This document shows, in pieces, positions 1 through 64,000 of a DNA stretch of 64,000 nucleotides. Position 1 is the first letter of the stretch; the number at the start of each line of letters is the position of its first letter. The notes under the pieces were generated by a model. The model was not told the DNA's origin and did not search any database. It saw nothing but the letters and a program-made list of their open reading frames with translations. The position numbers were made by a program, and so were the translations under genes. This stretch comes from an uncultured Gammaproteobacteria bacterium (GTDB lineage: Bacteria > Patescibacteriota > Microgenomatia > UBA12405), in assembly GCA_964538765.1 (NCBI GenBank), contig CAZIHS010000001.1, forward strand, positions 19,966 to 83,965. The letters are read 5' to 3'.

Positions 1-140
1 TTGGCCAGGGAGGCAGAAAAATAAAAGAAATTGGAACGGCAACCAGAAAAGAATTGGAGGTGGCGAGCAACAGGAAGATATTTTTAGATCTAATGGTAGT
101 GGTCGATAAACACTGGCCTGAAAGGGCGGTGGCCGGTTGA
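1..140 (+). CDS. 3' end of a GTPase Era/Der-like gene (C-terminal KH-like domain), partial at window edge
   Basis: Frame 3 translates to ...GQGGRKIKEIGTATRKELEVASNRKIFLDLMVVVDKHWPERAVAG*, which resembles the GxxG KH-type C-terminus of Era/EngA. The TGA stop is at 138-140 and overlaps the TTG start of the next gene. Confidence 0.4.
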   Translation, partial: GQGGRKIKEIGTATRKELEVASNRKIFLDLMVVVDKHWPERAVAG

Positions 141-859
141 AAGAGATGGCGATAGGTGATAAAAAAGTAGACATGTGGCGCATCGATAAGGTTTCAAAAA
201 GCTTTGGTCTTTTAAAGGCGGTTAACGATGTCAGTTTTGAAGTTAAGGCCGCGGAGGTGGTTGGGTTACTGGGGCCAAACGGAGCCGGAAAAACGACTCT
301 AATGAGAATCCTGACTGGCTTTTATCGTGGAAACCGGGGAACAATTTTTTACCACGACACAGCAGTAGACACTAAAAGTAAAGATTATAAAAAGCTTATC
401 GGGTATCTGCCCGAAAACAACCCTTTATATTTGGCCATGACGGTAACCGAGTATTTAGAATTTGTGGCAAAGTTAAAACAGGTTGTTGAAATTAAAAAGG
501 GAATTTTGGAGGCGGCTTTGGAATGCGGTCTTTTAGATATGCTGAATAAAAAAATCGACACTTTGTCAAAGGGATATCGACAGAGAGTGGGGCTGGCAGC
601 GGCTCTTTTGGGTGACCCCCGGATACTGGTTTTGGATGAACCGACATCAGGGCTTGACCCAAAACAGATAGTTGAGATTCGGAAATTGATTAGGACGTTG
701 GCCAGGAAAAAAGCGGTGATATTATCAACACATATTTTAACCGAAGCGAAGGAAATTTGCGACAGAATTCTAATTATCAACAGAGGCAACCTAGTGTTAA
801 ACGAGAAAACTGACAAAATTAAAAATATTGAAAAAAGGTTTATCGAGTTAACAGATTAG
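137..859 (+). CDS. ABC transporter ATP-binding protein
   Basis: Walker A LLGPNGAGKTT, ABC signature LSKGYRQRVGLAAAL, Walker B ILVLDEPTSGLD. The start may be TTG at 137 or ATG at 146. Confidence 0.9.
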   Translation: MKEMAIGDKKVDMWRIDKVSKSFGLLKAVNDVSFEVKAAEVVGLLGPNGAGKTTLMRILTGFYRGNRGTIFYHDTAVDTKSKDYKKLIGYLPENNPLYLAMTVTEYLEFVAKLKQVVEIKKGILEAALECGLLDMLNKKIDTLSKGYRQRVGLAAALLGDPRILVLDEPTSGLDPKQIVEIRKLIRTLARKKAVILSTHILTEAKEICDRILIINRGNLVLNEKTDKIKNIEKRFIELTD

Positions 860-860
860 T

Positions 861-1580
861 ATGAATTTTAAAAATATTTTGATTTTGGCTAAAAAAGAAT
901 GGTGGAGTTTGCTTTACAATCCGACAGGTTATGTTTTTTCAGCCTTGTTGCTTTTGGTTACAAACTGGCTTTTTGTAAACGACATGTTTGTGATTGGGCA
1001 AGCCGATATTAAACCCTACCTGTCAACAATGTTGTTTTTGCTGATAATATTTGTTCCGGCGATAACAATGAATTCACTGGCGGAAGAGAAAAAAAGTGGC
1101 ACCTGGGAGATTTTATTATCTTTGCCGGTAAATGAAACCGAAATGGTGGTGGGGAAACTGTTGGGCTGGTGGTGGTATTTTGGTTTGGTTTTGGTGTTGT
1201 CGACGCCTGTGGCAGGAATTCTTATCTGGCTTGGCCAACCTGATTTGGGGGTGATGGCAGGCGGCTATGTAGCCGTGCTGTTGGTGGGATTGGCCTATGG
1301 AGCCATAGGTATTCTGGCTTCTGCCCTGACAAACCAGCCGGTGGTTGGCTTTTTGATTGGAACAATGATTATTTTGGTAAACAACGTGATGGGTCAGGAC
1401 GCGGTGGTTTCAAGAATGCCAGGCCAATTGGCTAAAATTGTGACCAGTCTGAGTCTCGGCTGGCAGACAAATAGAATGATGACCGGGGCCTTTGAACTTA
1501 CTGATTTAGTTTTTTTTGGATCAGCAACGGCGGTGGCGGTGATAATAACGGTTTTGATTTTGAAGGCGAGGGATAAATAA
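861..1580 (+). CDS. ABC-2 type transporter permease
   Basis: Polytopic hydrophobic protein placed immediately after the ATPase with a 1-nt gap, so translationally coupled. Confidence 0.7.
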   Translation: MNFKNILILAKKEWWSLLYNPTGYVFSALLLLVTNWLFVNDMFVIGQADIKPYLSTMLFLLIIFVPAITMNSLAEEKKSGTWEILLSLPVNETEMVVGKLLGWWWYFGLVLVLSTPVAGILIWLGQPDLGVMAGGYVAVLLVGLAYGAIGILASALTNQPVVGFLIGTMIILVNNVMGQDAVVSRMPGQLAKIVTSLSLGWQTNRMMTGAFELTDLVFFGSATAVAVIITVLILKARDK

Positions 1581-1582
1581 TT

Positions 1583-3040
1583 ATGAAAAACAATAAGCTG
1601 ATTACCATGCTGACAGGCGTGAATTTGATTGCCGTGGTAGTGGTGATAAACATTCTTTTGTCTTTTGCGCCAAATGTCAGACTAGATTTAACAAATAATA
1701 AAATTCATAGCTTATCTAAAACAAGTGAATTAACTTTGCAAAAACTGGAGGATGTGGTCAACGTCAAGGTTTACATTAGCAGTGAGTTACCCCCCGAGAT
1801 CAAACCATTGGCAGATAACTTAAAATTAACGATTAACGAGTTTGAAAGTATAAACCCGGGAAAGTTTAAAGTTACTTATCTGGACCCGTTAAAAAGTGAA
1901 TCGGTTAGAAGTGAAGCGGAAAAAAACGGAATTCAGCCTCTTCAATTTTCAAACATTAAGTCGGATAAGTTTGAAGTGTCTAACGGGTATTTTGGCCTGG
2001 TAATGACCTACGGAGATAAAAAAGAGGTATTGCCAGTGGCCGGAGACGTGGGAAACCTTGAATATTTTTTGGTTACCGGGATAAGACGGCTTGTAAACAA
2101 CAAAAGTACCGGAGTGCTTTTGGCTATTAACGAAGATAACGCCGACAATGGCTACCAGCTCCTTAATGAATATATGGGCAAAGTATATAAGACAACCGAA
2201 ATAAATTTAGGGGAAGAGGTTAAGCTGACTGAAGAAAACGAGGTGATGGTAATAGTTAATCCGCAGACAGATTTAGTAAAAAATAAAGAGGCGATATCCC
2301 TCTGGCTTAAGCAGGGAAAGGGACTGGTGTTTTTTGCGGATCAAATAGGGGTTGACGTGGCAATGGGCAGCAAACAGAACCCAATAGAAGGCTGGAAAAG
2401 TTTGTTTAAAGAGTACGGGATTGAATATGGCGACAAGATGCTGGTAGATCAAAGTTCGACTTTAGCCAACTTTAGAGGCCAAAAAGGCAACTTTTTAACC
2501 CAATATCCTTTTTGGATTCAGATCAGGACAGAAAATATTAATAATACTTTGCCAATTTTATCGGGTGTAACGTCGTTAATGGTTCCCTGGACAACGGGAT
2601 TAAGCGTCAGCGGTCAGGCCAGGCCGTTATTCAGCTCAAGCAGTCAGTCTCAAGCAGTTGACGGAGCCTTAGATGTTTCGCCCTACTCCAAGGTCTCCTG
2701 GGAAAGTGGAAAGATGAAAAAAACGGTTGTCGGCGCAATTAATACGGAGGGCGTTAGACTGGCGGTTATCGCAGACTCAGATATGTTAAGAGACCAATTT
2801 TTGAGAAACAATCAGCAAAATCTGGTGTTGGCTCTGAATTTAACTGATTATTTTTCACAGGACAAAAGTTTAATGGAAATTAGGAGTAAAAATGTTAAAT
2901 CAAGTCCTCTTAAGCCAGTTGAAGAAATGGTTAGATTGGCAGTTAAAGGGGGGCTTATAGTTTCGCCACTTTTATTAACTTTGCTGGTGGCTGGAGCGGC
3001 GAAAATAGTACGGAATAAAAACCAAAAAAGGTATGGTTGA
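1583..3040 (+). CDS. GldG-like ABC transporter auxiliary component
   Basis: N-terminal TM helix followed by a large extracytoplasmic domain. It follows the ABC ATPase and permease, as in GldA/GldF/GldG-type modules. Confidence 0.55.
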   Translation: MKNNKLITMLTGVNLIAVVVVINILLSFAPNVRLDLTNNKIHSLSKTSELTLQKLEDVVNVKVYISSELPPEIKPLADNLKLTINEFESINPGKFKVTYLDPLKSESVRSEAEKNGIQPLQFSNIKSDKFEVSNGYFGLVMTYGDKKEVLPVAGDVGNLEYFLVTGIRRLVNNKSTGVLLAINEDNADNGYQLLNEYMGKVYKTTEINLGEEVKLTEENEVMVIVNPQTDLVKNKEAISLWLKQGKGLVFFADQIGVDVAMGSKQNPIEGWKSLFKEYGIEYGDKMLVDQSSTLANFRGQKGNFLTQYPFWIQIRTENINNTLPILSGVTSLMVPWTTGLSVSGQARPLFSSSSQSQAVDGALDVSPYSKVSWESGKMKKTVVGAINTEGVRLAVIADSDMLRDQFLRNNQQNLVLALNLTDYFSQDKSLMEIRSKNVKSSPLKPVEEMVRLAVKGGLIVSPLLLTLLVAGAAKIVRNKNQKRYG

Positions 3041-3842
3041 TAGAGGTTCAAAGATTTTTATTATTTCGGGAGTGGTTTTGTTTTTTGCTGTTGGCATTTG
3101 GTTACTTTTGGTAAACAGGGGCCAACAAAAGGTGCCGGGTAATTATTTTGCTGAAGATGGAAAATGGTGTATTAACCAATTGTGTTTTTTTAAGAAAGAG
3201 AATAAATGGTGGGTAAAGAACGATAAAATTGAAGCTCCGGCAAACAGTGAGGTGGTCGACGAGACATACAAAAAAATTTTAGGGATAAAGCTGGGTGAGG
3301 TGGTTTCAGAAAATCCTGTTCGATTTGCAGAGCTTGGAATCGGCGAAAGCAACAGGGTGATGATAAATATTGGAGGCAAGGAACTGGAGGTTGGAAAAAA
3401 TAATCAAGCCTATGACGGAACCTATTTTAGACCGGCCGGGGGAAATAAGGCATACTTTGTACCAATTATTCTGGATAAAAGTAACCTGACGAGCCTTGAT
3501 TATTGGCAGTTGAAAGCGATTACCAACCTGCCAATTTATCAGGTTAGAAAAGTAAGGATTTCGAAAAATGGGGTAGAGACAGAAATAGTTAAAAAGGATG
3601 ATAAATGGCCAAATGATAAACTGGTGTCCAAAATAACATATTTGAAACCGGTTAGATACCTGCCAGACTTTGCCAAAGATGGAGAGAAAGTTTCATTTAC
3701 AGTCGAGGGAGAAGGTTTTGAGGTCAAAATTAAAATTGGCCAAAAAACCGAAAGCAAAAAAACGGCTATATTTTGGGCAACTACAGACGACAAAACATAT
3801 TTCGAAATCAGCAAAGAAGACTTTGGAACATTAAACGGTTGA
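3033..3842 (+). CDS. Membrane-anchored protein of unknown function, DUF4340-like partner of GldG
   Basis: N-terminal TM anchor. Its start overlaps the GldG stop by 8 nt (ATGGTTGA). Position after gldG matches the usual DUF4340 context. Confidence 0.4.
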   Translation: MVDRGSKIFIISGVVLFFAVGIWLLLVNRGQQKVPGNYFAEDGKWCINQLCFFKKENKWWVKNDKIEAPANSEVVDETYKKILGIKLGEVVSENPVRFAELGIGESNRVMINIGGKELEVGKNNQAYDGTYFRPAGGNKAYFVPIILDKSNLTSLDYWQLKAITNLPIYQVRKVRISKNGVETEIVKKDDKWPNDKLVSKITYLKPVRYLPDFAKDGEKVSFTVEGEGFEVKIKIGQKTESKKTAIFWATTDDKTYFEISKEDFGTLNG

Positions 3843-3906
3843 CGGATGTTGCAAATTTAAATAGACTAGATTGAGTAGATTAATATTTTTAGTTATTTAA
3901 ATAGTT

Positions 3907-4389
3907 ATGAGCAAAAGTGGAATAAAAGTATTTGTTGCTGGTTTTCTTGGCGCCTTGGCCGGAGCGGTTGGCGGTTTACTGCTGGCCCCGAATTCAGGTG
4001 AAGAAACCAGAAAAAAGTTGAACAGGCTGGCAGGTAGTGTAAAAAACAAGGTCGACGAGGAAACCAAGGACACCAGAGCAAGAATAGTTAAGATTTTTGG
4101 CAGTGCCGGTGAATTGTCAGTAAAAAGATATAACATGGTTATTAGCGGTCTTAACCGAAAGATAGATGATTTAAAAAAGGCTGGAGAAGAGATTGACAGG
4201 GAGAAATATTCAAAAATTGTCGACGAGGTTTTGGGGGAATTTAGAAACGACCTAAGGAAAGCAAAGGCCAGCAGCGGAAAACTGGGGGAAATGCTAAAAA
4301 GTGATTTTGCAAAAATTAAGGGCTCACTGACCAGTAGCGGTGGTTTTTCCGGTAAGCGTTTGAGTAAGAAGAGATCTAAGAAAGTTTAA
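3907..4389 (+). CDS. YtxH-like (DUF948) membrane-anchored coiled-coil protein
   Basis: N-terminal GFLGALAGAVGGLLLAPNSGEETRKKL motif typical of the YtxH family, followed by a charged helical region. Confidence 0.5.
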   Translation: MSKSGIKVFVAGFLGALAGAVGGLLLAPNSGEETRKKLNRLAGSVKNKVDEETKDTRARIVKIFGSAGELSVKRYNMVISGLNRKIDDLKKAGEEIDREKYSKIVDEVLGEFRNDLRKAKASSGKLGEMLKSDFAKIKGSLTSSGGFSGKRLSKKRSKKV

Positions 4390-5301
4390 GGATTTTTCGT
4401 CAATAATCGAGACTGCGGCCCGGGCGTGGATAGCCTTTTTTAGTTTTTCCAGAGCTTTGGGTTTTTCGATTAAATCTGATTTGGTAATTAAAAGTATTTC
4501 AGGTTTGTTTATCAAATTTTGACTATAGTTGGAAAGCTCGGTTCGAATTAGCCGATAGTCGGAAATAGGGTCTTTCGACTCGGAGGAGAGACAATGAACC
4601 AGAATTGAGGTGCGTTCGATGTGTTTAAGAAAGCGGAAACCAAGACCGCGGCCAACGGAAGCCCCTTCTATTAAGCCTGGAATATCGGCAATAATACTGC
4701 CATCGGGTAAAGCGCCAAGATTTGGCTCAAGAGTGGTAAATGGATAGTTGGCAACTTTGGCTTTAGCCGAAGTTAGGGCGTTTAGAAGCGAGGTTTTCCC
4801 AGAGTTTGGTAAACCAATTAAGCCTATTTGGGCGATAAGTTTTAGCTGGAGAAACAGACGTCTTACCGGTTTCTTTTCCCCGGGGGTTGATTCTTTTGGC
4901 GTTTGGTTGGTGGAGGAGCGGAAAGAAAAATTTCCCCTACCACCGCGGCCGCCTTTTGCCGCCACCACCTTTTGACCAATTGTGGTTAGCTCCACTGAAG
5001 TGCCGTTATCATAATTAATTTTGGTGCCCACCGGCAAGCGGATGACCAAATCTTCGCCGTTGTGGCCGGTTCTTTGGTTTCTGCCTCCATTTTGACCATT
5101 TTGGGCCGAAAAAATTTTGGGGCTTTTAAACTGTTTCAACAAACCAATGTCGGCAACAGCCTGGAAGTATACCGTACCTCCGTCTCCTCCGTTACCACCG
5201 TCAGGGCCGCCTTTTGGCCGCCAACGGTCGGAAAAGAAATGGACCATCCCATTACCTCCATCGCCAGCCTTAATATTGGCATAGACCTCGTCAATCAACA
5301 T
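4324..5301 (-). CDS. obg: GTPase Obg
   Basis: Gly-rich Obg fold (GDGGNGMVHF, GGDGG) and G domain GLIGLPNSGKTSLLNALT ... DIPGLIEGAS. Confidence 0.9.
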   Translation of the reverse strand: MLIDEVYANIKAGDGGNGMVHFFSDRWRPKGGPDGGNGGDGGTVYFQAVADIGLLKQFKSPKIFSAQNGQNGGRNQRTGHNGEDLVIRLPVGTKINYDNGTSVELTTIGQKVVAAKGGRGGRGNFSFRSSTNQTPKESTPGEKKPVRRLFLQLKLIAQIGLIGLPNSGKTSLLNALTSAKAKVANYPFTTLEPNLGALPDGSIIADIPGLIEGASVGRGLGFRFLKHIERTSILVHCLSSESKDPISDYRLIRTELSNYSQNLINKPEILLITKSDLIEKPKALEKLKKAIHARAAVSIIDEKSLNFLRSLLTQTLTGKTTATGQ

Positions 5302-5320
5302 GGTGATATTATAGATTAAT

Positions 5321-5422
5321 ATGCAAAATGGAATGACAGTTGCCGGGCTGGTATTGATATTTGGTTTGTTTGGCGGGATTATTGGCTATATTTTTTGGTG
5401 GTTGAAAAAGAACAAAAAATAG
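5321..5422 (+). CDS. Possible 33-aa single-TM small protein (MQNGMTVAGLVLIFGLFGGIIGYIFWWLKKNKK)
   Basis: ATG..TAG ORF in the obg upstream intergenic region. It has a hydrophobic core and a basic tail; it is shorter than the ORF track cutoff. Confidence 0.25.
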   Translation: MQNGMTVAGLVLIFGLFGGIIGYIFWWLKKNKK

Positions 5423-5440
5423 CCGGGGTTTGGAAGGTTA

Positions 5441-5836
5441 TTATTCCCTTATGTTTGCGAGCTTGGCGGTGTAGACAATTTGTTTGAGGGAACCGTCTGG
5501 AAATTCGATTTGATTGGAGCCCGATTGAGTGGCGTATTGATACAAATAATCGGAAAAGGCGGTTTTGAGTTCGCGGATTTGAGCCTGATTGGCTTTTACC
5601 TTATCATCAACTGCTTTTGCTTCTGGAGTGGCCAATATCTTTTGACGGGCAATTTTTTTAAGTTTGTTTAATTTTTGCCATTCCCGGTCTACTTCCTGAT
5701 AGTTTTCGTCAGATTCAAAAAGCGACTTGAGCATGGCCCGGTGCTCCCGGGATTCTTGTTCCAAGGTTTTGAGTTTATCCCGATGTTGGTCGATTAGCGA
5801 TTGGAGTAATACAATGCTGTTGTCTGACGAAGGCAT
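5441..5836 (-). CDS. Hypothetical coiled-coil protein
   Basis: Charged, helical 131-aa ORF with no recognisable catalytic motifs. Confidence 0.4.
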   Translation of the reverse strand: MPSSDNSIVLLQSLIDQHRDKLKTLEQESREHRAMLKSLFESDENYQEVDREWQKLNKLKKIARQKILATPEAKAVDDKVKANQAQIRELKTAFSDYLYQYATQSGSNQIEFPDGSLKQIVYTAKLANIRE

Positions 5837-5874
5837 ATGGTATTAAATCGATTAAGAGACCCATTGGCAAGTGA

Positions 5875-6408
5875 TCAAGTGGTTGGGCGTGATTTTTGGC
5901 GACGGGAGAATTTGGCGCCGACGCGGGAATGGTGGTGGCGCTGATCAAAAACGGTTTGACGCATTTTTTGGAAGTTGCCTTTCTTGTGTTCAACCGCCGA
6001 AAAAGTTGAGAGTTTAGCCGGGCGGGTAGACCCAAACGGCTTACGTTTCCGGCTGGCCCGTGGAGAAGAAGGGTTGGGTGGCACCGGGGCGGAAGCGCCA
6101 GGAAACGGTTTCGACTCGATAAGATGAGCAGATGTTTTTTCAGGTGCCGGATCTGGTTTGGCATAGTCAACAATTATGGTGCGGTCGATGAGATAGTAAC
6201 CGTTGAATTTTTCTTTAGCGGCTCTAGCGCTTTTAGAATCCTCAAACTCCACAAAACCTATGCCGCGGGATCGTCCCCAAGGGTTTCGCAAAACCTTTAC
6301 GGCCACCACTTTTCCTACACCGACAAACAAGGCCAAAAGATCGCCTTCAGTGATTTTGTAGGGCAAACTGCCAACAAAAAGACGGTTGGGTTTTTTATTT
6401 GATTGCAT
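5875..6408 (-). CDS. RRM-type RNA-binding protein with a basic Pro-rich C-terminal tail
   Basis: RNP2-like LFVGSLPY and RNP1-like RGIGFVEF motifs, then a PAP/PNPS/RKRK-rich tail. Confidence 0.7.
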   Translation of the reverse strand: MQSNKKPNRLFVGSLPYKITEGDLLALFVGVGKVVAVKVLRNPWGRSRGIGFVEFEDSKSARAAKEKFNGYYLIDRTIIVDYAKPDPAPEKTSAHLIESKPFPGASAPVPPNPSSPRASRKRKPFGSTRPAKLSTFSAVEHKKGNFQKMRQTVFDQRHHHSRVGAKFSRRQKSRPTT

Positions 6409-7045
6409 AAAACTCGGTTACACCTTCCGGGTTGATAAAACGGAGGGCAAGAGAGGGTTCCTGACTGTTATCAATTTCAAAAACAATAGCCGTGTTAACC
6501 CACTGTTCATGGTCGAGTGTGATTTTAGAAAGTTCAAAAAGGTTCTTTGACTGGGTATAGCTTTCGGAAAAATAGGTGGTTTCAACCGTGCTTAGGTTTT
6601 TTGCCTGATCGATGATGACAAACTGGGGAGAAGGAGTATCCCCTATCTGATTAAAGTTGGACGGCTGGCCCAAATTTTTGGCATTACCGCGGATTGCGAT
6701 TTCAACCAGGATCAGCTTTTTTCCTTCGGAAGGTTGACGAGAGGCCACTTCCTTTACTTCCTTTATTGATTTGGCTTTAAATTGAGCAGAGCCAACACCG
6801 TCGGGCTGAAAATATTTGTATTTGACGGTAAATTCCTGATTAAGAGGAACTGTTTTTGTAATATTTATTTTTTCGGTGGCGAATTTATCAACATAGGGAG
6901 TGGTTTCAGCCAGCTGATCGTCGTCGCTGAATGAAACTTTAGGCTTTTGCGGTCCACAAGCAGAGAATATTAAAGACGAAAAAACGATAATTAATAGTGC
7001 TGGAAGAGTGGTTTTTGTCATTGTCGACATGCAATTTGGTAACAT
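6395..7045 (-). CDS. Putative lipoprotein (DUF4352-like)
   Basis: Signal peptide with lipobox ...FSAC. The mature part is beta-rich. Confidence 0.4.
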   Translation of the reverse strand: MLPNCMSTMTKTTLPALLIIVFSSLIFSACGPQKPKVSFSDDDQLAETTPYVDKFATEKINITKTVPLNQEFTVKYKYFQPDGVGSAQFKAKSIKEVKEVASRQPSEGKKLILVEIAIRGNAKNLGQPSNFNQIGDTPSPQFVIIDQAKNLSTVETTYFSESYTQSKNLFELSKITLDHEQWVNTAIVFEIDNSQEPSLALRFINPEGVTEFYAIK

Positions 7046-7056
7046 CTTGATTATAG

Positions 7057-7698
7057 ATGAAAAAGAATTGGGGATGGGATTTTGAAAAATACCAGGTGGG
7101 AGGGTTGCAAACTAATTGCTATATTCTGTGGAATCGGCAAAAACAGTCGGTGGTAATAGACCCCGGAGATGATGGGGTTGAGATTGCTCAAAGGATAGGA
7201 GAAAAGGATTTGAAGTTGACGGCTATTTGGTTAACTCACGGCCACTTTGACCACACCCTGGGAGTACTAGACCTGGAGATAATTTTTAAGCCAAAAATAT
7301 ACTTGAATAATAAGGATCAGTTTTTGTTTAACCGGCAGGATGATACGGCCCGTTATTTTGGTCAGAAGTTGTCTGCAAGACCAAAAATTGACACCCGGAT
7401 TGTTGATCTTGGGCAAATTAAAAACGTTTATTTGGGAGAAACAGGGTTTGAAGTGTGGCCTACCCCTGGGCATACCCCAGGCGGAGTGTGTTTTTACCAA
7501 AGGGAGGCCGGGGTGCTTTTTTCCGGCGACATTTTGCTTAATGGTGAAGTTGGCCGAACTAATTTTTCTTATAGCAGTAAGACTAATTTTAAAAATAGCC
7601 TGGAGGGGTTGTTGGGTTTGGCTGATGAAGTGTTGGTTTTACCGGGTCATGGCGAAAAAACGACGATTGGGGAACAAAGACGAAAAATACAAACTTAG
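7057..7698 (+). CDS. MBL-fold metallo-hydrolase (glyoxalase II-like)
   Basis: Metal-binding motif LTHGHFDH and downstream His/Asp ligands (PGHTPG, GDIL, PGHG). Confidence 0.8.
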   Translation: MKKNWGWDFEKYQVGGLQTNCYILWNRQKQSVVIDPGDDGVEIAQRIGEKDLKLTAIWLTHGHFDHTLGVLDLEIIFKPKIYLNNKDQFLFNRQDDTARYFGQKLSARPKIDTRIVDLGQIKNVYLGETGFEVWPTPGHTPGGVCFYQREAGVLFSGDILLNGEVGRTNFSYSSKTNFKNSLEGLLGLADEVLVLPGHGEKTTIGEQRRKIQT

Positions 7699-7752
7699 TA
7701 TACACTAAATTTGTATTACAGGACTTGAAAGGTAGGTGGAAGATGGGTTAAT

Positions 7753-8169
7753 GTGTTTGGTAAAATGGGCTTAAGACGGACATTAGAAATTGTCGGGGCG
7801 ATAGCAATAGTTTACGAAATTTCTTTTTGCGGCCGTTTCCCAAAGGCAGTAAGGGATCAAGTCAGAAGAGAGCAGAGAGATAGGTGCGCCTGGTGTGGCA
7901 CGAGTACAAGTAAAACGGAGATTCACCATATTTGCCCAGATGGTATAGGCGGGGCTAAGAGGGATAGGTTTAACGCGGTAGGTCTGTGCAAAGACTGCCA
8001 TGATGAGTGGGACAAAAGAGCTACCCCTGACAAGATTAGAGATGCCGAAGTGTATCCAGGAATACCACTGCTTTCAATTGGGCCGAGATATTATGAAAAA
8101 GGGAAGAGAGGAATTGATGATCTTCAAAGAAGATACGCACAAATGGTAAGAAATAGGAGAAGAAGATAG
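7753..8169 (+). CDS. HNH endonuclease domain protein
   Basis: CAWCG...EIHHICP...NAVGLCKDCHDEW, the CxxC / HH / N / CxxCH pattern of HNHc nucleases, and an Arg-rich tail. Confidence 0.65.
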   Translation: MFGKMGLRRTLEIVGAIAIVYEISFCGRFPKAVRDQVRREQRDRCAWCGTSTSKTEIHHICPDGIGGAKRDRFNAVGLCKDCHDEWDKRATPDKIRDAEVYPGIPLLSIGPRYYEKGKRGIDDLQRRYAQMVRNRRRR

Positions 8170-8212
8170 CATTGGGGTAAAATAGGAGGTCGCACCTTGG
8201 TAGTTTTGATTC

Positions 8213-8283
8213 TACCCCGTCGTCTAATGGTAGGACACTGCGCTCTGAACGCAGTAATTGAGGTTCGAATCCTTGCGGGGTAA
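8213..8283 (+). tRNA. tRNA-Gln (anticodon CUG)
   Basis: Manual cloverleaf. Acceptor TACCCCG/CGGGGTA with the U1-A72 pair typical of bacterial tRNA-Gln, D-loop AATGGTA, anticodon arm CTGCG-CTCTGAA-CGCAG, 4-nt variable loop, T-loop TTCGAAT. CCA is not encoded. Confidence 0.8.
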
Positions 8284-8517
8284 CAGTTTTTGCAAATCGA
8301 AACCAAGCAGCCTCGACCCTGTTTTTGGCCGGTCAAGTTTGAGGAGATTAGTGGTCACAACTGTATAATTCATTTGTGTCGACCGATATAAAATTAATTT
8401 GTTTTGTTAAAGGCTCTAAAATTGAAACAAATTCCTGGAAAGTGATTGATCAGCTGTCTGACTTAAAAAGGATATTTTAAAATTTAAATTATCGTTTTTA
8501 CTAATATATTTGGAAAC

Positions 8518-8922
8518 ATGAAACCTAAAATTAGTTTGATTACTCTTGGGGTTGAAAACGTTGGTGTGTCGTTGTCGTTCTATCGAGATGGTCTTGGTTT
8601 TAAAACACACAACTATAATGAAGGCGACGAGGCAATATTTTTTGAACTGGAAGGAACTTGGTTATCTATTTTTCCAAAAAGTAAATTGGCCAATGACGCC
8701 ACCGTTGCCTCCGAGGGCTCGGGGTTTAGAGGCTTTACCTTGGCCCATAACGTCGGTTCAAAAGAAGAGGTTGACAGTGTATTTAAACTGGCCGTTTCTG
8801 TGGGGGCGTTGCCGGTGAAAAAACCAGAAGATACGTTTTGGGGAGGTTATTCGGGTTATTTTTCTGACCCTGACGGATATTTGTGGGAGGTGGCATTCAA
8901 TCCGTATACAGATCTGACCTGA
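8518..8922 (+). CDS. VOC family (glyoxalase I / bleomycin resistance-like) protein
   Basis: About 130 aa with a paired beta-alpha-beta-beta-beta module pattern (LGFKTH ... GYLWEVAFNP), typical of the VOC superfamily. Confidence 0.65.
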   Translation: MKPKISLITLGVENVGVSLSFYRDGLGFKTHNYNEGDEAIFFELEGTWLSIFPKSKLANDATVASEGSGFRGFTLAHNVGSKEEVDSVFKLAVSVGALPVKKPEDTFWGGYSGYFSDPDGYLWEVAFNPYTDLT

Positions 8923-8978
8923 TATGTTGGGTTTAAGTGGGTGGGGGTAATTTATTAAAACTGGGGTAAAATCAAACC

Positions 8979-10052
8979 ATGTCACAACTTTCGGTGGGAA
9001 TAGTGGGACTGCCAAACGTTGGTAAATCGACACTATTTAACGCTCTTTTGGGTAAAAAGGTGGCCGATGCCAGCAATTATCCTTTTTGCACTATCGATCC
9101 AAACGTGGGAATAGTGGAGGTGCCGGATAAAAAATTGGAAATATTGGCCGGTATTGCCAAAAGCCAAAAGATTATTCCGGCGGCAGTGGAATTTGTTGAT
9201 ATTGCTGGATTAGTAAAGGGAGCGTCGCAGGGAGAGGGTTTAGGAAACAAATTTTTAACAAATATTAGAGAGTGTTTCGCAATTTGCCACGTGATCCGTG
9301 ACTTTTCTGACCCGGGAATAATTCGTGAGGGATCAAGTAACCCAAAAAGTGATTTTGAGATAGTCTGTGCCGAGCTTATTATTAAAGATCTGGAAACCGT
9401 AGATAAATATTTAGACAGTAATAAAAATAACGCTAAAGAAGCCGGGACCAAAAAGTATGCTATTGCCAAAAAGCTTAAGGAGATGCTTGAGCAAGGAAAG
9501 TTGGCGGTAAATATGGATTTTACTTTGGAAGAAAGGGCGATAATTAGCGATTTTTTTCTACTTACCGCCAAGCCATATTTTATGGTGGTCAACGTTGACG
9601 AGGACACCTATATGAATATCAATTCATGGAAGGTTGAGCTTGACAACTTTGAGAGGGTGATACCGATTTGCGCCAAGGTTGAATTTGAACTGTCCGAGCT
9701 TGGCGTTGATGAAAGAAAATTGTATCTGGCTGAATTGGGAATGCAAAACTCGGGTTTGGAGAGGCTTACACTGGGAGCCTATCGGGTTTTGGGGTTGTCG
9801 TCATTCTATACGGCCGGGCCCAAGGAGGCCCGGGCCTGGACGATTAACCGAGGCGATAAGGCCCCGAAAGCGGCCGGAGTGATCCACACCGATTTTGAAA
9901 AAGGATTTATTATGGCCGAAGTGGTCTCGTTTGATGATTTTGTTAAATTTGGCGGGTGGGCAGGGGCCAAGGAAAACGGCCGACTTAGGCATGAGGGAAA
10001 AGAATATGTTATGCAGGATGACGATGTGGTGGAGTTTAGATTTAATGTGTGA
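8979..10052 (+). CDS. ychF: Ribosome-binding ATPase YchF
   Basis: GIVGLPNVGKSTLFNALL G1 motif and a C-terminal TGS-like domain (GFIMAEVVSFDDF). Confidence 0.9.
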   Translation: MSQLSVGIVGLPNVGKSTLFNALLGKKVADASNYPFCTIDPNVGIVEVPDKKLEILAGIAKSQKIIPAAVEFVDIAGLVKGASQGEGLGNKFLTNIRECFAICHVIRDFSDPGIIREGSSNPKSDFEIVCAELIIKDLETVDKYLDSNKNNAKEAGTKKYAIAKKLKEMLEQGKLAVNMDFTLEERAIISDFFLLTAKPYFMVVNVDEDTYMNINSWKVELDNFERVIPICAKVEFELSELGVDERKLYLAELGMQNSGLERLTLGAYRVLGLSSFYTAGPKEARAWTINRGDKAPKAAGVIHTDFEKGFIMAEVVSFDDFVKFGGWAGAKENGRLRHEGKEYVMQDDDVVEFRFNV

Positions 10053-10079
10053 GACTGAAAAAGGGGATTAGCGATAATA

Positions 10080-11492
10080 CTACCGACTGATTTTTTTATT
10101 TTCAGTAATTTTCGAACTTTTTGCCAAAAGAGAGGCAATTTTTCGGAGCTGGGAGGGAGTGTTCAGCTTGGGGTTACTTTCGACCTTGGTAAATAAGGAT
10201 TGAAGAATTTGCCCTACTTTCGGCCCGGGTTTTAGATCAAGAAGCTCCATAATCTGATGGCCATTGATTTTTAAATCTTTCACCGAAAAAGGCTGTTTTT
10301 GAACCTCAACTATCCTTTTTTTGAAAAGTTCCCACCGCCAGCTGGTTTCTTTGGCACCAGATCCAAGCCGGTCGGCCCGGCGCAGGGAGATCATCTCGTC
10401 AATGTATTCTGGAGTAACGTTTCGGATAAAACGGCGAACAGCTTTGTCGGTTTGAATTTCAGAGGCTGTAAACATGTGCCATCTGACTAAACGGAAAAGA
10501 AGATCAAGCTCTTTGCTGGAAAGTCGAAGCCGCTGGCCAATATTTTTGGCGATTCTGGCACCAACCACCTCATGGTTATGAAAGGTCCGTTCTTCACCCT
10601 GACCAACCATAACCTGCGGTTTGGCGACATCATGAAGAAGGCAGGCGAGGCGGGTTATTGGGTTTTGGCTGGAACAACAATTTAGTGTTTTTAGACTATG
10701 GTTCCAAACATCATCAATATGGTGACCTTTTTGGGCAATACCAACCCCGCTTAGAATTTCCGGCATAATGTGGGCTAAAAGCCCGGAATTACGGAGTAAT
10801 TTAATGCCATCGGCTGGGGATGGAGATTTAAGAATTTTGAGAATTTCGTCGCGGACGCGTTCAAAGGCGATAAGTTTGATTTTGGCAGCATTTTTAACAA
10901 TAGATTGGAATGTATTTTCCTCAATGATAAAACTGATTTGACTGGCAATCCGAACTGCCCTGATCATCCGCAAGGAGTCTTCCTGAAAACGCTGGTCGGC
11001 ACTGCCAACAGTTTTTAGAAGCCCGTTTTTTAAATCTTTCTGGCCATCATACGGGTCAATAATTTCAAGTTTGGGTGTCGACAGGGGGTTTTTGACCAGC
11101 AGGGCAATAGCGTTGATGGTGAAGTCACGGCGCATCAGGTCTTCTTCAAGAGTCTTGCCCCATTTAACAGCATCGGGATGCCGACTGTCTGAATAACCCT
11201 GATCAGTGCGAAAAGTGGTTACCTCGTATATATTTTTTTGGCAACCGACAATGCTAAAGGTGCCAAATTTGTTGTTACAAAAACTGTTTTTGGGAAAAAT
11301 AACAGCCATTTTTTCGGGCGTCAGGTTGGTCGTAAAATCCCAATCGCTGACTGCCCGACCCATAAGGAGGTCACGGACAGCGCCGCCGACGATGTAAATT
11401 TCGGCATTGGATTTTTCAAATTTAGCGATTATTTTTAGAACTTCTGGGGGTATTTGGCGAACAAGTGACTGGAGATGGGTATTATTTTCCAT
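10080..11492 (-). CDS. cca: CCA-adding tRNA nucleotidyltransferase / poly(A) polymerase family protein with HD domain
   Basis: Head-domain motif IYIVGGAVRDLLMGR...DWDF and a downstream HD-like region (HHIDDVWNHS). Confidence 0.8.
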   Translation of the reverse strand: MENNTHLQSLVRQIPPEVLKIIAKFEKSNAEIYIVGGAVRDLLMGRAVSDWDFTTNLTPEKMAVIFPKNSFCNNKFGTFSIVGCQKNIYEVTTFRTDQGYSDSRHPDAVKWGKTLEEDLMRRDFTINAIALLVKNPLSTPKLEIIDPYDGQKDLKNGLLKTVGSADQRFQEDSLRMIRAVRIASQISFIIEENTFQSIVKNAAKIKLIAFERVRDEILKILKSPSPADGIKLLRNSGLLAHIMPEILSGVGIAQKGHHIDDVWNHSLKTLNCCSSQNPITRLACLLHDVAKPQVMVGQGEERTFHNHEVVGARIAKNIGQRLRLSSKELDLLFRLVRWHMFTASEIQTDKAVRRFIRNVTPEYIDEMISLRRADRLGSGAKETSWRWELFKKRIVEVQKQPFSVKDLKINGHQIMELLDLKPGPKVGQILQSLFTKVESNPKLNTPSQLRKIASLLAKSSKITENKKISR

Positions 11493-11505
11493 TTTTGTAG
11501 TTTAA

Positions 11506-11535
11506 CCCAAAAACCCCCTCATGTTGATGAAGGGG
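11506..11535 (-). terminator. Rho-independent terminator-like hairpin after the RRM gene
   Basis: CCCCCTCATG-TTG-ATGAAGGGG imperfect hairpin. On the minus strand it is followed by TTTTTGGG. Confidence 0.4.
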
Positions 11536-11561
11536 TTTGGAAAACAACAAACTTGATAATT

Positions 11562-11828
11562 TTAGGCTTGTGCTTTGTCGGGACGGGGTAACGCCTCCTT
11601 AACGGCGATTTTTCTCCCCTGTTGTTCGGATTCGTCGAGGTTTTTCATGGCCTCGGCGGCGGCTTCTTCAGTGTCGAACTCAACAAAGGCAAAACCTTTG
11701 CTTCTTCCACTGAATTTATCTTTAACAATATTGGCCGATACGACAGTGCCGAAGGCAGAAAAGATCTGCATCAGCTGGTCGTCGGTCATCGAGAATGGGA
11801 GATTACCCACAAAGAGCTTTTTGGTCAT
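11562..11828 (-). CDS. RRM-type RNA-binding protein
   Basis: KLFVGNLPF (RNP2) and KGFAFVEF (RNP1). Start placed at the MTKK codon inside the longer ORF. Confidence 0.7.
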   Translation of the reverse strand: MTKKLFVGNLPFSMTDDQLMQIFSAFGTVVSANIVKDKFSGRSKGFAFVEFDTEEAAAEAMKNLDESEQQGRKIAVKEALPRPDKAQA

Positions 11829-11912
11829 TTTGATTCCTAGTACTCCTATGCCATTATTTAATAACTTAACCAAAAAATGGCATTTTTTCGGTCGCGATAG
11901 TATAACAAATTC

Positions 11913-13577
11913 ATGAATAAAAAACTAAAGCTATTAAACGACATCATTTTTGATAACCCGGTCAACGAGGACGAGATTTTGAAAATTCTTTTAAAAAACA
12001 GGGGGGTGGACAGAGCTGATTTCGACCAATTTCTTAACCCGGAAAACCCAATAAAATTAAAACTGGCCGGTTTGGGCCTGTCGGAAAAGGTGGTTAAAAA
12101 AGCCGTTGGGGTAATTTGTAACGCAATAGAAAACGGTGAAAATATTCTGGTTTATGGTGATTACGACGTTGACGGCATAACCTCGACGGCTATTATCTGG
12201 GGAGCAATATATAAAAAAACCAAAAAAGTTGCCCCTTTTATTCCAGATCGAAACGTAGATGGTTATGGCTTTAAATACGCTTCATTTTTAAAATGCGAGG
12301 AAAAGTTTAACGTGACCTTTGGTCTAATCGTCACTGTTGATAACGGAATAACGGCTAAAGACGAATTGGCTAAAGCGAGACGGCGGGGGGTGGCGGTGGT
12401 GGTGATTGACCACCATCTTAAAGAAACAGTTAACAAACAGGCAAAAGATGAAGGACCGGTGACCGTGGAAACTTCCAGACTATCAGCATCAGCGATTGCT
12501 TGGGTGGTGGCAAAAAGAATCGACACCCAGGCGGACTTAGGTTTGGCGGCGCTTGGGCTGGTGGCCGACTGTTTGCCTCTTTTGCCACCGGTTAGAAATT
12601 TTGTTTGTCACGGAATTGAAAGGCTGCGAAAGCAAATTAATCCCGGCCTGGGCCAAATACTAAAAAAAGCGGGGATAAAACAGGAAGAAATTAACAGTTA
12701 TGTTTTGGGGTTTGTGCTTGGTCCTAGGCTCAACTCGGTTGGCCGGTTGGGCGATGCCACCGACGCTTTAAGATTGTTGGTGGCAAAAAGCGGAAGCGAT
12801 TTGGACAGATATGGCCGAATAGTTGAAGAACACAACCAAAAAAGACAGGAAACACAGCAGTGGAATATTAAACAGGTCGAAAGCATAATTAACCCCGACT
12901 CTAAATTATTGTTTTACGCTTCTTCTGACATCCAAACAGGTCTGATTGGGCTGGCGGCAGGATATTTGACTTCAAAATTTTACCGACCGTCGGTTGTTAT
13001 AAGCCTGGGAAAGGAGGTTTCGAAGGGATCGGCGCGATCGATACCTGAAGTCAACATAGTTGAGATTTTGAGACATTTTTCAGGGCTTCTTTTAGAAATT
13101 GGGGGTCATAGCATGGCGGCGGGGTTTACAATTAGTACTGATAAGGTAGATGAATTTGAAAAGAAACTTGAGAAATTTATTGCCAAGAAACTTGAGGGTA
13201 TCAGTCTTGAACCTAAAGTTGAGGCCGAAGGAGTTATGCGCCTGGCGGCGGTTAGCAAAAACACATTGGCGGCAATAACCCGCCTGGAACCGTTTGGAAT
13301 TGGAAACCCCGAACCAAGGTTTTTGTTTAGAAATTTAAAAATTACCTCGATAAGAAAGGTGGGGAAAACAGGTAATCATCTAAAGCTAAGGCTTGATGAA
13401 ACTGACACAAAGCAAACAGAAAAGGTGGAAACCGACGCAATCGCTTTTAAAAAAGGAGAGTTGGGAGACAGGCTTAAGGTTGGTGATCTAATTGAGGTGG
13501 TGGCCAGCCTGTCTCTTAACCGCTGGCAGGGAAAGGAGCAAGTCGAGCTTAACGTGGCTGAAATAAATGGTGTATAA
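11913..13577 (+). CDS. recJ: Single-stranded-DNA-specific exonuclease RecJ
   Basis: DHH motifs (VYGDYDVDGITS, VIDHH) and a DHHA1-like region with GGHSMAAG. Confidence 0.85.
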   Translation: MNKKLKLLNDIIFDNPVNEDEILKILLKNRGVDRADFDQFLNPENPIKLKLAGLGLSEKVVKKAVGVICNAIENGENILVYGDYDVDGITSTAIIWGAIYKKTKKVAPFIPDRNVDGYGFKYASFLKCEEKFNVTFGLIVTVDNGITAKDELAKARRRGVAVVVIDHHLKETVNKQAKDEGPVTVETSRLSASAIAWVVAKRIDTQADLGLAALGLVADCLPLLPPVRNFVCHGIERLRKQINPGLGQILKKAGIKQEEINSYVLGFVLGPRLNSVGRLGDATDALRLLVAKSGSDLDRYGRIVEEHNQKRQETQQWNIKQVESIINPDSKLLFYASSDIQTGLIGLAAGYLTSKFYRPSVVISLGKEVSKGSARSIPEVNIVEILRHFSGLLLEIGGHSMAAGFTISTDKVDEFEKKLEKFIAKKLEGISLEPKVEAEGVMRLAAVSKNTLAAITRLEPFGIGNPEPRFLFRNLKITSIRKVGKTGNHLKLRLDETDTKQTEKVETDAIAFKKGELGDRLKVGDLIEVVASLSLNRWQGKEQVELNVAEINGV

Positions 13578-13723
13578 TTGGCAAAGCGTTTGATTTCGGC
13601 AAACACCGAAAGAGCTGGGGGAAGAAACGAGAAATCGGATTAGAACTCCCCGGAACAAGAGCCGTTATTTCTTGGCCGTGTGTCACATTGGAAACAGAGC
13701 ACGAAATGTGTTTTGTGTTTTGA

Positions 13724-13748
13724 CCCCGATGGACATCGGGGTTTTTTG
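13724..13748 (+). terminator. Rho-independent terminator-like hairpin between recJ and aspS
   Basis: CCCCGATGGACATCGGGG followed by TTTTTTG. Confidence 0.4.
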
Positions 13749-13766
13749 TTATTATTTTTTGAAGAT

Positions 13767-15113
13767 ATGAAGAAACAGGGAAGAACTTTGATTATTGAAA
13801 CGGTTGGTATGGTGGGTAAAAATGTCAGAATTAAGGGTTGGGTGTCAAGTGTTAGAAAGCATGGCAAGCTTTGTTTTGCTGATATCTGGGACAGAACGGG
13901 AATGGTGCAGGTGGTCGGTGACGAAAACATCGCGAAAGTAAAAAGTCAATCGGCGGTGGAAATTGAGGGCGTTGTTAGGGCCAGGGATAAAAAATACTTT
14001 AATCCAAAACTTGAAACAGGCAAGGTGGAAATTGGAGTGGAAAAATTTATGGTGATTTCGATGGCGCAGGATTTACCCTTTGATGTGTCAGTTCCAGAGT
14101 TGAACCTGACTTTGCCGGTATTGCTCGATAACCGGGCGGCCAGTTTAAAAAACAGCAAAATTAGGGATATATTTATTATTCAACAGTCGATAGCCTCTGA
14201 ATTTAGGAGGCATTTAACTACCCGAGGTTTTTCAGAATTTTTTGGCCCGACGCTGGTGGCAACAGCAACTGAGGGCGGGTCACAGGTGTTTAAAGTGGAT
14301 TATTTTGGTCATAAGGTCTATCTGGCTCAAAGCCCTCAGCTTTATAAACAGATTATGGTTGGCGCATATGAAAAAGTATTTACTCTGGCACATGCCTATA
14401 GAGCCGAACCATCGGTGACAACAAGACATTTAACCGAATATGTTGGTCTAGACGTGGAAATGGGGTTTATTGATAGCTGGCAGGAGGTAATCGAAGAAGC
14501 CGACAATCTAATGAAAGCGATATTTACGAAAGTCAAAAATGACCATCAAAAAATAATGGACGGTTTTGGGGTTGGAGTGCCGGTAACGGTTGATAAAACA
14601 CCGCAAATAAAGCTGAAGGATGCGTTGGAACTGATATATAAAAGAACCGGCAGGGATGTTAGGAATGAACTTGATATGGACCCAGAGGGAGAGAGGGAAA
14701 TTTGTCGGTATGCGATGGAAGAGTTTGGATCGGAAATGATTTTTGTGACCCATTTTTATACCAAAAAGCGGGCCTGGTATTCATACCCCGATCCGGAAAA
14801 TCCGGAGGAAACTTTAACTTTTGATTTAATCGGCCGGGGAGTTGAGTGGATTTCTGGCGGGCAAAGAATTAATGAATATAATCAGTTGGTAGAGAAAATC
14901 AGGGAAGTTGGGTATAATCCGCAGGATTTTGAAAACCCTTATGTTCAGGCTTTTCGCTATGGCATGCCGCCCGAGGGAGGGTTTTGTATTGGTCTTGAAA
15001 GGGTGACTCAAAACGTTCTGGGGTTGGACAACGTTAGACAGGCCAGTCTCTATCCCCGAGACATGGAAAGGGTCGACGCCCGATTGTCAAATAAGGACGA
15101 AAAATTTAAATGA
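13767..15113 (+). CDS. aspS: Aspartate--tRNA ligase, archaeal/type-2 class IIb (Asn-tRNA ligase not excluded)
   Basis: N-terminal OB fold, class II motif 2 region YRAEPS...RHLTEY, motif 3 GMPPEGGFCIGLERV, and QSPQLYKQ. Start placed at the MKKQGR codon downstream of the hairpin. Confidence 0.65.
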   Translation: MKKQGRTLIIETVGMVGKNVRIKGWVSSVRKHGKLCFADIWDRTGMVQVVGDENIAKVKSQSAVEIEGVVRARDKKYFNPKLETGKVEIGVEKFMVISMAQDLPFDVSVPELNLTLPVLLDNRAASLKNSKIRDIFIIQQSIASEFRRHLTTRGFSEFFGPTLVATATEGGSQVFKVDYFGHKVYLAQSPQLYKQIMVGAYEKVFTLAHAYRAEPSVTTRHLTEYVGLDVEMGFIDSWQEVIEEADNLMKAIFTKVKNDHQKIMDGFGVGVPVTVDKTPQIKLKDALELIYKRTGRDVRNELDMDPEGEREICRYAMEEFGSEMIFVTHFYTKKRAWYSYPDPENPEETLTFDLIGRGVEWISGGQRINEYNQLVEKIREVGYNPQDFENPYVQAFRYGMPPEGGFCIGLERVTQNVLGLDNVRQASLYPRDMERVDARLSNKDEKFK

Positions 15114-16048
15114 AAATTAGTGAGGCTGTTGGCCGATGGGTCGATCTGGCAATTATAATTCTGATTGTTTTGCTAAATGTTTTTTGGGTGCCTGATGACC
15201 TGGTACCTTTGAGCGTGGCGGCTGGAAAAGGTAACCTGGACTTAAAACCCCTGATTGACTACAAACACCCTCCACAGGCAGACGTCAAAGAAGGCAAGGC
15301 GGGCGAGAACCTTCAGGCTATAAACTATATTTTAGTGGAAGCGATGACAAACAAGGTGTTGCTGGCCAGAAATGAGTTTTCGAGAATATATCCGGCTTCG
15401 ACAACTAAATTGGTGACAGCAATGACCGCCTTAAATCTGTACCCGCTTGAGGAAGTGATAAAAATTAACAACAATTATAAGGAGGGAAAGGTGATGGGAT
15501 TAGTGACTGGCGAACAGATTTCAGTTATGAATTTGGTGTCAGGGCTGTTGATTCATTCCGCAAATGATGCCGCCCTTGGTTTGGCCTCAAACTATGGAAC
15601 CGAGAAATTTATGGTTCAAATGAACCAGCTGGTAAAAAGGCTGGGTCTTTCTGATAGTCATTTTGAAAACCCCGACGGGGTTCATAATCCAAACCATTAC
15701 ACAACTGTTTATGATCTGGCCCAAATTGCCCGTCAGGCGATTAAAAACAACACCATAAGGCAGATGGCGAAGACTCAAAACCTAGAAGTGAGCGATTTAA
15801 CCGGAAAAATAAAACATCAACTTATTTCGACCAACGAGCTTTTAGGGAAAAGAAAGGAGGTGGTTGGTTTAAAAACCGGCTGGACACCCGAAGCCGGAGG
15901 TTGTTTCGTGGCGGTGTTTAAAGTTAACGGCAGGGAAATGCTTAGCGTGGTGGCCCAAAGTCCCGACCGTTTTGGCGATACAGAAAAATTGATAAATTGG
16001 GCTGAAGAAAATATCAGCTGGGTAAGTTACGACTCGATGGTCAACTAA
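15110..16048 (+). CDS. D-alanyl-D-alanine carboxypeptidase (peptidase S11 / PBP5-like)
   Basis: SxxK active-site motif PASTTKL, SxN motif HSANDAA and KTG motif LKTGWT. Confidence 0.8.
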   Translation: MKISEAVGRWVDLAIIILIVLLNVFWVPDDLVPLSVAAGKGNLDLKPLIDYKHPPQADVKEGKAGENLQAINYILVEAMTNKVLLARNEFSRIYPASTTKLVTAMTALNLYPLEEVIKINNNYKEGKVMGLVTGEQISVMNLVSGLLIHSANDAALGLASNYGTEKFMVQMNQLVKRLGLSDSHFENPDGVHNPNHYTTVYDLAQIARQAIKNNTIRQMAKTQNLEVSDLTGKIKHQLISTNELLGKRKEVVGLKTGWTPEAGGCFVAVFKVNGREMLSVVAQSPDRFGDTEKLINWAEENISWVSYDSMVN

Positions 16049-17115
16049 TTGCTAATGTATTTGTTTTCTATAGCCGGGATATAGGCCGCAAAACTCCCGT
16101 CGCCTTCAAAAACATAAACCGGCTGTAAAAAGTTGGTTAGACTGACGGGCTCGAAATAGGCGAGACTTACTTGGCGGATTGTAAGGTTGCTGGCGGTAAC
16201 GTCTGATAATGGCCAATAGTTACCGGCTTTTAGGTCTTCGTAGGCATTTTTTGGTGACTTAATAGGATAGGAGCCGTATGAATCACGGCCTATTTGACAA
16301 TATTTGTAGTCAACCTCGATAATTCTTTTTGCTTCCATGCCCGATCCGCTAACCAAAACGGAAATGCTGGCTTGACCTGGTTTGGACGAGACAATTTTAA
16401 AACCATTCTCAATACTTTTTCGAAAAAAGTCTACTCTGACAACATTCGACTGGGCCAGCGAAGATACCGACTTTAAGCCGTCGATCTCAATTTTCCAGAA
16501 GCTAACTTTTTTTTCACCTTCATCAATATCCTGGCTGTATTTATCGGCAGTTTGTAAAAAGTTTTTAGCGTAGGCGATTGCCTCTTCTTTGCTCGGCATT
16601 TTTTCAGGATTAAGAAGAAGCTGATCCTGGGTGTAGGGATAGGTTAATTTAAAACTGCCATCGAGAACGTTCATGACAAGAGTTTTATTTGTCTGGCTGT
16701 TTTGGAATTGGTAAACACCTTCCGAAAGAAGTTCCGGCTTGTCCTTAAAACCAAGGTTAGCGGCGGTTTTGGTGTCCTGTTCCAGGGCTAAAAATGAGTT
16801 GTTGGGCCGGTATATTTCATAGACCCGGGCCTGATCACTAAATGATGGCCAACTGTCATTGGCTAATTCCAAAGAAAAAGATTTTGGGTCAAATTTTTTT
16901 TTGGGAAAAACTATTTTTGGCAAAAGTCCGTAGCGAATATTTGGCGGGGTGTAGGGCGGATGGGCCGCCCGATAGGCGGCGATGGCGGCAGTGGCTAAAG
17001 ACCAGAATATCAAAAAACCGGCCAGGCCAATACTGCCGTACTTGATCAAAAGGCGACTGGTGTGAGCCGTTTCAGTCAGTGACATAGACAATTTTAACTT
17101 AATTTTGGAGTTTTG
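16045..17115 (-). CDS. Hypothetical membrane-anchored extracytoplasmic protein (possibly YycH/YycI-like fold)
   Basis: Start placed at MSLTE. The longer ORF would overlap gltX. One TM helix (IGLAGFLIFWSLATAAIAAY) followed by a soluble domain of about 300 aa. Confidence 0.4.
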   Translation of the reverse strand, partial: QNSKIKLKLSMSLTETAHTSRLLIKYGSIGLAGFLIFWSLATAAIAAYRAAHPPYTPPNIRYGLLPKIVFPKKKFDPKSFSLELANDSWPSFSDQARVYEIYRPNNSFLALEQDTKTAANLGFKDKPELLSEGVYQFQNSQTNKTLVMNVLDGSFKLTYPYTQDQLLLNPEKMPSKEEAIAYAKNFLQTADKYSQDIDEGEKKVSFWKIEIDGLKSVSSLAQSNVVRVDFFRKSIENGFKIVSSKPGQASISVLVSGSGMEAKRIIEVDYKYCQIGRDSYGSYPIKSPKNAYEDLKAGNYWPLSDVTASNLTIRQVSLAYFEPVSLTNFLQPVYVFEGDGSFAAYIPAIENKYISN

Positions 17116-17139
17116 ATTTGGATAGAATAAAATAGGAAA

Positions 17140-18606
17140 ATGAAAATTAAGACGGCGGTAAGAACCCGGATAGCACCCAGCCCTACTGGTGAATTCCATA
17201 TTGGACACATGAGATCGTGCCTTTACAGCTATGCGTTGGCAAAAAAATTTGGCGGTCAATTTGTTGTGAGAATCGAAGATACGGACCAAAAGAGATTCGT
17301 GCCGGGTTCTCAAGACCGGACACTGCAAGTGATTAAGGAATACGGTCTTCAATGGGACGAGGGGCCAGACGTTGGCGGACCATTTGGGCCATATACCCAA
17401 ACCAAAAGATTGGATATTTATCAAAAACACGCGGAAATATTACTACAAAAGGGGCATGCTTACCGGTGTTTTTGCACAGAGGACAGGTTGAAAGAGATGA
17501 GAAGTTTACAGAAGCAAAAAGGTATCAGCCCAAAATACGACCGGTTTTGTTTGGGCTTAACAAATGACGAAATTAATAAAAGGCTTGGCAATAATGAAAA
17601 GTACGTTATCCGAATGAGGGTTCCCGACAATCAATCGGTCGAATTTGTTGATAAGGTTCGGGGTTTAATTAAGATTAGAACCGAAGAGATTGACGACCAG
17701 GTATTGATTAAGTCGGACGGGATTCCAACTTATCACTTTGCAGTAGTGATTGATGATCATCTGATGGAAATCAGTCACGTTTTGAGGGGCGAAGAATGGA
17801 TTACGTCGACTCCAAAACAGATTTTGCTTTATCAATTTTTTGGTTGGCAAAAACCCACCTTTGTCCATTTGACTGTTTTACTTGACCCGAGCGGATTGGG
17901 AAAAATGAGTAAAAGAAAAGGCTCGGTTTCGGCCAGAAGTTTCCTTGAAGAAGGATACTTGCCCGAAGCACTCCTAAATTTTCTAATGCTTCTGGGTTGG
18001 AATCCTGGCGATAACCGTGAAATATTTAGCCTGGATGAGTTTGTTGAGATATTTAGTTTGGAAAGACTCCACAAAAAGTCGCCAGTTTTTGACCGGAAGA
18101 AACTGGACTATCTAAACGGATATTACATTAGGAAGAAAGACGAAACAGAACTTTGTCAACATTTTCAAAAGTTCTTACCCCAGGCAAGTGAAGAACAAGT
18201 TAAAATTCTGGTTCCGGTTTTAAAAGACAGGCTGGTAAAGTTTGGTGATCTGCCAACTATGATGAAGTTTTTATTTGAAAACGTATCTTATGACCGGTCG
18301 CTATTGTTAAAGTACAAAAACGAGAAGTTGGAGGAGGAGATGGTGAAGGAAATGCTTCTGTCCGCCAGAAAAGTGGTTGAAACAAGTGAAGGGTTTGAGA
18401 CGAATATGTTGAAAGAGGAGTTTGAAAGAATGCTGTCTTTGTGCCCATGGAAGGATGAAAACAATTATGTGGGTAAATTTTACATGGTGTTGAGGGTGGC
18501 AATCTGCGGTTTGGTATTTACTCCGCCGGTGATAGAATGTTTACCGGCCCTGGGAAGGAAAAAAACTTTAGAAAAGATAGATTTGGCATTGAGTTTGTTA
18601 AACTAA
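17140..18606 (+). CDS. gltX: Glutamate--tRNA ligase
   Basis: HIGH motif PTGEFHIGH and KMSKS motif KMSKRKG. Confidence 0.9.
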   Translation: MKIKTAVRTRIAPSPTGEFHIGHMRSCLYSYALAKKFGGQFVVRIEDTDQKRFVPGSQDRTLQVIKEYGLQWDEGPDVGGPFGPYTQTKRLDIYQKHAEILLQKGHAYRCFCTEDRLKEMRSLQKQKGISPKYDRFCLGLTNDEINKRLGNNEKYVIRMRVPDNQSVEFVDKVRGLIKIRTEEIDDQVLIKSDGIPTYHFAVVIDDHLMEISHVLRGEEWITSTPKQILLYQFFGWQKPTFVHLTVLLDPSGLGKMSKRKGSVSARSFLEEGYLPEALLNFLMLLGWNPGDNREIFSLDEFVEIFSLERLHKKSPVFDRKKLDYLNGYYIRKKDETELCQHFQKFLPQASEEQVKILVPVLKDRLVKFGDLPTMMKFLFENVSYDRSLLLKYKNEKLEEEMVKEMLLSARKVVETSEGFETNMLKEEFERMLSLCPWKDENNYVGKFYMVLRVAICGLVFTPPVIECLPALGRKKTLEKIDLALSLLN

Positions 18607-18609
18607 CTG

Positions 18610-19518
18610 GTGGTTTGGTTCTTTCTATTTTTTGTTTTTTGGCATGGTCATGCCATGGCTCAAAGTTCAGTGGCAACTCCATCGGCGGCAACAACAGAAA
18701 CACCCGTTCCGACAACAATACTTCTTAATCCCGCTACTGGAATATATATAAACGAATTTTCTCCGTATGGACTACCCGAATGGGTGGAAATATTTAACAA
18801 TAATGACGTTGCGGCAAAGTTGGAAAACTGGAAAATTAGTGAGGAAGACAATTCAGTCAAAAGTTTTACTGCCGAAATTAACCCCAAGTCATATTATTCG
18901 ATAGATTATTCCGGGTATAAGTTGAACAACGACGGCGATACAGTCAAGGTTATTAACAACCAGGACGCTGTGGTTGACTCACACAGTTTTGGCACATCGA
19001 TCTCAGTTTTACCCTGGTCGAAACAGTTGGGTGGAGAATGGTGCCAAACAGAAGCCAGCCAAAATGCCGCCAACAACACCTGCCCCACTCCACCCCCAAC
19101 ACAGACGCCAACCCTGCCACCAACTCCAACTCTCTCCCCAACTCCAACAACACCCAACTCCCCTACCCCAACCAAAACACCAACCCCCACCCATTCGCCA
19201 ACCCCAACTCATTCGCCGTCCCCAACCAATTCACCAACAGCCAGCAAAACCCCCACTCCCACCAACTCCCAAACACCAACCAAAACACCAACATTAGATC
19301 CAAGTCCAACAATAGATCCTTCTCCCACAATAACAGAAGAGGAAATAGTTGAGACTGATGACAATAAGGTTGGCGAGGTTGCCGGAATCAGCGAGGTATT
19401 GCGGCCAAGCCCAACCGTGGCCGCCAGCAATAAAAACGGTTTTAATTATATACCAGTGGTTTTCATTGCTTTTGGTGGTTTGTTATTATTAATTCCGGTA
19501 ATAACTCAAAAATTATGA
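18610..19518 (+). CDS. Secreted lamin-tail-domain (LTD) protein with Pro/Thr-rich linker and C-terminal TM anchor
   Basis: GTG start. Signal peptide ...HAMA/QS, LTD-like YINEFSPYG...WVEIFN...NDGDTVKV, a (S/T)PTPT repeat tract, and C-terminal [22 protein letters not shown]. Confidence 0.6.
19080..19320 (+). repeat. Degenerate tandem CCAAC(T/C)CC(A/C)AC-type repeats encoding a PTPT/SPTPT linker
   Basis: Direct repeats are visible in the sequence. They produce spurious ORFs in the other frames of both strands. Confidence 0.6.
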
Positions 19519-19889
19519 CGAAAAAATATATCCGTTTTTTACCAGCGGTTATTTGGATGGGAGTAATATATTATTTTTCTGCCAGCACAACCACAGGAGT
19601 GCCACTGACAGGCTGGTGGCGTTTTTTGGTTTTCAAGTCATTTCACCTGATCGAGTATGCAATCCTGGCAGTGCTATTATGGTGGCCACTTGGAAAAACA
19701 ACTCCAACCCTGATGATTTCATATCTATACGCTGTTTTTGATGAAATACACCAAAGGTTTACGGTTGGCCGGGGCAGTAAATTCAGTGATACCATTATCG
19801 ATTTGACAGGAATAGTGGCCGGACTTCTTCTAATAAAATTGGCAAGCGCCATATACCGAAAAATATTTTATAAGGAAAATTACTTTTGA
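19515..19889 (+). CDS. VanZ-like family membrane protein
   Basis: [11 protein letters not shown] ... DEIHQRF...[12 protein letters not shown], matching the conserved VanZ pattern. Confidence 0.6.
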
Positions 19890-20956
19890 AAAGGTTCCAA
19901 ACCGCTATTTTAATAATGAGGCTGTTGACAAAGATAGCCAGGACGTTAATTTTGGTGGCGGCTGGAATTGTGGTGTTGTTTGGCCCACGGAGCGCCAGGG
20001 CCGAGGATGTTTTGGAAAACAGGGCTATTATCTGCAAAAAAAACGAAAAAGGCTGCCGCAAAAACTTTTCTAAACCATTCTGGGTTATAGATAACCTTTA
20101 TCCTGGTTTTATCAGTTATCCGCCAACCACCTTGACAATATCCAACAAGAGAGATGAGAATTGCCGGCTTTACTTTGAGAGCAGAAATATAAAAGGGTCA
20201 GAGGTTTTAGCCAGAAAAATTAACATCAGTGTTACCGGAAATAACCAAATTAAATATGGAGGAAGTTTAGAGGCAGTTAATTTAAAGCCTCATTTTTTGA
20301 CTGATTTACCATCAAGATCAAGGCAGGATCTTTTGTGGACAGTATCGTTAGGACAGGAAGTTGGAAACGAGCTGCAAGGTCAATCTAACGTTTTTGATCT
20401 GGACTTTGATTTTAGCTGTGAGAAAGAAAGTGACGGGCAGGAAGATAAACTTTTAAATACCCAGATTTTGGGGGAAACCAGTGAATCCGGATGCAAGGAC
20501 CTGGCACCGGGGCCACCAACCAAACTCGAGGCTTTTGAAGAGGTAAACCAAATCAGATTGAAATGGCAACCGCCAAAGGATGAGGTGAGTTATTATTTTG
20601 TAAGCTACGGCCTGAAACCCGGAGTAGAAGAGGCCACCAACCCAAACATCGGCAAACAAGCCAATGAGGTGGTGATTGGAAATTTATCAGCAGGAGTTAA
20701 ATATTATTTTAAAGTAGGGGCCGGTAATGGTTGCGCCACGGGCCAAATAAGCTCGGAAATTTTTGCGATTCCAAAGGGTAAGCGGTTACCAAATTCAAAA
20801 CCACCGGGATTTCAGGGGGAAATTCTTGGTAAATCTTTCGCCGGTTTAGATTACGCTGATAACAGACAAGTCGCCAGTAAAAACCGACTGGGATTTATCT
20901 TTTTAACTTTATGGGTTTGCTTTTTTATTTATTGGCGCTTTATACTGAAAAAGTGA
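19886..20956 (+). CDS. Secreted protein with fibronectin type III-like domain and C-terminal TM anchor
   Basis: Signal peptide (ARA/ED), Cys-containing N-domain, FN3-like PGPPTKLEAFEEVNQIRLKWQPP...YYFKVGAGN, C-terminal hydrophobic helix plus RFILKK. Confidence 0.5.
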   Translation: MKRFQTAILIMRLLTKIARTLILVAAGIVVLFGPRSARAEDVLENRAIICKKNEKGCRKNFSKPFWVIDNLYPGFISYPPTTLTISNKRDENCRLYFESRNIKGSEVLARKINISVTGNNQIKYGGSLEAVNLKPHFLTDLPSRSRQDLLWTVSLGQEVGNELQGQSNVFDLDFDFSCEKESDGQEDKLLNTQILGETSESGCKDLAPGPPTKLEAFEEVNQIRLKWQPPKDEVSYYFVSYGLKPGVEEATNPNIGKQANEVVIGNLSAGVKYYFKVGAGNGCATGQISSEIFAIPKGKRLPNSKPPGFQGEILGKSFAGLDYADNRQVASKNRLGFIFLTLWVCFFIYWRFILKK

Positions 20957-21783
20957 ATAGACTGTTTTTATATTTTTTCCCTCATGAAAAGAATAACCAC
21001 CGGGCGGTGGTGATTCAACCCGGTCTTATATTACTTCTAATTTGTCTTCACCTTTTTAGCCAATCTCTTGTAAAGACTATCGGCCTGGCGAGGCCTGGAG
21101 TGTTGGGTTATTCTTCAGAAATTACGGCCGATAAGGTGGTGACCTTAACAAATACGGAACGACAGAAGCTGGGTTTGCCACCACTGATAGCAAATCCCGT
21201 TTTGGCCCAGTCCGCCACTTTAAAGGCCGGTAATATGTTTTCAGACAATTACTGGGCCCATACTTCACCATCCGGAACATCGCCGTGGGAGTTTTTCCGC
21301 CAGGCCGGTTACCAGTATTCAATTGCGGGAGAAAATTTGGCCAAGGATTTTTACGATACCGAATCGATGATGAAGGCCTGGATGAACTCTAAAACCCACC
21401 GCGACAACATAGTTAATCCAAAATACAAAGAGATAGGAATCGGAGTGATGAACGGGACCTTGAACGGGATTAAAACTACCCTGGTAGTGTCACATTTCGG
21501 AACTCCAATTACATCGGTAGTGGAAGAAAAATACAACAATTTAGAGGTGGCCGGGGCCAAAAATGCTGCCGGGGTGGCCGCACCGATGATTAGCCCCCTT
21601 ATGATTACCAAAGCCTTTAGCTTAATGACCTTTTCCCTGGTAATCGGAGTGTTGTTGATAGACTTAGTAGTGACATTTAAACAACCCCAGCACCGGCTTA
21701 AAGGATCGTCGCTGGGTCATGCTTCATTTTTGATTGTAATTTTGCTTTTAGTTTTATATACCAAACAGGGGGCAATTTTTTAA
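20911..21783 (+). CDS. CAP/SCP (YkwD-like) domain protein, membrane-anchored
   Basis: CAP motifs in TNTERQKLGLPPL ... SDNYWAHTSPSG ... GENLAK ... WMNSKTHRDNI. Hydrophobic segments at both ends. Confidence 0.6.
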   Translation: MGLLFYLLALYTEKVNRLFLYFFPHEKNNHRAVVIQPGLILLLICLHLFSQSLVKTIGLARPGVLGYSSEITADKVVTLTNTERQKLGLPPLIANPVLAQSATLKAGNMFSDNYWAHTSPSGTSPWEFFRQAGYQYSIAGENLAKDFYDTESMMKAWMNSKTHRDNIVNPKYKEIGIGVMNGTLNGIKTTLVVSHFGTPITSVVEEKYNNLEVAGAKNAAGVAAPMISPLMITKAFSLMTFSLVIGVLLIDLVVTFKQPQHRLKGSSLGHASFLIVILLLVLYTKQGAIF

Positions 21784-22044
21784 ATGACGTTGCGGGAGTT
21801 TAAACAGCACAAAGGTGAATATTATGTTTTGTTTCTGGTTCTATTGGTTGAGCTGGTGGCAATTTTGGGATTTTCTTACAATATTCAGACTCAAAAATGG
21901 GTGGTTTATTTGATGGGAGTGACTTATTTTGTCTGGAGCATAATTTATCATTACCGGCGCAGAAATCTTCAGGTGTCGATTGTGGTTGAATACTTGGTGT
22001 TTATCCTATTTGGAATCCTTTTGCTTTCTTTTGGTTTGGTTTAA
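21784..22044 (+). CDS. Small hypothetical membrane protein (about 3 TM)
   Basis: Hydrophobic 86-aa ORF placed immediately after the CAP gene stop. Confidence 0.3.
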   Translation: MTLREFKQHKGEYYVLFLVLLVELVAILGFSYNIQTQKWVVYLMGVTYFVWSIIYHYRRRNLQVSIVVEYLVFILFGILLLSFGLV

Positions 22045-22698
22045 CCGCCAATCTGCTATCGATTTTGGGTTTCCCGAGAGAAGTTCCTGGGGAACAGGGT
22101 GGCCCTGATAATCGGCCGGGCGGGTGTATTGGGGATATTCGGGAAGCCGAACTTTTTTTGAGCCGATTTGTTGAAGCGAATAACTTTCGTCTTTTGAAGA
22201 CTGGTCTTTTCCTAAAACACCTGGAATAAGACGAACCGTGGCGTCTATCATAGCCATAGCAGCAAGTTCGCCGCCAGAGAGAACAAAGTCGCCAAGGGAA
22301 ACTTCGTCGTCAACAAGATGGTCGGCTACCCGCTGATCAACACCTTCATACCGGCCGCAAATAAAAAGCAGGGATGGTTTTTTGGCCCATTTTTCTGCAA
22401 GTGATTGGGTGAAGCGTTTTCCTTTTGCTGAAGTTAGGATAATGTGAGGAGAAGGAAGATTGGAACTGAGGCTGGAAATTTGATTGATAGCCCTGTCGAT
22501 AACATCGACACGAATCAACATCCCAACCCCACCTCCAAAGGGACGGTCGTCTACGGCTCCATAGCGGTTCCAGGCCCATTGGCGAAGGTTGTGGAGGTTT
22601 AGGGTGAGAATTTGATTTTTTATGGCCCGGCCGATGACGGACTGACCAAAAGGCGAGGTAAACATTTCCGGAAAAAGAGTGAGAACGTTAATTATCAT
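22006..22698 (-). CDS. trmD: tRNA (guanine37-N1)-methyltransferase
   Basis: MIINVLTLFPEMF N-terminus and a SPOUT knot region (GGYGAVDDRPFGGG-like: YGAVDDRPFGGGVGM). Confidence 0.9.
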   Translation of the reverse strand: MIINVLTLFPEMFTSPFGQSVIGRAIKNQILTLNLHNLRQWAWNRYGAVDDRPFGGGVGMLIRVDVIDRAINQISSLSSNLPSPHIILTSAKGKRFTQSLAEKWAKKPSLLFICGRYEGVDQRVADHLVDDEVSLGDFVLSGGELAAMAMIDATVRLIPGVLGKDQSSKDESYSLQQIGSKKVRLPEYPQYTRPADYQGHPVPQELLSGNPKSIADWRLNQTKRKQKDSK

Positions 22699-22773
22699 CT
22701 GTTTTAGAAAAGATTACGCTTGACCATCTTTGGCTATAATATATCGAATTAAAGTAGTTGTATACTAGACGAT

Positions 22774-23985
22774 ATGGATCAACAAACAAGGACGGCCGTG
22801 ATAGTAATTCCAACCTATAATGAAGCCGACAATATCGGCAAAATGATTGATTATTTGTGCACTAAAACCTTCGCCGACATTAAAAACAAAAAGGCTGTCG
22901 GCTGGAATTGGGAAATGAAAATTCTGATTGTTGATGACAGCTCGCCCGATGGTACGGGGAATGTGGTAAAGGAAAAAATGAGAATTTATCCAAACGAGGT
23001 GTTCTTATTGTCCAGATCTGCCAAAACCGGACTGGGAAGCGCCTATCTTGATGGCTTTAGATATGCCATTGACCGGCTGAATGCCGATTATATTTTTGAA
23101 TTTGACGGTGATTTTCAACACCCACCCGAAACTATTCCTTTAATGCTTGATAGAGCCGAAAAGGGTGACAATTTTGTTATGGGTAGTAGAAAGATAGCCG
23201 GCGGGTCAAATCCTCAAGGCTGGGGGCTGTGGCGGTGGTTGTTAAGCGAGATTGGCGGCGGACTGGCGGCAAGAATTATACTGTTTTTTCCTTTTGGCAA
23301 CTATTGGAAGGTAACTGATCCGACATCAGGACTTAGACTAACCCAGGTAAAAGGCTATATGGACAACCTTGATCTTGACTACACCCACTTAATCAACAGA
23401 AGTTTCGGGTACAAAATTGAAACGCTTTATAAGACATTGGCGCTGAAACCAAAATACAGCGAAATTCCGCTAAAATTTGGTTTGAGAACTGCCGGTATTT
23501 CAAAAATTGAGGCCAAGACCGCAATTGATATTTTGAAAGTGGCGATGCTTCTCAGGGTTAGAGATGAGACGACATTAAAGTTTATTAAGTTTGGTTTGGT
23601 TGGAGGTTTTGGGTTTTTAATAAATCTTTTTGGATTACGTTTTTTGTCAAAGCTAATGGCCGGACTACCGCTTGAAGTTGGGGTGAGAAATTTTGCAGCT
23701 AACGCTTCGGCGGCAGAGGTGTCGATAATCAGCAACTTTATTTTTAATAACAAATGGACCTTTGCGGCAGATAAAATTACCGAGAAAAAACGGTTGGCTC
23801 AAAAATTTACCACTTTTAACTTGTCTTCTATCTTAGGAGGAATTTTAATACCGTCTTTTATTATTGGGTTGGGAACACAAATATGGGGCGATCAAACTAA
23901 AACCCTGTTCTTATTTCTGGCCGTATTTGGCTTTACAATCCCATTCAACTGGTTTGTATACAATAAGTTTATTTGGAAAAAGTAA
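22774..23985 (+). CDS. Family 2 glycosyltransferase (polyprenyl-phosphate sugar transferase-like) fused to a GtrA-like membrane domain
   Basis: GT2 motifs VIVIPTYNE and IVDDSSPDGT, then a C-terminal four-helix GtrA-type region (KFIKFGLVGGFGFLINL ... FNNKWTF). Confidence 0.75.
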   Translation: MDQQTRTAVIVIPTYNEADNIGKMIDYLCTKTFADIKNKKAVGWNWEMKILIVDDSSPDGTGNVVKEKMRIYPNEVFLLSRSAKTGLGSAYLDGFRYAIDRLNADYIFEFDGDFQHPPETIPLMLDRAEKGDNFVMGSRKIAGGSNPQGWGLWRWLLSEIGGGLAARIILFFPFGNYWKVTDPTSGLRLTQVKGYMDNLDLDYTHLINRSFGYKIETLYKTLALKPKYSEIPLKFGLRTAGISKIEAKTAIDILKVAMLLRVRDETTLKFIKFGLVGGFGFLINLFGLRFLSKLMAGLPLEVGVRNFAANASAAEVSIISNFIFNNKWTFAADKITEKKRLAQKFTTFNLSSILGGILIPSFIIGLGTQIWGDQTKTLFLFLAVFGFTIPFNWFVYNKFIWKK

Positions 23986-24083
23986 AAGTATCTGGTAAAT
24001 TACTGCCCGTATTTATTATCGACAAACAAATAGGCCGGCCGACCATCGTTGAAAGTAAGTTTTTTAACAATTGATTTTTTTTG

Positions 24084-24827
24084 CTAGCCGCTTAGAACCC
24101 GGTCGATAATGGCTTTGGCCTGTTCATAGGGCAAAGCTCCCGGTATTAACTCTTTTTTGCCATTTTTGCCAACTACAATTGTACCTGGGGTACCATTTAT
24201 TCCGGCGGAACTGCCGCCGCTCATCTGCTCGGTGACCTTTTTGGTAAACTTGCCGGAAGCGAGGCACTGATTAAACTTGTCTTTGTTGACGCCGATATCG
24301 GCGGCAATGGTGGCGATTTGTTCTTTAGTAAAACTGGTACCTGTGCTTTGCGTTTTTTCGTAGACGGTGTCGGCATATTGCCAAAATTTATCTTTACCAC
24401 CTATGTCGGCAACACATTCTGAGGCTTCAGCTTCCATTTGGGCATTTGCATGAAAGGGTAACGGATAGTGCCGGTATACCCAAGCCACCTTGTTACCATA
24501 CTCTTTGGTTAACCGTTGAATGGTGGGGTGAAAACTTTTGCAAAAGGGACATTCAAAGTCGGAATACTCGACCAAAAGAACGTCGGCGTTTTTGTTGCCG
24601 CGGATGTGATCATCTGAAGTTACCGGCGGGAGAGCATCAAGGTTGGGGGTTGGTTCGGCCGGCTGGGGATTGTTCTGGTTGGGGTTGGCGTCAACATTGT
24701 TGGCACCATTGGTTTTATTTTGAGCTTTAAGATTGTTAATGTTGACAAAGGTGTATGCAGAAAATAGCGAAACAAAGAGAGACAAAACTAAAAACGGGGT
24801 TACCCAAGATCGATCGGTTTGGTTCAT
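24084..24827 (-). CDS. DsbA-like thiol:disulfide oxidoreductase, membrane-anchored
   Basis: N-terminal TM helix, low-complexity N/P/Q linker, thioredoxin fold with CPFC active site. Confidence 0.75.
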   Translation of the reverse strand: MNQTDRSWVTPFLVLSLFVSLFSAYTFVNINNLKAQNKTNGANNVDANPNQNNPQPAEPTPNLDALPPVTSDDHIRGNKNADVLLVEYSDFECPFCKSFHPTIQRLTKEYGNKVAWVYRHYPLPFHANAQMEAEASECVADIGGKDKFWQYADTVYEKTQSTGTSFTKEQIATIAADIGVNKDKFNQCLASGKFTKKVTEQMSGGSSAGINGTPGTIVVGKNGKKELIPGALPYEQAKAIIDRVLSG

Positions 24828-24904
24828 GTGATTTATATAAAATTAACTGTGTTGTTATTTAACCTTATGCCAATAAGAGTGTCAATCGGCAAAATAGGCG
24901 GCGT

Positions 24905-26296
24905 TTAAATTTCAACCAAGCTTAGGGAACAGTTTGAGCCTTCGATTAGCCAGTTGCGTCCGTGCATAATGGCGATTAACTCCCCTTTTTGAACCAGTTT
25001 GTTCTTTTTTAGCCGGGAGATTAATTTTGATTGCCAGTTTTTACCCGGGTCATTTTCAAAAAGAAGCGTTTCGATTCCATAGGAAATCGAGAGATTTCTG
25101 GCGACTTTTTGACTGTCGGTGACCGCAATAGTGGGTGTTCTCAACCTCTTGGCAGAAACAAGTTTGGCACTGGTACCCGACTTGGTCATTATTACCACCC
25201 GGCTAATTTCGGGTTGAGAATTAAGCACCATGGTTTCTAAAGAGTTGGCCAGAATGGCACCGGCAGAGAGAACTCCCCCAAACATTATCGGGGAAGCGAT
25301 TTTATCCTGACAATAACGGCCGATTTCAACCAATTGCTCGACGGCCTTTAGCGGATAATCACCAATCGAAGTTTCCTCGGATAACATAAGACAATCGGCG
25401 CCGTCAAAAACAGCATTGGCCACGTCGGTGGCCTCGGCCCTGGTCGGGAAAGGATTTTTAACCATTGAAGACAATATCTGGGTGGCAACAATAACCGGCT
25501 TACCAAAATGGCGACATTTTTTTACGATATCTTTTTGGTGAAGAGCCAGCTCTTTTAACGGAACCTCAACTCCAAGATCGCCGCGGGCAATCATTACCGC
25601 GTCGGCTTCTTCAATGATTTCGTCAAGATTGTTAAGGGCCGACTGGTTTTCAATTTTGGCAATAATGCCACCCTTAAATTTTAAGCTATGCAGTTTTTTC
25701 CTTGTTTGGCGAATATCTTCACCTTTCCTGACAAAAGATATGGCGGCGAAGTCAACGTCGGATTCAAAAACCGGACAAAGTCTATCGATTTCAATTTGGT
25801 CAAAGACAGGCAGGTCGTTGTCTTTCATTGGGAAATTTACAGACTTGTGGTCGGTTAAAAGATAGTTTCGGGTGGCCCTAACTTTAAGGAGATGACTTTG
25901 CTTTTCAACTATTTCAAAGCGTAGATTGCCATTATCGATGTACAGGTCATCGCCGATGTCGATTTTTGGCCAACCCTTTTGAAGATAAAGGTCGTGCGGA
26001 CCAGATTTGGATGCGGCATCAGCGACAATATATTCCCGGCCAAAGATTATGTTTAGCGGTTGATTGGAACTAAGCTTTAAACGCCTCTCGGGACCGGGAA
26101 GGTCAATAATTATGGCAACTTTTCGTCTCTGGCTTTCTGAAATAAGCCTGGTTTTTTTGATTAGATTCTGGTGCCAGTCAAGGGTGTTATGTTTAAGATT
26201 AAAACGAAACGCATTAACACCATATTTGATTAGTTTATCTATTTTATCCTGGCTGGCGGGTCCAACGGTGGCGATCACTTTAATTTTTGGAGTCAC
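24905..26296 (-). CDS. pyk: Pyruvate kinase
   Basis: KIKVIATVGPAS N-terminus, MIARGDLGVE motif and a C-terminal regulatory domain. Confidence 0.9.
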   Translation of the reverse strand: MTPKIKVIATVGPASQDKIDKLIKYGVNAFRFNLKHNTLDWHQNLIKKTRLISESQRRKVAIIIDLPGPERRLKLSSNQPLNIIFGREYIVADAASKSGPHDLYLQKGWPKIDIGDDLYIDNGNLRFEIVEKQSHLLKVRATRNYLLTDHKSVNFPMKDNDLPVFDQIEIDRLCPVFESDVDFAAISFVRKGEDIRQTRKKLHSLKFKGGIIAKIENQSALNNLDEIIEEADAVMIARGDLGVEVPLKELALHQKDIVKKCRHFGKPVIVATQILSSMVKNPFPTRAEATDVANAVFDGADCLMLSEETSIGDYPLKAVEQLVEIGRYCQDKIASPIMFGGVLSAGAILANSLETMVLNSQPEISRVVIMTKSGTSAKLVSAKRLRTPTIAVTDSQKVARNLSISYGIETLLFENDPGKNWQSKLISRLKKNKLVQKGELIAIMHGRNWLIEGSNCSLSLVEI

Positions 26297-26622
26297 TACT
26301 AAAGATTAGCATAAGGATGCCGACGGTTTTTGTCTGTGTGTATTTTTTTTGTAGTCTGTTTTCTTTTCTATGATGTATAGTATATTTTTATCTATTTTTC
26401 CTTATTTGTTGTATTATTTATGTTTTTTGTATTGTAATGCATGTGTGTTCTTTTTTGTTTGCTAATTCGCTAATTTGCCTTTTCTTCTATAATATCCTTG
26501 TTTTGCGAATACACTTGACAAGATGTTTGGGTGGTGGTTTAGTTAATCAAATCATTATTATTTTTTTTAAAGTTTTTACTGCCCCTATTTGCAGGTTTTA
26601 CTTTAAAAATAGAATCAAGGAC

Positions 26623-27255
26623 ATGAAGAAAAAGATTTTCATCAGTCTGCTGATAATCACAGCGGTTGGCGGCTTAGGTTTTGCTGCTACCCGAGCCTTC
26701 TTCACCGACAGAGAGACAAGCACCGGAAGTACCTTCACCGTGGGTACGATGGACTTGGCGGTTGGTGATGCTAATGGAAGCAATGTGGATCCCTTTGTAA
26801 TCGAGGGGATTGGCGCTTCCGGCGATATTAGCGGATCAAAAACCTGGACAGTTAGAAACACCGGTTCTTTGCCAGGTCGGGTTTATTTTAAACTCGACAA
26901 CGTTGTAAATTATGACAACGGATGCAATGAACCTGAGGCTTTAGTTGACACCACTTGTGGTACCCCGGGAGCAGGCCAGGGTGAACTTGGAAATGTAATC
27001 ACAGCTAAAGTAGCGTGGGACGGAGTTGAAAAGGTAAATTCGACTTTGGCGACCGCGAATCAAGGCAAAATCGGGACCGACTGGTCGGCCTTGACTCCGA
27101 TTATTCTCCAGGGCGGGGAGTCGAAAACATTAAAAATGGAATGGGCAACAGGCCAGAATGATTATGGCAACGAAATTCAAAGCGACAGCTTGACTTTTGA
27201 CTCCGTATTCGACCTTGAGCAACTGGTGACCCCAAGTGCCGTTCCGACTTTGTAA
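26623..27255 (+). CDS. Secreted TasA/camelysin-like protein with SipW-cognate signal (cargo 1)
   Basis: Start placed at MKKKIF. Signal peptide followed by ATRAFFTDRETSTGSTFTVGTMDLAV (A-x-F-x-D-x-E ... G-T-x-D-L pattern). Confidence 0.55.
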   Translation: MKKKIFISLLIITAVGGLGFAATRAFFTDRETSTGSTFTVGTMDLAVGDANGSNVDPFVIEGIGASGDISGSKTWTVRNTGSLPGRVYFKLDNVVNYDNGCNEPEALVDTTCGTPGAGQGELGNVITAKVAWDGVEKVNSTLATANQGKIGTDWSALTPIILQGGESKTLKMEWATGQNDYGNEIQSDSLTFDSVFDLEQLVTPSAVPTL

Positions 27256-27310
27256 CACTGGTTAATGATTAGAAGATAGGGGGGGGTGGCGACACCCCCT
27301 ATTTTAATAA

Positions 27311-27835
27311 ATGAAAATAGTACAGATAATTGTTGAAACAGTTTCTTGGTCGTTTTTGCTGGTTTTGGGCGGAATGATTGGTTTAACAGCACTTTCCAAT
27401 AGTAATATGACCGGAAGTTACCACTTTTTTCTGGTTCAATCGGGGTCGATGGAGCCCTCGATTATGACCGGGGATATTATTGTCGTTAACCAGCAGAAAC
27501 AGTATAAAAAAAATGAGGCAGTTACTTTCACCGATAATAAAGGCAGGCGGGTGACCCACCGAATAGTTGACATTAAAAACGAAGGAGGGAAAACGATTTT
27601 TTTGACAAAAGGGGACGCCAACCGGACATCGGATAATGACAGCATAACTGCCGATAGAGTGGTTGGGAAGGTGGTGTTGGTTGTGCCAAAGCTTGGCTAT
27701 TTGGTTGCTTTTAGTAAATCTTTTTGGGGGTTAATTGTTTTGGTTTTATTACCTTCAACTTTGATTGTGGTTGACGAAGTAGTTAAGATTGGACGGAACC
27801 GAAAAGTTGCTTCGCAAAATGAAGCCCGTAACTAA
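27311..27835 (+). CDS. sipW: Signal peptidase I, SipW/Sec11 (S26B) type, copy 1
   Basis: N-terminal TM helix and catalytic motifs SGSMEPS (Ser), THRIV (His), GDAN (Asp). Confidence 0.75.
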   Translation: MKIVQIIVETVSWSFLLVLGGMIGLTALSNSNMTGSYHFFLVQSGSMEPSIMTGDIIVVNQQKQYKKNEAVTFTDNKGRRVTHRIVDIKNEGGKTIFLTKGDANRTSDNDSITADRVVGKVVLVVPKLGYLVAFSKSFWGLIVLVLLPSTLIVVDEVVKIGRNRKVASQNEARN

Positions 27836-28388
27836 AATAGTTCTTTTGGTGGTTTTGGTCGTTTCAACCTGTCTTTTGCTGACAGAAGTAACCGACGCTG
27901 ATTTGTTTGATGAAGAGGTGGTGACCGGAAATAAGTTTATGGTAACCACTTTAGATTTTTCAACTAGAGATACGGCTAATTTAACAATAGTGAATTCCCT
28001 GTTTAGAACCATAAATATAGTCAGGGGCGGTTTCGAGGTGAGGGCGGTGAGGCTGAAGAAAGATGGACAACTTGATATCCCCTATCATCTGGCGGCCTCT
28101 ATCATTAGCTCCAGTTCACCTTTATGCAGTGCCTTAAAGTTGAAGATAATAAAACAGAACCAGTTTATATACAACGATAAATTATCGCTTCTTAATTTGG
28201 ATGGAAAGATTGAGGGCGATAGCTACGAAGATTATATCTTTATCCTGTATCTCGACCAGGCCGAAGCAGAAGTGATGAATAAATCCTGTGAATTTAATTT
28301 TTCTTTTGTTTCCAGACTTAACGGTGGAGTGTCCGGATTAAACGACCGGGAAGACGTGCTCAATTATGTTTCTTCAGGTAGCTGGTGA
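27819..28388 (+). CDS. Secreted protein with SipW-cognate-like N-terminus (cargo 2)
   Basis: Start placed at MKPVTK. Hydrophobic signal sequence followed by TEVTDADLFDEEVVTGNKFMVTTLDFS. Overlaps sipW copy 1 by 17 nt. Confidence 0.45.
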   Translation: MKPVTKIVLLVVLVVSTCLLLTEVTDADLFDEEVVTGNKFMVTTLDFSTRDTANLTIVNSLFRTINIVRGGFEVRAVRLKKDGQLDIPYHLAASIISSSSPLCSALKLKIIKQNQFIYNDKLSLLNLDGKIEGDSYEDYIFILYLDQAEAEVMNKSCEFNFSFVSRLNGGVSGLNDREDVLNYVSSGSW

Positions 28389-28406
28389 AATGCTATTCTA
28401 TTTCTA

Positions 28407-28928
28407 GTGATTAGAAATACTTATTACTTGCTGATCGGGGGGCTGATATTGATGTGTCTTTTGGTGATTGTTACCTCGGAAAATTTTCATTCTGTTTTTA
28501 ACTTTTACGCAGTAACCTCAAACTCAATGAGCCCGGTGATTGCACCAGGAAGCATTGTGATAATCCGCAATGAACAGACTTATCTGACGGGAGAAATTAT
28601 ATCTTACGACCACCCAAACTCGGGAAACAATCAAAATTTACAAACAACAACCCACCGAATTATTCACATTTTGGACACAACCAGAGGAAAGGCTTATGTA
28701 ACTAAAGGCGACGCCAACCTAAGCTCGGATCAGGCGATTGTTTTTCCGGAAATGATAAAAGGGAAAGTGAAAGTTGTTATACCCGCAATTGGCTACCTGG
28801 TACTTTTTTTAAACCAGCCTTTGGCAAAAATATGGTTTATTCTGTTGCCAACGGTGGTGATAGTTTTAATTGAGCTTTATAAAGTCGGACTAGGTTTGTC
28901 GGGCAAGGAATTTAATTTTCGACATTAG
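28407..28928 (+). CDS. sipW: Signal peptidase I, SipW/Sec11 (S26B) type, copy 2
   Basis: N-terminal TM helix and motifs TSNSMSP, THRIIH, GDAN. Confidence 0.75.
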   Translation: MIRNTYYLLIGGLILMCLLVIVTSENFHSVFNFYAVTSNSMSPVIAPGSIVIIRNEQTYLTGEIISYDHPNSGNNQNLQTTTHRIIHILDTTRGKAYVTKGDANLSSDQAIVFPEMIKGKVKVVIPAIGYLVLFLNQPLAKIWFILLPTVVIVLIELYKVGLGLSGKEFNFRH

Positions 28929-29546
28929 TTCTTTTGTTTTATCCTTAACCAGGATTCGATTTTCGACCGAGCCGGTTGGCGGAATAGACTGGCCGATATT
29001 TATCCAATAGTTTCGACCAAGATACCAAAGCATCCTGTCTTTTTTGTTGGCCAAATTTATATTAATTTTTTTTATTTTTTCCTTTTGAACATGAAAACCC
29101 ACAGGAATAATAGGAACGCCGGCGGCCAGCGCTAAACGGACGGCTCCGGTGTGGGGCCGGCCATAGCCGGTCTTTGGACTTAGTTTTCCCTCTACAAAAA
29201 CGACAATACTGTGGCCATTTTTTAGGCGTTCAAGTGCCTCGGCAAAAGCTTCCTGACCGTGGTGGGGGTCAACTGGGATATGTCCACTCTTTTTAAGATA
29301 CCAGCCAAACAGCGGAACGGTAAATACTGAGCGGTGGATAAGAATACTCAATTTTTCAGGAAATAGTATTGGCATCAGGAAGGGATCGGTGGTCGAGGGG
29401 TGGTTGGCGACAATAACCCGGGGAGTGGAAAATAATAATGGTTCTTTTTTAAGGCGGATGCTAAGAAATAATCTGGCATAGGTTTTAACAATATATTGGC
29501 CAATTTTGTAGGTTACTAACTCGGAAGTCATAGGATATGATAGCAT
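28890..29546 (-). CDS. plsC: 1-acyl-sn-glycerol-3-phosphate acyltransferase-like (LPLAT family)
   Basis: HxxxxD acyltransferase motif region VIVANHPSTTDPF, then FVEGKLS and PIIPV blocks. Confidence 0.65.
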   Translation of the reverse strand: MLSYPMTSELVTYKIGQYIVKTYARLFLSIRLKKEPLLFSTPRVIVANHPSTTDPFLMPILFPEKLSILIHRSVFTVPLFGWYLKKSGHIPVDPHHGQEAFAEALERLKNGHSIVVFVEGKLSPKTGYGRPHTGAVRLALAAGVPIIPVGFHVQKEKIKKININLANKKDRMLWYLGRNYWINIGQSIPPTGSVENRILVKDKTKELMSKIKFLARQT

Positions 29547-29614
29547 CTGACCGTGGTTCTAAAACCGCCGATAACTAACGGCCTTGGCTTTTTTGTTTTG
29601 TAGCAATACTTTGG

Positions 29615-30406
29615 TTAGCCTCCAGCACTGGTGTATGTGGAAATGGAATATTTCCAAAATAACCAGGAGAGCGGGCAAAAAATAAGGATATACCCGATAA
29701 CATACGCCGTTATTTCTGGAGCGAGCAGTCCAAGAAGCGACTTGGCGGGAACAGTGGAGATAATGGTAACCGGAACCACAAAGTCGAGAATAAATCGAAA
29801 GACCCCGTGATAGACATCGGTGGGAATGGTGGAAGACCGCATTAAAGATCGATAAAGCCAAACAAGGTTGTCAATTTCGGTGGTCAAAATACAGAAGGCG
29901 GCAATTGCTAAAAAAAGAAAAAAGGCGGTAATAACTGATAATGACAAAAGTACAATGAAAAGTAAGACGCTGGTGTAGCTTAACAAAATATTATATCTAA
30001 CCAGGTAATAGATTAAGGTTAAGCTTTGAATAATAATCAAGGGCAAATCCAAGAAATCCGGACCAGAAAGAAGGGGCCGGAAAAAACTGGGCAGAGGCTT
30101 GAGAAGGTCAAGGTCGAAGTCGCCGCGAACCAATACCGGCCGAAAGCTATAGATGGAACGAAATAAAAACTGGGTGATTGATTCAGCGAGGTTATAGACT
30201 AAAACAAAAATAACCGCCTGATTTAGGTTGTAGCCGTTAATGTTTGGGGTTTGGCGAAAAATGGCGAATATAACCACTAAGGTGAAAATATAATTGAGGA
30301 ACTTGCCCATAATGAATAAGGTGGAGCTGGAAAGAGTCAGGAGCTGGTTTTGAAGGTTATTCTTGGCGATGATGCGCCAAGCCGTATAAACTGTTTTAAT
30401 TACCAT
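29615..30406 (-). CDS. ABC-2 type transporter permease (COG3694/COG4587-like), subunit 2
   Basis: Six-TM hydrophobic protein with C-terminal W..W..YSISTYTSAGG signature. Start ATG overlaps the corrected stop of the upstream permease. Confidence 0.6.
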   Translation of the reverse strand: MVIKTVYTAWRIIAKNNLQNQLLTLSSSTLFIMGKFLNYIFTLVVIFAIFRQTPNINGYNLNQAVIFVLVYNLAESITQFLFRSIYSFRPVLVRGDFDLDLLKPLPSFFRPLLSGPDFLDLPLIIIQSLTLIYYLVRYNILLSYTSVLLFIVLLSLSVITAFFLFLAIAAFCILTTEIDNLVWLYRSLMRSSTIPTDVYHGVFRFILDFVVPVTIISTVPAKSLLGLLAPEITAYVIGYILIFCPLSWLFWKYSISTYTSAGG

Positions 30407-30534
30407 AGCTTTGGAAATTTATTTTGCCGCGGTGCCACAGCAGAAGAGAAAGTAAATATGAAGATAATAGAACAGAAAGGTAGGATGCGAACAGGCCGAT
30501 AATTTCGGCCGGGTTAATCATGCCCAACCAAAGT

Positions 30535-31191
30535 TTAACGGGATAATAATACAGGTAGGGAAAGGGGGGTGAAGTTGAGAATACTCAAGATGTTTTTTGG
30601 TAAAAAATCGAGGGGCAAATACTGGCCGCTAAAAAGGTTGATGAAAACAACTCCAAAGAGAAAGCGAGAAGACCAGGCGTGATCAGACCAAAAAGTGATA
30701 AATGAGACTGAAAGGCTATAAAAAAAGAAAATAACAATGGCAAAAAATACTGAAACCGTGAAATAGGTCAGGTTTTGGATGGTTGGATAAACAACGTCGG
30801 GACGAAAAAACATAAAGACTAAAAAAAGTTCGACCGACAGAAAGGAGAGGTTGAATATTTTGTCAATAATGTCTCGACTTAAATAGTATTTTATTGGACT
30901 GATTGGCTTTAGAAGCAAACTTGATAACTGGCCGGACTGGATATCTCCACCAATGTCCGCGGTGCGGGTGGAAAAAACCAGAGCGCGAATTAGGTAGCCG
31001 ATAACAAAATATGAATATATCTGGGGTATATTGTAAACCCCAAGACTGGACTTACCGCTTGAAATGGCCGACCAAAGATAGAAAAAAGTGACAAAAGAGA
31101 TCAGGGTTTGAAGCCGCCAAAAAATGAAATTGACCCGATAAATAAAATACTCACCAAGAGTGTTTTTGGCGATTTGGAGATATTTTTTCAT
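30535..31191 (-). CDS. ABC-2 type transporter permease, subunit 1, apparently frameshifted near the 3' end
   Basis: ORF ends ...LSLPVLLSR*. A +1-frame continuation (30396..30534) encodes another TM helix and a C-terminal W..G...Y.S.GN signature like subunit 2. The frame switch maps to a G6/C6 homopolymer at 30564-30569. Confidence 0.6.
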   Translation of the reverse strand: MKKYLQIAKNTLGEYFIYRVNFIFWRLQTLISFVTFFYLWSAISSGKSSLGVYNIPQIYSYFVIGYLIRALVFSTRTADIGGDIQSGQLSSLLLKPISPIKYYLSRDIIDKIFNLSFLSVELFLVFMFFRPDVVYPTIQNLTYFTVSVFFAIVIFFFYSLSVSFITFWSDHAWSSRFLFGVVFINLFSGQYLPLDFLPKNILSILNFTPLSLPVLLSR

Positions 31192-32165
31192 CGGCCTTTA
31201 AATATCTGCTTAATGATGGTTTCGATGGGCGTGTCTTCAACTGTCAGATCAGTTGGTTGAAATCTGTTTATTATTTCGGACAAGGACGGGAGATAGTTTT
31301 CCTGGGGTAGGGATATTTCTAAAGAATAAGGAGAGGTTGATTTGGCCTGGCCATAAGATACAAAGTTGGAAACGGCTACAGGATTATTGAAAGTTAACTT
31401 TAGCAGTTTGTGGTGGCGATATTTTGACTTTAACTGACCTGTTTCGCCGTCATATTTAATTTTGCCGTTATCAATTATTATTATCCGGTGGCAAAGCTGC
31501 TCAACATCGGTCATGTTGTGGCTGGTGAGAATAATAGTCGATTTGAATTCCCGGTTATATTCCTCGATAAATTGGCGTATTCTTGCGCCGGCGAGGATGT
31601 CAAGACCAATGGTTGGCTCGTCGAGAAAAACAACTTTGGGCTGATGAAGGAGGGCGACAACAAATTCACACTTCATTCTCTGACCAAGCGATAATTTTTT
31701 AGTTTGAACGTTGATAATGTCCTTAATGTCTAAGGCTTCGACAAAAAAATCAAGTTGCCGTTGGTATTGACGAACGGGGATGTCATAAATTGCCTGGTTA
31801 AGTAAAAAAGTTTCCTGGGGAGGAAGGTCCCACCAAAGTTGATTTTTTTGACCCATAACAAATCCAATGGAACGGAGGTATTCGGGTTGACGGCGGCTGG
31901 GAGTATAACCCAAAACTTCAACAGAGCCCTGGGTGGGAAACAGCAGACCGGTCAAACATTTTAAGGTGGTAGATTTACCAGCTCCATTTGGACCAATAAA
32001 GCCAAGCAGTTCACCCTGCTTTATAGAAAAACTTATTTGATCAACCGCCTTGACGCAACGGTATTTCCGATGAAACAGCGATTTCACCGATTCGGCCAAA
32101 CCCGGTTTTTTGTCAAAAACATAAAAGTTTTTTGTAAGTTTATTGATTTTTATCAAATCAGACAT
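31188..32165 (-). CDS. ABC transporter ATP-binding protein with C-terminal extension (COG4586-like)
   Basis: Walker A GPNGAGKST, signature LSLGQRMKCEF, Walker B VVFLDEPTIGLD, and an extra tail of about 90 aa. Confidence 0.85.
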   Translation of the reverse strand: MSDLIKINKLTKNFYVFDKKPGLAESVKSLFHRKYRCVKAVDQISFSIKQGELLGFIGPNGAGKSTTLKCLTGLLFPTQGSVEVLGYTPSRRQPEYLRSIGFVMGQKNQLWWDLPPQETFLLNQAIYDIPVRQYQRQLDFFVEALDIKDIINVQTKKLSLGQRMKCEFVVALLHQPKVVFLDEPTIGLDILAGARIRQFIEEYNREFKSTIILTSHNMTDVEQLCHRIIIIDNGKIKYDGETGQLKSKYRHHKLLKLTFNNPVAVSNFVSYGQAKSTSPYSLEISLPQENYLPSLSEIINRFQPTDLTVEDTPIETIIKQIFKGR

Positions 32166-32185
32166 GAGTTTAGTTTACCAAAAAA

Positions 32186-32209
32186 CCCCGCTTAAAGCGG
32201 GGTTTTTTT
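32186..32209 (-). terminator. Bidirectional rho-independent terminator-like hairpin downstream of hup
   Basis: AAAAAA-CCCCGC-TTAAA-GCGGGG-TTTTTTT. Confidence 0.5.
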
Positions 32210-32224
32210 AAATAAAGTCAAAAA

Positions 32225-32497
32225 TTATTTGACCATCTTTTTGATTTTGGTGCCAGGAATGTAGCGAGGCATACGTCGGCCAGCGATTTTTTTGGATTCT
32301 TTTGAACCAATTGCTTTAATGGTTTTTGGTTTAAACATTTTGGTTTTGAAAGTACCAAAACCAGAAAGCTTAACTACTTCTCCACCGGCAAGAGCTTTCA
32401 TGACTTCGTTTAGAAAAGTCTCAACTGCTTGTTTTGCAGCTTTTTTACTCAACTTGGCTTTTTGAGATACAACTTCGATTAGATCTTTTTTGGTCAT
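32225..32497 (-). CDS. hup: HU/IHF family DNA-binding protein
   Basis: MTKKDLIEVV ... SGFGTFKTK ... RMPRYIPGTKIK, an HU fold with a lysine-rich arm. Confidence 0.75.
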   Translation of the reverse strand: MTKKDLIEVVSQKAKLSKKAAKQAVETFLNEVMKALAGGEVVKLSGFGTFKTKMFKPKTIKAIGSKESKKIAGRRMPRYIPGTKIKKMVK

Positions 32498-32557
32498 TGT
32501 TTTTTAAATTATTAATTTCAAGATCAATTCTAACGTATCGGCGTCAGATTGCAACTG

Positions 32558-34171
32558 TTATTGTGTGTTATTTACCGCATTTTTACTGATGTCAGCGTTG
32601 GTGTTGCCTGACTTGCCGCTGATATTCACTCGATTATTACTTCCTGTTTTATTGGGAATAATTGTACTACTGGTTCGCAACTCGCGAACAACCGTGACCC
32701 GAATTTGGCCGGCCCATTTGGCCTCTTCTTCAAGTTTTTCGGCGATGTTTTGACTTAACATCACCGAGTCAGTATCGGTTACCGCTCCCGGATCAACAAT
32801 TACCATAACTTCGCGACCGGCTTGATAAGCAGCGACACTGAGAACGCCGGAAAAATCTTTCGCGACATCTTCAATATTTTTCATTCGCTTCAAATATTCT
32901 TCATGGACCTCGTAACGCGCTCCGGGGCGGGAGCCTGAGGCGGCATCGCCAAGGTACACGATGACTGATTCGGCGCTTGAAAACTCTTTGTCTTCGTGGT
33001 GTTCGGCGACAGCATTAATAACTGCCTGGGGCATTTTGAAGCGTTGAAGAAGATCGATGCCGAGGTCAACATGAGTACCTTCCTGATCGGTGATTACTTT
33101 ACCAATATCGTGAAGAAGGGCCCCTAAGCGAACCGTGTTGACGTCGGCTTTTAACTCCTGGGCGATGGCAACCGCTATTTTGACAGCTTCTATGGTGTGT
33201 TTGGCTAAGTTTTGACCATATGAATAGCGGAATTTGTATTTACCAATTTCTTTTATCAGCTCAATAGGGAGACTAAAAACGCCAACTTCCTGGCAAATAC
33301 GTTTTCCTTCGGCCAAAAGAATCTTGTCCATTTCAGACTTGGTTTGAAGGACTATTTGCTCAATTTTGACAGGCTGAATGCGTCCGTCTTTAATTAATTT
33401 TTCGAGGGCGATTTTGGCAATTTCACGACGGGTTGAGTCGAACGAAGAGATACGGATATCGTTGGTTTCGTCAAGCTCAAGCTCAACGCCGGTGGCTTTT
33501 TCAAAAGTCCGGATATTTCGGCCTTCGCGTCCAATAATCTTGCCCTTAATTTTGTCGTCTGGGAGGGTAATTACAGAAACGGTGTATTCGGCAACATAAT
33601 CAGTCACCCCGTGGCGCATTGCGTCAACTAATATGTCCCGGGCGGCTTCTTCTTCTTTTTGTTTTATTTCGTCTTTGGCCTCGTTAATTTTTTTAACAAT
33701 CCAACCGGCCATTCTTTTTTCAACGCTGCTTATCAGCAGCTGCTTGGCCTTTTCAATGTCAAGACCCGAAATTTGTTCAAGTTTTTCAATCTGTTTCCGA
33801 TAAAGGTCGTCGATTTGGCTCGTTTTTGTTTTTATTTCGGCGGCCTGAACATCTAGAGCTTTCTCTTTTTGGATTAGATATTTTTCTTTCTCATCTAGTA
33901 AAGAAAGGCGTTGGTCAATTTCAGCTTCTTTCCGCTTAAGCTGGGAATCAAGCTGGCTTTGAACAGGGGGGAGGTTGGGTCTTAAATTGGCAGCCGGTTG
34001 AGCGGGGCGGACAGGGTTTGTTTGCTGGGGTCTGACCGGTGGCCTGGCAATTTTGTTTTGGGGTGTATAAGTTACCCGATGCTGAGAAGGTGGAGGAGAA
34101 GTTGGCTGGGCAGACGGTAACTTTTGGGGACGAGAAAATACCTTGGATATTTTGGCAAAAATATTGAACAT
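32558..34171 (-). CDS. rny: Ribonuclease Y
   Basis: Coiled-coil region, KH domain (GKIIGREGRNIR) and HD domain (LLHDIGK). Unusual Pro/Gln-rich N-terminus. Confidence 0.85.
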   Translation of the reverse strand: MFNIFAKISKVFSRPQKLPSAQPTSPPPSQHRVTYTPQNKIARPPVRPQQTNPVRPAQPAANLRPNLPPVQSQLDSQLKRKEAEIDQRLSLLDEKEKYLIQKEKALDVQAAEIKTKTSQIDDLYRKQIEKLEQISGLDIEKAKQLLISSVEKRMAGWIVKKINEAKDEIKQKEEEAARDILVDAMRHGVTDYVAEYTVSVITLPDDKIKGKIIGREGRNIRTFEKATGVELELDETNDIRISSFDSTRREIAKIALEKLIKDGRIQPVKIEQIVLQTKSEMDKILLAEGKRICQEVGVFSLPIELIKEIGKYKFRYSYGQNLAKHTIEAVKIAVAIAQELKADVNTVRLGALLHDIGKVITDQEGTHVDLGIDLLQRFKMPQAVINAVAEHHEDKEFSSAESVIVYLGDAASGSRPGARYEVHEEYLKRMKNIEDVAKDFSGVLSVAAYQAGREVMVIVDPGAVTDTDSVMLSQNIAEKLEEEAKWAGQIRVTVVRELRTSSTIIPNKTGSNNRVNISGKSGNTNADISKNAVNNTQ

Positions 34172-34339
34172 GACGGGCCTCCTTTGTTACTTGAGAAGAT
34201 AGCGAAAAAGATTAGATTGATGTCAACTGAAATGTATACATTGTCTATCTGTCAAGTAAATATAAAAATATTTAAAGCGGTTTCAAACTAACCTCTTATT
34301 GTACCTTTTAAAGGGGTATTGGTCAAAGTATCAAAATAA

Positions 34340-35398
34340 TTAAACCTCGGCGGGAGGCGGAGGAGTGTTGTTTTGGCCACTGATTGCCAGCTTCCAAATA
34401 TCTTTCTTTAAACTGTTAGTTTTTTCGGGATGATCTTTTAAATAAGTTTTGACAGCTTCACGGCCCTGGAAATTGAGGTTGTCTATCTTGAAGAAAGCGC
34501 CAGCTTTAACTATCAGTCCGTGCTGAATTGCCAGATCGACCATACTACCGTAAATTGAAATACCTTCGGTGTTCATGATGTCAAACTCAGCTTCTTTAAA
34601 AGGAGGAGCAATTTTGTTTTTGATGATTCTGGCCCGATGTTGGGATCCAACAATAATGCCAGCACTGGTTTTGATGTTGGCGATTTTACGAAGATCAATG
34701 CGAATTGATGAGTAAAATTTTAGAGCAAGACCACCAGGGGTGGTTTCGGGATTACCAAACATAATGCCAATTTTTTGCCTGATTTGATTGGTGAAAACGA
34801 CAACGGTTTTTGATTTTGAAATCGCGCCGGTAAGTTTTCGAAGAGCTTGAGACATTAATCTGGCTTGAGCCCCCATAACCGAGTCGCCCATTTCGCCCTC
34901 GATTTCGGCCTTGGGAACAAGGGCGGCAACAGAGTCGATTACGATTACGTCGACAGCATTGGAGCGAACCAGAGTTTCAACAATTTCTAAAGCCTGTTCT
35001 GCATTGTCTGGTTGTGATATCAACATATTGTCGAGGTCAACACCAACCATGGCGGCTCTGGCCGGATCAAGGGCATGCTCGACATCGATAAAGGCGGCGG
35101 TACCGCCGGCTTTTTGGGCTTCAGCTACAACATGAAGACAAAGAGTGGTTTTACCTGATGCCTCTGGACCAAAAACCTCACTAACCCGGCCGCGGGGAAG
35201 CCCGCCGACACCAAGAGCTAGGTCGAGAGGCAAGCAACCAGTGGGAATAACGTCTACAGCCATGTCGGCCTTGCGATCACCCATTTTCATAATGGCACCT
35301 TCGCCAAACGCCTTAGTAATTTGTTCCATAGCTAATTTGACGGCCTGGACTTTGTTTTCAGAGACAGGAATTATTTTTTTGGTCTTGTGTTTGGTCAC
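34340..35398 (-). CDS. recA: Recombinase RecA
   Basis: [36 protein letters not shown] and [15 protein letters not shown] blocks. Confidence 0.95.
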
Positions 35399-35534
35399 TT
35401 TAGATTAAACATATAAAGTCTATTGGTGATACCAACTTTGGGGATGGTAAGTCAAGGAGTCAAAACCGAAGAAAAAACGAATATTGATGGTGGGCAAGAA
35501 GGGAAAAACAAGATATAATATCTGGTTACTTCAT

Positions 35535-35608
35535 CGGGGTGTGGCGCAATTGGCTAGCGCGCGCGCATGGGGTGCGTGAGGTTGGCAGTTCGAATCTGCT
35601 CACTCCGA
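35535..35608 (+). tRNA. tRNA-Pro (anticodon GGG)
   Basis: Manual cloverleaf. Acceptor CGGGGTG/CACTCCG with the C1-G72 pair typical of bacterial tRNA-Pro, anticodon arm CGCGC-ATGGGGT-GCGTG with G37, T-loop TTCGAAT. Confidence 0.8.
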
Positions 35609-35870
35609 CTTGGAATGACATTTTTATATGGGAGGGTTGTAGGTGGGTTGAAACTGAAATTTTTGTGGTGTTCTGATAGAATTCAAACACTGTCCAAAAT
35701 TTTGCTGGTTAAAAGAAGGCCGATGGCGGATGGAATTTGGGAGAATATGGCAAAAAAAAGTATTAAAGATTGTTATCTTAAAATATACAGTATCAGGAAG
35801 AAAAGCACTGAGAACCCGGGGAAACTAAAAAAAGAAAAACACAACCTTAGTCTTCTTTTGTGGCAGAGAC

Positions 35871-36626
35871 TTAACGGAAGAGTAGCTGACTGCTAAAAAT
35901 CAGGAGAAGAAAGGCTAGTAACGAGGTGTAGATGCTAAAGTACCAAATGGATCGTCGGGAAAGGATCTTTTGAAGGGTAAAAAGAGCCGTGTAGCTGACA
36001 ATAATAGTCAGGACGAACGAAAGCAGGTATACAGGTGAAAAATACTGATTGATTTCGGAAATTGGCAGTTTGTAGGCCTCAAGGATCAGGGCGCCGATTG
36101 AAGCCGGAAGATATAGAGCAAATGAAAAATTAAAGGCAGCAAGAGGGCTGATACCCAAAAGCATGGCGGCCGAGATGGTGGCTCCCGACCTGGAGACACC
36201 AGGAAGGATTGCCAAGGCCTGAAACGACCCAATCAAAAGGGCTTTGGCCAGGCTCATTTTGTTTTCTTGGTTCTTTGAAAACCTGGTCGAGTAGACCAAA
36301 AGCGAAGTTATCAAAAAAAAGAAAGGAAGCAAAAACCTGTTTTCATAGACAATTCCTATTTGACGGCGGAAAAGTAAGCCAACTAAAGCGGCCGGCAGGG
36401 AGGCAAGCAGAATATATTTGAAGTTGTGATAGAAATATGCTTTTTGGTGGCGAAAATAGAGTAAAACCGAAATAAGCGAAGCGGTGTTAAGAAAAACATC
36501 AAAATTTACCGAAGGTTTTAACTGATACAGGAAGTGAATTAAATTGAGATGACCGGAAGAAGAAATGGGAAGAAATTCAGCTATTCCCTGAACCAAGCTA
36601 AATATTATTGACTGCCAAAAAGTCAT
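35871..36626 (-). CDS. uppP: Undecaprenyl-diphosphate phosphatase
   Basis: LVQGIAEFLPISSSGH and PGVSRSGATI motifs of BacA/UppP. Confidence 0.85.
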   Translation of the reverse strand: MTFWQSIIFSLVQGIAEFLPISSSGHLNLIHFLYQLKPSVNFDVFLNTASLISVLLYFRHQKAYFYHNFKYILLASLPAALVGLLFRRQIGIVYENRFLLPFFFLITSLLVYSTRFSKNQENKMSLAKALLIGSFQALAILPGVSRSGATISAAMLLGISPLAAFNFSFALYLPASIGALILEAYKLPISEINQYFSPVYLLSFVLTIIVSYTALFTLQKILSRRSIWYFSIYTSLLAFLLLIFSSQLLFR

Positions 36627-36629
36627 GGG

Positions 36630-37037
36630 CTAGCGGCGAGGTGATTGCTTTTGACGCCTCGATTTACCACCAGTACCTATCATTCGCCTTTGTCTAACCC
36701 GGGAATCGACAGTAAGAAGAGAAGAGGCGCGCAAAAGTGGCGTGTAAAGCTGGCGGTCAATTTTCTGCAGAGATCTGGAAAGCGCCAGCGAGAGGGCGCC
36801 GGCCTGGCCCAGCTTGCCTCCACCGGTAATTTTAGCCTCGAAATAATATTTACCGACGGTGTTGGTGACCTGAAAAGGTTTGTTAAAAATGGTTTGGAGG
36901 CTCTTATCAGGAAAGTATTTATCAGAAGGTTTCTGGTTAATTTTTGAATCGTTTTTCCCAATAAAAAGTTTAACGGCAGATACGGCAGATTTGCGACGAC
37001 CGACGGAATAATAATACTTGTTGATGTTTTTTGTCAT
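36630..37037 (-). CDS. rpsI: 30S ribosomal protein S9
   Basis: YYSVGRRKSAVS ... GGGKLGQAGALSLALSRSL. Confidence 0.9.
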   Translation of the reverse strand: MTKNINKYYYSVGRRKSAVSAVKLFIGKNDSKINQKPSDKYFPDKSLQTIFNKPFQVTNTVGKYYFEAKITGGGKLGQAGALSLALSRSLQKIDRQLYTPLLRASSLLTVDSRVRQRRMIGTGGKSRRQKQSPRR

Positions 37038-37465
37038 TTTTTAGATGATAACTTATCCTGGTAGGGATGTTCTGACCCAATGAATATTTTAAGGCGGGTC
37101 ATCCTGACATCACGAAGGCGATTTTTTGGGATCATACCGTAGACACCGTGTCTTAAAACTTCCTTTGGGTCGTCTTTGAGCAGTTGACCAAGGGTATAAG
37201 ACTTAAGGTGACCCGAATAGGCAGTGTGGTAGTAATAAACCTTATCTTTAAGTTTGTTGCCGGTGGTTTTAATTTTTGAGACATTGATGGCAACAACGTA
37301 ATCTCCCTGATCCTGATGATAAGAAAAGCCGGCTTTATTTTTGCCCATTAAATATTGAGCTATTTGAGTACAAGCCCGGCCAAGAGTTTGAGTTGATAAA
37401 TCAACCAGATGCCAGGAGCGAACTATCTTTTCGTCTTTTACGATGGAGCTTTTAAATGGTTTCAT
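37034..37465 (-). CDS. rplM: 50S ribosomal protein L13
   Basis: WHLVDLSTQTLGRACTQIAQYLMGK. Confidence 0.9.
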   Translation of the reverse strand: MKPFKSSIVKDEKIVRSWHLVDLSTQTLGRACTQIAQYLMGKNKAGFSYHQDQGDYVVAINVSKIKTTGNKLKDKVYYYHTAYSGHLKSYTLGQLLKDDPKEVLRHGVYGMIPKNRLRDVRMTRLKIFIGSEHPYQDKLSSKK

Positions 37466-37947
37466 GTTTTGGATTTAACCTTGTTTTTTTCAGTTTTAAC
37501 GGTTTTAGTTTTGGTTATCTTTGGCTTTGCCGATTCGGTTTTAGGGGTGGTTTTGGCAACATCTTCTTCTTTATTTTCGGTTGAGTTGAAACCCCGAAAA
37601 AGCCTTAATTTAACCATAGTGGCATTGTCTCCCCGGCGTTGGCCGATTTTTTCAAGACGGGTAAAGTTAAAGGTAACATCGGGATAAGTGGCTTTAAATT
37701 TATTGTAGACTTTTTTAACCTGGTTGCGGTCTTGAAAATAGGTGTTGAGAAGACGGCGCCCCAACAGGTCAGGCAAGGTGGCAAGTTTTGAGGCCACTCT
37801 TTCAACTGAAGGAATCACCGCTTTGGCTTTCGCGTAGGTGGTTTCAATTTGACCGTGGGTTAGAATCTGACAAACAAGCTGCCGGAAAAGGGCCCGCCGC
37901 TGATTGGTGGTACGACCAAGTTTTTTGCCAAAATTCCGGTGTCTCAT
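37462..37947 (-). CDS. rplQ: 50S ribosomal protein L17 with Lys-rich C-terminal extension
   Basis: MRHRNFGKKLGRTTNQRRALFRQL. Confidence 0.9.
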   Translation of the reverse strand: MRHRNFGKKLGRTTNQRRALFRQLVCQILTHGQIETTYAKAKAVIPSVERVASKLATLPDLLGRRLLNTYFQDRNQVKKVYNKFKATYPDVTFNFTRLEKIGQRRGDNATMVKLRLFRGFNSTENKEEDVAKTTPKTESAKPKITKTKTVKTEKNKVKSKT

Positions 37948-37950
37948 CTT

Positions 37951-38895
37951 TTATTTCCACTCAAGACCCCGATCTTTTAACCAGGCATCAATAATTTTTA
38001 ATGACTTTTCGCCAACATTTTTTGATTTACTGACCTGCTCCCGACCCGCTTTGATCAGGGCATCAATAGTGCCAAAACCGGCCTTTTTAAGTGCGTTTGT
38101 CACCCGCAAGGGCAGTTCGATTTCCTCAACCGAAATATCAACACTGGCCGGACCGGCATGGGAAATTAAGGTAACCACTTCCTCTTCATAGTCTTTCGGA
38201 TCGACAATTTGCGACAGGCTACGGATCAGATCCTTGGCGGCATGTTTGATGGCAACCAGAGGCTCAACTGAACCGTCGGTCCAAACTTCCATTGTAAGTT
38301 TGTCAAAGTTGAATTTTTTACCAAGACGGGCTGGTTCAACCGAGTAGTTGGCTTTAACAACCGGAGTGAAAGTGGCATCAAGAATTATCTCGCCGATAAC
38401 CGATGTTTTTTGCTCATTGGCCATGGTATAACCAATGCCGGACTCAACAGTAAGCTCGGCGTTTAACCAGGACTTGGAGTCATTTAAGTTGGCAATGATC
38501 TGGTCGGGATTAACTACCTGGCAACCATCTGCCTGATCAATGTCACCGGCAGTAACTGGTCCCGGACCTTTTTTGCTAAGAGAAAGGGTAATGGGCTGGT
38601 CTCCCCGGTAATTAAACTTTATTTTCTTTAGATTTAGAGATACCTCGACAAGGTCTTCTTTTACTCCCGGAAGAGTGGTAAAAAGATGGTTGGCGCGATC
38701 AAATTTGACCCTGGTAATGGCCGCACCTGGGAGAGTGACAAAAAGAATTCGGCGAAGACCATTGCCGATTGTGTGGCCAAAGCCGCCGATAAGAGGAAAC
38801 ATTTCAAATTTACCGTATTTGGCGGAGCTTTTAATGGTTTTAATTTTGAACTTACTGGTATCGACTGTCATATGGTTATCTTGAATAATACTCAA
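37951..38895 (-). CDS. rpoA: DNA-directed RNA polymerase subunit alpha
   Basis: N-terminal dimerisation domain and C-terminal alpha-CTD (LPLRVTNALKKAGFGTIDAL). Confidence 0.9.
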   Translation of the reverse strand: MSIIQDNHMTVDTSKFKIKTIKSSAKYGKFEMFPLIGGFGHTIGNGLRRILFVTLPGAAITRVKFDRANHLFTTLPGVKEDLVEVSLNLKKIKFNYRGDQPITLSLSKKGPGPVTAGDIDQADGCQVVNPDQIIANLNDSKSWLNAELTVESGIGYTMANEQKTSVIGEIILDATFTPVVKANYSVEPARLGKKFNFDKLTMEVWTDGSVEPLVAIKHAAKDLIRSLSQIVDPKDYEEEVVTLISHAGPASVDISVEEIELPLRVTNALKKAGFGTIDALIKAGREQVSKSKNVGEKSLKIIDAWLKDRGLEWK

Positions 38896-39508
38896 TGATT
38901 AAATTTACGTTGATGTCATTTTTAAAGTCGTCCTTGGATGGCAGAGCAAGGACCTTGACGGTAAATTTCTGGCGGTCGATATCAAGCCAGGAAGGGGCCA
39001 CAAAATCCTTGTCATTGATTTTTAGGTCGTCTTTATAAAGGGCAATAGTTTTTGGGTCGGGAAGAATGGTGTCACCGGGTTTAACCAAATAAGAGGCAAT
39101 ATTGACCTTTCGGCCATTAACAAGAATGTGGCGGTGACTGATAACCTGCCTGGCGTGGGAACGGGATAAAACCAGACCGGCAAGATAAATGACATTATCC
39201 AGCCGTCTTTCGAGAAGAGAAATAAGGTTTTCCCCAACTAATCCTTTTAATTTTTTAGCTTTGAGGTAGTAGTTTTTAAATTGGGTTTCATTTACGAGGT
39301 AAGTGCGTTTAGCTTTTTGCTTTGCCCGAAGCTGAATCTTGTAGTCGGTAGATTTTTTTGTGCCTTTAGCGCCATGCATACCTGGTAAAACAGCACCTTT
39401 CTTTTCAATTGGACATTTGGATGAGTAGCAACGCGTTCCTTTCAGGTAAAGTTTGCAGCCTTCCGCCCGACAAAGGCGACATTTAGTATTTAGAGTAATT
39501 CTTGACAT
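38876..39508 (-). CDS. rpsD: 30S ribosomal protein S4 (with N-terminal Cys4 zinc-finger)
   Basis: CRLCRAEGCKLYLKGTRCYSSKC and an S4 domain. Confidence 0.9.
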   Translation of the reverse strand: MSRITLNTKCRLCRAEGCKLYLKGTRCYSSKCPIEKKGAVLPGMHGAKGTKKSTDYKIQLRAKQKAKRTYLVNETQFKNYYLKAKKLKGLVGENLISLLERRLDNVIYLAGLVLSRSHARQVISHRHILVNGRKVNIASYLVKPGDTILPDPKTIALYKDDLKINDKDFVAPSWLDIDRQKFTVKVLALPSKDDFKNDINVNLIIEYYSR

Positions 39509-39513
39509 AGAAT

Positions 39514-39906
39514 TTAGGCCCGTCTTTGTTTTGGCGGGCGAGGTCCGTTGTGAGGAACTTTGGTGACATCGGCAATAAGCTCGACATCAAAATCACGTTT
39601 CGACCGAAGATAGCGGAGGGCGGCATCACGACCAACCCCTGGCCCCTGTAAATAAACTTCTAATTTTTTAAGACCATATTTTTTAGCTTCCTCGAGAGCT
39701 TTCTCAATTGCAGAAGTGGCGGCGTAAGGAGTTGATTTCCGTGAACCCTTGAAGCCGGCCCGACCACAAGTGCACCAACTTAGAACGTTGCCTTTAGGGT
39801 CAGTAACACTGACCAAAGTATTGTTAAAAGTTGATTTAACATAAAGCCGGCCCTGGGCAAAGTTCTGGTAGTTTTTTTTAGACGATGAGGGGGTGTTGTT
39901 TGTCAT
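39514..39906 (-). CDS. rpsK: 30S ribosomal protein S11
   Basis: Conserved S11 core (GRAGFKGSRKSTPYAA). Confidence 0.9.
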   Translation of the reverse strand: MTNNTPSSSKKNYQNFAQGRLYVKSTFNNTLVSVTDPKGNVLSWCTCGRAGFKGSRKSTPYAATSAIEKALEEAKKYGLKKLEVYLQGPGVGRDAALRYLRSKRDFDVELIADVTKVPHNGPRPPKQRRA

Positions 39907-39911
39907 ATTAA

Positions 39912-40331
39912 TTATTTGTTGGTTGAAACGTCGGCTTGTTTTTGCTGGCCTTCAATTTTTGCCCAGGCTTCTTTTGTGAGAGAACCAACGGTTTTTCGCT
40001 TACCCTTTCGGGTCCTGGCGTTAGTTTTAGTGCGTTGACCGCGGGAAGGTAGACCAACAATGTGACGAATTCCACGGTAACATTTGATGGCTTTAAGCCG
40101 CTCAATGTTTTCCCGGATTTCTTTTTTGAGCTCTCCTTCGGTTTTAAAAGACTCAAGAGCCTTCATTAATCGACTGATGTCATCACGGGTAAGTTTGTTT
40201 ATCCGCGTGTCAAGGCCGATACCTGCCGTTTTGGCCAACTGAATAACATTATGCTGGCCGATACCGTAAAATCGGGTAAGACCTACCTGGGCTCTCTCTT
40301 GATCGGGGATTTCGACTCCAGCAATTCTCAT
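39912..40331 (-). CDS. rpsM: 30S ribosomal protein S13
   Basis: MRIAGVEIPDQERAQVGLTRFYGIG. Confidence 0.9.
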   Translation of the reverse strand: MRIAGVEIPDQERAQVGLTRFYGIGQHNVIQLAKTAGIGLDTRINKLTRDDISRLMKALESFKTEGELKKEIRENIERLKAIKCYRGIRHIVGLPSRGQRTKTNARTRKGKRKTVGSLTKEAWAKIEGQQKQADVSTNK

Positions 40332-40340
40332 AACAGCTAT

Positions 40341-40454
40341 TTAGCCCTGTCTTTGGCTATGTTTTTTAGTGGAACAGATAACCCGCCTGGCACCCTTGCG
40401 GATGACGATCTTACAGTTCTTACAACGGCGGCGAATACTGGATTTGACCTTCAT
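40341..40454 (-). CDS. rpmJ: 50S ribosomal protein L36
   Basis: Manual translation of the minus strand: [37 protein letters not shown] (37 aa, CxxC...C...H zinc ribbon). Absent from the ORF track because it is under 60 aa. Confidence 0.85.
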
Positions 40455-40511
40455 AAAAAAGACTTTTGTATTGTAACCTAAAGTTATGGCAATATCAAAG
40501 AGTAAATTGCG

Positions 40512-40715
40512 TCAAAATCGATAAACAATGCGGCCTTTATTGCCATCGGGGGAAAGGACGAGTGATATTTGATCACCAGCAAGAATTCTGATGTGGTTTA
40601 GCCGCAATTTTCCAGCTACATAGGCCACAATTTCATGACCATCTTCGAGTTTTACCCGAAAAAGAGAATTTGGAAGAACTTCGGTGACCAAAGCTTTGAC
40701 GGTTGGGTCTTTCAT
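40512..40715 (-). CDS. infA: Translation initiation factor IF-1
   Basis: S1-like OB fold VTEVLPNSLFRVKLEDGHEIVAYVAGKLR. Confidence 0.9.
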   Translation of the reverse strand: MKDPTVKALVTEVLPNSLFRVKLEDGHEIVAYVAGKLRLNHIRILAGDQISLVLSPDGNKGRIVYRF

Positions 40716-40721
40716 TTTTTG

Positions 40722-41321
40722 TTAATTGATAATGGGGTTGGAGACGATAGTGTCAATACCTGAACAAATATCTTCGTAGATGGGTTCTATCGGCCGGTTG
40801 CCGTTTACCCGAAGAAGTTTGTTGATTGAGCCGAAATATCCTAAAACCGGATCGATTGTTTCCTGATACGACTGTTGACGGGAAGCAATGGCTTGAGGCG
40901 TGTTGTCGGTTCGGCTCTTGTCCTGAAAGTTGTTTCCGGCGGACTGACGACGGATGACTATTTCCTCGAAAGTAACGTCCAGATGAATAACCAGAGTAAT
41001 TTCCTGCCCGATAAGGTTTAAATAGTGAGAAATGATCCGTCCCTGGTTTAAAACTCTTGGGAAACCGTCAACGATAAAGTTGTGCTGCTTAATTGCTTCC
41101 AGGCGAGGCCGAAGAGTATCAAAAACAAGATCGTCGGGGACCCATTTGCCATGATCTATATATGATTTTGCCTGAAGACCGAGTTGACTTGCAAGCTCTA
41201 TCTCCTGGCGCAATATGTCTCCCATCGAAAGGTGGGTTAGGTTATATTTTGAGGCGATTTTTTTTGCCTGAGTTGATTTTCCGCATCCTGATGGTCCGAT
41301 AATAAAAAGGTTGAGATCCAT
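40722..41321 (-). CDS. adk: Adenylate kinase
   Basis: P-loop IIGPSGCGKSTQA and LID/AMP-binding regions. Confidence 0.9.
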   Translation of the reverse strand: MDLNLFIIGPSGCGKSTQAKKIASKYNLTHLSMGDILRQEIELASQLGLQAKSYIDHGKWVPDDLVFDTLRPRLEAIKQHNFIVDGFPRVLNQGRIISHYLNLIGQEITLVIHLDVTFEEIVIRRQSAGNNFQDKSRTDNTPQAIASRQQSYQETIDPVLGYFGSINKLLRVNGNRPIEPIYEDICSGIDTIVSNPIIN

Positions 41322-41326
41322 GTGAC

Positions 41327-42610
41327 TTATCGATAGCTTATTTTATCGTAATTGTATGTTTGGATGGCATTTTCTATTCTTCTGGTTACCTCGATAACAA
41401 CAGAAACAACAATTAGAACGCTGGTACCACCAATGGTGATGGTAGTAATCCCGGTGGCTTTTTGAACAAGTGATGGGGAAATGGCGATTAGACCAAGGAA
41501 AACGGCACCAACAGCAACAACACGGTTGACTAAATACCGGATCCTGTTTTCAGTGGCCTGTCCGGGGCGGATACCGGGGATGAAACCACCTGACTTTCGA
41601 AGTTCGTCGGAAATGTCCTTTGGTTTAAATACGACAGATGTGTAGAAAAAAGTGAAGGCAATGACGAGGACAAAATAGAAAAGCATATAAAGGTAGCTGT
41701 CGGTGCGAAAAAGTCTGGCGATGGTTAGGGCTGCTTGAGAAATTAGAGGCTGAGGAAGCCGGCCCAAGAACTGGCCCAAAAGAGAGGGAACGGTGGCAAG
41801 TGAAACAGCGAAAATGATGGGCATAACTCCAGCAGTATCAACTTTTATGGGAAGATAGGTTACCTGGGCCCGCCTGGCATAGTGAACCGGAATCCGTAAA
41901 ACGGCCTCTTCAACCATAACAATGGCTAAAATCAAACTGACCGCAAGGATAATAAAGACAATGAGATTAAAACCGGTTTGCGGATTGGAAAAATCGGTAA
42001 GGTTGGCTGTTTGAAACAAGCTTATTGGCATCCGGGCAATAATGCCTGCAAATATTATCATCGAAATGCCATTACCAAGGCCAAACTGATTAATCAGCTC
42101 GCCTAAAAATATCATGACCATGGTTCCCGCCAACATGCTGGCAATCATGGCCACTAAAGTTAGTGGAGAGAGGTTGGTAATAATGTTTTGGGAACGAAGA
42201 ATACCATACATTCCAATAGACTGAACAATTGATAACGGGACAGTGGCAAAACGGGTGTACTGGTTAATTTTCGCCCGCCCATACTCCCCTTCTTTAGACA
42301 ATTGTTCAAGTTTGGGAGAAACAAGTGTAAAAAGTTGAAGCATTACCGAGGCGTTAATGTAGGGGTTGAGACCGAGTGCAGCGATAGAAAAATTTGCCAG
42401 AGTTCCTCCAGAAAATATGTCTAATAGAGACAAAAGCTGATTCTGGGCAAAAAAGTTTCGAAGCAGACCCAGGTTTACCCCGGGAACAGGAATGTGAGCA
42501 ATCAGCCTAAAAAGGATTAAGACAGAAAGAGTAAATAATATTTTCTGCCTTAATATGGGTGTTTTTATTCCCTCAAGATATAGAGAAAGGGCCTTTATAA
42601 TCCGATTCAT
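41327..42610 (-). CDS. secY: Preprotein translocase subunit SecY
   Basis: Ten-TM protein with conserved SecY blocks ([20 protein letters not shown]). Confidence 0.9.
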
Positions 42611-43059
42611 TAGTCTATACTACCACCGGCGCCAATGATTTTTTTACGGGCTGCCGCCGAGACTTGTATACCTTTTAGATGCAAGGCGTGGCTGATTTGC
42701 CCACGGGAAAGAATTTTAATATAAAAAGGTCTTTGAGGAACCTGAGAAGGGATCTTTTCTTTTATTTTAGCCGGGTTAATTTCAGCGGTTTTGGGAAAAA
42801 CCGCCGCCAGGCTAGAAAGACTAAGGGTTAGAACTACTTTTTGAGAATTGAGGCGGTGTTTACCGCGATAAAACGGTAACCTCTTTATCCACGATTTCTT
42901 AATTTTGGTGCCGTCAAAGGTAATTTTGGTTTTTCCCCTTGCCTTGTCTCCCTTGGCTCCCCGACCAACGGTATGACCGCCAACTCCCGAACCGTAGCCA
43001 CGTCCAAGCCGTTTCTGGGATTTACCCTTAATTTTAACAAGCTGATGAATTAGAGACAT
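42610..43059 (-). CDS. rplO: 50S ribosomal protein L15
   Basis: Gly/Arg-rich N-terminus ([21 protein letters not shown]). Confidence 0.85.
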
Positions 43060-43062
43060 ATA

Positions 43063-43533
43063 CTAGCGGTTTAACTGCGATAATGCTTTTAAGGTTGTCC
43101 AAACGTTTAAGGATTTGTTGCGGGAACCAATGATTTTGCTGGCGAGATCTTTGATGCCGGCAACTTCGACTACTGCCCGAACCGGACCGCCGGCAATTAA
43201 GCCGCTACCCGATTTGCCCGGCCGAATTAGAATGCGGGCACCCTTATATTTTAAAGCGACACTTTTTCCAATCGTGCCATCTATTATGGGAACCAGAATT
43301 AAACTCTTTCGGGCTTTATTAATTGCCTTTTGAATGGCATCGGCAACACTTTTTGCTTTTCCTAAACCAACTCCGACTTTGCCCTTTTTGTCACCAGTAA
43401 CTACCAGGGCGGTAAAGGATATTTGGTTTCCACCCTTTGATTTATTGGAGACTCTTTTAATCTCGACAACTTTATCGACAAATTCGGTTTCCACTTTTTC
43501 AAACCGGTAGAAGTCTTTGCTGTTTTGGGCCAT
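43063..43533 (-). CDS. rpsE: 30S ribosomal protein S5
   Basis: dsRBD-like N-terminus and S5 C-domain. Immediately adjacent to rplO with no L30 gene between them. Confidence 0.9.
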   Translation of the reverse strand: MAQNSKDFYRFEKVETEFVDKVVEIKRVSNKSKGGNQISFTALVVTGDKKGKVGVGLGKAKSVADAIQKAINKARKSLILVPIIDGTIGKSVALKYKGARILIRPGKSGSGLIAGGPVRAVVEVAGIKDLASKIIGSRNKSLNVWTTLKALSQLNR

Positions 43534-43536
43534 AAG

Positions 43537-43890
43537 TTAAAATTTTAAACCTCCTTGACGGGAAGACTCGGCAAGTTTTTTTATTCGGCCATGGTAAAGA
43601 TATGGACCGCGGTCAAACTTGACTATTTTAATGTTATTTTTCAAGGCCTGTTTGGCCAGTTTTTCACCAAGAATTCTGGCCTGCTCTACTTTGGAGGCGG
43701 TTAATTCTTCTTTGGATAAATTCTTGGTTGAAAGAGAGTAGAGGGTTTTGCCATGAAGATCATCTATAATCTGTACCCAAAGATGGCGGTTACTGCGAAA
43801 TACGGTAAGCCTGGGAACACCGGGATTAACCAGAAATAGCTTTCTTCTAACTCTTTTAACTCTTCTAATTTTTGGGTTATGGTTAATCAT
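43537..43890 (-). CDS. rplR: 50S ribosomal protein L18
   Basis: RLTVFRSNRHLWVQIIDD pattern. Confidence 0.9.
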   Translation of the reverse strand: MINHNPKIRRVKRVRRKLFLVNPGVPRLTVFRSNRHLWVQIIDDLHGKTLYSLSTKNLSKEELTASKVEQARILGEKLAKQALKNNIKIVKFDRGPYLYHGRIKKLAESSRQGGLKF

Positions 43891-43895
43891 TTTAT

Positions 43896-44435
43896 TTAGG
43901 CTTTTGTGGTTTTGCCTGGTTTTAACTTAACATATTCACCAAGATAACGAATGCCCTTGCCTTTGTATACTTCTGGTTTCCTTACTTTTCGAATGTTGCT
44001 GGCGACCTGGCCAACAACAACTTTGTCGCAACCGGTAACGGTGATTTTAGTGTCTTCAGCAACCTGAAACTGAACCCCGGGAGGGGCAGTTATTATAACC
44101 GGGTGAATAAAGCCTGCCAATATAGTAAGCTTGGTGCCGTCGGTTTGGGCCTTGTAGCCGGTTCCCCTTATCTCCAGTTGCTTTGACCAGGGAGTGGTGA
44201 CACCAAGAACCATATTATTGATAACTGAACGAATGGAACCATGATTGGCTTTGGTATTTTTGTCTTCCCCGCCTCGCGAAACGAAAAGCCGGTTGTCTTT
44301 TTGAAGAATTTCTATCTTTCGGGGTAGGTTGAGAGACAGGACACCTTTTGGACCGGTAATTGTTACCTGACGGCCCTGAAGTTCAAATTTAACTTCATCG
44401 GGAAGGGAAACTGGTAGTTGGCCAATTTTGGACAT
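43896..44435 (-). CDS. rplF: 50S ribosomal protein L6
   Basis: MSKIGQLPVSLPDEVKFEL and tandem L6 domains. Confidence 0.9.
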   Translation of the reverse strand: MSKIGQLPVSLPDEVKFELQGRQVTITGPKGVLSLNLPRKIEILQKDNRLFVSRGGEDKNTKANHGSIRSVINNMVLGVTTPWSKQLEIRGTGYKAQTDGTKLTILAGFIHPVIITAPPGVQFQVAEDTKITVTGCDKVVVGQVASNIRKVRKPEVYKGKGIRYLGEYVKLKPGKTTKA

Positions 44436-44437
44436 AT

Positions 44438-44830
44438 TTAGTTGATCTCGGCAATAATCTCACCACCAAGGCCTTTAGACTTAGCCTGCCTTTGGGTCAT
44501 TAACCCAGATGAAGTGGAAACAATAATAATTGATTTTTTCGATCTGCCCCAGGGAAGCGAAGTCGATTTTTCATAATATCTTCTTCCTGGCTTTGAAAGG
44601 ATAGTCACCTGACTGATTAAAGGAGAGCCGGCAACTGTGGGAACCAGTTTAACGTTTAGTGTTTTTTTCTTTTCGCCTACAACCGAATAGTCAATGATCA
44701 GTTGATTGTCTTTTAGAAGTTTTGAAATGTTAAGACAAAAGTCGGAGTAGGGTGTCGATAAATCTGTTTTACCGGCTAAATAGGCATTTTTAATTCGAAT
44801 AAGAAAATCGGTGGGTAGTGAGTTGATCAT
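44438..44830 (-). CDS. rpsH: 30S ribosomal protein S8
   Basis: Start placed at MINSLPTDFLIRIKNA. The longer ORF extends into rpsN. Confidence 0.9.
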   Translation of the reverse strand: MINSLPTDFLIRIKNAYLAGKTDLSTPYSDFCLNISKLLKDNQLIIDYSVVGEKKKTLNVKLVPTVAGSPLISQVTILSKPGRRYYEKSTSLPWGRSKKSIIIVSTSSGLMTQRQAKSKGLGGEIIAEIN

Positions 44831-44832
44831 AG

Positions 44833-45018
44833 TCACCAGCTGGCTTTTTTTACTCCCGGAAGAAAACCGGAAGCGGCGAGTTGCCGAAAACAAAGCCGAC
44901 ATAAACCAAATAAACGGATATAGCCACGCGGACGGCCACAAACCTGACATCGGTTGTGATAACGGGTTTTAAATTTCAATTTCTTTTTTTCTCTGGCGAT
45001 TTTGGCAATATTGGCCAT
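44833..45018 (-). CDS. rpsN: 30S ribosomal protein S14 type Z (zinc-binding)
   Basis: 61 aa with CQVCGRPRG...CRLCFR. Confidence 0.9.
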
Positions 45019-45020
45019 AA

Positions 45021-45533
45021 TTATTTTTGGAAGGCGAAACCTAGGGCAGATAATAACATTTTTGATTCTGATTTTGAAGCGGCAGAGGTGACAAGAGTGA
45101 TTTGAAGAGGACGTATTTTGGTAATTCGATCTAGATTTATCTCGGGAAAATAGGTTTGATCTTTAATAACAAGGTTGTAGTTTCCGATTTGATCAAATGA
45201 TGATTCGGGCATTCCTTTAAAATCACGAAGACGGGGAAGGACTATGTTGAAAAGTTTGGTTACAAAATCGTACATCCGTTTTCCTCTCAAAGTCACTTTG
45301 AAGGCAAGGGGGTCGTTGGCTCTAATTTTAAAGCTTGATACGGCCTTTTTGGCCCGACACAGGCGTGGTTTTTGGCCGGTTATGGCCATTATTTCCTCCT
45401 GGGCCTGATTTAAAGATTCCTGGCTTTCTCTGCCATCGGAAACCCGATAGTTGATAACAACCTTGCTCAGCCGCGGCAGGGAAAAAATATTACGATTTTT
45501 TAGATTTGGAAAATTTATGACGGGAGTAGACAT
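45021..45533 (-). CDS. rplE: 50S ribosomal protein L5
   Basis: Conserved L5 core. Confidence 0.9.
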
Positions 45534-45535
45534 GG

Positions 45536-45856
45536 TTATTTAATTTTTGGAATAATTGGTTGTCGGCATTTTTTGCATATTCTAACCTTGTCGCCTTTTT
45601 TATCGACAAGATAGCCGATTCTAGATGGTTTTTTACAATTTGGACAAATTAGCGATATTTTTGAGATAGATAGCGGCCTTTCTTTTTCAATAATCCCGCC
45701 CTTTTTGTCTTGTGACGGTTTGAGATGTTTTTTAAAAAGGTTAATACCTTTAATAATCAAGCGGCCGCTTTTTGGAAAAGAAAACACAACCTCGCCCTGA
45801 CGGCCCTTATCTTTACCTGAATTAATTTGGACGGTATCACCTTTCTTAATTTTCAT
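45536..45856 (-). CDS. rplX: 50S ribosomal protein L24 with C-terminal CxxC...CxxC extension
   Basis: KOW motif MKIKKGDTVQINSGKDKGRQGEV, plus CPNCKK...CKKCRQ. Confidence 0.85.
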   Translation of the reverse strand: MKIKKGDTVQINSGKDKGRQGEVVFSFPKSGRLIIKGINLFKKHLKPSQDKKGGIIEKERPLSISKISLICPNCKKPSRIGYLVDKKGDKVRICKKCRQPIIPKIK

Positions 45857-45859
45857 AGT

Positions 45860-46228
45860 TTAATAGACTTCATTGGCCATTGAGGCGATTTTTGTAAATC
45901 CTGCGTCCTTTATTTCACGGGCGATTGGCCCAAAAATGCGGGTTCCCCTTGGATTATTTTGTGAATCAATAATGACACCGGCATTGTCGCTAAAGCTGAT
46001 ATATGACCCATCCTGGCGGGGGAATTCTTTTTTGGTTCGAACAATGACCATTTTAACTTTTTCTTTTTTCTTAATCAGTCCATTTGGAATAGCACTTTTG
46101 ACGACCGCCAAAACAATATCTCCAATTGTGGCTTTTTTGTGGTGATGACCGCGGTATACGTGAACCACCTGGGCGATTCGAACACCACAGTTGTCAGCGG
46201 GTTTAATTATTGATCTTAATTGGATCAT
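45860..46228 (-). CDS. rplN: 50S ribosomal protein L14
   Basis: Start placed at MIQLRS, the conserved L14 N-terminus. Confidence 0.9.
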   Translation of the reverse strand: MIQLRSIIKPADNCGVRIAQVVHVYRGHHHKKATIGDIVLAVVKSAIPNGLIKKKEKVKMVIVRTKKEFPRQDGSYISFSDNAGVIIDSQNNPRGTRIFGPIAREIKDAGFTKIASMANEVY

Positions 46229-46229
46229 A

Positions 46230-46505
46230 TTATGATACTTTGATGACCTCAACAGTGGTAAAGCGCTTTAGCTTGCTGAGAGGCCGACACTCTTTAACCT
46301 TAACAAAATCACCGGTTTTAACCTTTAAATTGTTGTCGACGTAGATATTTTTATGTTTTTTGATGATCTTGCGATAAATTGGATGGCGGGACTTGTATTC
46401 GAGCGAAACAACAACCGTTCCGGTCATTTTATCCGAAACAACCTTACCCAGAAATATTTTTCCTTCGGTGGCTGGCTGGTTTAATTTATTGGCTTTTTTT
46501 ATCAT
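46230..46505 (-). CDS. rpsQ: 30S ribosomal protein S17
   Basis: OB fold GKVVSDKMTGTVVV. Confidence 0.9.
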   Translation of the reverse strand: MIKKANKLNQPATEGKIFLGKVVSDKMTGTVVVSLEYKSRHPIYRKIIKKHKNIYVDNNLKVKTGDFVKVKECRPLSKLKRFTTVEVIKVS

Positions 46506-46698
46506 TTTGATGTTGATTAATATAGGTTTTTATCATCGCGATTTGTTGGCGAATTTTTTTGATTACTGACGAATCTTTCAGACTGCCGTTTGATAACTTC
46601 ACCCTGTTTTCAACTAGACTTTTTTGGAGCTCAAAAGCCTGTTTCTCCAGCTCGGCGGAACTTTTTTCGCGATAGGATATTTTATCAGCTTTTTTCAT
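46486..46698 (-). CDS. rpmC: 50S ribosomal protein L29
   Basis: Helical 70-aa protein at the canonical position. Confidence 0.85.
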   Translation of the reverse strand: MKKADKISYREKSSAELEKQAFELQKSLVENRVKLSNGSLKDSSVIKKIRQQIAMIKTYINQHQNDKKSQ

Positions 46699-46707
46699 AA
46701 GAAGATC

Positions 46708-47112
46708 CTATTTTCTGGAAACAATTTTGCTAACAAGGGGTAGTTTGGCAGCTGCCAGCGAGAGAGCAATTTTTGCTTCCTGTGGAGAAATTCCGGAAAC
46801 TTCAAACATAACCCGGCCGGGGCGAACCACACACACATAACCTTTTACATCTCCTTTACCGGCTCCAAGCGGCGCACCAGCTCCTTTTTCGGTGATTGGC
46901 TTGTCAGGAAAAAGACGAACCCACATTCTGCCGTTTCTCTTGGTGGCATGGGCAATACTCCGACGAGCGGCTTCAATTTGGTTGGAAGTGATCCAGCCGC
47001 AAGCCAGAGATTTGAGTCCATATTCTCCAAAAGAGACCAGGTTGCCTTTTGAAAGACCGCGCATTTTACCTCGGAATTGTTTTCGGTATTTGGTTCGGCT
47101 TGGTTGAAGCAT
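46708..47112 (-). CDS. rplP: 50S ribosomal protein L16
   Basis: MLQPSRTKYRKQFRGKMRG. Confidence 0.9.
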   Translation of the reverse strand: MLQPSRTKYRKQFRGKMRGLSKGNLVSFGEYGLKSLACGWITSNQIEAARRSIAHATKRNGRMWVRLFPDKPITEKGAGAPLGAGKGDVKGYVCVVRPGRVMFEVSGISPQEAKIALSLAAAKLPLVSKIVSRK

Positions 47113-47123
47113 AGTAATTTATT

Positions 47124-47762
47124 TTAGGTTAGACAAAGGTAAACCTTTACTCCGATGTAACCTGAACGGGTAAGTGATGGGGACTGAAAATAATCAATTT
47201 TTGAACGTAAAGTGCTTAAGGGCACTTTACCCCGCGAAAACTTTTCGCGGCGACTGATCTCGGCTCCATTTATACGTCCCGACAGAATAATTTTAACACC
47301 TTTAGCACCAGAAGTTAGGCATTTTTCCATAGCTGACAAAACAACACGGCGATAGGGCATTCTCTTGGTTAACTGGTAGGAGATTTTTTGGGCAACAAGC
47401 TTGGCAGAAAGATCAAAGTTTTTAAATTCCTCAACCTGGATATCAATATTTTGTTTATTGTTCCTGCCGATGATTTTTTGAACATCCTTCTTGACTGCCT
47501 CAAGCTCTTTACCTCCCCGACCAATTACTAGACCAGGACGACTAACAATCAGGTTAAGCTTGATCTTTTTGGTAGAACGTTCAATGCGGATAGCGACAAT
47601 GCCGGCTGATGCCAGTTTTTTTTCGAGAAAATCCCTTATTTTTTTGTCCTGAATAACCAGATCTTTGTAGGTTTTGGTGTCGGCATACCAGGAAGACTGC
47701 CATTCCGGCGAGTTCTTGACAGTTTCCAGACGAAAATTGATCGGATTAATTTTTTGTCCCAT
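47124..47762 (-). CDS. rpsC: 30S ribosomal protein S3
   Basis: KH domain (GRGGKELEAVKKD) and S3 C-domain. Confidence 0.9.
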   Translation of the reverse strand: MGQKINPINFRLETVKNSPEWQSSWYADTKTYKDLVIQDKKIRDFLEKKLASAGIVAIRIERSTKKIKLNLIVSRPGLVIGRGGKELEAVKKDVQKIIGRNNKQNIDIQVEEFKNFDLSAKLVAQKISYQLTKRMPYRRVVLSAMEKCLTSGAKGVKIILSGRINGAEISRREKFSRGKVPLSTLRSKIDYFQSPSLTRSGYIGVKVYLCLT

Positions 47763-48099
47763 ATAATTGGATATTTAAACGACTGTGCCGCTTGGTGATA
47801 ATGCCGCGGGCAAAGCGAGACCCATGAGATTTATCTATCTTTTTTGTTTTAGAGCCTTCGTTGACGGTTATTTTAACAAACTTTAGGCTGTTTGGATCAA
47901 AGGAATAGTTGTGTTTGGCCGAGGCGATAGCGTCAGACAGACAACGGTGAAGAAGGCGGGCCGCTTTTGTGTTAGTGAGCTTAAGGCGACTGGCGGCAGC
48001 CAAAGGATTGAGGGGTTTGATCTCGTTGACCAGAATCCGAAGCTTACGGGGCGAAATCATTAAATTGGGATGGCTATATTTAGAGATATTGGAGTCCAT
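47746..48099 (-). CDS. rplV: 50S ribosomal protein L22
   Basis: Start placed at MDSNISKY. The longer ORF would overlap rpsS. Confidence 0.85.
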   Translation of the reverse strand: MDSNISKYSHPNLMISPRKLRILVNEIKPLNPLAAASRLKLTNTKAARLLHRCLSDAIASAKHNYSFDPNSLKFVKITVNEGSKTKKIDKSHGSRFARGIITKRHSRLNIQLYGTKN

Positions 48100-48106
48100 A
48101 AGCTGT

Positions 48107-48382
48107 TTAGGTTTTTTCGATAACTTTTTTAACCATCCGGCCGTGACCTTTAAAGGTTCTGGTCGGAGAAAATTCTCCAAGCCGGTGACCAACCATATCC
48201 TCGGTAACATAAACGTCGATAAACTTCCGGCCGTTGTGTACCGAAAAAGTGACACCGACAAACTCAGGAGGAATTTGGCTGTGGCGGGCATAGGTTTTTA
48301 TAGCCTCAGTGCCTGATCTTTTGGCGACCTTGATTATCAATTTAGGATCAACGTATGGCCCTTTTTTGGAACTGCGTGACAT
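48107..48382 (-). CDS. rpsS: 30S ribosomal protein S19
   Basis: [15 protein letters not shown] ... GHRLGEF. Confidence 0.9.
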
Positions 48383-48385
48383 TTT

Positions 48386-49135
48386 TTACTTTTTGCGATG
48401 TTGAATAATTAAGCGGTTGGAATATTTTTTTCGTTTGCGGGTTTTTTTGCCCATAGCTGGTTTTCCCCACCGGGTTTTTGGATTCATACCAACAGAGCTT
48501 CGACCCTCTCCTCCTCCATGCGGATGAGAATGAGGATTTTGGGCAACACCTCTTACTTTTGGTCTTATACCCAGATGGCGGGATTGACCAGCTTTGGTTA
48601 ATTTTATGTTTGAGTGGTTTTCGTTGCCGATTTGACCGATAGTGGCCCGGGCGTCGGCAGGAAAAAGGCGGCTTTCGCCAGAGGGGAGTTTAATTACAAC
48701 CGAATTACCCTCGACACTTTGAACGAATGCTGAAGAACCGGCACTTTTTACCATTTTGGCGGGGCCTTTTGACTGGAATGTGATGGCGTGAATAGGAACG
48801 CCAACCGGAATGTTTCTAAGTTCAAGACAATTGCCGTCTTTTATGGCGACCTTGCTGCCAGAAACAACTTTCTGACCAACTTTTAATTTGGAAGGAGCAA
48901 GAATAAATGATTTGGAGCCGTCTTGATAGTGCAATAGCGCCAGACGCGAGGTGCGGTTGGGATCATATTCAATTGAAGCGACGGTGGCTAAAATGTTATC
49001 TTTTTGCCGCCACCAGTCAATTTGGCGAAGATAGCGTTTTTCTTCTCCGCCACGATGGCGGGAGGAAACATGACCGCGGGAATCACGTCCGCCGGTTTTT
49101 TTTCTAATTATAAATAATGATTTAAATTGTCCCAT
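48386..49135 (-). CDS. rplB: 50S ribosomal protein L2
   Basis: NPHSHPHGGGEGRS motif. Confidence 0.9.
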   Translation of the reverse strand: MGQFKSLFIIRKKTGGRDSRGHVSSRHRGGEEKRYLRQIDWWRQKDNILATVASIEYDPNRTSRLALLHYQDGSKSFILAPSKLKVGQKVVSGSKVAIKDGNCLELRNIPVGVPIHAITFQSKGPAKMVKSAGSSAFVQSVEGNSVVIKLPSGESRLFPADARATIGQIGNENHSNIKLTKAGQSRHLGIRPKVRGVAQNPHSHPHGGGEGRSSVGMNPKTRWGKPAMGKKTRKRKKYSNRLIIQHRKK

Positions 49136-49137
49136 AA

Positions 49138-49443
49138 TTATTTAGTTTTGATGGTTAGCAAGGGAATTGTTTTGTCTTTTGGCAAAGTGATAATAGCCTT
49201 TTTTAAATTTGGCTTAACTATGGGACGGCGGCGGCGCCAGTTTGTTTTGATTTTGCCTTTTATGAAAACAGTGTTAACCTTGACCGGTTTAACAGAAAAA
49301 AGTTCGGTAAAAGCGGCGGCGATTTGATTTTTGGTGGCGTCGGCTTTTACAAAAAAACCATATTTTCCAGCCTGCTGTTGCTGATAGCTTTTTTCGGTAA
49401 TGATAGGTTTAATTAGAATTTTTTGTGGACTGGAGTAGGTCAT
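49138..49443 (-). CDS. rplW: 50S ribosomal protein L23
   Basis: Canonical position and L23 fold pattern. Confidence 0.85.
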   Translation of the reverse strand: MTYSSPQKILIKPIITEKSYQQQQAGKYGFFVKADATKNQIAAAFTELFSVKPVKVNTVFIKGKIKTNWRRRRPIVKPNLKKAIITLPKDKTIPLLTIKTK

Positions 49444-49444
49444 A

Positions 49445-50077
49445 TTAGTTTTTGATTCGACTCCACGCCTGAGGAGTTAAAATTAGGCAGTCTAAGTTTG
49501 CCAAATAGTAATTACTTATTGAATTCAGATTGGCAATTGAAACGTATTTAAGGTTGGAAAAAGCACGTTTGACATTGGGCTGGCTCAACCTGGTAACAAC
49601 GCCGATCTTTTTGGAGTTTTTTAATGACGGATTGGAGGCCGAAAGTGAATCGACAAGCATTAAGGCGGCTTTGGTTTTTGGTTTAATTTGAGACAGTTTA
49701 TCGACGACAATAAGTTTGTTTTTGGAAATAAAATTGTCGATAATATAGGTCAGCGCTTTGTTTTTTTGCTTCTGAGTGATTCGTAGCTTGTAATTTCTCT
49801 GGCGTGGTCCGTGGACTACACCGCCGCCGACAAACTGAGGAGCTTTGCGCGAACCATGGCGGGCCCGGCCAGTACCTTTTTGGGCCCAAATTTTTTTGGT
49901 GCTTCCGGTAATTTCAGATCGGTTTTTTGTTTTTGCGCCGGCAGACCGCTGATTACTACGATAGACACGAACAGACTGTGACAAAGTGGCGGCGCCTTTT
50001 TTGGTGTCAGCCGAGACGTTGCTAATGGTCAGCTGTCTTAGTATTTTGCCTTCCAAATTGTATATCGGGAGTTTCAT
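49445..50077 (-). CDS. rplD: 50S ribosomal protein L4
   Basis: QKGTGRARHGS motif. Confidence 0.9.
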   Translation of the reverse strand: MKLPIYNLEGKILRQLTISNVSADTKKGAATLSQSVRVYRSNQRSAGAKTKNRSEITGSTKKIWAQKGTGRARHGSRKAPQFVGGGVVHGPRQRNYKLRITQKQKNKALTYIIDNFISKNKLIVVDKLSQIKPKTKAALMLVDSLSASNPSLKNSKKIGVVTRLSQPNVKRAFSNLKYVSIANLNSISNYYLANLDCLILTPQAWSRIKN

Positions 50078-50079
50078 TA

Positions 50080-50703
50080 TTAGATTTTATAAATGGTGAC
50101 CCAGGAATTATAATGACCTGGAACCGAGCCGGAGATGATAATTTGGTTTAGTTGAGTATCAACAGAAATGATTTTTAAATTTGGGACAGTTTTCTTAATA
50201 TGACCGTAATGACCAGGCATTTTTTTCCCTTTAACAACTTTGCCGGGAGTTTGGGCACCGATAGATCCGGGGGCCCTGACCCGATCAGATTGGCCACCGG
50301 TGACAGGACCGCGGTGAAAACCGTGACGCTTGATAACGCCGCTAAAACCATGCCCCTTGGTGGTTCCAGCCACATTAACCAAATCCCCTTCTTTTAGAAT
50401 GGTGTCGGGAGTTATTTCAGCTCCAACTTTGGGAACATCGGCGGGATTGGCGAGTTCAAATTCCTGAAATTTTAAGGGTTTAATATCAATTTTCAGTTTT
50501 TTCAATTTTTCGGCGGTGGCCCGGTCGTTATTTTTGCGCTGACCATAGGCGACCTGAACGGCTGAATAGCCGTCTTTATCGGGGGTTTTTATTTGAGTAA
50601 CAACTAGAGGCTGGTAGGAACAGACCGAGACCGATATCTGCCGGCCATTTTCAAGAAAATGCCGAGACATATGCCCTTTTTTAACAACAAATCCCTTTAT
50701 CAT
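50080..50703 (-). CDS. rplC: 50S ribosomal protein L3
   Basis: Conserved L3 blocks (TKGHGFSGVIKRHGF). Confidence 0.9.
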   Translation of the reverse strand: MIKGFVVKKGHMSRHFLENGRQISVSVCSYQPLVVTQIKTPDKDGYSAVQVAYGQRKNNDRATAEKLKKLKIDIKPLKFQEFELANPADVPKVGAEITPDTILKEGDLVNVAGTTKGHGFSGVIKRHGFHRGPVTGGQSDRVRAPGSIGAQTPGKVVKGKKMPGHYGHIKKTVPNLKIISVDTQLNQIIISGSVPGHYNSWVTIYKI

Positions 50704-50705
50704 AG

Positions 50706-51020
50706 CTACATCTTAACTTCAATGTCGACACCCGAGGGCAAATCGAGATGCTGAAGGCTGTCAACAATACGAAGACTGGAATTATAAATATCGATAAGCC
50801 GCTTGTGGATACGGATCGAATAATGTTCCTGGGCGTTTTTATCGGTGTGGGGACTGGTTAAAACGTTTAGTCGCTTTTTTGAGGTGGGAAGGGGAATAGG
50901 ACCCTGGACTTTGGCTCCAGCGGTAACTGCAGCTTCGACTATTTTTATGGCCGCCTGATCGATAATCCGATGATCAAACGATTTGAGCCGAATCCTGATA
51001 CGGTTACCTTTAGATGTCAT
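50706..51020 (-). CDS. rpsJ: 30S ribosomal protein S10
   Basis: IRIRLKSFDHRIIDQAA. Confidence 0.9.
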   Translation of the reverse strand: MTSKGNRIRIRLKSFDHRIIDQAAIKIVEAAVTAGAKVQGPIPLPTSKKRLNVLTSPHTDKNAQEHYSIRIHKRLIDIYNSSLRIVDSLQHLDLPSGVDIEVKM

Positions 51021-51044
51021 ATTTTAAAAAGAGCTAAAAAAGTA

Positions 51045-52217
51045 TTACTTGATTATTTTGGTGATGACTCCAGCGCCAACTGTTAACCCACCTTCGCGAA
51101 TTGCGAACCGACGACCAGATTCCATAGCCACCGGTTTTATTAATTTAACTGTAACCTTGGCATTATCACCAGGCATTATCATTTCAACGCCGGTTTGCAG
51201 TTCAACTGAACCAGTGACATCGGTGGTGCCGATGAAAACCTGTGGTCGATAACCATTGAAAATTGGGGTGTGTCGGCCTCCTTCTTCTTTTTTAAGTAGA
51301 TATATTTCTGCCTCAAAGTCGGTATGAGGAGTAATGGTGCCCGGTTTGGCAAGAACCTGGCCTCTTTCGATATCTTCCTTTTCAACTCCACGAAGCAAAA
51401 TGCCGACATTGTCACCGGCCTGACCCTGGTCGAGAGTTTTGTGAAACATTTCAACACCAGTAACAACACTCTTTTTGGTTTCTCTAAGACCGACGATTTC
51501 AACTTCTTCATTGACATTGACCTTGCCTCTTTCAATTCGGCCGGTAGCAACTGTACCCCGTCCTTTAATTGAAAAAACGTCCTCGATGGGCATTAAAAAG
51601 GGCTGATCAAGGTCGCGTTTTGGTTCCGGAACAAAATTGTCGAGAGCTTCTACTAGTTTTTTGATTGACTCAACGGCGGCCGGATCCCCTTCCAGGGCTT
51701 TAAGGGCTGAGCCGCGAATAATGGGAGTTTCGTCACCCGGATAATTGTACTTTTTTAAAAGATCACGGATTTCCATCTCAACCAGCTCAAGGAACTCGGG
51801 GTCTTCAACCAGATCCACTTTATTGAGATAGACAACCAAGGCAGGAACATTGACTTGATTGGCCAGAAGAACGTGTTCGCGGGTTTGAGGCATTGGACCA
51901 TCGGGGGCAGAAACAACAAGGATGGCTCCGTCCATTTGAGCGGCGCCTGTGATCATGTTCTTAACGTAGTCGGCGTGACCAGGACAGTCGATATGAGCAT
52001 AGTGACGTTTTTCAGACTCGTATTCGAGATGAGAAATCGCGATGGTAACTATTTTTGAAGCGTCCCTGACAGTTCCCCCTTTTGCAATATCGGCGTATGA
52101 CTTTGGGTTTCCCTGAACTTTGGCGATTGCGGCCGAAAGAGTGGTTTTCCCATGGTCGACGTGACCAATAGTGCCAACATTAATGTGTGGTTTTGTTCTT
52201 TGAAATGTACCAGCCAT
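51045..52217 (-). CDS. tuf: Elongation factor Tu
   Basis: [22 protein letters not shown]. Confidence 0.95.
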
Positions 52218-52312
52218 GTTTTTTGATTTATTTGGACAAATTAATAAAATAGCAAGAAAAATGCTTTAAGATTTTAACAGTAGCAAGCGCCGTTTGCAAC
52301 AAAGCAAAAGGT

Positions 52313-54415
52313 TTATTTAGTTACCGCCGTAGTTAACTCTTCCTGAACGTCTCGAGGAACAGGGTCATAGTGCGATGGTTCCATGTAAAAGTTACCTCGA
52401 CCTTGAGTCAGGCTTCGAAGATCAGTGGCATAACTGTGAAGGTTTGCCAAAGGGACGCTTGATAAAATTTGGGTAAAGCCAAAACTGTCGGTAGTGCCCT
52501 GAATCATGCCCCGGCGGGAAGAGAGATCGCCCATCACCGGCCCCAGAAATTCTGAGGGAGTGTTGACCTCCATTTTCATGATAGGCTCGAGAATTATCGG
52601 CTTGGCCAGAGTAAAGGCGTCTTTAACGGCATAAGAACCGGCCAGTTTGAAAGCCGCTTCGGACGAGTCGACCTCGTGGTAAGTGCCGTCGTAAACCGTG
52701 ACTTTGATATCGGTGGCAGGAAAACCGGCAATGATACCCTTTTGAAGAGTCTCTCTCACACCTTTTTCAATGGCTGGAATAAAATTGGCAGGAATAGCAC
52801 CACCCTTGACACCGTTTACAAACTCAAATCCTTCACCCCGATTTTTTGGTTCAATTTTTAGTTTGCAATGACCATATTGGCCGTGACCGCCAGATTGGTG
52901 AATGTATTTACCTTCCCCCTGTGCAGGCGCAGTGATTGTTTCCCGATAGGCAACCTGGGGAGCGCCAACCTTAACATTTACCCCAAACTCTCTTTTTAGA
53001 CGGTCGACGACTATTTCGAGATAAAGTTCGCCCATGCCCGAAATAATTGTTTGCCCAGTTTCATGGTTATGTGAAACCCGGAAGGTGGGATCTTCGATAG
53101 CCAGGCGGTTTAGGGCTGCTCCCATTTTCTCCTGATCGTCAGAAGTTTGAGGCTCGATTGAGAGAGAGATGACCGGATCGGCAAATTGGATTGGGGAAAG
53201 CGAGAGAAGGGCGTTTTTGTCACATAAGGTATCACCGGTAGTTGATTCTTTTAATCCAATGCAAGCGACAATTTCGCCGGCAAAACCCTCTTCAATACCT
53301 TCTCTTTTGTCAGCGTGCATTAATAGCAGCCGACCAATTCTTTCAGTGGTTTTTTTGGTGGAGTTGTAGACATCGCTTCCAGATTTGAGGGTGCCTGAAT
53401 AAACACGGACATAAGACAAGGTGCCAACGTGAGGGTCGGACTGAACCTTAAAAAGAAGAGCCGACAGAGGTTCTGAATTTTCTGGTTTACGGGTAATTAT
53501 TTCTTGAGTGTTAACATCATAGCCCTCGGTGGGGGGCAGATCGATTGGGGAAGGAAGGTAGTCGACGATGCCGTCGAGAACGGGGTGGATGCCTTTATTC
53601 CGCCAAGCGGCACCGCAGTAAACCGGGAACAGTTTTCGGGCAATAGTGGCTCGACGAAGCGCTGATTTAAGTTCTGGAACCGATATTTCCTGTTCGTTTA
53701 AAAATTTATCCATTAATAAGTCGTCGGTTCCGGCGATTTTTTCAACCATTTGGGCCCGGGCTTTTTGGGCCTCAGACAAATACTGATCACTTACGGGAGA
53801 TACACTAAACTCCATCCCCTGCTCGTCTTTGTCATAAACAACCATTTTCATTTCCATCAGGTCAATGACACCAGTGTGGGCGTGTTCCTGGCCGACAGGA
53901 ATAACAACCGGAACGATTGGGGCCCTAAGTTTGTCAGTGATGCTTTTAAGGGTAAGGGAGAAACTGGCACCAACTTTGTCCATTTTATTAACAAATGCAA
54001 TGCGGGGAACACCATATTTGTCGGCCTGCCGCCAAACGGTTTCCGACTGGGCTTGAACACCGGCGTTACCGTCAAAAATCATAATGGCGCCATCAAGAAC
54101 ACGCAGAGAGCGTTCAACTTCGGCAGTGAAGTCGACATGTCCGGGAGTGTCGATAATATTGAGTCGGTAGTCTTTCCAGTAGGTGGTGATACAGGCTGAC
54201 TGTATTGTTATGCCACGCTCTTTTTCCTGAATCATGCTGTCGGTGGTGGTGGTGCCTTCATCAACCGAGCCGATTTTGTGAATTTTACCGGTATAGAATA
54301 GTATCCGCTCGGTAGTGGTGGTCTTGCCACCATCAATGTGGGCGATTATGCCGATATTGCGGACTTTATCTATCGGGACAATCCGGTTTTTTGTAACTTT
54401 AATTGCGTCAGCCAT
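52313..54415 (-). CDS. fusA: Elongation factor G
   Basis: AHIDGGKTTTTERIL, DTPGHVDF, NKMD, and domains II-V. Confidence 0.95.
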   Translation of the reverse strand: MADAIKVTKNRIVPIDKVRNIGIIAHIDGGKTTTTERILFYTGKIHKIGSVDEGTTTTDSMIQEKERGITIQSACITTYWKDYRLNIIDTPGHVDFTAEVERSLRVLDGAIMIFDGNAGVQAQSETVWRQADKYGVPRIAFVNKMDKVGASFSLTLKSITDKLRAPIVPVVIPVGQEHAHTGVIDLMEMKMVVYDKDEQGMEFSVSPVSDQYLSEAQKARAQMVEKIAGTDDLLMDKFLNEQEISVPELKSALRRATIARKLFPVYCGAAWRNKGIHPVLDGIVDYLPSPIDLPPTEGYDVNTQEIITRKPENSEPLSALLFKVQSDPHVGTLSYVRVYSGTLKSGSDVYNSTKKTTERIGRLLLMHADKREGIEEGFAGEIVACIGLKESTTGDTLCDKNALLSLSPIQFADPVISLSIEPQTSDDQEKMGAALNRLAIEDPTFRVSHNHETGQTIISGMGELYLEIVVDRLKREFGVNVKVGAPQVAYRETITAPAQGEGKYIHQSGGHGQYGHCKLKIEPKNRGEGFEFVNGVKGGAIPANFIPAIEKGVRETLQKGIIAGFPATDIKVTVYDGTYHEVDSSEAAFKLAGSYAVKDAFTLAKPIILEPIMKMEVNTPSEFLGPVMGDLSSRRGMIQGTTDSFGFTQILSSVPLANLHSYATDLRSLTQGRGNFYMEPSHYDPVPRDVQEELTTAVTK

Positions 54416-54521
54416 AGAAATTCTATTTTAATGAAAAAATAACTGTCGGGAACGACAGTTTGTTCTTGATATGTTATCACGAGCAGATTTAGTTAGCCAT
54501 AGGATGAGGTACAATTGAAAG

Positions 54522-55856
54522 ATGGTGACAAGAAAAGAAGTGGGGATTATCGGTGGAGGAATTACAGGACTGGTTGCAGCCTATAGGCTGAGTCAAAAGG
54601 GTTATAAAGTAACAGTGCTGGAAAAAAGTATGGATTTGGGCGGGTTGGCGGGAGGTTTTAAACTGGGAGGAGAGAGTATAGAAAAGGCGTATCACCATAT
54701 TTTTCAAACAGACAAAGACATTATCAAATTGACCGATGAGCTGGGTTTGGCTGATAAGCTGGAGTGGAAAAAAGGTTCGATTGGGATGTTTGTCAACAGT
54801 AAGTTGTGGCCCTTTATGACACCGAAGGACCTGCTTAATTTTAGTCCATTGGGTTTTTTTGACAAATTAAGGTTAGGATTGATAAAGATTTTGCTCGAAA
54901 ATGATAAAGGCTGGGAAAAGTATGTTGGAGTCAGGGCCGGCAGCTGGATGCGAAAATGGGGTGGAGAAAAAAATTACCGGATTGTTTGGGAACCGTTGTT
55001 AAGAGGTAAGTTTCACCATTATCACGAAAATGTGTCGATGGCTTGGCTGTGGGCCAGAATTCACACCCGGGGTAATTCAAAAGCCAAAGGCGAAACTGAA
55101 GAAAAACTGGGGTATTATCGGGGTGGATTTCAAGTACTAGTTGATGAACTGGCCAAAAGAATCAAAGAAAATAAAGGTGATATTATCACCGGAGTCGCGG
55201 TTCAAAAAATATCAAGAAGAAACGATAAGAAGCTGGTGGTGGAATGGAAAGAGAAAAACAAATATGACTGTAAAAATGTTTTTGATAGTGTTGTCGCAGC
55301 GGTTCCTTCTGATGTTTTGGCTTCTTTTTTAAAAGGGGAATCAGAGCTTGATGGTGAGGTTTTAGAATTTACTAGAATGTTAAGATCAATCGACTATTTG
55401 GGCTCAATTGTGGTGGTGTTCTCTACAAACCAATCATTAAGCCGGTTATATTGGCATAACGTTAATGACGTTAACTCTCCATTTTTGGCTTTTATCCAAC
55501 ACACAAACTTGATTGGAAACGAAAGATATGGTGGAAAACATGTTTATTATATGGGAAATTATTTACCGCACGATCACCGGTATTTTGGTGAGTCGGATGA
55601 GAAGATTTATAAGGAATTTTTCGGATATCTAAAAAAACTCTTCCCTCAATTTGAGCCCAGTAAGGTTTTGGAAAAATACCTTTTTAGACTAAACCGGTCC
55701 CAGCATGTGGTTGATACAAACTATATAAACAGAATTCCAGGTTATAAAACGCCGATAGATGGGCTTTTTTTGGCAAACTTTTCGCAAATTTTTCCGGAAG
55801 ATAGAGGGACTAACTTTGCGGTCCGCGAGGGTGAGAAAGTGGCCAAGATGATTTGA
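54522..55856 (+). CDS. FAD-dependent oxidoreductase (amine oxidase / protoporphyrinogen oxidase / phytoene desaturase-like fold)
   Basis: N-terminal dinucleotide-binding motif IIGGGITGLVAAYRL...VTVLEKSMDLGGLAGG. Substrate not inferable from the sequence. Confidence 0.65.
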   Translation: MVTRKEVGIIGGGITGLVAAYRLSQKGYKVTVLEKSMDLGGLAGGFKLGGESIEKAYHHIFQTDKDIIKLTDELGLADKLEWKKGSIGMFVNSKLWPFMTPKDLLNFSPLGFFDKLRLGLIKILLENDKGWEKYVGVRAGSWMRKWGGEKNYRIVWEPLLRGKFHHYHENVSMAWLWARIHTRGNSKAKGETEEKLGYYRGGFQVLVDELAKRIKENKGDIITGVAVQKISRRNDKKLVVEWKEKNKYDCKNVFDSVVAAVPSDVLASFLKGESELDGEVLEFTRMLRSIDYLGSIVVVFSTNQSLSRLYWHNVNDVNSPFLAFIQHTNLIGNERYGGKHVYYMGNYLPHDHRYFGESDEKIYKEFFGYLKKLFPQFEPSKVLEKYLFRLNRSQHVVDTNYINRIPGYKTPIDGLFLANFSQIFPEDRGTNFAVREGEKVAKMI

Positions 55857-55858
55857 AA

Positions 55859-57250
55859 CTATTCGTCGGTGGTTGTTTCTGCCGAGGTGGGTGTTGATTT
55901 AGGGCTGGGGATGGCTTTTTCGGAAGAAGCCGAGCTTAGGTCGACCCCAATAACGAAAACAACGTCATAGGGAGAGCTGCTTTTAAGGGTTTCTTCAACG
56001 GTGGCATCAAATTTGGGGGAAAGTGAACTTTCAAAATAGCGGCCATATTTTTCAGTCATGCCGGTTTTAACCCGGATGGTGTTTGAGGTAGCTTTTTCGG
56101 GACTATTGCCAACGGCGATGCTTTTGAAACCCAGCTTTAATATTATTTCTTTAAGAGTGGCTGCCTGACCGTTTATGTCGGTTGCATTTAAGACCTGTAA
56201 TTTAAGGTCTTTGCTGATGTCGGCCAAGGTTGGAACTGGAGTTTCAGTGGGGCTGATTTCAACCACTTCGGTTGGAGTCAGGTTCTCTTCGCCGCCAGGA
56301 GTTTCTAGATTGGCGGCAGAGTTGCGATTTAATACAAACCAGATAATGATTGAGGCGAGGGCGGCGGTAAAAATAAAAACAGCGACGATTGGGAGAACGT
56401 TTCTTTTTGGTTCCATTTTGGGAGGAGATAAATTATTAGTTGTTGGTTTAATTATATCAGAGGGTTTTAGAAAAGTTGCCAACACCGGTAATGGAATGTC
56501 GCTGGTCTTACCCGCTCTGGCTGATAAATCGCCTTCGTTGAAGGTCGAAACGGCCAGGTTGTTTTGACTGGAAACACGATGGGGAAAGTTCTCGGGCATA
56601 AACAAACGGTTGACTGATTGGCCAAAATATTGTTTGGAAAAATTAACGTTTTTTTGAATGTCTATTTTTGAGCTCTTCAATACCTGGCTGAGGTAGACGA
56701 CATTATTGTTGGCTAAGACCAGAAGCGAACTTTGTTTGTTTAGAGGGTAAAGCAGGAAATATTGACCCGAAGTGGATAAAGAGAAGGAGTTAATGCAGGC
56801 CTGGGACAAAGGAATTAGATTGAGAGGAAGCTGACTTATCTGGCTAAAATTGCTTTTTAGAATATCAATTGTTTTTTGGTCGTATATTACCGTTTTAATT
56901 AATAGTTTGCCGTCTTGGCTAATGAGATTAAAGTCCACATAGTCGGGAACTACATCAAAAGGGCAAAGCGGGCGGGAAAGGTCGGCCACAAATTTTTGAC
57001 TGACAGTTTCGGGTGAGTCCTCGTAGATAAATGAGCGGCAAAAAACCGCATCATCGGGGACGATAACGTCGATTGATTTTGGCTTGAGGTCTTTAAAAAG
57101 ATTAGCGAGAGTTTCGAGGTCTTTTTGGGTTTTTTTCTCCCAAAGACTTAAGTCCAGGGTAATAAGATAGTTGCTTTTTCGATTGACAAAGATGTCGAGA
57201 CGGTCGGGCTTTGGCCAAAAGGTGGCTTTGGATGGTGAAGAAAATAGCAT
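55859..57250 (-). CDS. Membrane protein: PilM-like (actin-like) N-terminal domain, one TM helix, C-terminal LytR_C domain
   Basis: N-terminal pattern resembling PilM (IDVIVPDDAVFCRSF...PFDVVPDYVDFNLIS), TM helix VLPIVAVFIFTAALASIIIWFVL, and C-terminal LytR_C-like LKLQVLNATDINGQAATLKEIILKLGF...YDVVFVIGVD. Confidence 0.45.
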   Translation of the reverse strand: MLFSSPSKATFWPKPDRLDIFVNRKSNYLITLDLSLWEKKTQKDLETLANLFKDLKPKSIDVIVPDDAVFCRSFIYEDSPETVSQKFVADLSRPLCPFDVVPDYVDFNLISQDGKLLIKTVIYDQKTIDILKSNFSQISQLPLNLIPLSQACINSFSLSTSGQYFLLYPLNKQSSLLVLANNNVVYLSQVLKSSKIDIQKNVNFSKQYFGQSVNRLFMPENFPHRVSSQNNLAVSTFNEGDLSARAGKTSDIPLPVLATFLKPSDIIKPTTNNLSPPKMEPKRNVLPIVAVFIFTAALASIIIWFVLNRNSAANLETPGGEENLTPTEVVEISPTETPVPTLADISKDLKLQVLNATDINGQAATLKEIILKLGFKSIAVGNSPEKATSNTIRVKTGMTEKYGRYFESSLSPKFDATVEETLKSSSPYDVVFVIGVDLSSASSEKAIPSPKSTPTSAETTTDE

Positions 57251-57277
57251 CAGTATTAGTAGTATGAGAAAAATCGC

Positions 57278-57763
57278 TTACCAACGCAAGTGGGCAAAGG
57301 CTTTGTTGGCTTCGGCCATTTTTTCAACTTCCATACGCTTAGCAACTGCCGAGCCTTCGTTTTTGTAGGCGGAGACAATTTCCGAGGCTAATTTTTCGGC
57401 AAAAGTGTGAAACTGTTTGCTGGGTTTTAGCCGTGATGAAGTGATCAGCCAACGAAGAGCCAAGGCGTTTTGGCGATGATAGCGGACAGCGGTTGGAACC
57501 TGATAGACAGCGCCGCCAATACGCCGGGGCCTAACCTCGACCTTTGGACGAATATTACTAAGAGCAATATCAAAAATCGCGAGAGGATCTTCCTGTCCAC
57601 CAATTTCTTTTTTGGCGATTTGCAAAGCATTATAGACTTGCTTCTCGGCGGCAGATTTCTTGCCGTCTTTCATAGCTGAGTTTATTAATTTGGTGACAAC
57701 GGGACTTTGATGAACAAAATCGGGAGGGGTAATTTTGATTTTTGCTTGTCCTTTGCGGGCCAT
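57278..57763 (-). CDS. rpsG: 30S ribosomal protein S7
   Basis: Conserved S7 blocks (PKVEVRPRRIGGAVYQVP). Confidence 0.9.
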   Translation of the reverse strand: MARKGQAKIKITPPDFVHQSPVVTKLINSAMKDGKKSAAEKQVYNALQIAKKEIGGQEDPLAIFDIALSNIRPKVEVRPRRIGGAVYQVPTAVRYHRQNALALRWLITSSRLKPSKQFHTFAEKLASEIVSAYKNEGSAVAKRMEVEKMAEANKAFAHLRW

Positions 57764-57778
57764 GGTTAGAAGTGATTA

Positions 57779-58201
57779 TTAATTTGTAGATTTGGCCGGA
57801 CGTTTGGTGCCATATTTGCTTCGAGACTGGCCCCGACCGTTAACGCCGGAAGCGTCGTACTTGCCTCTTACTACATGGTAGCGGATTCCCGGAAGGTCAC
57901 GAACACGTCCGCCGCGAATGCTGACGATGCCGTGTTCGGCCAGATTGTGGCCGATGCCGGGAATGTAGGCGGTTACTAAAGTGCGGTTACTCAATTTAAT
58001 TTTTGCGACTTTTCTTAAAGCTGAATGCGGTTTTTTGGGAGTCATGGTCTTGACAACAGTAACCACTCCTTTTTTAAAGGGGTTAAAGCTTTTAATAACC
58101 GTATTTTTAATACTGTTAAAGTTATTGCGAAGGGCGGCCACCTTTAGTTTTTTACTGGGTTTGACCCGACCTGTTTTAATAAGCTGGTTAAATGTGGGCA
58201 T
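57779..58201 (-). CDS. rpsL: 30S ribosomal protein S12
   Basis: MPTFNQLIK ... [11 protein letters not shown] ... [10 protein letters not shown]. Confidence 0.95.
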
Positions 58202-58208
58202 AAATTAT

Positions 58209-61200
58209 TTAGATCAAGGGCTGATTCTTGCCGACAGGAATAAGACGTCCGATAATAACATTTTCCTTCAGACCGATCAAGTTATCGACTTCGGCCAGCA
58301 AAGAGGCTTCAGTAAGGACACTGGTAGTTTGTTGGAAAGAAGCGGCTGAAAGCCACGAGCCAGTACTTAAAGCTGATTGAATTAGACCTAGTAGGACTTT
58401 TTTGGCTTTTGCCGGTTTGCCTTTGTTTTTAACTGCCTTTTCGTTTTCGCCATCAAAAACTGCCTGGGTAACAATTTGACCATAGAGGAAGTTGGTGTCA
58501 CCAGGATCTTCTATTTTGTATTTGTCACTCATTTCCTTAACAATTACTTCAAGGTGTTTGTCGTGGATGGCTATGCCCTGGGATTCATAAACAGCCTGAA
58601 TGCTATTTATGAGATATCTTTGAGCGGCCTCGATGCCTTTGACTTCAAGAACCTGGCGAACGTCGAGAGAGCCAGAGGTAAGTTGAGTGCCCTGGACTAC
58701 AAGGTCGCCGTCGCTGACCATGAGGGTTGAACTGGCGGGAAGAAGGTAAGTGACGGTTTTGGTGACATTATCTTTATCCTTTCCTGATAGCTTGATTTCG
58801 TAGCCGTCAGTGGTTTCTTTGACCTTAACTTTTCCACTTAACTCGGCAATTGGTGAGGGCAGCTTTGGCATTCTAATCTCGAATAATTCCTGTACACGAG
58901 GCAACCCCTGGGTAACGTCGACTCCAATTACTCCGCCGGTGTGTTTGGTGCGCAGAGTTAGTTGAGTGCCGGGTTCCCCGATGGATTGTGCAGCAACAAC
59001 TCCAACAGGAACACCAATTTGAACGAGTTTACGATTGGAAAGATCCCAGCCATAACAGTGACGACAAAGTCCACTTTTGGCTTGGCAGGTTAGAGGAGAT
59101 CTGATGTTTACCGATTCGACCTTACTTGAATCTATTATGGCAGCAATGGCGCTGTCGATAATATCGCCTTTTAATGCAATTTTTTGGTTTGTTTCCGGAT
59201 CAACAAGGTCGGAAGCAAGAATCCGGCCCAAAATGCGTCTTGAAAAATATCGTTCGCGGTTTTTGTCGTTGCGTTCAATCGTTAAAAACTTTTTAGTGCC
59301 ACATTCGTCTTGACGGATTATCGAGACATGAGCAGCATCAACCAAACGGCGAGTTAAATAACCGGCGTCGGCAGTTTTTAGGGCAGTGTCGGCTAAACCT
59401 TTTCGGGTGCCTCTGGCGCCAGTAACATACTCAAAAACAGATAAACCTTCGCGGAAGTTTGATTTAGTTGGCAGTTGGACAATCTTGCCGGTGGGATCAA
59501 CCATTAGTCCCCGCATACCTGAAAGCTGTTTGATCTGGTCTTTTGAGGCTCTTTTAATGCCGGCGGCGGAAACGATACGAATGGGGGTATCAATGTCAAG
59601 GGTTGACCAGGTTTTTTCGGCTATTTCTTCAGTTATCTCCATCCAAACCGTTTGGCTCAATCGCTTTTTTTCCTCATTACTGATAAGACCCATCTTAAAG
59701 TTTTCTTCGATTTGGGAAACACGCTTGTTGGCCTCGGAAATAATCGAGTCCTTTTGGGGTAAATAGCCGCAATCGGCCATAGACAAGGACAGGCCGGAAA
59801 TGGTGAAGCCTTCAAATCCGATACTCTTTAGAGAATCGATCAGCTTTACAGTGCAGTTGGTGCCGGAAACTTTCATGGCTTTAACAACAAGATCGTTTAC
59901 CGCCTTGCTACCAGCCATGGGTTCGTTGACATAATCAAATTCTTTTGGAAGGACAGAGTTAAACCAAATCCGACCGTAGGTGGTTTTGATTAACTTCCCG
60001 CCGATTCGAACCGCAACCAACTGGCGAAGCTCTATTTTTCCTGTTTGATAGGCCAATATCACTTCTTTTTCATCGGCTAAAATGGGAAGCCCTGCGAAGC
60101 TTGGGTCGGCTTCTTTGGAAAGGTCCTGGGATCTGATCGAAGTGATGTAGTAGCAACCTACAGCCATTTCCTGGGCAGGAACCGAAATAGGGCTGCCATC
60201 GGCCGGTTTGAGCAGGTTTCTCGAAGGTAACATAAGTTTTTTAGCTTCTTTTTGGGCAGCATCGGACAGTGGCAAATGAACTCCCATTTGGTCGCCGTCA
60301 AAGTCAGCGTTGAAACCCTTGCAAACGCAGGGGTGGAGCCTGATGGCCAAACCGTCTACTAATATTGGTCTGAAGGCCTGAATGGAAAGTTTGTGAAGGG
60401 TTGGCGCCCGGTTCAAAAGAACGTAACTTTTGCTGGTAATTTGTTCTAAAATGTCGTAAACCTCATTGACACGATGGTCAATCAGGTTTTTGGCGCTTTT
60501 GATGTTGGCGGCCAAACCGGTGGTAATGAGATCGCGCAAAACAAAGGGGCGGTATATTTCTAGGGCAATTTCCTTTGGCAGTCCTACCTGATTGAGCTTG
60601 AGGTCAGGTCCAACCACGATAACCGACCGGCCCGAATAGTCGACTCTTTTCCCAAGAAGGTTGCGTCTAAACCGGCCTTTCTTGCCTTTAAGAAGATCGG
60701 AAAGCGAACGGGGAGTTCTTTTTAAACTTTTACGTTTGTTTTTTAAACTTTTTTGTGAATCGATCAGGTTATCCACCGATTCCTGAAGCATTCTTTTTTC
60801 GTTTTTGAGAATGATTTCGGGGGCGGATAACTTGAGAAGCTTTTTTAACCGATTATTACGGTTGATGAGTCTTCGATAGAGATCGTTAAGATCAGAGGTA
60901 GCAAAGCGCCCGCCGGTTAGTTGAACCATGGGGCGAAGGTCGGGGGGGACAACCGGAACTTTGTCCAAAACCATCCAGGCCGGGTTGATATTGTTGCTGA
61001 CCATGCCGTTAATAATCCTGATTTTATACATGATTTTCTTCTTTTTAAGTTTGCTGCTGGTTTTTTGAAGTTCGAGTTTAAGATTTTTAACAGTGGCCGG
61101 AAAATCGAGTTGTTTTAGAACATCTAGCAGGGCTTCGGCCCCCATTTTTGCCGTAAAAAATATATCGGCTTTAAACTGGGAAAGGTAAAAACTTTCTTCG

Positions 61201-61943
61201 TCGGTAATAGTAGACAGAATTCCGACGTTGCTTACCTTTTCGGTGAGATATTTGGTCAGGCTTTCAATCCGATTTCTTTCGGAAAGAGCCTTATTTTCTA
61301 GTCGTTGAATTTCTTGTTTTAGCCGCACCTCTCTTTCCTCAATCGCAATTTGAAGCTGATCCTTGCTCTTGATTCTTTTAACAAGAAGCTTCTTTTCGGC
61401 CTCGGTTTCCTTTATTTTTGGTTCAATGGATTTTTTGGTGTCGGTTTCTATCTGCTCAAGTCTTTTTTTGGAATATGTTTTCAGGTTTTCAAGGGCTTCG
61501 TTTCTTTTTGAGTCGGTGACAGAGGTTACAAGATATTTTGTAAAATAAACAATGGCCTCCAAATCTTTTTGGGGAATGTCCAGAATGATTGATAGAGGAG
61601 ACGGGGTGTTTCGGAGATACCAGAGATGGACAATGGGGGCGGCTAAACTGATATGACCCATTCTCTCCCGCCGAACCTTGGAGGTGGTTACTTCAACGCC
61701 ACAACGGTCACAGGTAACTCCTTTAAAACGGATTTTTTTGTATTTTCCACAGTAACACTCATAGTCCCGGCTTGGACCAAATATCTTTTCGCAAAAGAGA
61801 CCGTCTTTTTCGGGCCGCCAACTGCGGTAATTAATTGTTTCCGGTTTGGTGACTTCGCCCTTGGACCAGGAAAGAATTGTTTCCGGAGAAGCCAATTTTA
61901 TTTGGAGGCCGGTGAAGTCGGTGAGACTTTTGAATTGGTTCAT
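58209..61943 (-). CDS. rpoC: DNA-directed RNA polymerase subunit beta'
   Basis: Zn-binding CxxC...CxxC N-terminus and catalytic NADFDGDQM motif. Confidence 0.95.
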   Translation of the reverse strand: MNQFKSLTDFTGLQIKLASPETILSWSKGEVTKPETINYRSWRPEKDGLFCEKIFGPSRDYECYCGKYKKIRFKGVTCDRCGVEVTTSKVRRERMGHISLAAPIVHLWYLRNTPSPLSIILDIPQKDLEAIVYFTKYLVTSVTDSKRNEALENLKTYSKKRLEQIETDTKKSIEPKIKETEAEKKLLVKRIKSKDQLQIAIEEREVRLKQEIQRLENKALSERNRIESLTKYLTEKVSNVGILSTITDEESFYLSQFKADIFFTAKMGAEALLDVLKQLDFPATVKNLKLELQKTSSKLKKKKIMYKIRIINGMVSNNINPAWMVLDKVPVVPPDLRPMVQLTGGRFATSDLNDLYRRLINRNNRLKKLLKLSAPEIILKNEKRMLQESVDNLIDSQKSLKNKRKSLKRTPRSLSDLLKGKKGRFRRNLLGKRVDYSGRSVIVVGPDLKLNQVGLPKEIALEIYRPFVLRDLITTGLAANIKSAKNLIDHRVNEVYDILEQITSKSYVLLNRAPTLHKLSIQAFRPILVDGLAIRLHPCVCKGFNADFDGDQMGVHLPLSDAAQKEAKKLMLPSRNLLKPADGSPISVPAQEMAVGCYYITSIRSQDLSKEADPSFAGLPILADEKEVILAYQTGKIELRQLVAVRIGGKLIKTTYGRIWFNSVLPKEFDYVNEPMAGSKAVNDLVVKAMKVSGTNCTVKLIDSLKSIGFEGFTISGLSLSMADCGYLPQKDSIISEANKRVSQIEENFKMGLISNEEKKRLSQTVWMEITEEIAEKTWSTLDIDTPIRIVSAAGIKRASKDQIKQLSGMRGLMVDPTGKIVQLPTKSNFREGLSVFEYVTGARGTRKGLADTALKTADAGYLTRRLVDAAHVSIIRQDECGTKKFLTIERNDKNRERYFSRRILGRILASDLVDPETNQKIALKGDIIDSAIAAIIDSSKVESVNIRSPLTCQAKSGLCRHCYGWDLSNRKLVQIGVPVGVVAAQSIGEPGTQLTLRTKHTGGVIGVDVTQGLPRVQELFEIRMPKLPSPIAELSGKVKVKETTDGYEIKLSGKDKDNVTKTVTYLLPASSTLMVSDGDLVVQGTQLTSGSLDVRQVLEVKGIEAAQRYLINSIQAVYESQGIAIHDKHLEVIVKEMSDKYKIEDPGDTNFLYGQIVTQAVFDGENEKAVKNKGKPAKAKKVLLGLIQSALSTGSWLSAASFQQTTSVLTEASLLAEVDNLIGLKENVIIGRLIPVGKNQPLI

Positions 61944-61950
61944 AAATTGT

Positions 61951-64000
61951 TTAAATTGCTTCGGTTAACGTTGTAAGGTCGATTGCTTTTGGCTCGGCTG
62001 TTTTCTCATCATCTGGAATTTTATCCTGAGTATCGGCCAGCGGTAAAATGGGGCTGCCGCCGACAGGATTTATTTCAAGCGCCAGGCCCGCCAACTCTTT
62101 AACTAAAACCTTAAATGACTCGGGAAGATCGGGAGCAGGAATAGGCAAGCCTTTTATGATAGCCTGGAAAGCATGAGTTCTTCCTTCAATGTCGTCGGAC
62201 TTAATAGTTAACATTTCCTGAAGAATATAGGCAGCCCGGTGGGCTTCCAGAGCCCAAACTTCCATTTCCCCTAATCTTTGGCCACCCATCCGTGCTTTTC
62301 CACCCAATGGTTGCTGGGTTACCAGAGAATATGGCCCAGTTGAACGGGCGTGGACTTTGTCGTCAACCATGTGAACCAGTTTTAGGATGTAGCCGACACC
62401 AACAACAGTTTTTTGGTGATAAGGGTCACCAGTCCGCCCATCAAAAAGTTGAACTTTACCGGTAGTTTCAAGGCCGGCTTTGGTTAACTCTGCCGAAATT
62501 TGACTTTCAGGATATTTATCAAAAACCGAGACAGCATAATGTTTGTTTAGACGATAACCGGCATGGGCAAGGGTAACTTCGAGAATTTGGCCAAGATTCA
62601 TCCGGGCAATAACTGACAATGGCGATATTACCAAGTCAACTGGCGTGCCGTCTTCAAGATGAGGCATGTCGTATGAGGGCATGATGCGGCATATAACACC
62701 TTTATTTCCGTGTCTTCCTGCAATTTTATCCCCTTCCTGAATGCGGCGGATTTGGGCAACATAAACTTTGACTATTTTGTTGACTCCAGGATCAAGTTCG
62801 TCAGCTTTTTCTTTGTCAAGAATTTGAACGTCAATGACAACTCCACCTTCGCCGTTTGCCACCCGTAGCGAAGTATCCTTCACCTCCCGGGCTTTTTCAC
62901 CAAATATGGCACGAAGCAATCTCTCTTCAGCAGTAAGTTCCTTTTCACCGCGGGGTTCGACTTTACCAACCAGGATATCGTTTGGACCGACAGTGGCGCC
63001 TATCATTACAATACCGTCTTCGGTTAGTTTAGCCAATTCGTTTTCAGGAACTCCAGGAATATCTTTTGTCAACTCTTCTGTTCCAAGTTTAGTTTCGACT
63101 ACTTTAGCTTCGTATTCATAGATTTGGACATTGGTGAGAACATCTTCCTTAACCAGACGGTCCGAGATGAGAAAAGAATCCTCATAACTTAAACCGTCGA
63201 TTGAAGCATAGGCCACCAAAAGGTTGCGACCAATTGAAAGTTCGCCACCGTCGGTAGATGGACCATCGGCAACAATGTCTCCAGTGTTTAGTTTGTCTCC
63301 AACTGTGACCGCCGGTTTCTGGTTGTAACAGGTACCGTAAGGTGAAGTGCGCCGGAATTTGGTTAATAAGTAGGACTCGTGGGTGCCATCATCACTGATG
63401 GTAGTGTAGCTTCGGTGGTCGGCTGGACTGACCTTGTGGTCAAGTTCGACGGTGACAAGACTGCCATCAACGTAAGAAACCTTACCTGGGTGGTTGGCAA
63501 CATAAGTTCTTTTCATAGAAGTGGCAATTGCCGTTTCAATGCCCGTACCAACTATCGGAGTTTCGGGAGAAACCAAAGGAACCGCCTGTGTTTGCATGTG
63601 GGAACCCATCAGCGCCCGGGTGGCATCATCGTGATCAACAAAAGGAATCAGCGATGCTGAAGCGCCAACGATTTGGTTAGGAACGAGATCAATGTATTTA
63701 ACTAAATCCACCGGCCCTTCTATAAACTCACCCTGATGACGAATTGGAACCCAGTCTTGATTGATAACATTATGATCATCTATCTTGACAGCCAAATGGG
63801 TTATATAGCTGTCATATTCATCATCGGCATCAAGATATATGTGATCGGAAGAAACTACGAATTTACTACCCTCTTTAGTGACTTTTCTGAAAGGGGCTTC
63901 GATAAAACCATACCGGTTAACTCGGGCATACAAGGCCAGATAGGTGACCAAACCGATATTGGGACCTTCGGGTGAACGGACGGTGCAAATCCGACCATAT
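61951..64000 (-). CDS. rpoB: DNA-directed RNA polymerase subunit beta, C-terminal part (5' end beyond window)
   Basis: Conserved beta-subunit C-terminal blocks (GRHGNKGV, PFVDHDDATRALMGSHMQ). The ORF runs off the window edge. Confidence 0.95.
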   Translation of the reverse strand, partial: YGRICTVRSPEGPNIGLVTYLALYARVNRYGFIEAPFRKVTKEGSKFVVSSDHIYLDADDEYDSYITHLAVKIDDHNVINQDWVPIRHQGEFIEGPVDLVKYIDLVPNQIVGASASLIPFVDHDDATRALMGSHMQTQAVPLVSPETPIVGTGIETAIATSMKRTYVANHPGKVSYVDGSLVTVELDHKVSPADHRSYTTISDDGTHESYLLTKFRRTSPYGTCYNQKPAVTVGDKLNTGDIVADGPSTDGGELSIGRNLLVAYASIDGLSYEDSFLISDRLVKEDVLTNVQIYEYEAKVVETKLGTEELTKDIPGVPENELAKLTEDGIVMIGATVGPNDILVGKVEPRGEKELTAEERLLRAIFGEKAREVKDTSLRVANGEGGVVIDVQILDKEKADELDPGVNKIVKVYVAQIRRIQEGDKIAGRHGNKGVICRIMPSYDMPHLEDGTPVDLVISPLSVIARMNLGQILEVTLAHAGYRLNKHYAVSVFDKYPESQISAELTKAGLETTGKVQLFDGRTGDPYHQKTVVGVGYILKLVHMVDDKVHARSTGPYSLVTQQPLGGKARMGGQRLGEMEVWALEAHRAAYILQEMLTIKSDDIEGRTHAFQAIIKGLPIPAPDLPESFKVLVKELAGLALEINPVGGSPILPLADTQDKIPDDEKTAEPKAIDLTTLTEAI

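Follow-up and report, generated by a model that had tools for sequence, protein, structure and literature searches.

A conserved four-gene cassette of TasA-like secreted proteins and SipW-type signal peptidases in Patescibacteria

The four-gene locus and its signal peptidases

Positions 26623 to 28928 of the window (the whole 64-kb stretch of DNA that was analyzed) are occupied by four co-oriented genes on the plus strand, in the order cargo1, sipW-A (sipW1), cargo2, and sipW-B (sipW2). These genes, with their coordinates and open reading frames, are as a preliminary description of the sequence had given them, and the motifs quoted there were all found: SGSMEP, TSNSMSP, THRI (twice), GDAN (twice), AFFTDRETSTGSTFTVGTMDLAV, and ADLFDEEVVTGNKFMVTTLDFS. 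Cargo1 (26623 to 27255, with an ATG at 26623) encodes a secreted 210-amino-acid (aa) protein of the TasA/camelysin family, the putative major subunit of a fiber, and is followed by the gene for SipW-A (27311 to 27835; 174 aa), an archaeal-type (S26B) signal peptidase I. Cargo2 (27819 to 28388, with an ATG at 27819) encodes a secreted protein of 189 aa from a divergent branch of the TasA superfamily, putatively a minor (nucleator or tip) subunit, and overlaps sipW-A by 17 nt, the length reported earlier. A second archaeal-type signal peptidase I, SipW-B (173 aa), is encoded from a GTG start at 28407 to 28928. The genome had been called CPR-like, with which two observations agree: the named relatives all belong to Patescibacteria, and the ribosomal protein operon lacks the L30 gene between S5 and L15, which abut.

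Both peptidases had been assigned to the S26B (SipW/Sec11) type rather than to LepB, and the curated models bear this out. Scores against TIGR02228 (archaeal-type signal peptidase; cut-off, 51.85 bits) were 97.8 bits for SipW-A and 75.9 bits for SipW-B, whereas those against TIGR02227 (LepB-type; cut-off, 47 bits) were 27.1 and 21.3 bits, respectively. SipW-A has transmembrane segments at both termini, together with the catalytic Ser (SGSMEP), His (THRI), and Asp (GDAN); the corresponding motifs of SipW-B are SNSMSP, THRI, and GDAN. Both carry the S26B signature of Ser (SxSMxP), His (THR) where LepB has Lys, and Asp (GDAN). Against NF046067, the Bacillus SipW equivalog model, they scored 109.4 and 65.8 bits, below the cut-off of 190, and are SipW-like in type but not orthologs by the NCBI criterion. 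A regex scan of the 64-kb window identified no LepB-type peptidase and no further SipW-type cargo.

SipW-A and SipW-B share 32% identity and are old paralogs that fall into two clades, A (85 sequences) and B (52 sequences), with catalytic motifs at least 90% conserved in each. Members of clade A always follow a cargo1-type gene, and those of clade B always directly follow cargo2; at loci with the order cargo1-sipW-cargo2-cargo1-sipW, the second peptidase, which comes after a cargo1-type gene, groups in clade A. This exclusive synteny, together with natural in-frame fusion proteins in which an upstream SipW domain is joined to cargo2, suggests that SipW-A and SipW-B cleave the adjacent cargos at T-x-A.

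Upstream of cargo1 lies an AT-rich 5' intergenic region with divergent genes on either side (26297 to 26622, plus strand), which was examined by sequence inspection and a consensus scan. A promoter may be located there, as a promoter-like site is present at 26588 to 26615, with promoter-like matches being no more numerous than in shuffled sequence, and an AAGGA ribosome-binding site is situated just 5' of the cargo1 ATG. Between cargo1 and sipW-A, at 27281 to 27300 on the plus strand, is a GC-rich stem-loop, GGGGGGTG-GCGA-CACCCCCT, followed by ATTTTAATAA, which is a putative partial terminator or mRNA-stabilizing hairpin. Hairpins of -10 kcal/mol or lower follow cargo1 at 38 of 79 related loci, compared with 17% of control windows within the cargo1 gene, and their stem sequences are unrelated from locus to locus. 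About half of the related loci have no hairpin after cargo1. The start of cargo2 abuts or overlaps the sipW-A stop codon at nearly all related loci.

The two cargo families and a possible accessory gene

The signal peptide of cargo1 is predicted to be cut after T-R-A (residue 25), ahead of the putative donor-strand segment FFTDRETSTGSTFTVGTMDL. Cargo1 matches PF12389 (Peptidase_M73) across residues 2 to 200 of 210 with a small margin (23.4 bits against a gathering score of 22.5), many of its homologs have a precomputed PF12389 match on record, and residues 10 to 42 match TIGR04088 (SipW-dependent-type signal peptide) with 23.7 bits against a cut-off of 19. The public gene call for cargo1 (P0003) is 272 aa long with its start at 26437 and is probably overextended, as the homologs are only 200 to 211 aa. 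The best structural matches of the cargo1 model, which are modest, are the fiber form of TasA, AbpA (PDB 7ueg), and donor-strand pilins, with the Sulfolobus threads (PDB 7pnb), CfaB, CS17, and PapG being top matches in Foldseek; the cargo1 family profile matched nothing meaningful among PDB sequences. PF12389 is a metallopeptidase family by name, and some sources annotate cargo1 homologs as "M73 family metallopeptidase." A metalloprotease reading of cargo1 was rejected, as the mature protein contains no histidine and neither an invariant His nor HExxH is present across the family.

The predicted cut in cargo2 falls after T-D-A (residue 27) and precedes DLFDEEVVTGNKFMVTTLDF; the protein also has a conserved Cys pair (C103/C157). 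No curated family in Pfam or NCBIfam matched cargo2. PF12389 gave no match to it and matched only one of 77 family members (E = 5e-4), while TIGR04088 gave none at an E value of ≤1, nor any among the 77. Of the two cargos, both presented earlier as having SipW-cognate, TasA-like N termini, cargo1 therefore passes the SipW-cognate and TasA models and cargo2 fails both. Long cargo2-like relatives do pass PF12389, through their N-terminal 80 to 100 residues (P0267, P0237, and P0208, at 28.6, 25.1, and 22.7 bits, respectively). Aligning the cargo2 family with the cargo1 family in hhalign gave a probability of 96% (E = 4e-9) over 129 columns. Judged by this profile-profile comparison, in which alone the relationship is seen, cargo2 is a very divergent relative of TasA at the superfamily level, outside the curated PF12389.

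What stands of the proposed cargo2 N terminus is the signal and donor-strand pattern, which aligns with that of cargo1 without gaps. In both proteins 21 residues lie between the cleavage-site Ala and TLD[LF], and 11 of 28 residues are identical; the P1'/P2' residues are F-F or Y-F in cargo1 and D-L in cargo2. Across 77 homologs the N-terminal motif of cargo2 hardly varies and, as cargo1, SipW-A, and SipW-B all score above curated HMM cut-offs, the pattern is not attributable to chance. A model of cargo2 (pLDDT of 56.7; low confidence, from a two-sequence alignment) gave only generic jelly-roll matches, and the family profile had no meaningful match among PDB sequences, including TapA (6hqc). 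An exhaustive profile search of the representative library identified 410 relatives, the family being about 190 aa in length. Cargo2 had appeared to be an orphan in a word-indexed search, which gave itself and one homolog, a reading discarded after the exhaustive search. At the C terminus of long cargo2-like homologs are LTD, CBM96, Big_13, or FN3 domains, such as a tip adhesin would be expected to have.

A possible accessory gene is located outside the four-gene interval, at 19886 to 20956 on the plus strand. The 356-aa protein begins with a signal peptide and ends in a transmembrane anchor, and it also has an FN3 domain and a TasA-like body without the donor-strand motif, making it a candidate cell-surface anchor of a fiber. 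It aligned in hhalign with the cargo2 family at 96.9% probability (E = 1.8e-10) and with the cargo1 family at 86.6% (E = 4.4e-6) and, as a third, membrane-anchored paralog, links the cargo1 and cargo2 families along the entire body. Relatives of this protein are encoded at most 0.3 kb from the cassette at loci L001, L027, L049, and L057 and within about 6 kb at L016 and L018.

Conservation of the cassette and a proposed fiber

Related loci were anchored on cargo1, and 82 were examined. The order cargo1-sipW-cargo2-sipW is the commonest form, present in 51 of the 82, with nearly all of the remainder being variants or truncated contigs. Lineages with the cassette include Microgenomates (Roizman-, Shapiro-, Woese-, and Levybacteria) as well as Moran-, Falkow-, and Paceibacteria. 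This recurrence across varied Patescibacteria, seen by synteny comparison, rules against a duplication specific to one genome; with the peptidases so far diverged and the cargos akin only at the profile level, the tandem duplication originally proposed holds as a deep evolutionary event and not as a local one. No other conserved neighbor genes were found, as no other family occurs in more than 16 of the 82 loci. Across 80 independent loci, drawn from different lineages of Patescibacteria, SipW genes invariably lie between cargo genes, while every other neighbor varies. Cargo2 is present without SipW-B at 17 loci, 14 of which have more than 2.6 kb of downstream sequence, and its cleavage motif is the same whether or not SipW-B is present. 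The idea of two dedicated peptidase-substrate pairs is thus upheld insofar as SipW clade and upstream cargo type go together, but strict specificity of SipW-B for cargo2 is weakened by these 17 loci and their unchanged cleavage motif.

The hairpin after cargo1 and the start of cargo2 at the peptidase stop codon suggest an abundant major and a scarce minor subunit. A single fiber built of one major and one minor subunit agrees better with these expression signals than do two independent fibers or an S-layer, so that from the fibers or surface layer suggested earlier a TasA-type fiber is retained as the most likely product. The reading that we favor, with some reservation, is that the locus is a self-contained operon and a cassette of Patescibacteria which builds an extracellular donor-strand fiber of the TasA type, with cargo1 as the major and cargo2 as the minor component. 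Cargo1 would be made in abundance, and the adjacent SipW-type (Ser/His) peptidase would trim its signal peptide after T-x-A. As with Bacillus TasA, cleavage would expose an N-terminal strand (FFTD...F...GTMDL), which would then enter the beta-sandwich of the subunit next in line. Cargo2, with the same predicted cleavage and donor-strand layout, would be kept at a low level by translational coupling to the peptidase gene and would most likely act as the nucleator or distal tip that gives the first strand, a functional analog of TapA but not a homolog. SipW-B, which is coinherited with cargo2 and appears dispensable in some lineages, probably processes the acidic cargo2 site (A|D-L-x-D/E). As the body of cargo2 is TasA-like, unlike the complete Ig fold of TapA, it could also be an ordinary subunit within the chain or form its own polymer.

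The last possibility leads to an alternative that we consider unlikely, in which cargo1/SipW-A and cargo2/SipW-B are independent dedicated pairs, each yielding its own homopolymer or surface layer. The match between SipW clade and upstream cargo type, which is without exception even at the cargo1-sipW-cargo2-cargo1-sipW loci, is what such pairs would predict, as are the different P1'/P2' residues, and a full TasA-like domain could in principle self-polymerize. However, the 17 loci with an unchanged cargo2 and no SipW-B speak against it, and cargo2 is virtually always found with cargo1 in a tight operon, where it is coupled to SipW-A and not to SipW-B; natural fusions likewise link it to the upstream SipW domain. 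Cargo1 and cargo2 also have their donor-strand segments in identical register, suggesting cross-complementation. It is more improbable still that the cargos are monomeric secreted or surface proteins (an M73 protease, a TasA of the antimicrobial or spore-coat type, or adhesins) served by SipW as a mere secretion peptidase. The name of PF12389, the metallopeptidase annotation of some homologs, and the modest structural matches leave room for this reading, but the histidine content of cargo1 and its family makes a zinc protease very unlikely, the best structural matches are to fiber-form TasA, AbpA, and donor-strand pilins, and the best-conserved feature common to both cargos is the N-terminal segment that serves as the donor strand in TasA (PMC9674648).

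Equally improbable in our estimation is that SipW-A and SipW-B are general, housekeeping signal peptidases whose adjacency to genes for secreted proteins is incidental. CPR genomes are reduced, and the 64-kb window contains no LepB-type motif, as might be anticipated were these the general enzymes; yet the exclusive linkage of SipW to cargo genes at the 80 independent loci, amid otherwise varying neighbors, would then be unexpected, and gene overlaps and in-frame fusions bind SipW genes to cargo2. A bolder elaboration of the single fiber, which we hold to be doubtful, is a modular, cell-anchored donor-strand pilus of three diverged TasA-superfamily parts, with cargo2 as tip or nucleator, cargo1 as shaft, and the protein encoded at 19886 to 20956 as terminator. 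In such a pilus, the tip of the cargo2 family would in some lineages bear fused adhesin domains (LTD, CBM, or Ig) and in others be joined to its own peptidase, the membrane-anchored terminator would take the last donor strand, and the SipW clades, split by specificity for aromatic or acidic P1'/P2' residues, would control the order of assembly.

Patescibacteria (CPR) are mostly uncultured and reliant on contact with host cells. To our knowledge, type IV pili are the sole surface appendage studied in these bacteria. The TasA/SipW-type cassette provides a specific candidate, open to testing, for another type of extracellular fiber in Patescibacteria and, if the modular pilus were true, for an organelle, different from type IV pili, by which episymbiotic CPR cells attach to their hosts. 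The cargo2 family, with its 410 representatives and no curated model, is now defined; the second SipW clade could show how S26B peptidases select substrates; and the idea of a nucleating donor strand in the style of TapA is extended to a system whose minor component is TasA-like. A TasA homolog with SipW in Patescibacteria has already been reported in database surveys (PMC9245690) and is also present in routine annotation, so the findings extend existing knowledge rather than come as a surprise. No earlier description appears to exist of the cassette, the cargo2 family, or the second clade of peptidases.

Comparison with known fiber systems

The closest parallel is the tapA-sipW-tasA operon of Bacillus subtilis (PDB 8aur and 5of1), in which, as here, an archaeal-type peptidase is encoded between two secreted proteins (PMC9674648, PMC10151520). 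The donor strand of TasA is its mature N terminus, and the N terminus of TapA nucleates the fiber (PMC9674648, PMC10151520); a Phe close to the point at which TasA is cleaved is not compatible with LepB (PMC10269814). Both major subunits belong to PF12389, have a TIGR04088-type signal, and use the mature N terminus as donor strand (predicted for cargo1), and in both systems the second secreted protein has a donor-strand-like N terminus and a gene that overlaps the peptidase gene. The arrangement differs, being major-sipW-minor-sipW with two peptidase paralogs, both below the Bacillus SipW equivalog cut-off, rather than minor-sipW-major with one peptidase. The subunits here are shorter (approximately 185 and 162 aa when mature), have conserved disulfide-type Cys pairs, and come from a patescibacterial host. 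In place of the Ig fold of TapA, the minor protein here appears to have a divergent, TasA-like jelly-roll: no homology of cargo2 to the Ig-like (V-set) core of TapA was found, its body aligning instead with TasA-like families. Any likeness to TapA is one of function only, consisting of a donor-strand-like N terminus in the cargo1 register, a gene coupled to sipW-A, and the low expression that the hairpin after cargo1 and the gene coupling suggest.

The sipW-tasA-(capP)-calY locus of Bacillus cereus likewise combines two paralogous TasA-family cargos with SipW, and one of these cargos, aided by accessory factors, is the main filament component (PMC4292775; PMC13082335). The paralogs TasA and CalY are closely related and both fall in PF12389, whereas cargo2 is too divergent for curated models; there is one sipW there and two here, and a CapP-like gene was not seen at the present locus. 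The archaeal bundling pili AbpA/AbpB of Pyrobaculum calidifontis (7ueg) and the Sulfolobus threads (7pnb) are, like the fiber proposed here, built from TasA-like or similar beta-sandwich subunits with N-terminal donor strands, the sequence relationship being detectable by structure only. For the bundling pili, the roles of fiber nucleator and tip adhesin have been proposed for another, larger secreted protein, and a dedicated signal peptidase is absent from the archaeal loci (PMC9245690), whereas the peptidases are integral to the cassette described here. Chaperone-usher pili (Fim/Pap and CFA/I) share donor-strand complementation, a major pilin gene expressed well above the downstream minor genes, and tip subunits with extra adhesin domains, and the pilin domains of CfaB, CS17, and PapG are among the Foldseek matches. 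The likeness is nevertheless one of principle only, as the machinery is nonhomologous and the cassette has neither chaperone nor usher; the strand here would instead be exposed by signal-peptide cleavage, in an envelope of the monoderm type.

Gene layout and two signal peptidase clades

The locus consists of four tightly packed plus-strand ORFs, flanked on both sides by minus-strand gene blocks, in which all of the motifs quoted in the preliminary description were found. The first ORF, cargo1 (26623-27255; 210 aa), encodes a secreted TasA/camelysin-family protein and has an AAGGA ribosome-binding site ahead of its ATG. It is followed by the signal peptidase gene sipW-A (27311-27835; 174 aa), by cargo2 (27819-28388; 189 aa), which encodes a divergent second secreted protein, and by a second peptidase gene, sipW-B (28407-28928; 173 aa; GTG start). 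The coordinates 27819 and 27835 bear out the 17-nt overlap of cargo2 with sipW-A noted earlier. In the public record (P0003), cargo1 is called as a 272-aa protein from 26437, which places 62 codons ahead of 26623. As cargo1 homologs are 200 to 211 aa long, 26623 is the better start, and the additional N-terminal stretch of P0003, within an AT-rich intergenic region, probably reflects a mis-called start. Upstream, the minus strand encodes a pyruvate kinase (24905-26296) and, approximately 1.8 kb from the cassette, a secreted DsbA-like thioredoxin with a CPFC motif (24084-24827), which is not conserved in the other loci compared. The minus-strand block downstream includes an acyltransferase gene (28890-29546) and ABC-2 transporter genes.

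Both peptidases passed the TIGR02228 model for archaeal-type signal peptidases (SipW-A, 97.8 bits; SipW-B, 75.9 bits; cut-off, 51.85) and scored far under the cut-off of the LepB-type model, TIGR02227, in keeping with their proposed S26B (SipW-type) rather than LepB class. Neither reached the Bacillus SipW equivalog cut-off; thus, they are SipW-type enzymes, not Bacillus SipW orthologs. In a neighbor-joining tree, 137 SipW sequences from the compared loci segregated into two clades, A (n = 85) and B (n = 52), with the catalytic Ser, His, and Asp kept in both. A cargo1-type gene always precedes clade A members, including the second peptidase of five-gene loci, and cargo2 directly precedes all 52 members of clade B. 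As the clades track the type of the preceding cargo, the duplication is ancient and structured. The locus had been described as tandemly duplicated; two paralogous peptidases are indeed present, but with only 32% identity between SipW-A and SipW-B and two ancient clades, the duplication is not recent.

The gap between cargo1 and sipW-A contains a GC-rich hairpin (27281-27300) and, after it, a T-rich tail. Of 79 loci, 38 had a hairpin of -10 kcal/mol or below at this position, compared with 17% of control windows; the stem sequences are unrelated between loci, so that what recurs is structure, not sequence. The cleavage-site Ala of cargo2 is encoded a median of 74 nt beyond the sipW-A stop, approximately the length of a signal peptide; in nearly all loci, cargo2 therefore starts next to, or overlapping, that stop. 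Together, the hairpin and gene coupling form the pattern that would be expected where a major subunit is made in abundance and the accessory genes after it are expressed at a low level.

The cargo families

Cargo1 exceeded the cut-offs of both PF12389 (TasA/camelysin; 23.4 against 22.5 bits) and TIGR04088 (SipW-cognate signal; 23.7 against 19 bits), in keeping with a SipW-cognate TasA-like protein. More than 385 homologs were identified, the named ones nearly all from Patescibacteria, with source annotations that include SipW-dependent-type signal peptide protein, TasA family, CalY family, and M73 metallopeptidase. An AF2 model built on 48 sequences (pLDDT, 72.9) has a confident beta-sandwich core. 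A Foldseek search with this model placed 7pnb_A, a donor-strand thread of Sulfolobus, at the top and the pilin domains of CfaB, CS17, and PapG after it; scores for the predicted fold were modest, yet in agreement with the sequence models. A zinc protease function was set aside because mature cargo1 lacks histidine and no His is invariant across the family.

Cargo2 had been expected to meet curated SipW-cognate or TasA models; it matched none in Pfam or NCBIfam, and a curated family search of 77 members gave no convincing match for any. A word-indexed search with cargo2 returned a single homolog, and an exhaustive profile search identified 410 representatives at an E value of ≤1e-3 (179 at ≤1e-10), mostly of approximately 190 aa. 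Across the 77 aligned members, the motif T-[D/S]-A-D-[L/I/F] ... N ... A-T-T-L-D-F-S, which hardly varies, comes after the signal peptide, and a Cys pair and a C-terminal G-x-W are conserved. Cargo1 and cargo2 can be aligned, ungapped, only in the signal peptide and the following 28 residues, and in each the cleavage-site Ala and the TLD[LF] motif are 21 residues apart. Cys pairs conserved in both families (cargo1, C101/C112; cargo2, C103/C157) suggest extracytoplasmic disulfides in the cargos; the DsbA-like thioredoxin is encoded nearby.

In profile-profile comparisons, the cargo2 family matched the cargo1 family with 96% probability (E value, 4e-9) over 129 columns, extending well into the beta-sandwich. 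A third family bridges the two, its member in the window being a 356-aa protein (19886-20956, plus strand). Using hhalign, the whole body of this protein aligned with the cargo2 family (96.9%; E value, 1.8e-10), and it matched the cargo1 family (86.6%; E value, 4.4e-6) through the C-terminal GNE-Q..S..FD.DF strand. Based on the profile match and the bridging family, we assign cargo2 to the TasA superfamily as a highly divergent, full-length member. Cargo2 is not homologous to TapA; its body matches TasA-like families in profile comparison. A structural model of cargo2, made from two sequences, is unreliable.

Apparent in-frame fusions of a complete SipW-type peptidase domain to a cargo2-type domain, with the peptidase motifs and an internal T-x-A|D-L kept, were identified among metagenomic proteins (P0241, P0259, P0260, and P0220). 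In these four, the full sequences of which were read, the T-x-A|D-L and another hydrophobic segment separate the two domains, and the proteins may be self-processing polyproteins. In a fifth such protein, P0265, SipW motifs are N-terminal and a cargo2 domain spans residues 205 to 381. C-terminal LTD, CBM96, Big_13, or FN3 domains occur in long proteins whose N-terminal domain is cargo2-like, an arrangement expected of a tip subunit displaying adhesin modules.

Conservation and surroundings of the cassette

To the window and L001, a related locus, were added 80 loci fetched from species-representative genomes with cargo1 as the anchor, and the ORFs were scanned with HMMs for cargo1, cargo2, and SipW. 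Hosts were Roizman-, Shapiro-, Woese-, and Levybacteria, as well as Moran-, Falkow-, and Paceibacteria. The synteny comparison proposed in the preliminary description recovered the window's order, cargo1-sipW-cargo2-sipW, in 51 of the 82 loci. Seventeen loci carried cargo1-sipW-cargo2, 14 of them with >2.6 kb of downstream sequence, and four had cargo1-sipW-cargo2-cargo1-sipW. Two related loci read cargo1-sipW-cargo2-cargo1; L001 is ended by the contig end, and L043 has a weak peptidase (39 bits), under the filter, between cargo2 and the second cargo1. The other eight included duplicated-cargo1 variants, truncated contigs, and one masked-sequence locus (cargo1-cargo2-sipW). As no other gene family near the cassette was common to more than 16 of the 82 loci, it is a self-contained module.

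A second cargo1-type gene after cargo2, in some loci followed by a clade A peptidase, was observed in L001 (10524-11195), L018, L049, L073, L075, and L077, while L018 and L070 carry extra, very divergent cargo1-like genes (23 to 36 bits). These extra genes suggest lineage-specific diversification of shaft subunits.

Many cassette-bearing TPA MAGs (L002, L011, L013, L016, L017, and others) are titled "uncultured Gammaproteobacteria" or "Pseudomonadales," and one "Limisphaerales," which is probably placeholder or wrong taxonomy and not a sign of horizontal transfer. In the minus-strand ribosomal protein operon of the window (42610-43533), the genes for S5 (43063-43533) and L15 (42610-43059) are direct neighbors, SecY comes next, and L30 is missing from between S5 and L15. 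CPR/Patescibacteria typically lack L30, which supports such an origin for the window.

A few kilobases upstream of the cassette, the plus strand encodes an LTD (Lamin Tail Domain) surface protein that has a long linker rich in Pro and Thr and is anchored by a C-terminal transmembrane segment (18610-19518), a VanZ-like membrane protein (19515-19889), and the 356-aa bridging protein. In long homologs (e.g., P0185, P0190, P0196, and P0211), LTD is joined to an N-terminal domain resembling cargo2, which hints at a functional link. In the 356-aa protein, a signal peptide and an N-terminal Cys-x6-Cys segment are combined with a TasA-like body, FN3, and a transmembrane anchor at the C terminus; the protein lacks the donor-strand motif and is a candidate fiber anchor or terminator. 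Its relatives lie ≤0.3 kb from the cassette in L001, L027, L049, and L057 and approximately 6 kb or less from it in L016 and L018.

A database survey (PMC9245690) has already reported that Patescibacteria have TasA homologs (PF12389), and annotation pipelines already name cargo1-type proteins. Full-text literature searches returned no description for CPR of the cargo2 family, the SipW-cargo2 fusions, the pair of SipW clades, or the four-gene cassette as a conserved unit.

Proposed fiber assembly and the TasA/TapA system

In TasA, each following subunit is completed by a donor strand, the mature N terminus (residues 28 to 38), with the first strand coming from TapA, whose N terminus resembles that of TasA (PMC9674648, PMC10151520); with its aromatic residue, the TasA cleavage site is poorly suited to LepB (PMC10269814). 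By analogy, we infer that SipW-A would cleave cargo1 after T-R-A, exposing FFTD...F...GTMDL, and that cargo1 would polymerize through donor-strand exchange. Cargo2 would be cleaved after T-D-A, probably by SipW-B where present, and, with its strand in the cargo1 register, would be a minor component of the fiber, the likeliest role being that of nucleator or distal tip. The anchored TasA-like protein (19886-20956) may end the fiber and tether it to the cell. An overlap of tapA and sipW has been noted in B. subtilis (PMC10151520) and is mirrored here by that of sipW-A and cargo2.

Follow-up and report, generated by a model that had tools for sequence, protein, structure and literature searches.

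The window, namely the whole stretch of 64,000 nucleotides analysed here, carries the ribosomal str cluster on its minus strand, where it follows rpoB and rpoC. The order rpsL-rpsG-fusA-tuf is among the most conserved gene orders of bacteria and is usually unbroken. In the window, the order and strand of these genes are kept, but the four are not contiguous: rpsG and fusA are 2.9 kb apart, with two genes between them, one of which lies on the opposite strand. The initial annotation had placed two non-ribosomal genes in this gap, and a check of the open reading frames and of the flanking genes against Pfam confirmed both, with their positions and strands. The genes of the locus are the following:

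57779..58201, minus strand: rpsL, ribosomal protein S12 (Pfam Ribosom_S12_S23, E 6e-30), preceding rpsG in every related locus
57278..57763, minus strand: rpsG, ribosomal protein S7 (Pfam Ribosomal_S7, E 1e-49)
55859..57250, minus strand: ORF463, a gene for a 463-residue protein directly after rpsG (open reading frame; Pfam LytR_C)
54522..55856, plus strand: FADox, a 444-residue FAD-dependent oxidoreductase (Pfam Amino_oxidase; NCBIfam PRK07233, NF005560)
52313..54415, minus strand: fusA, EF-G (Pfam EF-G domains)
51045..52217, minus strand: tuf, after fusA (Pfam)
50706..51020, minus strand: rpsJ, after tuf (Pfam)

The five genes rpsL, rpsG, fusA, tuf and rpsJ all share the minus strand. ORF463 and FADox are convergent, tail-to-tail, with stop codons only 2 nt apart, and FADox is head-to-head with fusA.

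Among Shapirobacteria-like CPR bacteria, some 80 genomes at the species level have an ORF463 homologue after rpsG; their common order is rpoC-rpsL-rpsG-ORF463 ... FADox(-)-fusA, and FADox occupies the same fusA-adjoining slot in at least 53 related loci. The spacer between rpsG and ORF463 is at most 145 nt long in 74 of the 83 loci, and an insert of 176-3481 nt separates the two genes in 9 loci. In the distant lineage L089, the arrangement consists of rpsG, the ORF463 homologue and fusA only, all co-directional and without FADox. The variable length of the ORF463-to-FADox slot (0 to 7 kb among the loci) and the unusual GC skew across 54.5-57.5 kb might be taken as signs of an assembly chimera, or of a recent strain-specific insertion without functional meaning. 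However, sister genomes show the same placement in some 80 species-level assemblies that are independent and come from many studies, which rules out a chimera. Moreover, the window protein shares 32-44% identity with the other members of the ORF463 family, and their folds are predicted with confidence, which points to long purifying selection on the family. The chance that the arrangement is an artefact or a recent insertion is thus negligible, and the interrupted rpsG-fusA gap, with its two real and conserved genes, is fixed across a whole CPR clade, Candidatus Shapirobacteria together with close Microgenomates.

The ORF463 product consists of two folded domains, a single transmembrane helix and two disordered segments, encoded as follows:

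56456..57250, minus strand: residues 1-265, predicted cytoplasmic actin-fold domain of the PilM/GspL/FtsA type, with an SHS2-like insertion (residues ~69-138)
56477..56503, minus strand: residues 250-258, SDIPLPVLA motif (family consensus SNLPLPVLG)
56330..56398, minus strand: residues 285-307, single transmembrane helix, from sequence (helix 286-309 in the model)
56207..56323, minus strand: residues 310-348, disordered extracytoplasmic linker rich in Pro, Thr and Glu (pLDDT <50 for 312-340; composition)
55943..56206, minus strand: residues 349-436, LytR_C domain, with a beta-alpha-beta-beta-alpha-beta-beta order
55859..55942, minus strand: residues 437-463 and the stop codon, disordered tail rich in Ser, Thr and Pro (pLDDT <50; composition)

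The AlphaFold2 model of ORF463 has a pLDDT of 81 overall, and mostly >90 in both domains. The hydrophobic transmembrane helix (VLPIVAVFIFTAALASIIIWFVL) is preceded by Lys/Arg residues in the segment PKMEPKRN, which by the positive-inside rule orients it N-in/C-out. Structural similarity search using Foldseek found PilM and GspL as the best matches of the N-terminal domain, with the highest target-normalised TM-scores (0.54-0.59) for the cytoplasmic domains of EpsL/GspL and lower scores for FtsA. The domain possesses subdomains 1A, 1C (SHS2) and 2A of the PilM-type actin-like fold, and appears to be devoid of subdomain 2B, judging by its length and secondary-structure order. Altogether, the model shows ORF463 as a bitopic membrane protein with an N-terminal domain of the PilM/GspL/FtsA actin-fold subtype on the inner side. 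Structure prediction and profiles thus bear out the initial domain reading (a PilM-like actin fold, one transmembrane helix and LytR_C), including the actin-like fold at the N-terminus.

At the sequence level, the N-terminal domain stands nearly alone. No Pfam or NCBIfam family matched it at thresholds relaxed to E 1; the PilM_2 HMM (PF11104) found no match at this threshold in the window protein or any of 48 family members, nor did the T2SSL/GspL_C HMMs match ORF463 or these 48 members, and sequence and profile searches of the PDB with ORF463 returned LytR_C entries only. Faint matches to PAP_PilO (R64 PilO) were seen in 2 of the 48 members (E 0.006). A profile of the N-terminal domain retrieved 37 proteins among 1.84e9 (1.84 billion) sequences, a clade-restricted family whose sole outgroup match is a PilM_2 protein of Kerfeldbacteria (P0273); hhalign aligned the two with a probability of 94.7% over 181 columns. 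Neither a DxG nor a Gly-rich phosphate-binding motif is conserved in the domain: within residues 1-270 only Gly193 and Gly258 reach 70% conservation, neither in a DxG context, and the strand that aligns with the phosphate-2 region of PilM reads YFLLYPLN. Judging from these motifs, the domain would have lost ATP binding. By contrast, an NLPLP-type motif 27 residues before the transmembrane helix is conserved across the family, with Pro253 invariant and Asn251, Pro255 and Val256 at least 90% conserved. The family consensus SNLPLPVLG seems to resemble, over a short stretch, the PilM-binding N-terminus of PilN, represented by PilN(1-12) in PDB 5eou (MARINLLPWREE). Our literature search found nothing on the INLLP motif.

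The C-terminal domain matches Pfam LytR_C (PF13399) over residues 349-410, scoring 28.6 bits (cut-off 22.2), and a LytR_C match is present in all 48 family members (best E 2e-10). It shares the fold of the solved LytR_C domain of Rv2700 (PDB 6q10). The NCBIfam model Cei (NF035953) matches weakly over the transmembrane helix and the start of LytR_C, at 23.7 bits, far from the equivalog cut-off of 150 bits. The catalytic LCP domain (LytR_cpsA_psr) has no Pfam match in ORF463 or any family member. The ectodomain of ORF463 is thus an extracytoplasmic LytR_C of the Cei/VirR type, placed behind a Pro/Thr linker. In Mycobacterium tuberculosis, VirR and Cei maintain wall integrity, and VirR binds Lcp1 via contacts between LytR_C domains (bioRxiv 10.1101/2023.11.19.567727); the function of LytR_C is otherwise called "yet unknown" (PMC11481543).

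Comparison with known systems showed that ORF463 shares its layout with GspL/EpsL of type II secretion: a PilM-type cytoplasmic actin fold of ~230-265 residues that need not bind nucleotide, one transmembrane helix and an extracytoplasmic alpha/beta domain. However, the ectodomain is LytR_C instead of ferredoxin-like, no T2SSL/GspL_C sequence match exists, gspE/F/M neighbours are absent, with no gsp genes in the flanks of the ORF463 loci, and the host is a CPR bacterium. ORF463 also resembles the PilM-PilN pair of type IVa pili (PDB 2ych and 5eou). A PilM_2 protein is its sole distant relative by sequence, its NLPLP motif followed by the transmembrane helix mirrors the INLLP N-terminus of PilN, and the engineered PilM:PilN(1-12) fusion in 5eou has the same order. 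It differs from the pair in being one polypeptide rather than two, in lacking a PilM_2 HMM match and nucleotide-binding motifs, in carrying LytR_C in place of the periplasmic domain of PilN, and in never lying in a pil locus. Cei (Rv2700) and VirR (Rv0431) have a similar membrane-anchored extracytoplasmic LytR_C, but only a short cytoplasmic stub where ORF463 has a 265-residue actin-fold domain; phylum and envelope differ as well.

FADox has a Pfam Amino_oxidase match (E 1e-31). Its score with NCBIfam PRK07233 is 456.8 bits, where the cut-off is 252, and residues 6-444 cover positions 2-428 of the 435-position profile. It carries the FAD Rossmann motif, and its AlphaFold2 model (pLDDT 94.7) matches protoporphyrinogen oxidase (PPOX, 2ivd; E 1e-27) and phytoene desaturase (PDS, 5mog; TM-score 0.83). 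It is thus, as first annotated, a flavoprotein of the amine-oxidase/PPOX/CrtI type; the initial description of it as divergent does not hold for its sequence, since homologues are 46-57% identical over several CPR phyla. Although the fold is common to protoporphyrinogen oxidase and plant-type phytoene desaturase (TM-score ~0.8), FADox falls below all three equivalog cut-offs (TIGR00562, 58.7 vs 97.85; HpnE, 84.2 vs 283; crtI_fam, 41.2 vs 238). Pathways for haem and carotenoids are, to our knowledge, generally missing from CPR bacteria. Assignment as UDP-galactopyranose mutase was rejected, with no GLF domain found and PPOX and PDS as the top folds. The literature search returned nothing on PRK07233.

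Outside Shapirobacteria, the FADox family has glycosyltransferase neighbours in all five CPR loci examined, with GT2 in four and GtrA in three: two loci (L087 and L088) read GT2-GtrA-FADox-(DUF2142/SDR), and the others read GT2-FADox-GT1 (L086), GT2-FADox-GtrA (L091) and FADox-GT1 (L092). The Shapirobacteria copy has lost its GT2/GtrA neighbours; a GT2-GtrA fusion elsewhere in the window (22774-23985), considered as the missing partner, gave only a weak 58-residue match and is not their orthologue. In mycobacteria, the genes for GtrA (Rv3789), DprE1 and DprE2 form a module in this order. The CPR association of FADox with GT2, GtrA and sometimes an SDR recalls such a flavoprotein-SDR pair, acting on a polyprenyl-phospho-sugar beside a GtrA-like protein. 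As the fold of DprE1 differs (VAO-type), the resemblance is one of gene context. FADox probably acts by modifying either a lipid-linked sugar or the polyprenyl that carries it.

The initial annotation had missed both these glycosyltransferase neighbours and the dTDP-rhamnose genes (rmlA/B/C/D) that lie between the ORF463 homologue and FADox in most relatives. Within this gap, 48 loci carry rmlB-like genes, 35 carry rmlC and 5 carry rmlA; almost all of these genes share the strand of ORF463, one rmlA copy being opposite. Neither the window, where ORF463 and FADox abut, nor L089 has rml genes, and they are also absent in 5 other loci. Genes for a type IV pilus, an LCP protein or a polymer exporter were found neither among the 30 window ORFs scanned nor in flanks of 8 kb around the related loci. 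With the rhamnose link taken from gene neighbourhood, the rpsG-fusA gap may represent a small cell-envelope glycan islet.

Two further features of the minus strand bear on how the locus might be transcribed:

57251..57277, minus strand: rpsG-ORF463 spacer of 27 nt, in which the terminator scan found none; contains a -10-like CATACT
54441..54460, minus strand: terminator-like hairpin AACTGTCG-TTCC-CGACAGTT followed by ATTTTTTCA, in the divergent FADox-fusA spacer, ending ~25 nt before the fusA ATG

The CATACT hexamer (57266-57261) lies 10 nt before the ORF463 ATG and 17 nt after a -35-like TTGCGT (57289-57284) within the last rpsG codons. Among the related loci, 45 of 83, in addition to the window, have a -10-like [CT]ATA[CA]T 2-13 nt upstream of the start codon, and within 2-10 nt in every case but one, compared to only 1.7% of random windows; it often reads TGnTATACT, right after a terminator. 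These promoters and terminators were called by matching a consensus in related, non-independent sequences, and the hexamer suggests that ORF463 has a promoter of its own. In 35 of 53 related loci, the 100 nt upstream of fusA hold an equivalent hairpin with its T-run, compared to none of 79 for rpsL, 2 of 83 for rpsG and none of 16 for rpsJ. An Rfam search recognised no leader before either fusA or ORF463; its one find in the window was a tRNA.

It had been proposed that ORF463 is co-transcribed with the ribosomal protein genes; if the rpoBC-rpsLG (str) transcript included it as an integral cistron, this would couple an envelope factor to growth-rate-controlled expression. The position is indeed kept across a deep clade, the L089 homologue is co-directional between rpsG and fusA, and the terminator-free 27-nt spacer makes read-through possible in the window; in 35 loci the spacer is at most 40 nt long, with a terminator-like hairpin in only one of them. 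However, a strong intrinsic terminator directly follows rpsG in 31 of 75 relatives, the -10-like hexamers precede the ATG in more than half of the loci, inserts part the two genes in nine loci, and the downstream FADox is convergent, so the ORF463 transcription unit cannot run on into fusA. The claimed co-transcription and tie to growth rate are therefore not supported in the form proposed, and an integral str cistron seems unlikely. It is the position that is conserved, not demonstrably the transcript. The str cluster would be split into units: ORF463 probably uses its own short-leader promoter, with possible read-through from rpsG in this genome, and transcription of fusA-tuf-rpsJ would restart behind the terminator-like hairpin.

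As to function, we propose, at about even odds, that ORF463 is a non-enzymatic transmembrane scaffold within the putative glycan islet, built like GspL, itself a PilM-PilN fusion. Its pseudo-ATPase domain would recruit a putative cytoplasmic partner, and its LytR_C ectodomain would contact the cell wall or LCP-type glycopolymer-ligation machinery. The islet would comprise ORF463, followed in most relatives by same-strand rmlA/B/C/D, and the convergent FADox. A machine-bound role is also conceivable, in which ORF463 is the functional PilM-PilN/GspL equivalent that anchors the traffic ATPase of a type IV pilus or related filament in monoderm-like CPR cells, with LytR_C replacing the ferredoxin-like ectodomain of PilN/GspL to fix the machine to the wall. 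PilM-PilN has been described as the orthologue of GspL, which anchors a traffic ATPase (PMC4471445) and whose domain type can do without ATP binding. The leading structural matches, the PilM_2 outgroup, the PilN-like motif at a PilN-like spacing from the helix and the faint PAP_PilO matches all fit this role. Nevertheless, we hold it to be rather improbable: the ~80 loci are flanked by rpoBC, rpsLG, rml, FADox and fusA-tuf, never by a pilMNO(PQ)/pilBC neighbourhood or pilin-type genes, no pil genes occur among the window ORFs scanned, no PilO/GspM-like partner gene lies nearby, and no role of LytR_C in pilus systems is known.

A third reading takes ORF463 as an FtsA-like divisome or elongasome anchor, whose tethered actin fold links cytoskeletal proteins to wall synthesis. 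ORF463 does lie among housekeeping genes, and in Streptomyces the LCP-LytR_C ligase CglA influences where FtsZ rings are positioned (PMC11481543). Compared to FtsA, however, ORF463 is shorter (~265 residues in the domain), has a transmembrane instead of a C-terminal amphipathic helix, lacks conserved ATP motifs and apparently subdomain 2B, and has no ftsZ or dcw neighbourhood in any locus, in addition to the better scores of PilM and GspL; this reading is very unlikely. Returning to the scaffold, a bolder version of it is rather improbable: ORF463 would be a natural PilM-PilN fusion with its outer half swapped for LytR_C, a new class of transmembrane coupler and a Shapirobacteria core gene, linking a cytoplasmic ATPase or cytoskeletal partner directly to the ligation of wall glycopolymer (rhamnose polymer). 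It would have been fixed in the str cluster first, as in L089, and the rml genes and the lipid-linked-sugar flavoenzyme recruited later.

The pairing of a PilM/GspL scaffold fold, known from pilus and secretion machines, with LytR_C, a domain of ligases for wall glycopolymers, was not found reported in the literature searched, where queries linking LytR_C with PilM, LytR_C with actin-like proteins, or Shapirobacteria with LytR returned nothing. ORF463 offers a second, independent context for the study of LytR_C. The PRK07233 family, widespread in CPR bacteria, is a candidate for a new step in lipid-linked sugar chemistry. The locus further indicates that the str cluster can split into separate transcription units while staying undispersed, and its interruption, fixed long ago and clade-wide, provides Shapirobacteria-like CPR lineages with a useful synapomorphy. 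Should the scaffold reading hold, ORF463 would provide a concrete handle on envelope assembly in ultra-small, uncultivated CPR cells.

The ORF list places two genes between rpsG and fusA, at 54522..55856 (+) and 55859..57250 (-), in agreement with the initial annotation. The genes around this gap are arranged as listed below.

Gene order at the rpsG-fusA gap in the window
rpoB, minus strand, cut by the window end
58209-61943, minus strand, rpoC
57779-58201, minus strand, rpsL (Pfam S12)
57278-57763, minus strand, rpsG (Pfam S7)
55859..57250, minus strand, ORF463 (463 aa; ORF list)
54522..55856, plus strand, flavoprotein gene (444 aa; ORF list)
52313-54415, minus strand, fusA (Pfam EF-G)
51045-52217, minus strand, tuf (Pfam EF-Tu)
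after tuf, minus strand, rpsJ (Pfam S10), then rplC, rplD and onward

The ATG of ORF463 lies 27 nt after the rpsG stop. ORF463 and the flavoprotein gene are tail-to-tail with 2 nt separating their stops, and the starts of the flavoprotein gene and fusA are head-to-head with 106 nt between them. On the plus strand, GC skew ranges from +0.2 to +0.46 over both inserted genes (54500-57500), as against about 0 to +0.17 in the majority of flanking windows of 500 nt; thus the coding strand of the flavoprotein gene is G-rich and that of ORF463 is C-rich.

The sole Pfam match of ORF463 is LytR_C (28.6 bits against a cut-off of 22.2, residues 349-410), in addition to a far sub-threshold NCBIfam match to Cei. 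LytR_C is present in all 48 aligned family members, and residues 1-270 match no Pfam family in any of the 48. The AlphaFold2 model, based on the alignment of 48 homologues, has high confidence in its two globular parts.

Segments of ORF463 in the AlphaFold2 model
residues 1-265, globular N-domain, mostly pLDDT >90
residues 286-309, helix
residues 312-340, disordered Pro/Thr/Glu linker
residues 349-436, beta-alpha-beta-beta-alpha-beta-beta domain
after residue 436, disordered Ser/Thr/Pro tail

LytR_C is extracytoplasmic in Cei and LCP proteins; based on this location and the K/R residues preceding the helix, ORF463 is predicted to have an N-in, C-out topology.

Structural comparison using Foldseek gave the highest target-normalised TM-scores (0.54-0.59) for the cytoplasmic domains of EpsL/GspL, which are equal in size to the N-domain of ORF463. 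The model and the Foldseek results therefore bear out the PilM-like actin fold that had been assigned to the N-terminus from the sequence alone. In the family alignment, two Gly columns of residues 1-270 are conserved at 70% or more, neither of which is in a DxG context, and the N-domain is likely a pseudo-ATPase. The conserved motifs of the family are PDDxxxTKSFxYD, DIQKxxNYSxLYF and SNLPLPVLG. The last one, at residues 250-258 (SDIPLPVLA in the window), is 27 residues before the TM helix and resembles the PilM-binding N-terminus of PilN, MARINLLPWREE, as taken from the engineered PilM:PilN(1-12) fusion (PDB 5eou). This PilN-like motif suggests that ORF463 may be a natural PilM-PilN fusion, as GspL is regarded to be (PMC4471445). 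An N-domain profile scored against 1.84 billion representative proteins (E up to 1e-3) retrieved only 37 proteins, about 23 of which are full length (436-525 aa). The sole outgroup among them is P0273 of Kerfeldbacteria, which matches Pfam PilM_2 at 59.7 bits, and this indirect sequence bridge to PilM has an hhalign probability of 94.7% over 181 columns.

Protein search returned at least 136 full-length homologues of ORF463, with identities of 37-44%; those with names are annotated as "LytR C-terminal domain-containing protein" of Candidatus Shapirobacteria or Woesebacteria. A synteny scan that took a single genome for each GTDB species yielded 80 loci, essentially all of which keep the order rpoC-rpsL-rpsG-ORF463 by tblastn mapping; wherever the contig extends far enough, fusA-tuf-rpsJ is immediately preceded by the flavoprotein gene in opposite orientation. 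The spacer from rpsG to ORF463 does not exceed 145 nt in 74 of 83 loci and is most often 24-27 nt long. The initial annotation had allowed that the placement might be an assembly chimera, an explanation removed by the recurrence over 80 loci, and the probability that the arrangement is an artefact is negligible.

P0258 (525 aa), the most diverged member of the family, is encoded at L089:8001-9943 (GCA_030613565.1), where rpoC is 64% identical. It has a long Lys/Glu-rich cytoplasmic linker, and the gene order is rpsG-homologue-fusA-tuf, with the flavoprotein and rml genes absent. This arrangement is possibly the ancestral state. In the simplest history, ORF463 would have been the first gene to enter the rpsG-fusA gap, with the others joining it afterwards. 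The 365-nt spacer before fusA at this locus contains a small hydrophobic ORF-like stretch.

The interval between ORF463 and the flavoprotein gene varies from about 0 to 7 kb among the related loci, and is short in the window and five other loci. Its usual content is rmlB-like genes (48 loci), rmlC (35) and a second, RmlD-type SDR gene, with rmlA in some cases and NUDIX or unknown genes interspersed; almost without exception, the rml genes share the strand of ORF463. As this island is missing from the window, the genome either is without dTDP-rhamnose genes or has them elsewhere.

The flavoprotein belongs over its full length to NCBIfam PRK07233 (456.8 bits versus 252), and scores far under the equivalog cut-offs of PPOX, HpnE and CrtI. 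In superposition, its model (pLDDT 94.7) reaches a TM-score of about 0.8 with protoporphyrinogen oxidase and with plant phytoene desaturase. Homologues of 46-57% identity are found across CPR, including Dojkabacteria, Saccharibacteria and Kerfeldbacteria, and in genomes of these types the gene is away from fusA. The neighbourhoods at five such loci are as follows.

Gene order around the flavoprotein gene (FADox) in other CPR lineages
L087, GT2-GtrA-FADox-DUF2142
L088, GT2-GtrA-FADox-SDR-GT2
L086, GT2-FADox-GT1
L091, GT2-FADox-GtrA
L092, FADox-GT1

The flavoprotein gene is beside a glycosyltransferase gene at all five loci, adjacent to GT2 at four and to GtrA at three; DUF2142, SDR or GT1 genes are also in the vicinity. 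GT2 together with GtrA is the established signature of polyprenyl-phosphate-sugar systems (Gtr/Arn-type modules). From this context we tentatively infer that the flavoprotein modifies a lipid-linked sugar or its carrier. The PRK07233 neighbourhood looks like a CPR-wide, uncharacterised module of lipid-linked sugar chemistry, and the rpsG-fusA gap, with rml, LytR_C and flavoprotein genes, reads as a cell-envelope glycan islet. The window also has a single gene encoding a GT2 glycosyltransferase fused to a GtrA/DPMS transmembrane domain (22774-23985, +), which is not orthologous to the GT2 and GtrA genes flanking the flavoprotein gene elsewhere in CPR.

The transcription signals were assessed at the consensus level, and since the loci are related, their counts do not represent independent events. 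In the window, a -35-like TTGCGT lies within the final rpsG codons (57289-57284, -), followed after 17 nt by a -10-like CATACT (57266-57261, -), 10 nt before the ORF463 ATG; the scan found no terminator between the two genes. Short-spacer loci repeat this layout, while the remainder of the spacer varies. In 45 of 83 loci, the distance from the end of a [CT]ATA[CA]T hexamer to the ORF463 start downstream is 2-13 nt (2-10 in all but one); the hexamer occurs in 1.7% of random windows of 22 nt and in 0-6% of cases ahead of rpsL, rpsG, fusA, tuf and rpsJ. Its position implies a putative leaderless or very short-leader mRNA, and neither ORF463 nor fusA has an obvious Shine-Dalgarno sequence. ORF463 probably has a short-leader promoter of its own, as judged from these signals.

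A strong intrinsic terminator composed of an A-tract, a GC-rich stem and a T-tract is directly 3' of rpsG in 31 of 75 relatives (e.g. L003, L010, L015, L017 and L033; AAAACGCCCC-loop-GGGGCGTTTT, often followed by TGTTATACT), whereas it is missing from the window and other short-spacer genomes; the wiring of the rpsG-ORF463 junction therefore differs within the clade. Moreover, a hairpin with a T-run is within 100 nt upstream of fusA in 35 of 53 loci, versus 0 of 79 for rpsL and 2 of 83 for rpsG. Its stem varies by locus (GCTGTTGC..GCAACGGT, AAAGCGGG..CCCGTTT, GTCCC..GGGAC), and no Rfam family matches at this site. In the window it is the following feature.

54441-54460, minus strand, terminator-like hairpin with stem AACTGTCG..CGACAGTT, ending about 25 nt before the fusA ATG

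This hairpin might be a terminator that overlaps the fusA promoter and serves as insulation, or else a leader or attenuator for the fusA-tuf-S10 unit. Altogether, the str cluster would be divided into separate transcription units. Read-through from rpsG into ORF463 may occur in this genome and would be blocked or attenuated in many relatives; the initial proposal that ORF463 is an integral cistron of the ribosomal transcript is doubtful, at about one chance in four, and applies to this genome only.

The rest of the window has ordinary small-genome housekeeping content, including Obg, YchF, the CCA-adding enzyme, RecJ, aspS/lysS-type and gltX synthetases, TrmD, pyruvate kinase, RNase Y, RecA and the S10/spc/alpha ribosomal clusters, with no pilus genes among the ORFs scanned. 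A 461-aa ORF without a Pfam family (16045-17430, -) shares about 290 nt with the beginning of the oppositely oriented gltX (17140-18606, +); it either starts further downstream than called or is not a real gene. Probable surface or secreted proteins (Lamin-tail-domain, VanZ-like, fn3-domain and CAP-domain) are encoded in a row at 18610-21783 (+), and a 216-aa ORF without a family adjoins the gene (5875-6408, -) for a protein of 177 aa that carries an RRM_1 RNA-recognition motif of eukaryote type.

As the best-supported reading we propose, with about even confidence, that ORF463 is a non-enzymatic GspL-like TM scaffold, the LytR_C ectodomain of which would contact the wall or LCP-type ligation machinery, while the cytoplasmic pseudo-actin domain would recruit a putative partner. 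The LytR_C solo proteins VirR and Cei of M. tuberculosis keep up wall integrity, and LytR_C-LytR_C contacts join VirR to Lcp1 (bioRxiv 10.1101/2023.11.19.567727); the function of LytR_C is otherwise called "yet unknown" (PMC11481543). A genuine subunit of a pilus or secretion platform would fit the fold of ORF463; however, the gene is in no pil neighbourhood, and we consider this role unlikely. An FtsA-like division anchor is more improbable still.

The component folds were already known, as was the NCBI name of the protein, which comes from its LytR_C domain, and the literature search found no paper tying LytR_C to PilM or actin-like proteins. Within the sources searched, three findings are new: a PilM/GspL-type domain is recognised in the protein, this domain is combined with a TM helix and LytR_C in one architecture, and the gene is fixed clade-wide in the str cluster together with rml genes and a flavoprotein whose other neighbourhoods are of glycosyltransferase/GtrA type. 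The comparative-genomics result is solid and mildly surprising, and the mechanism is a testable proposal for organisms that are hard to culture.
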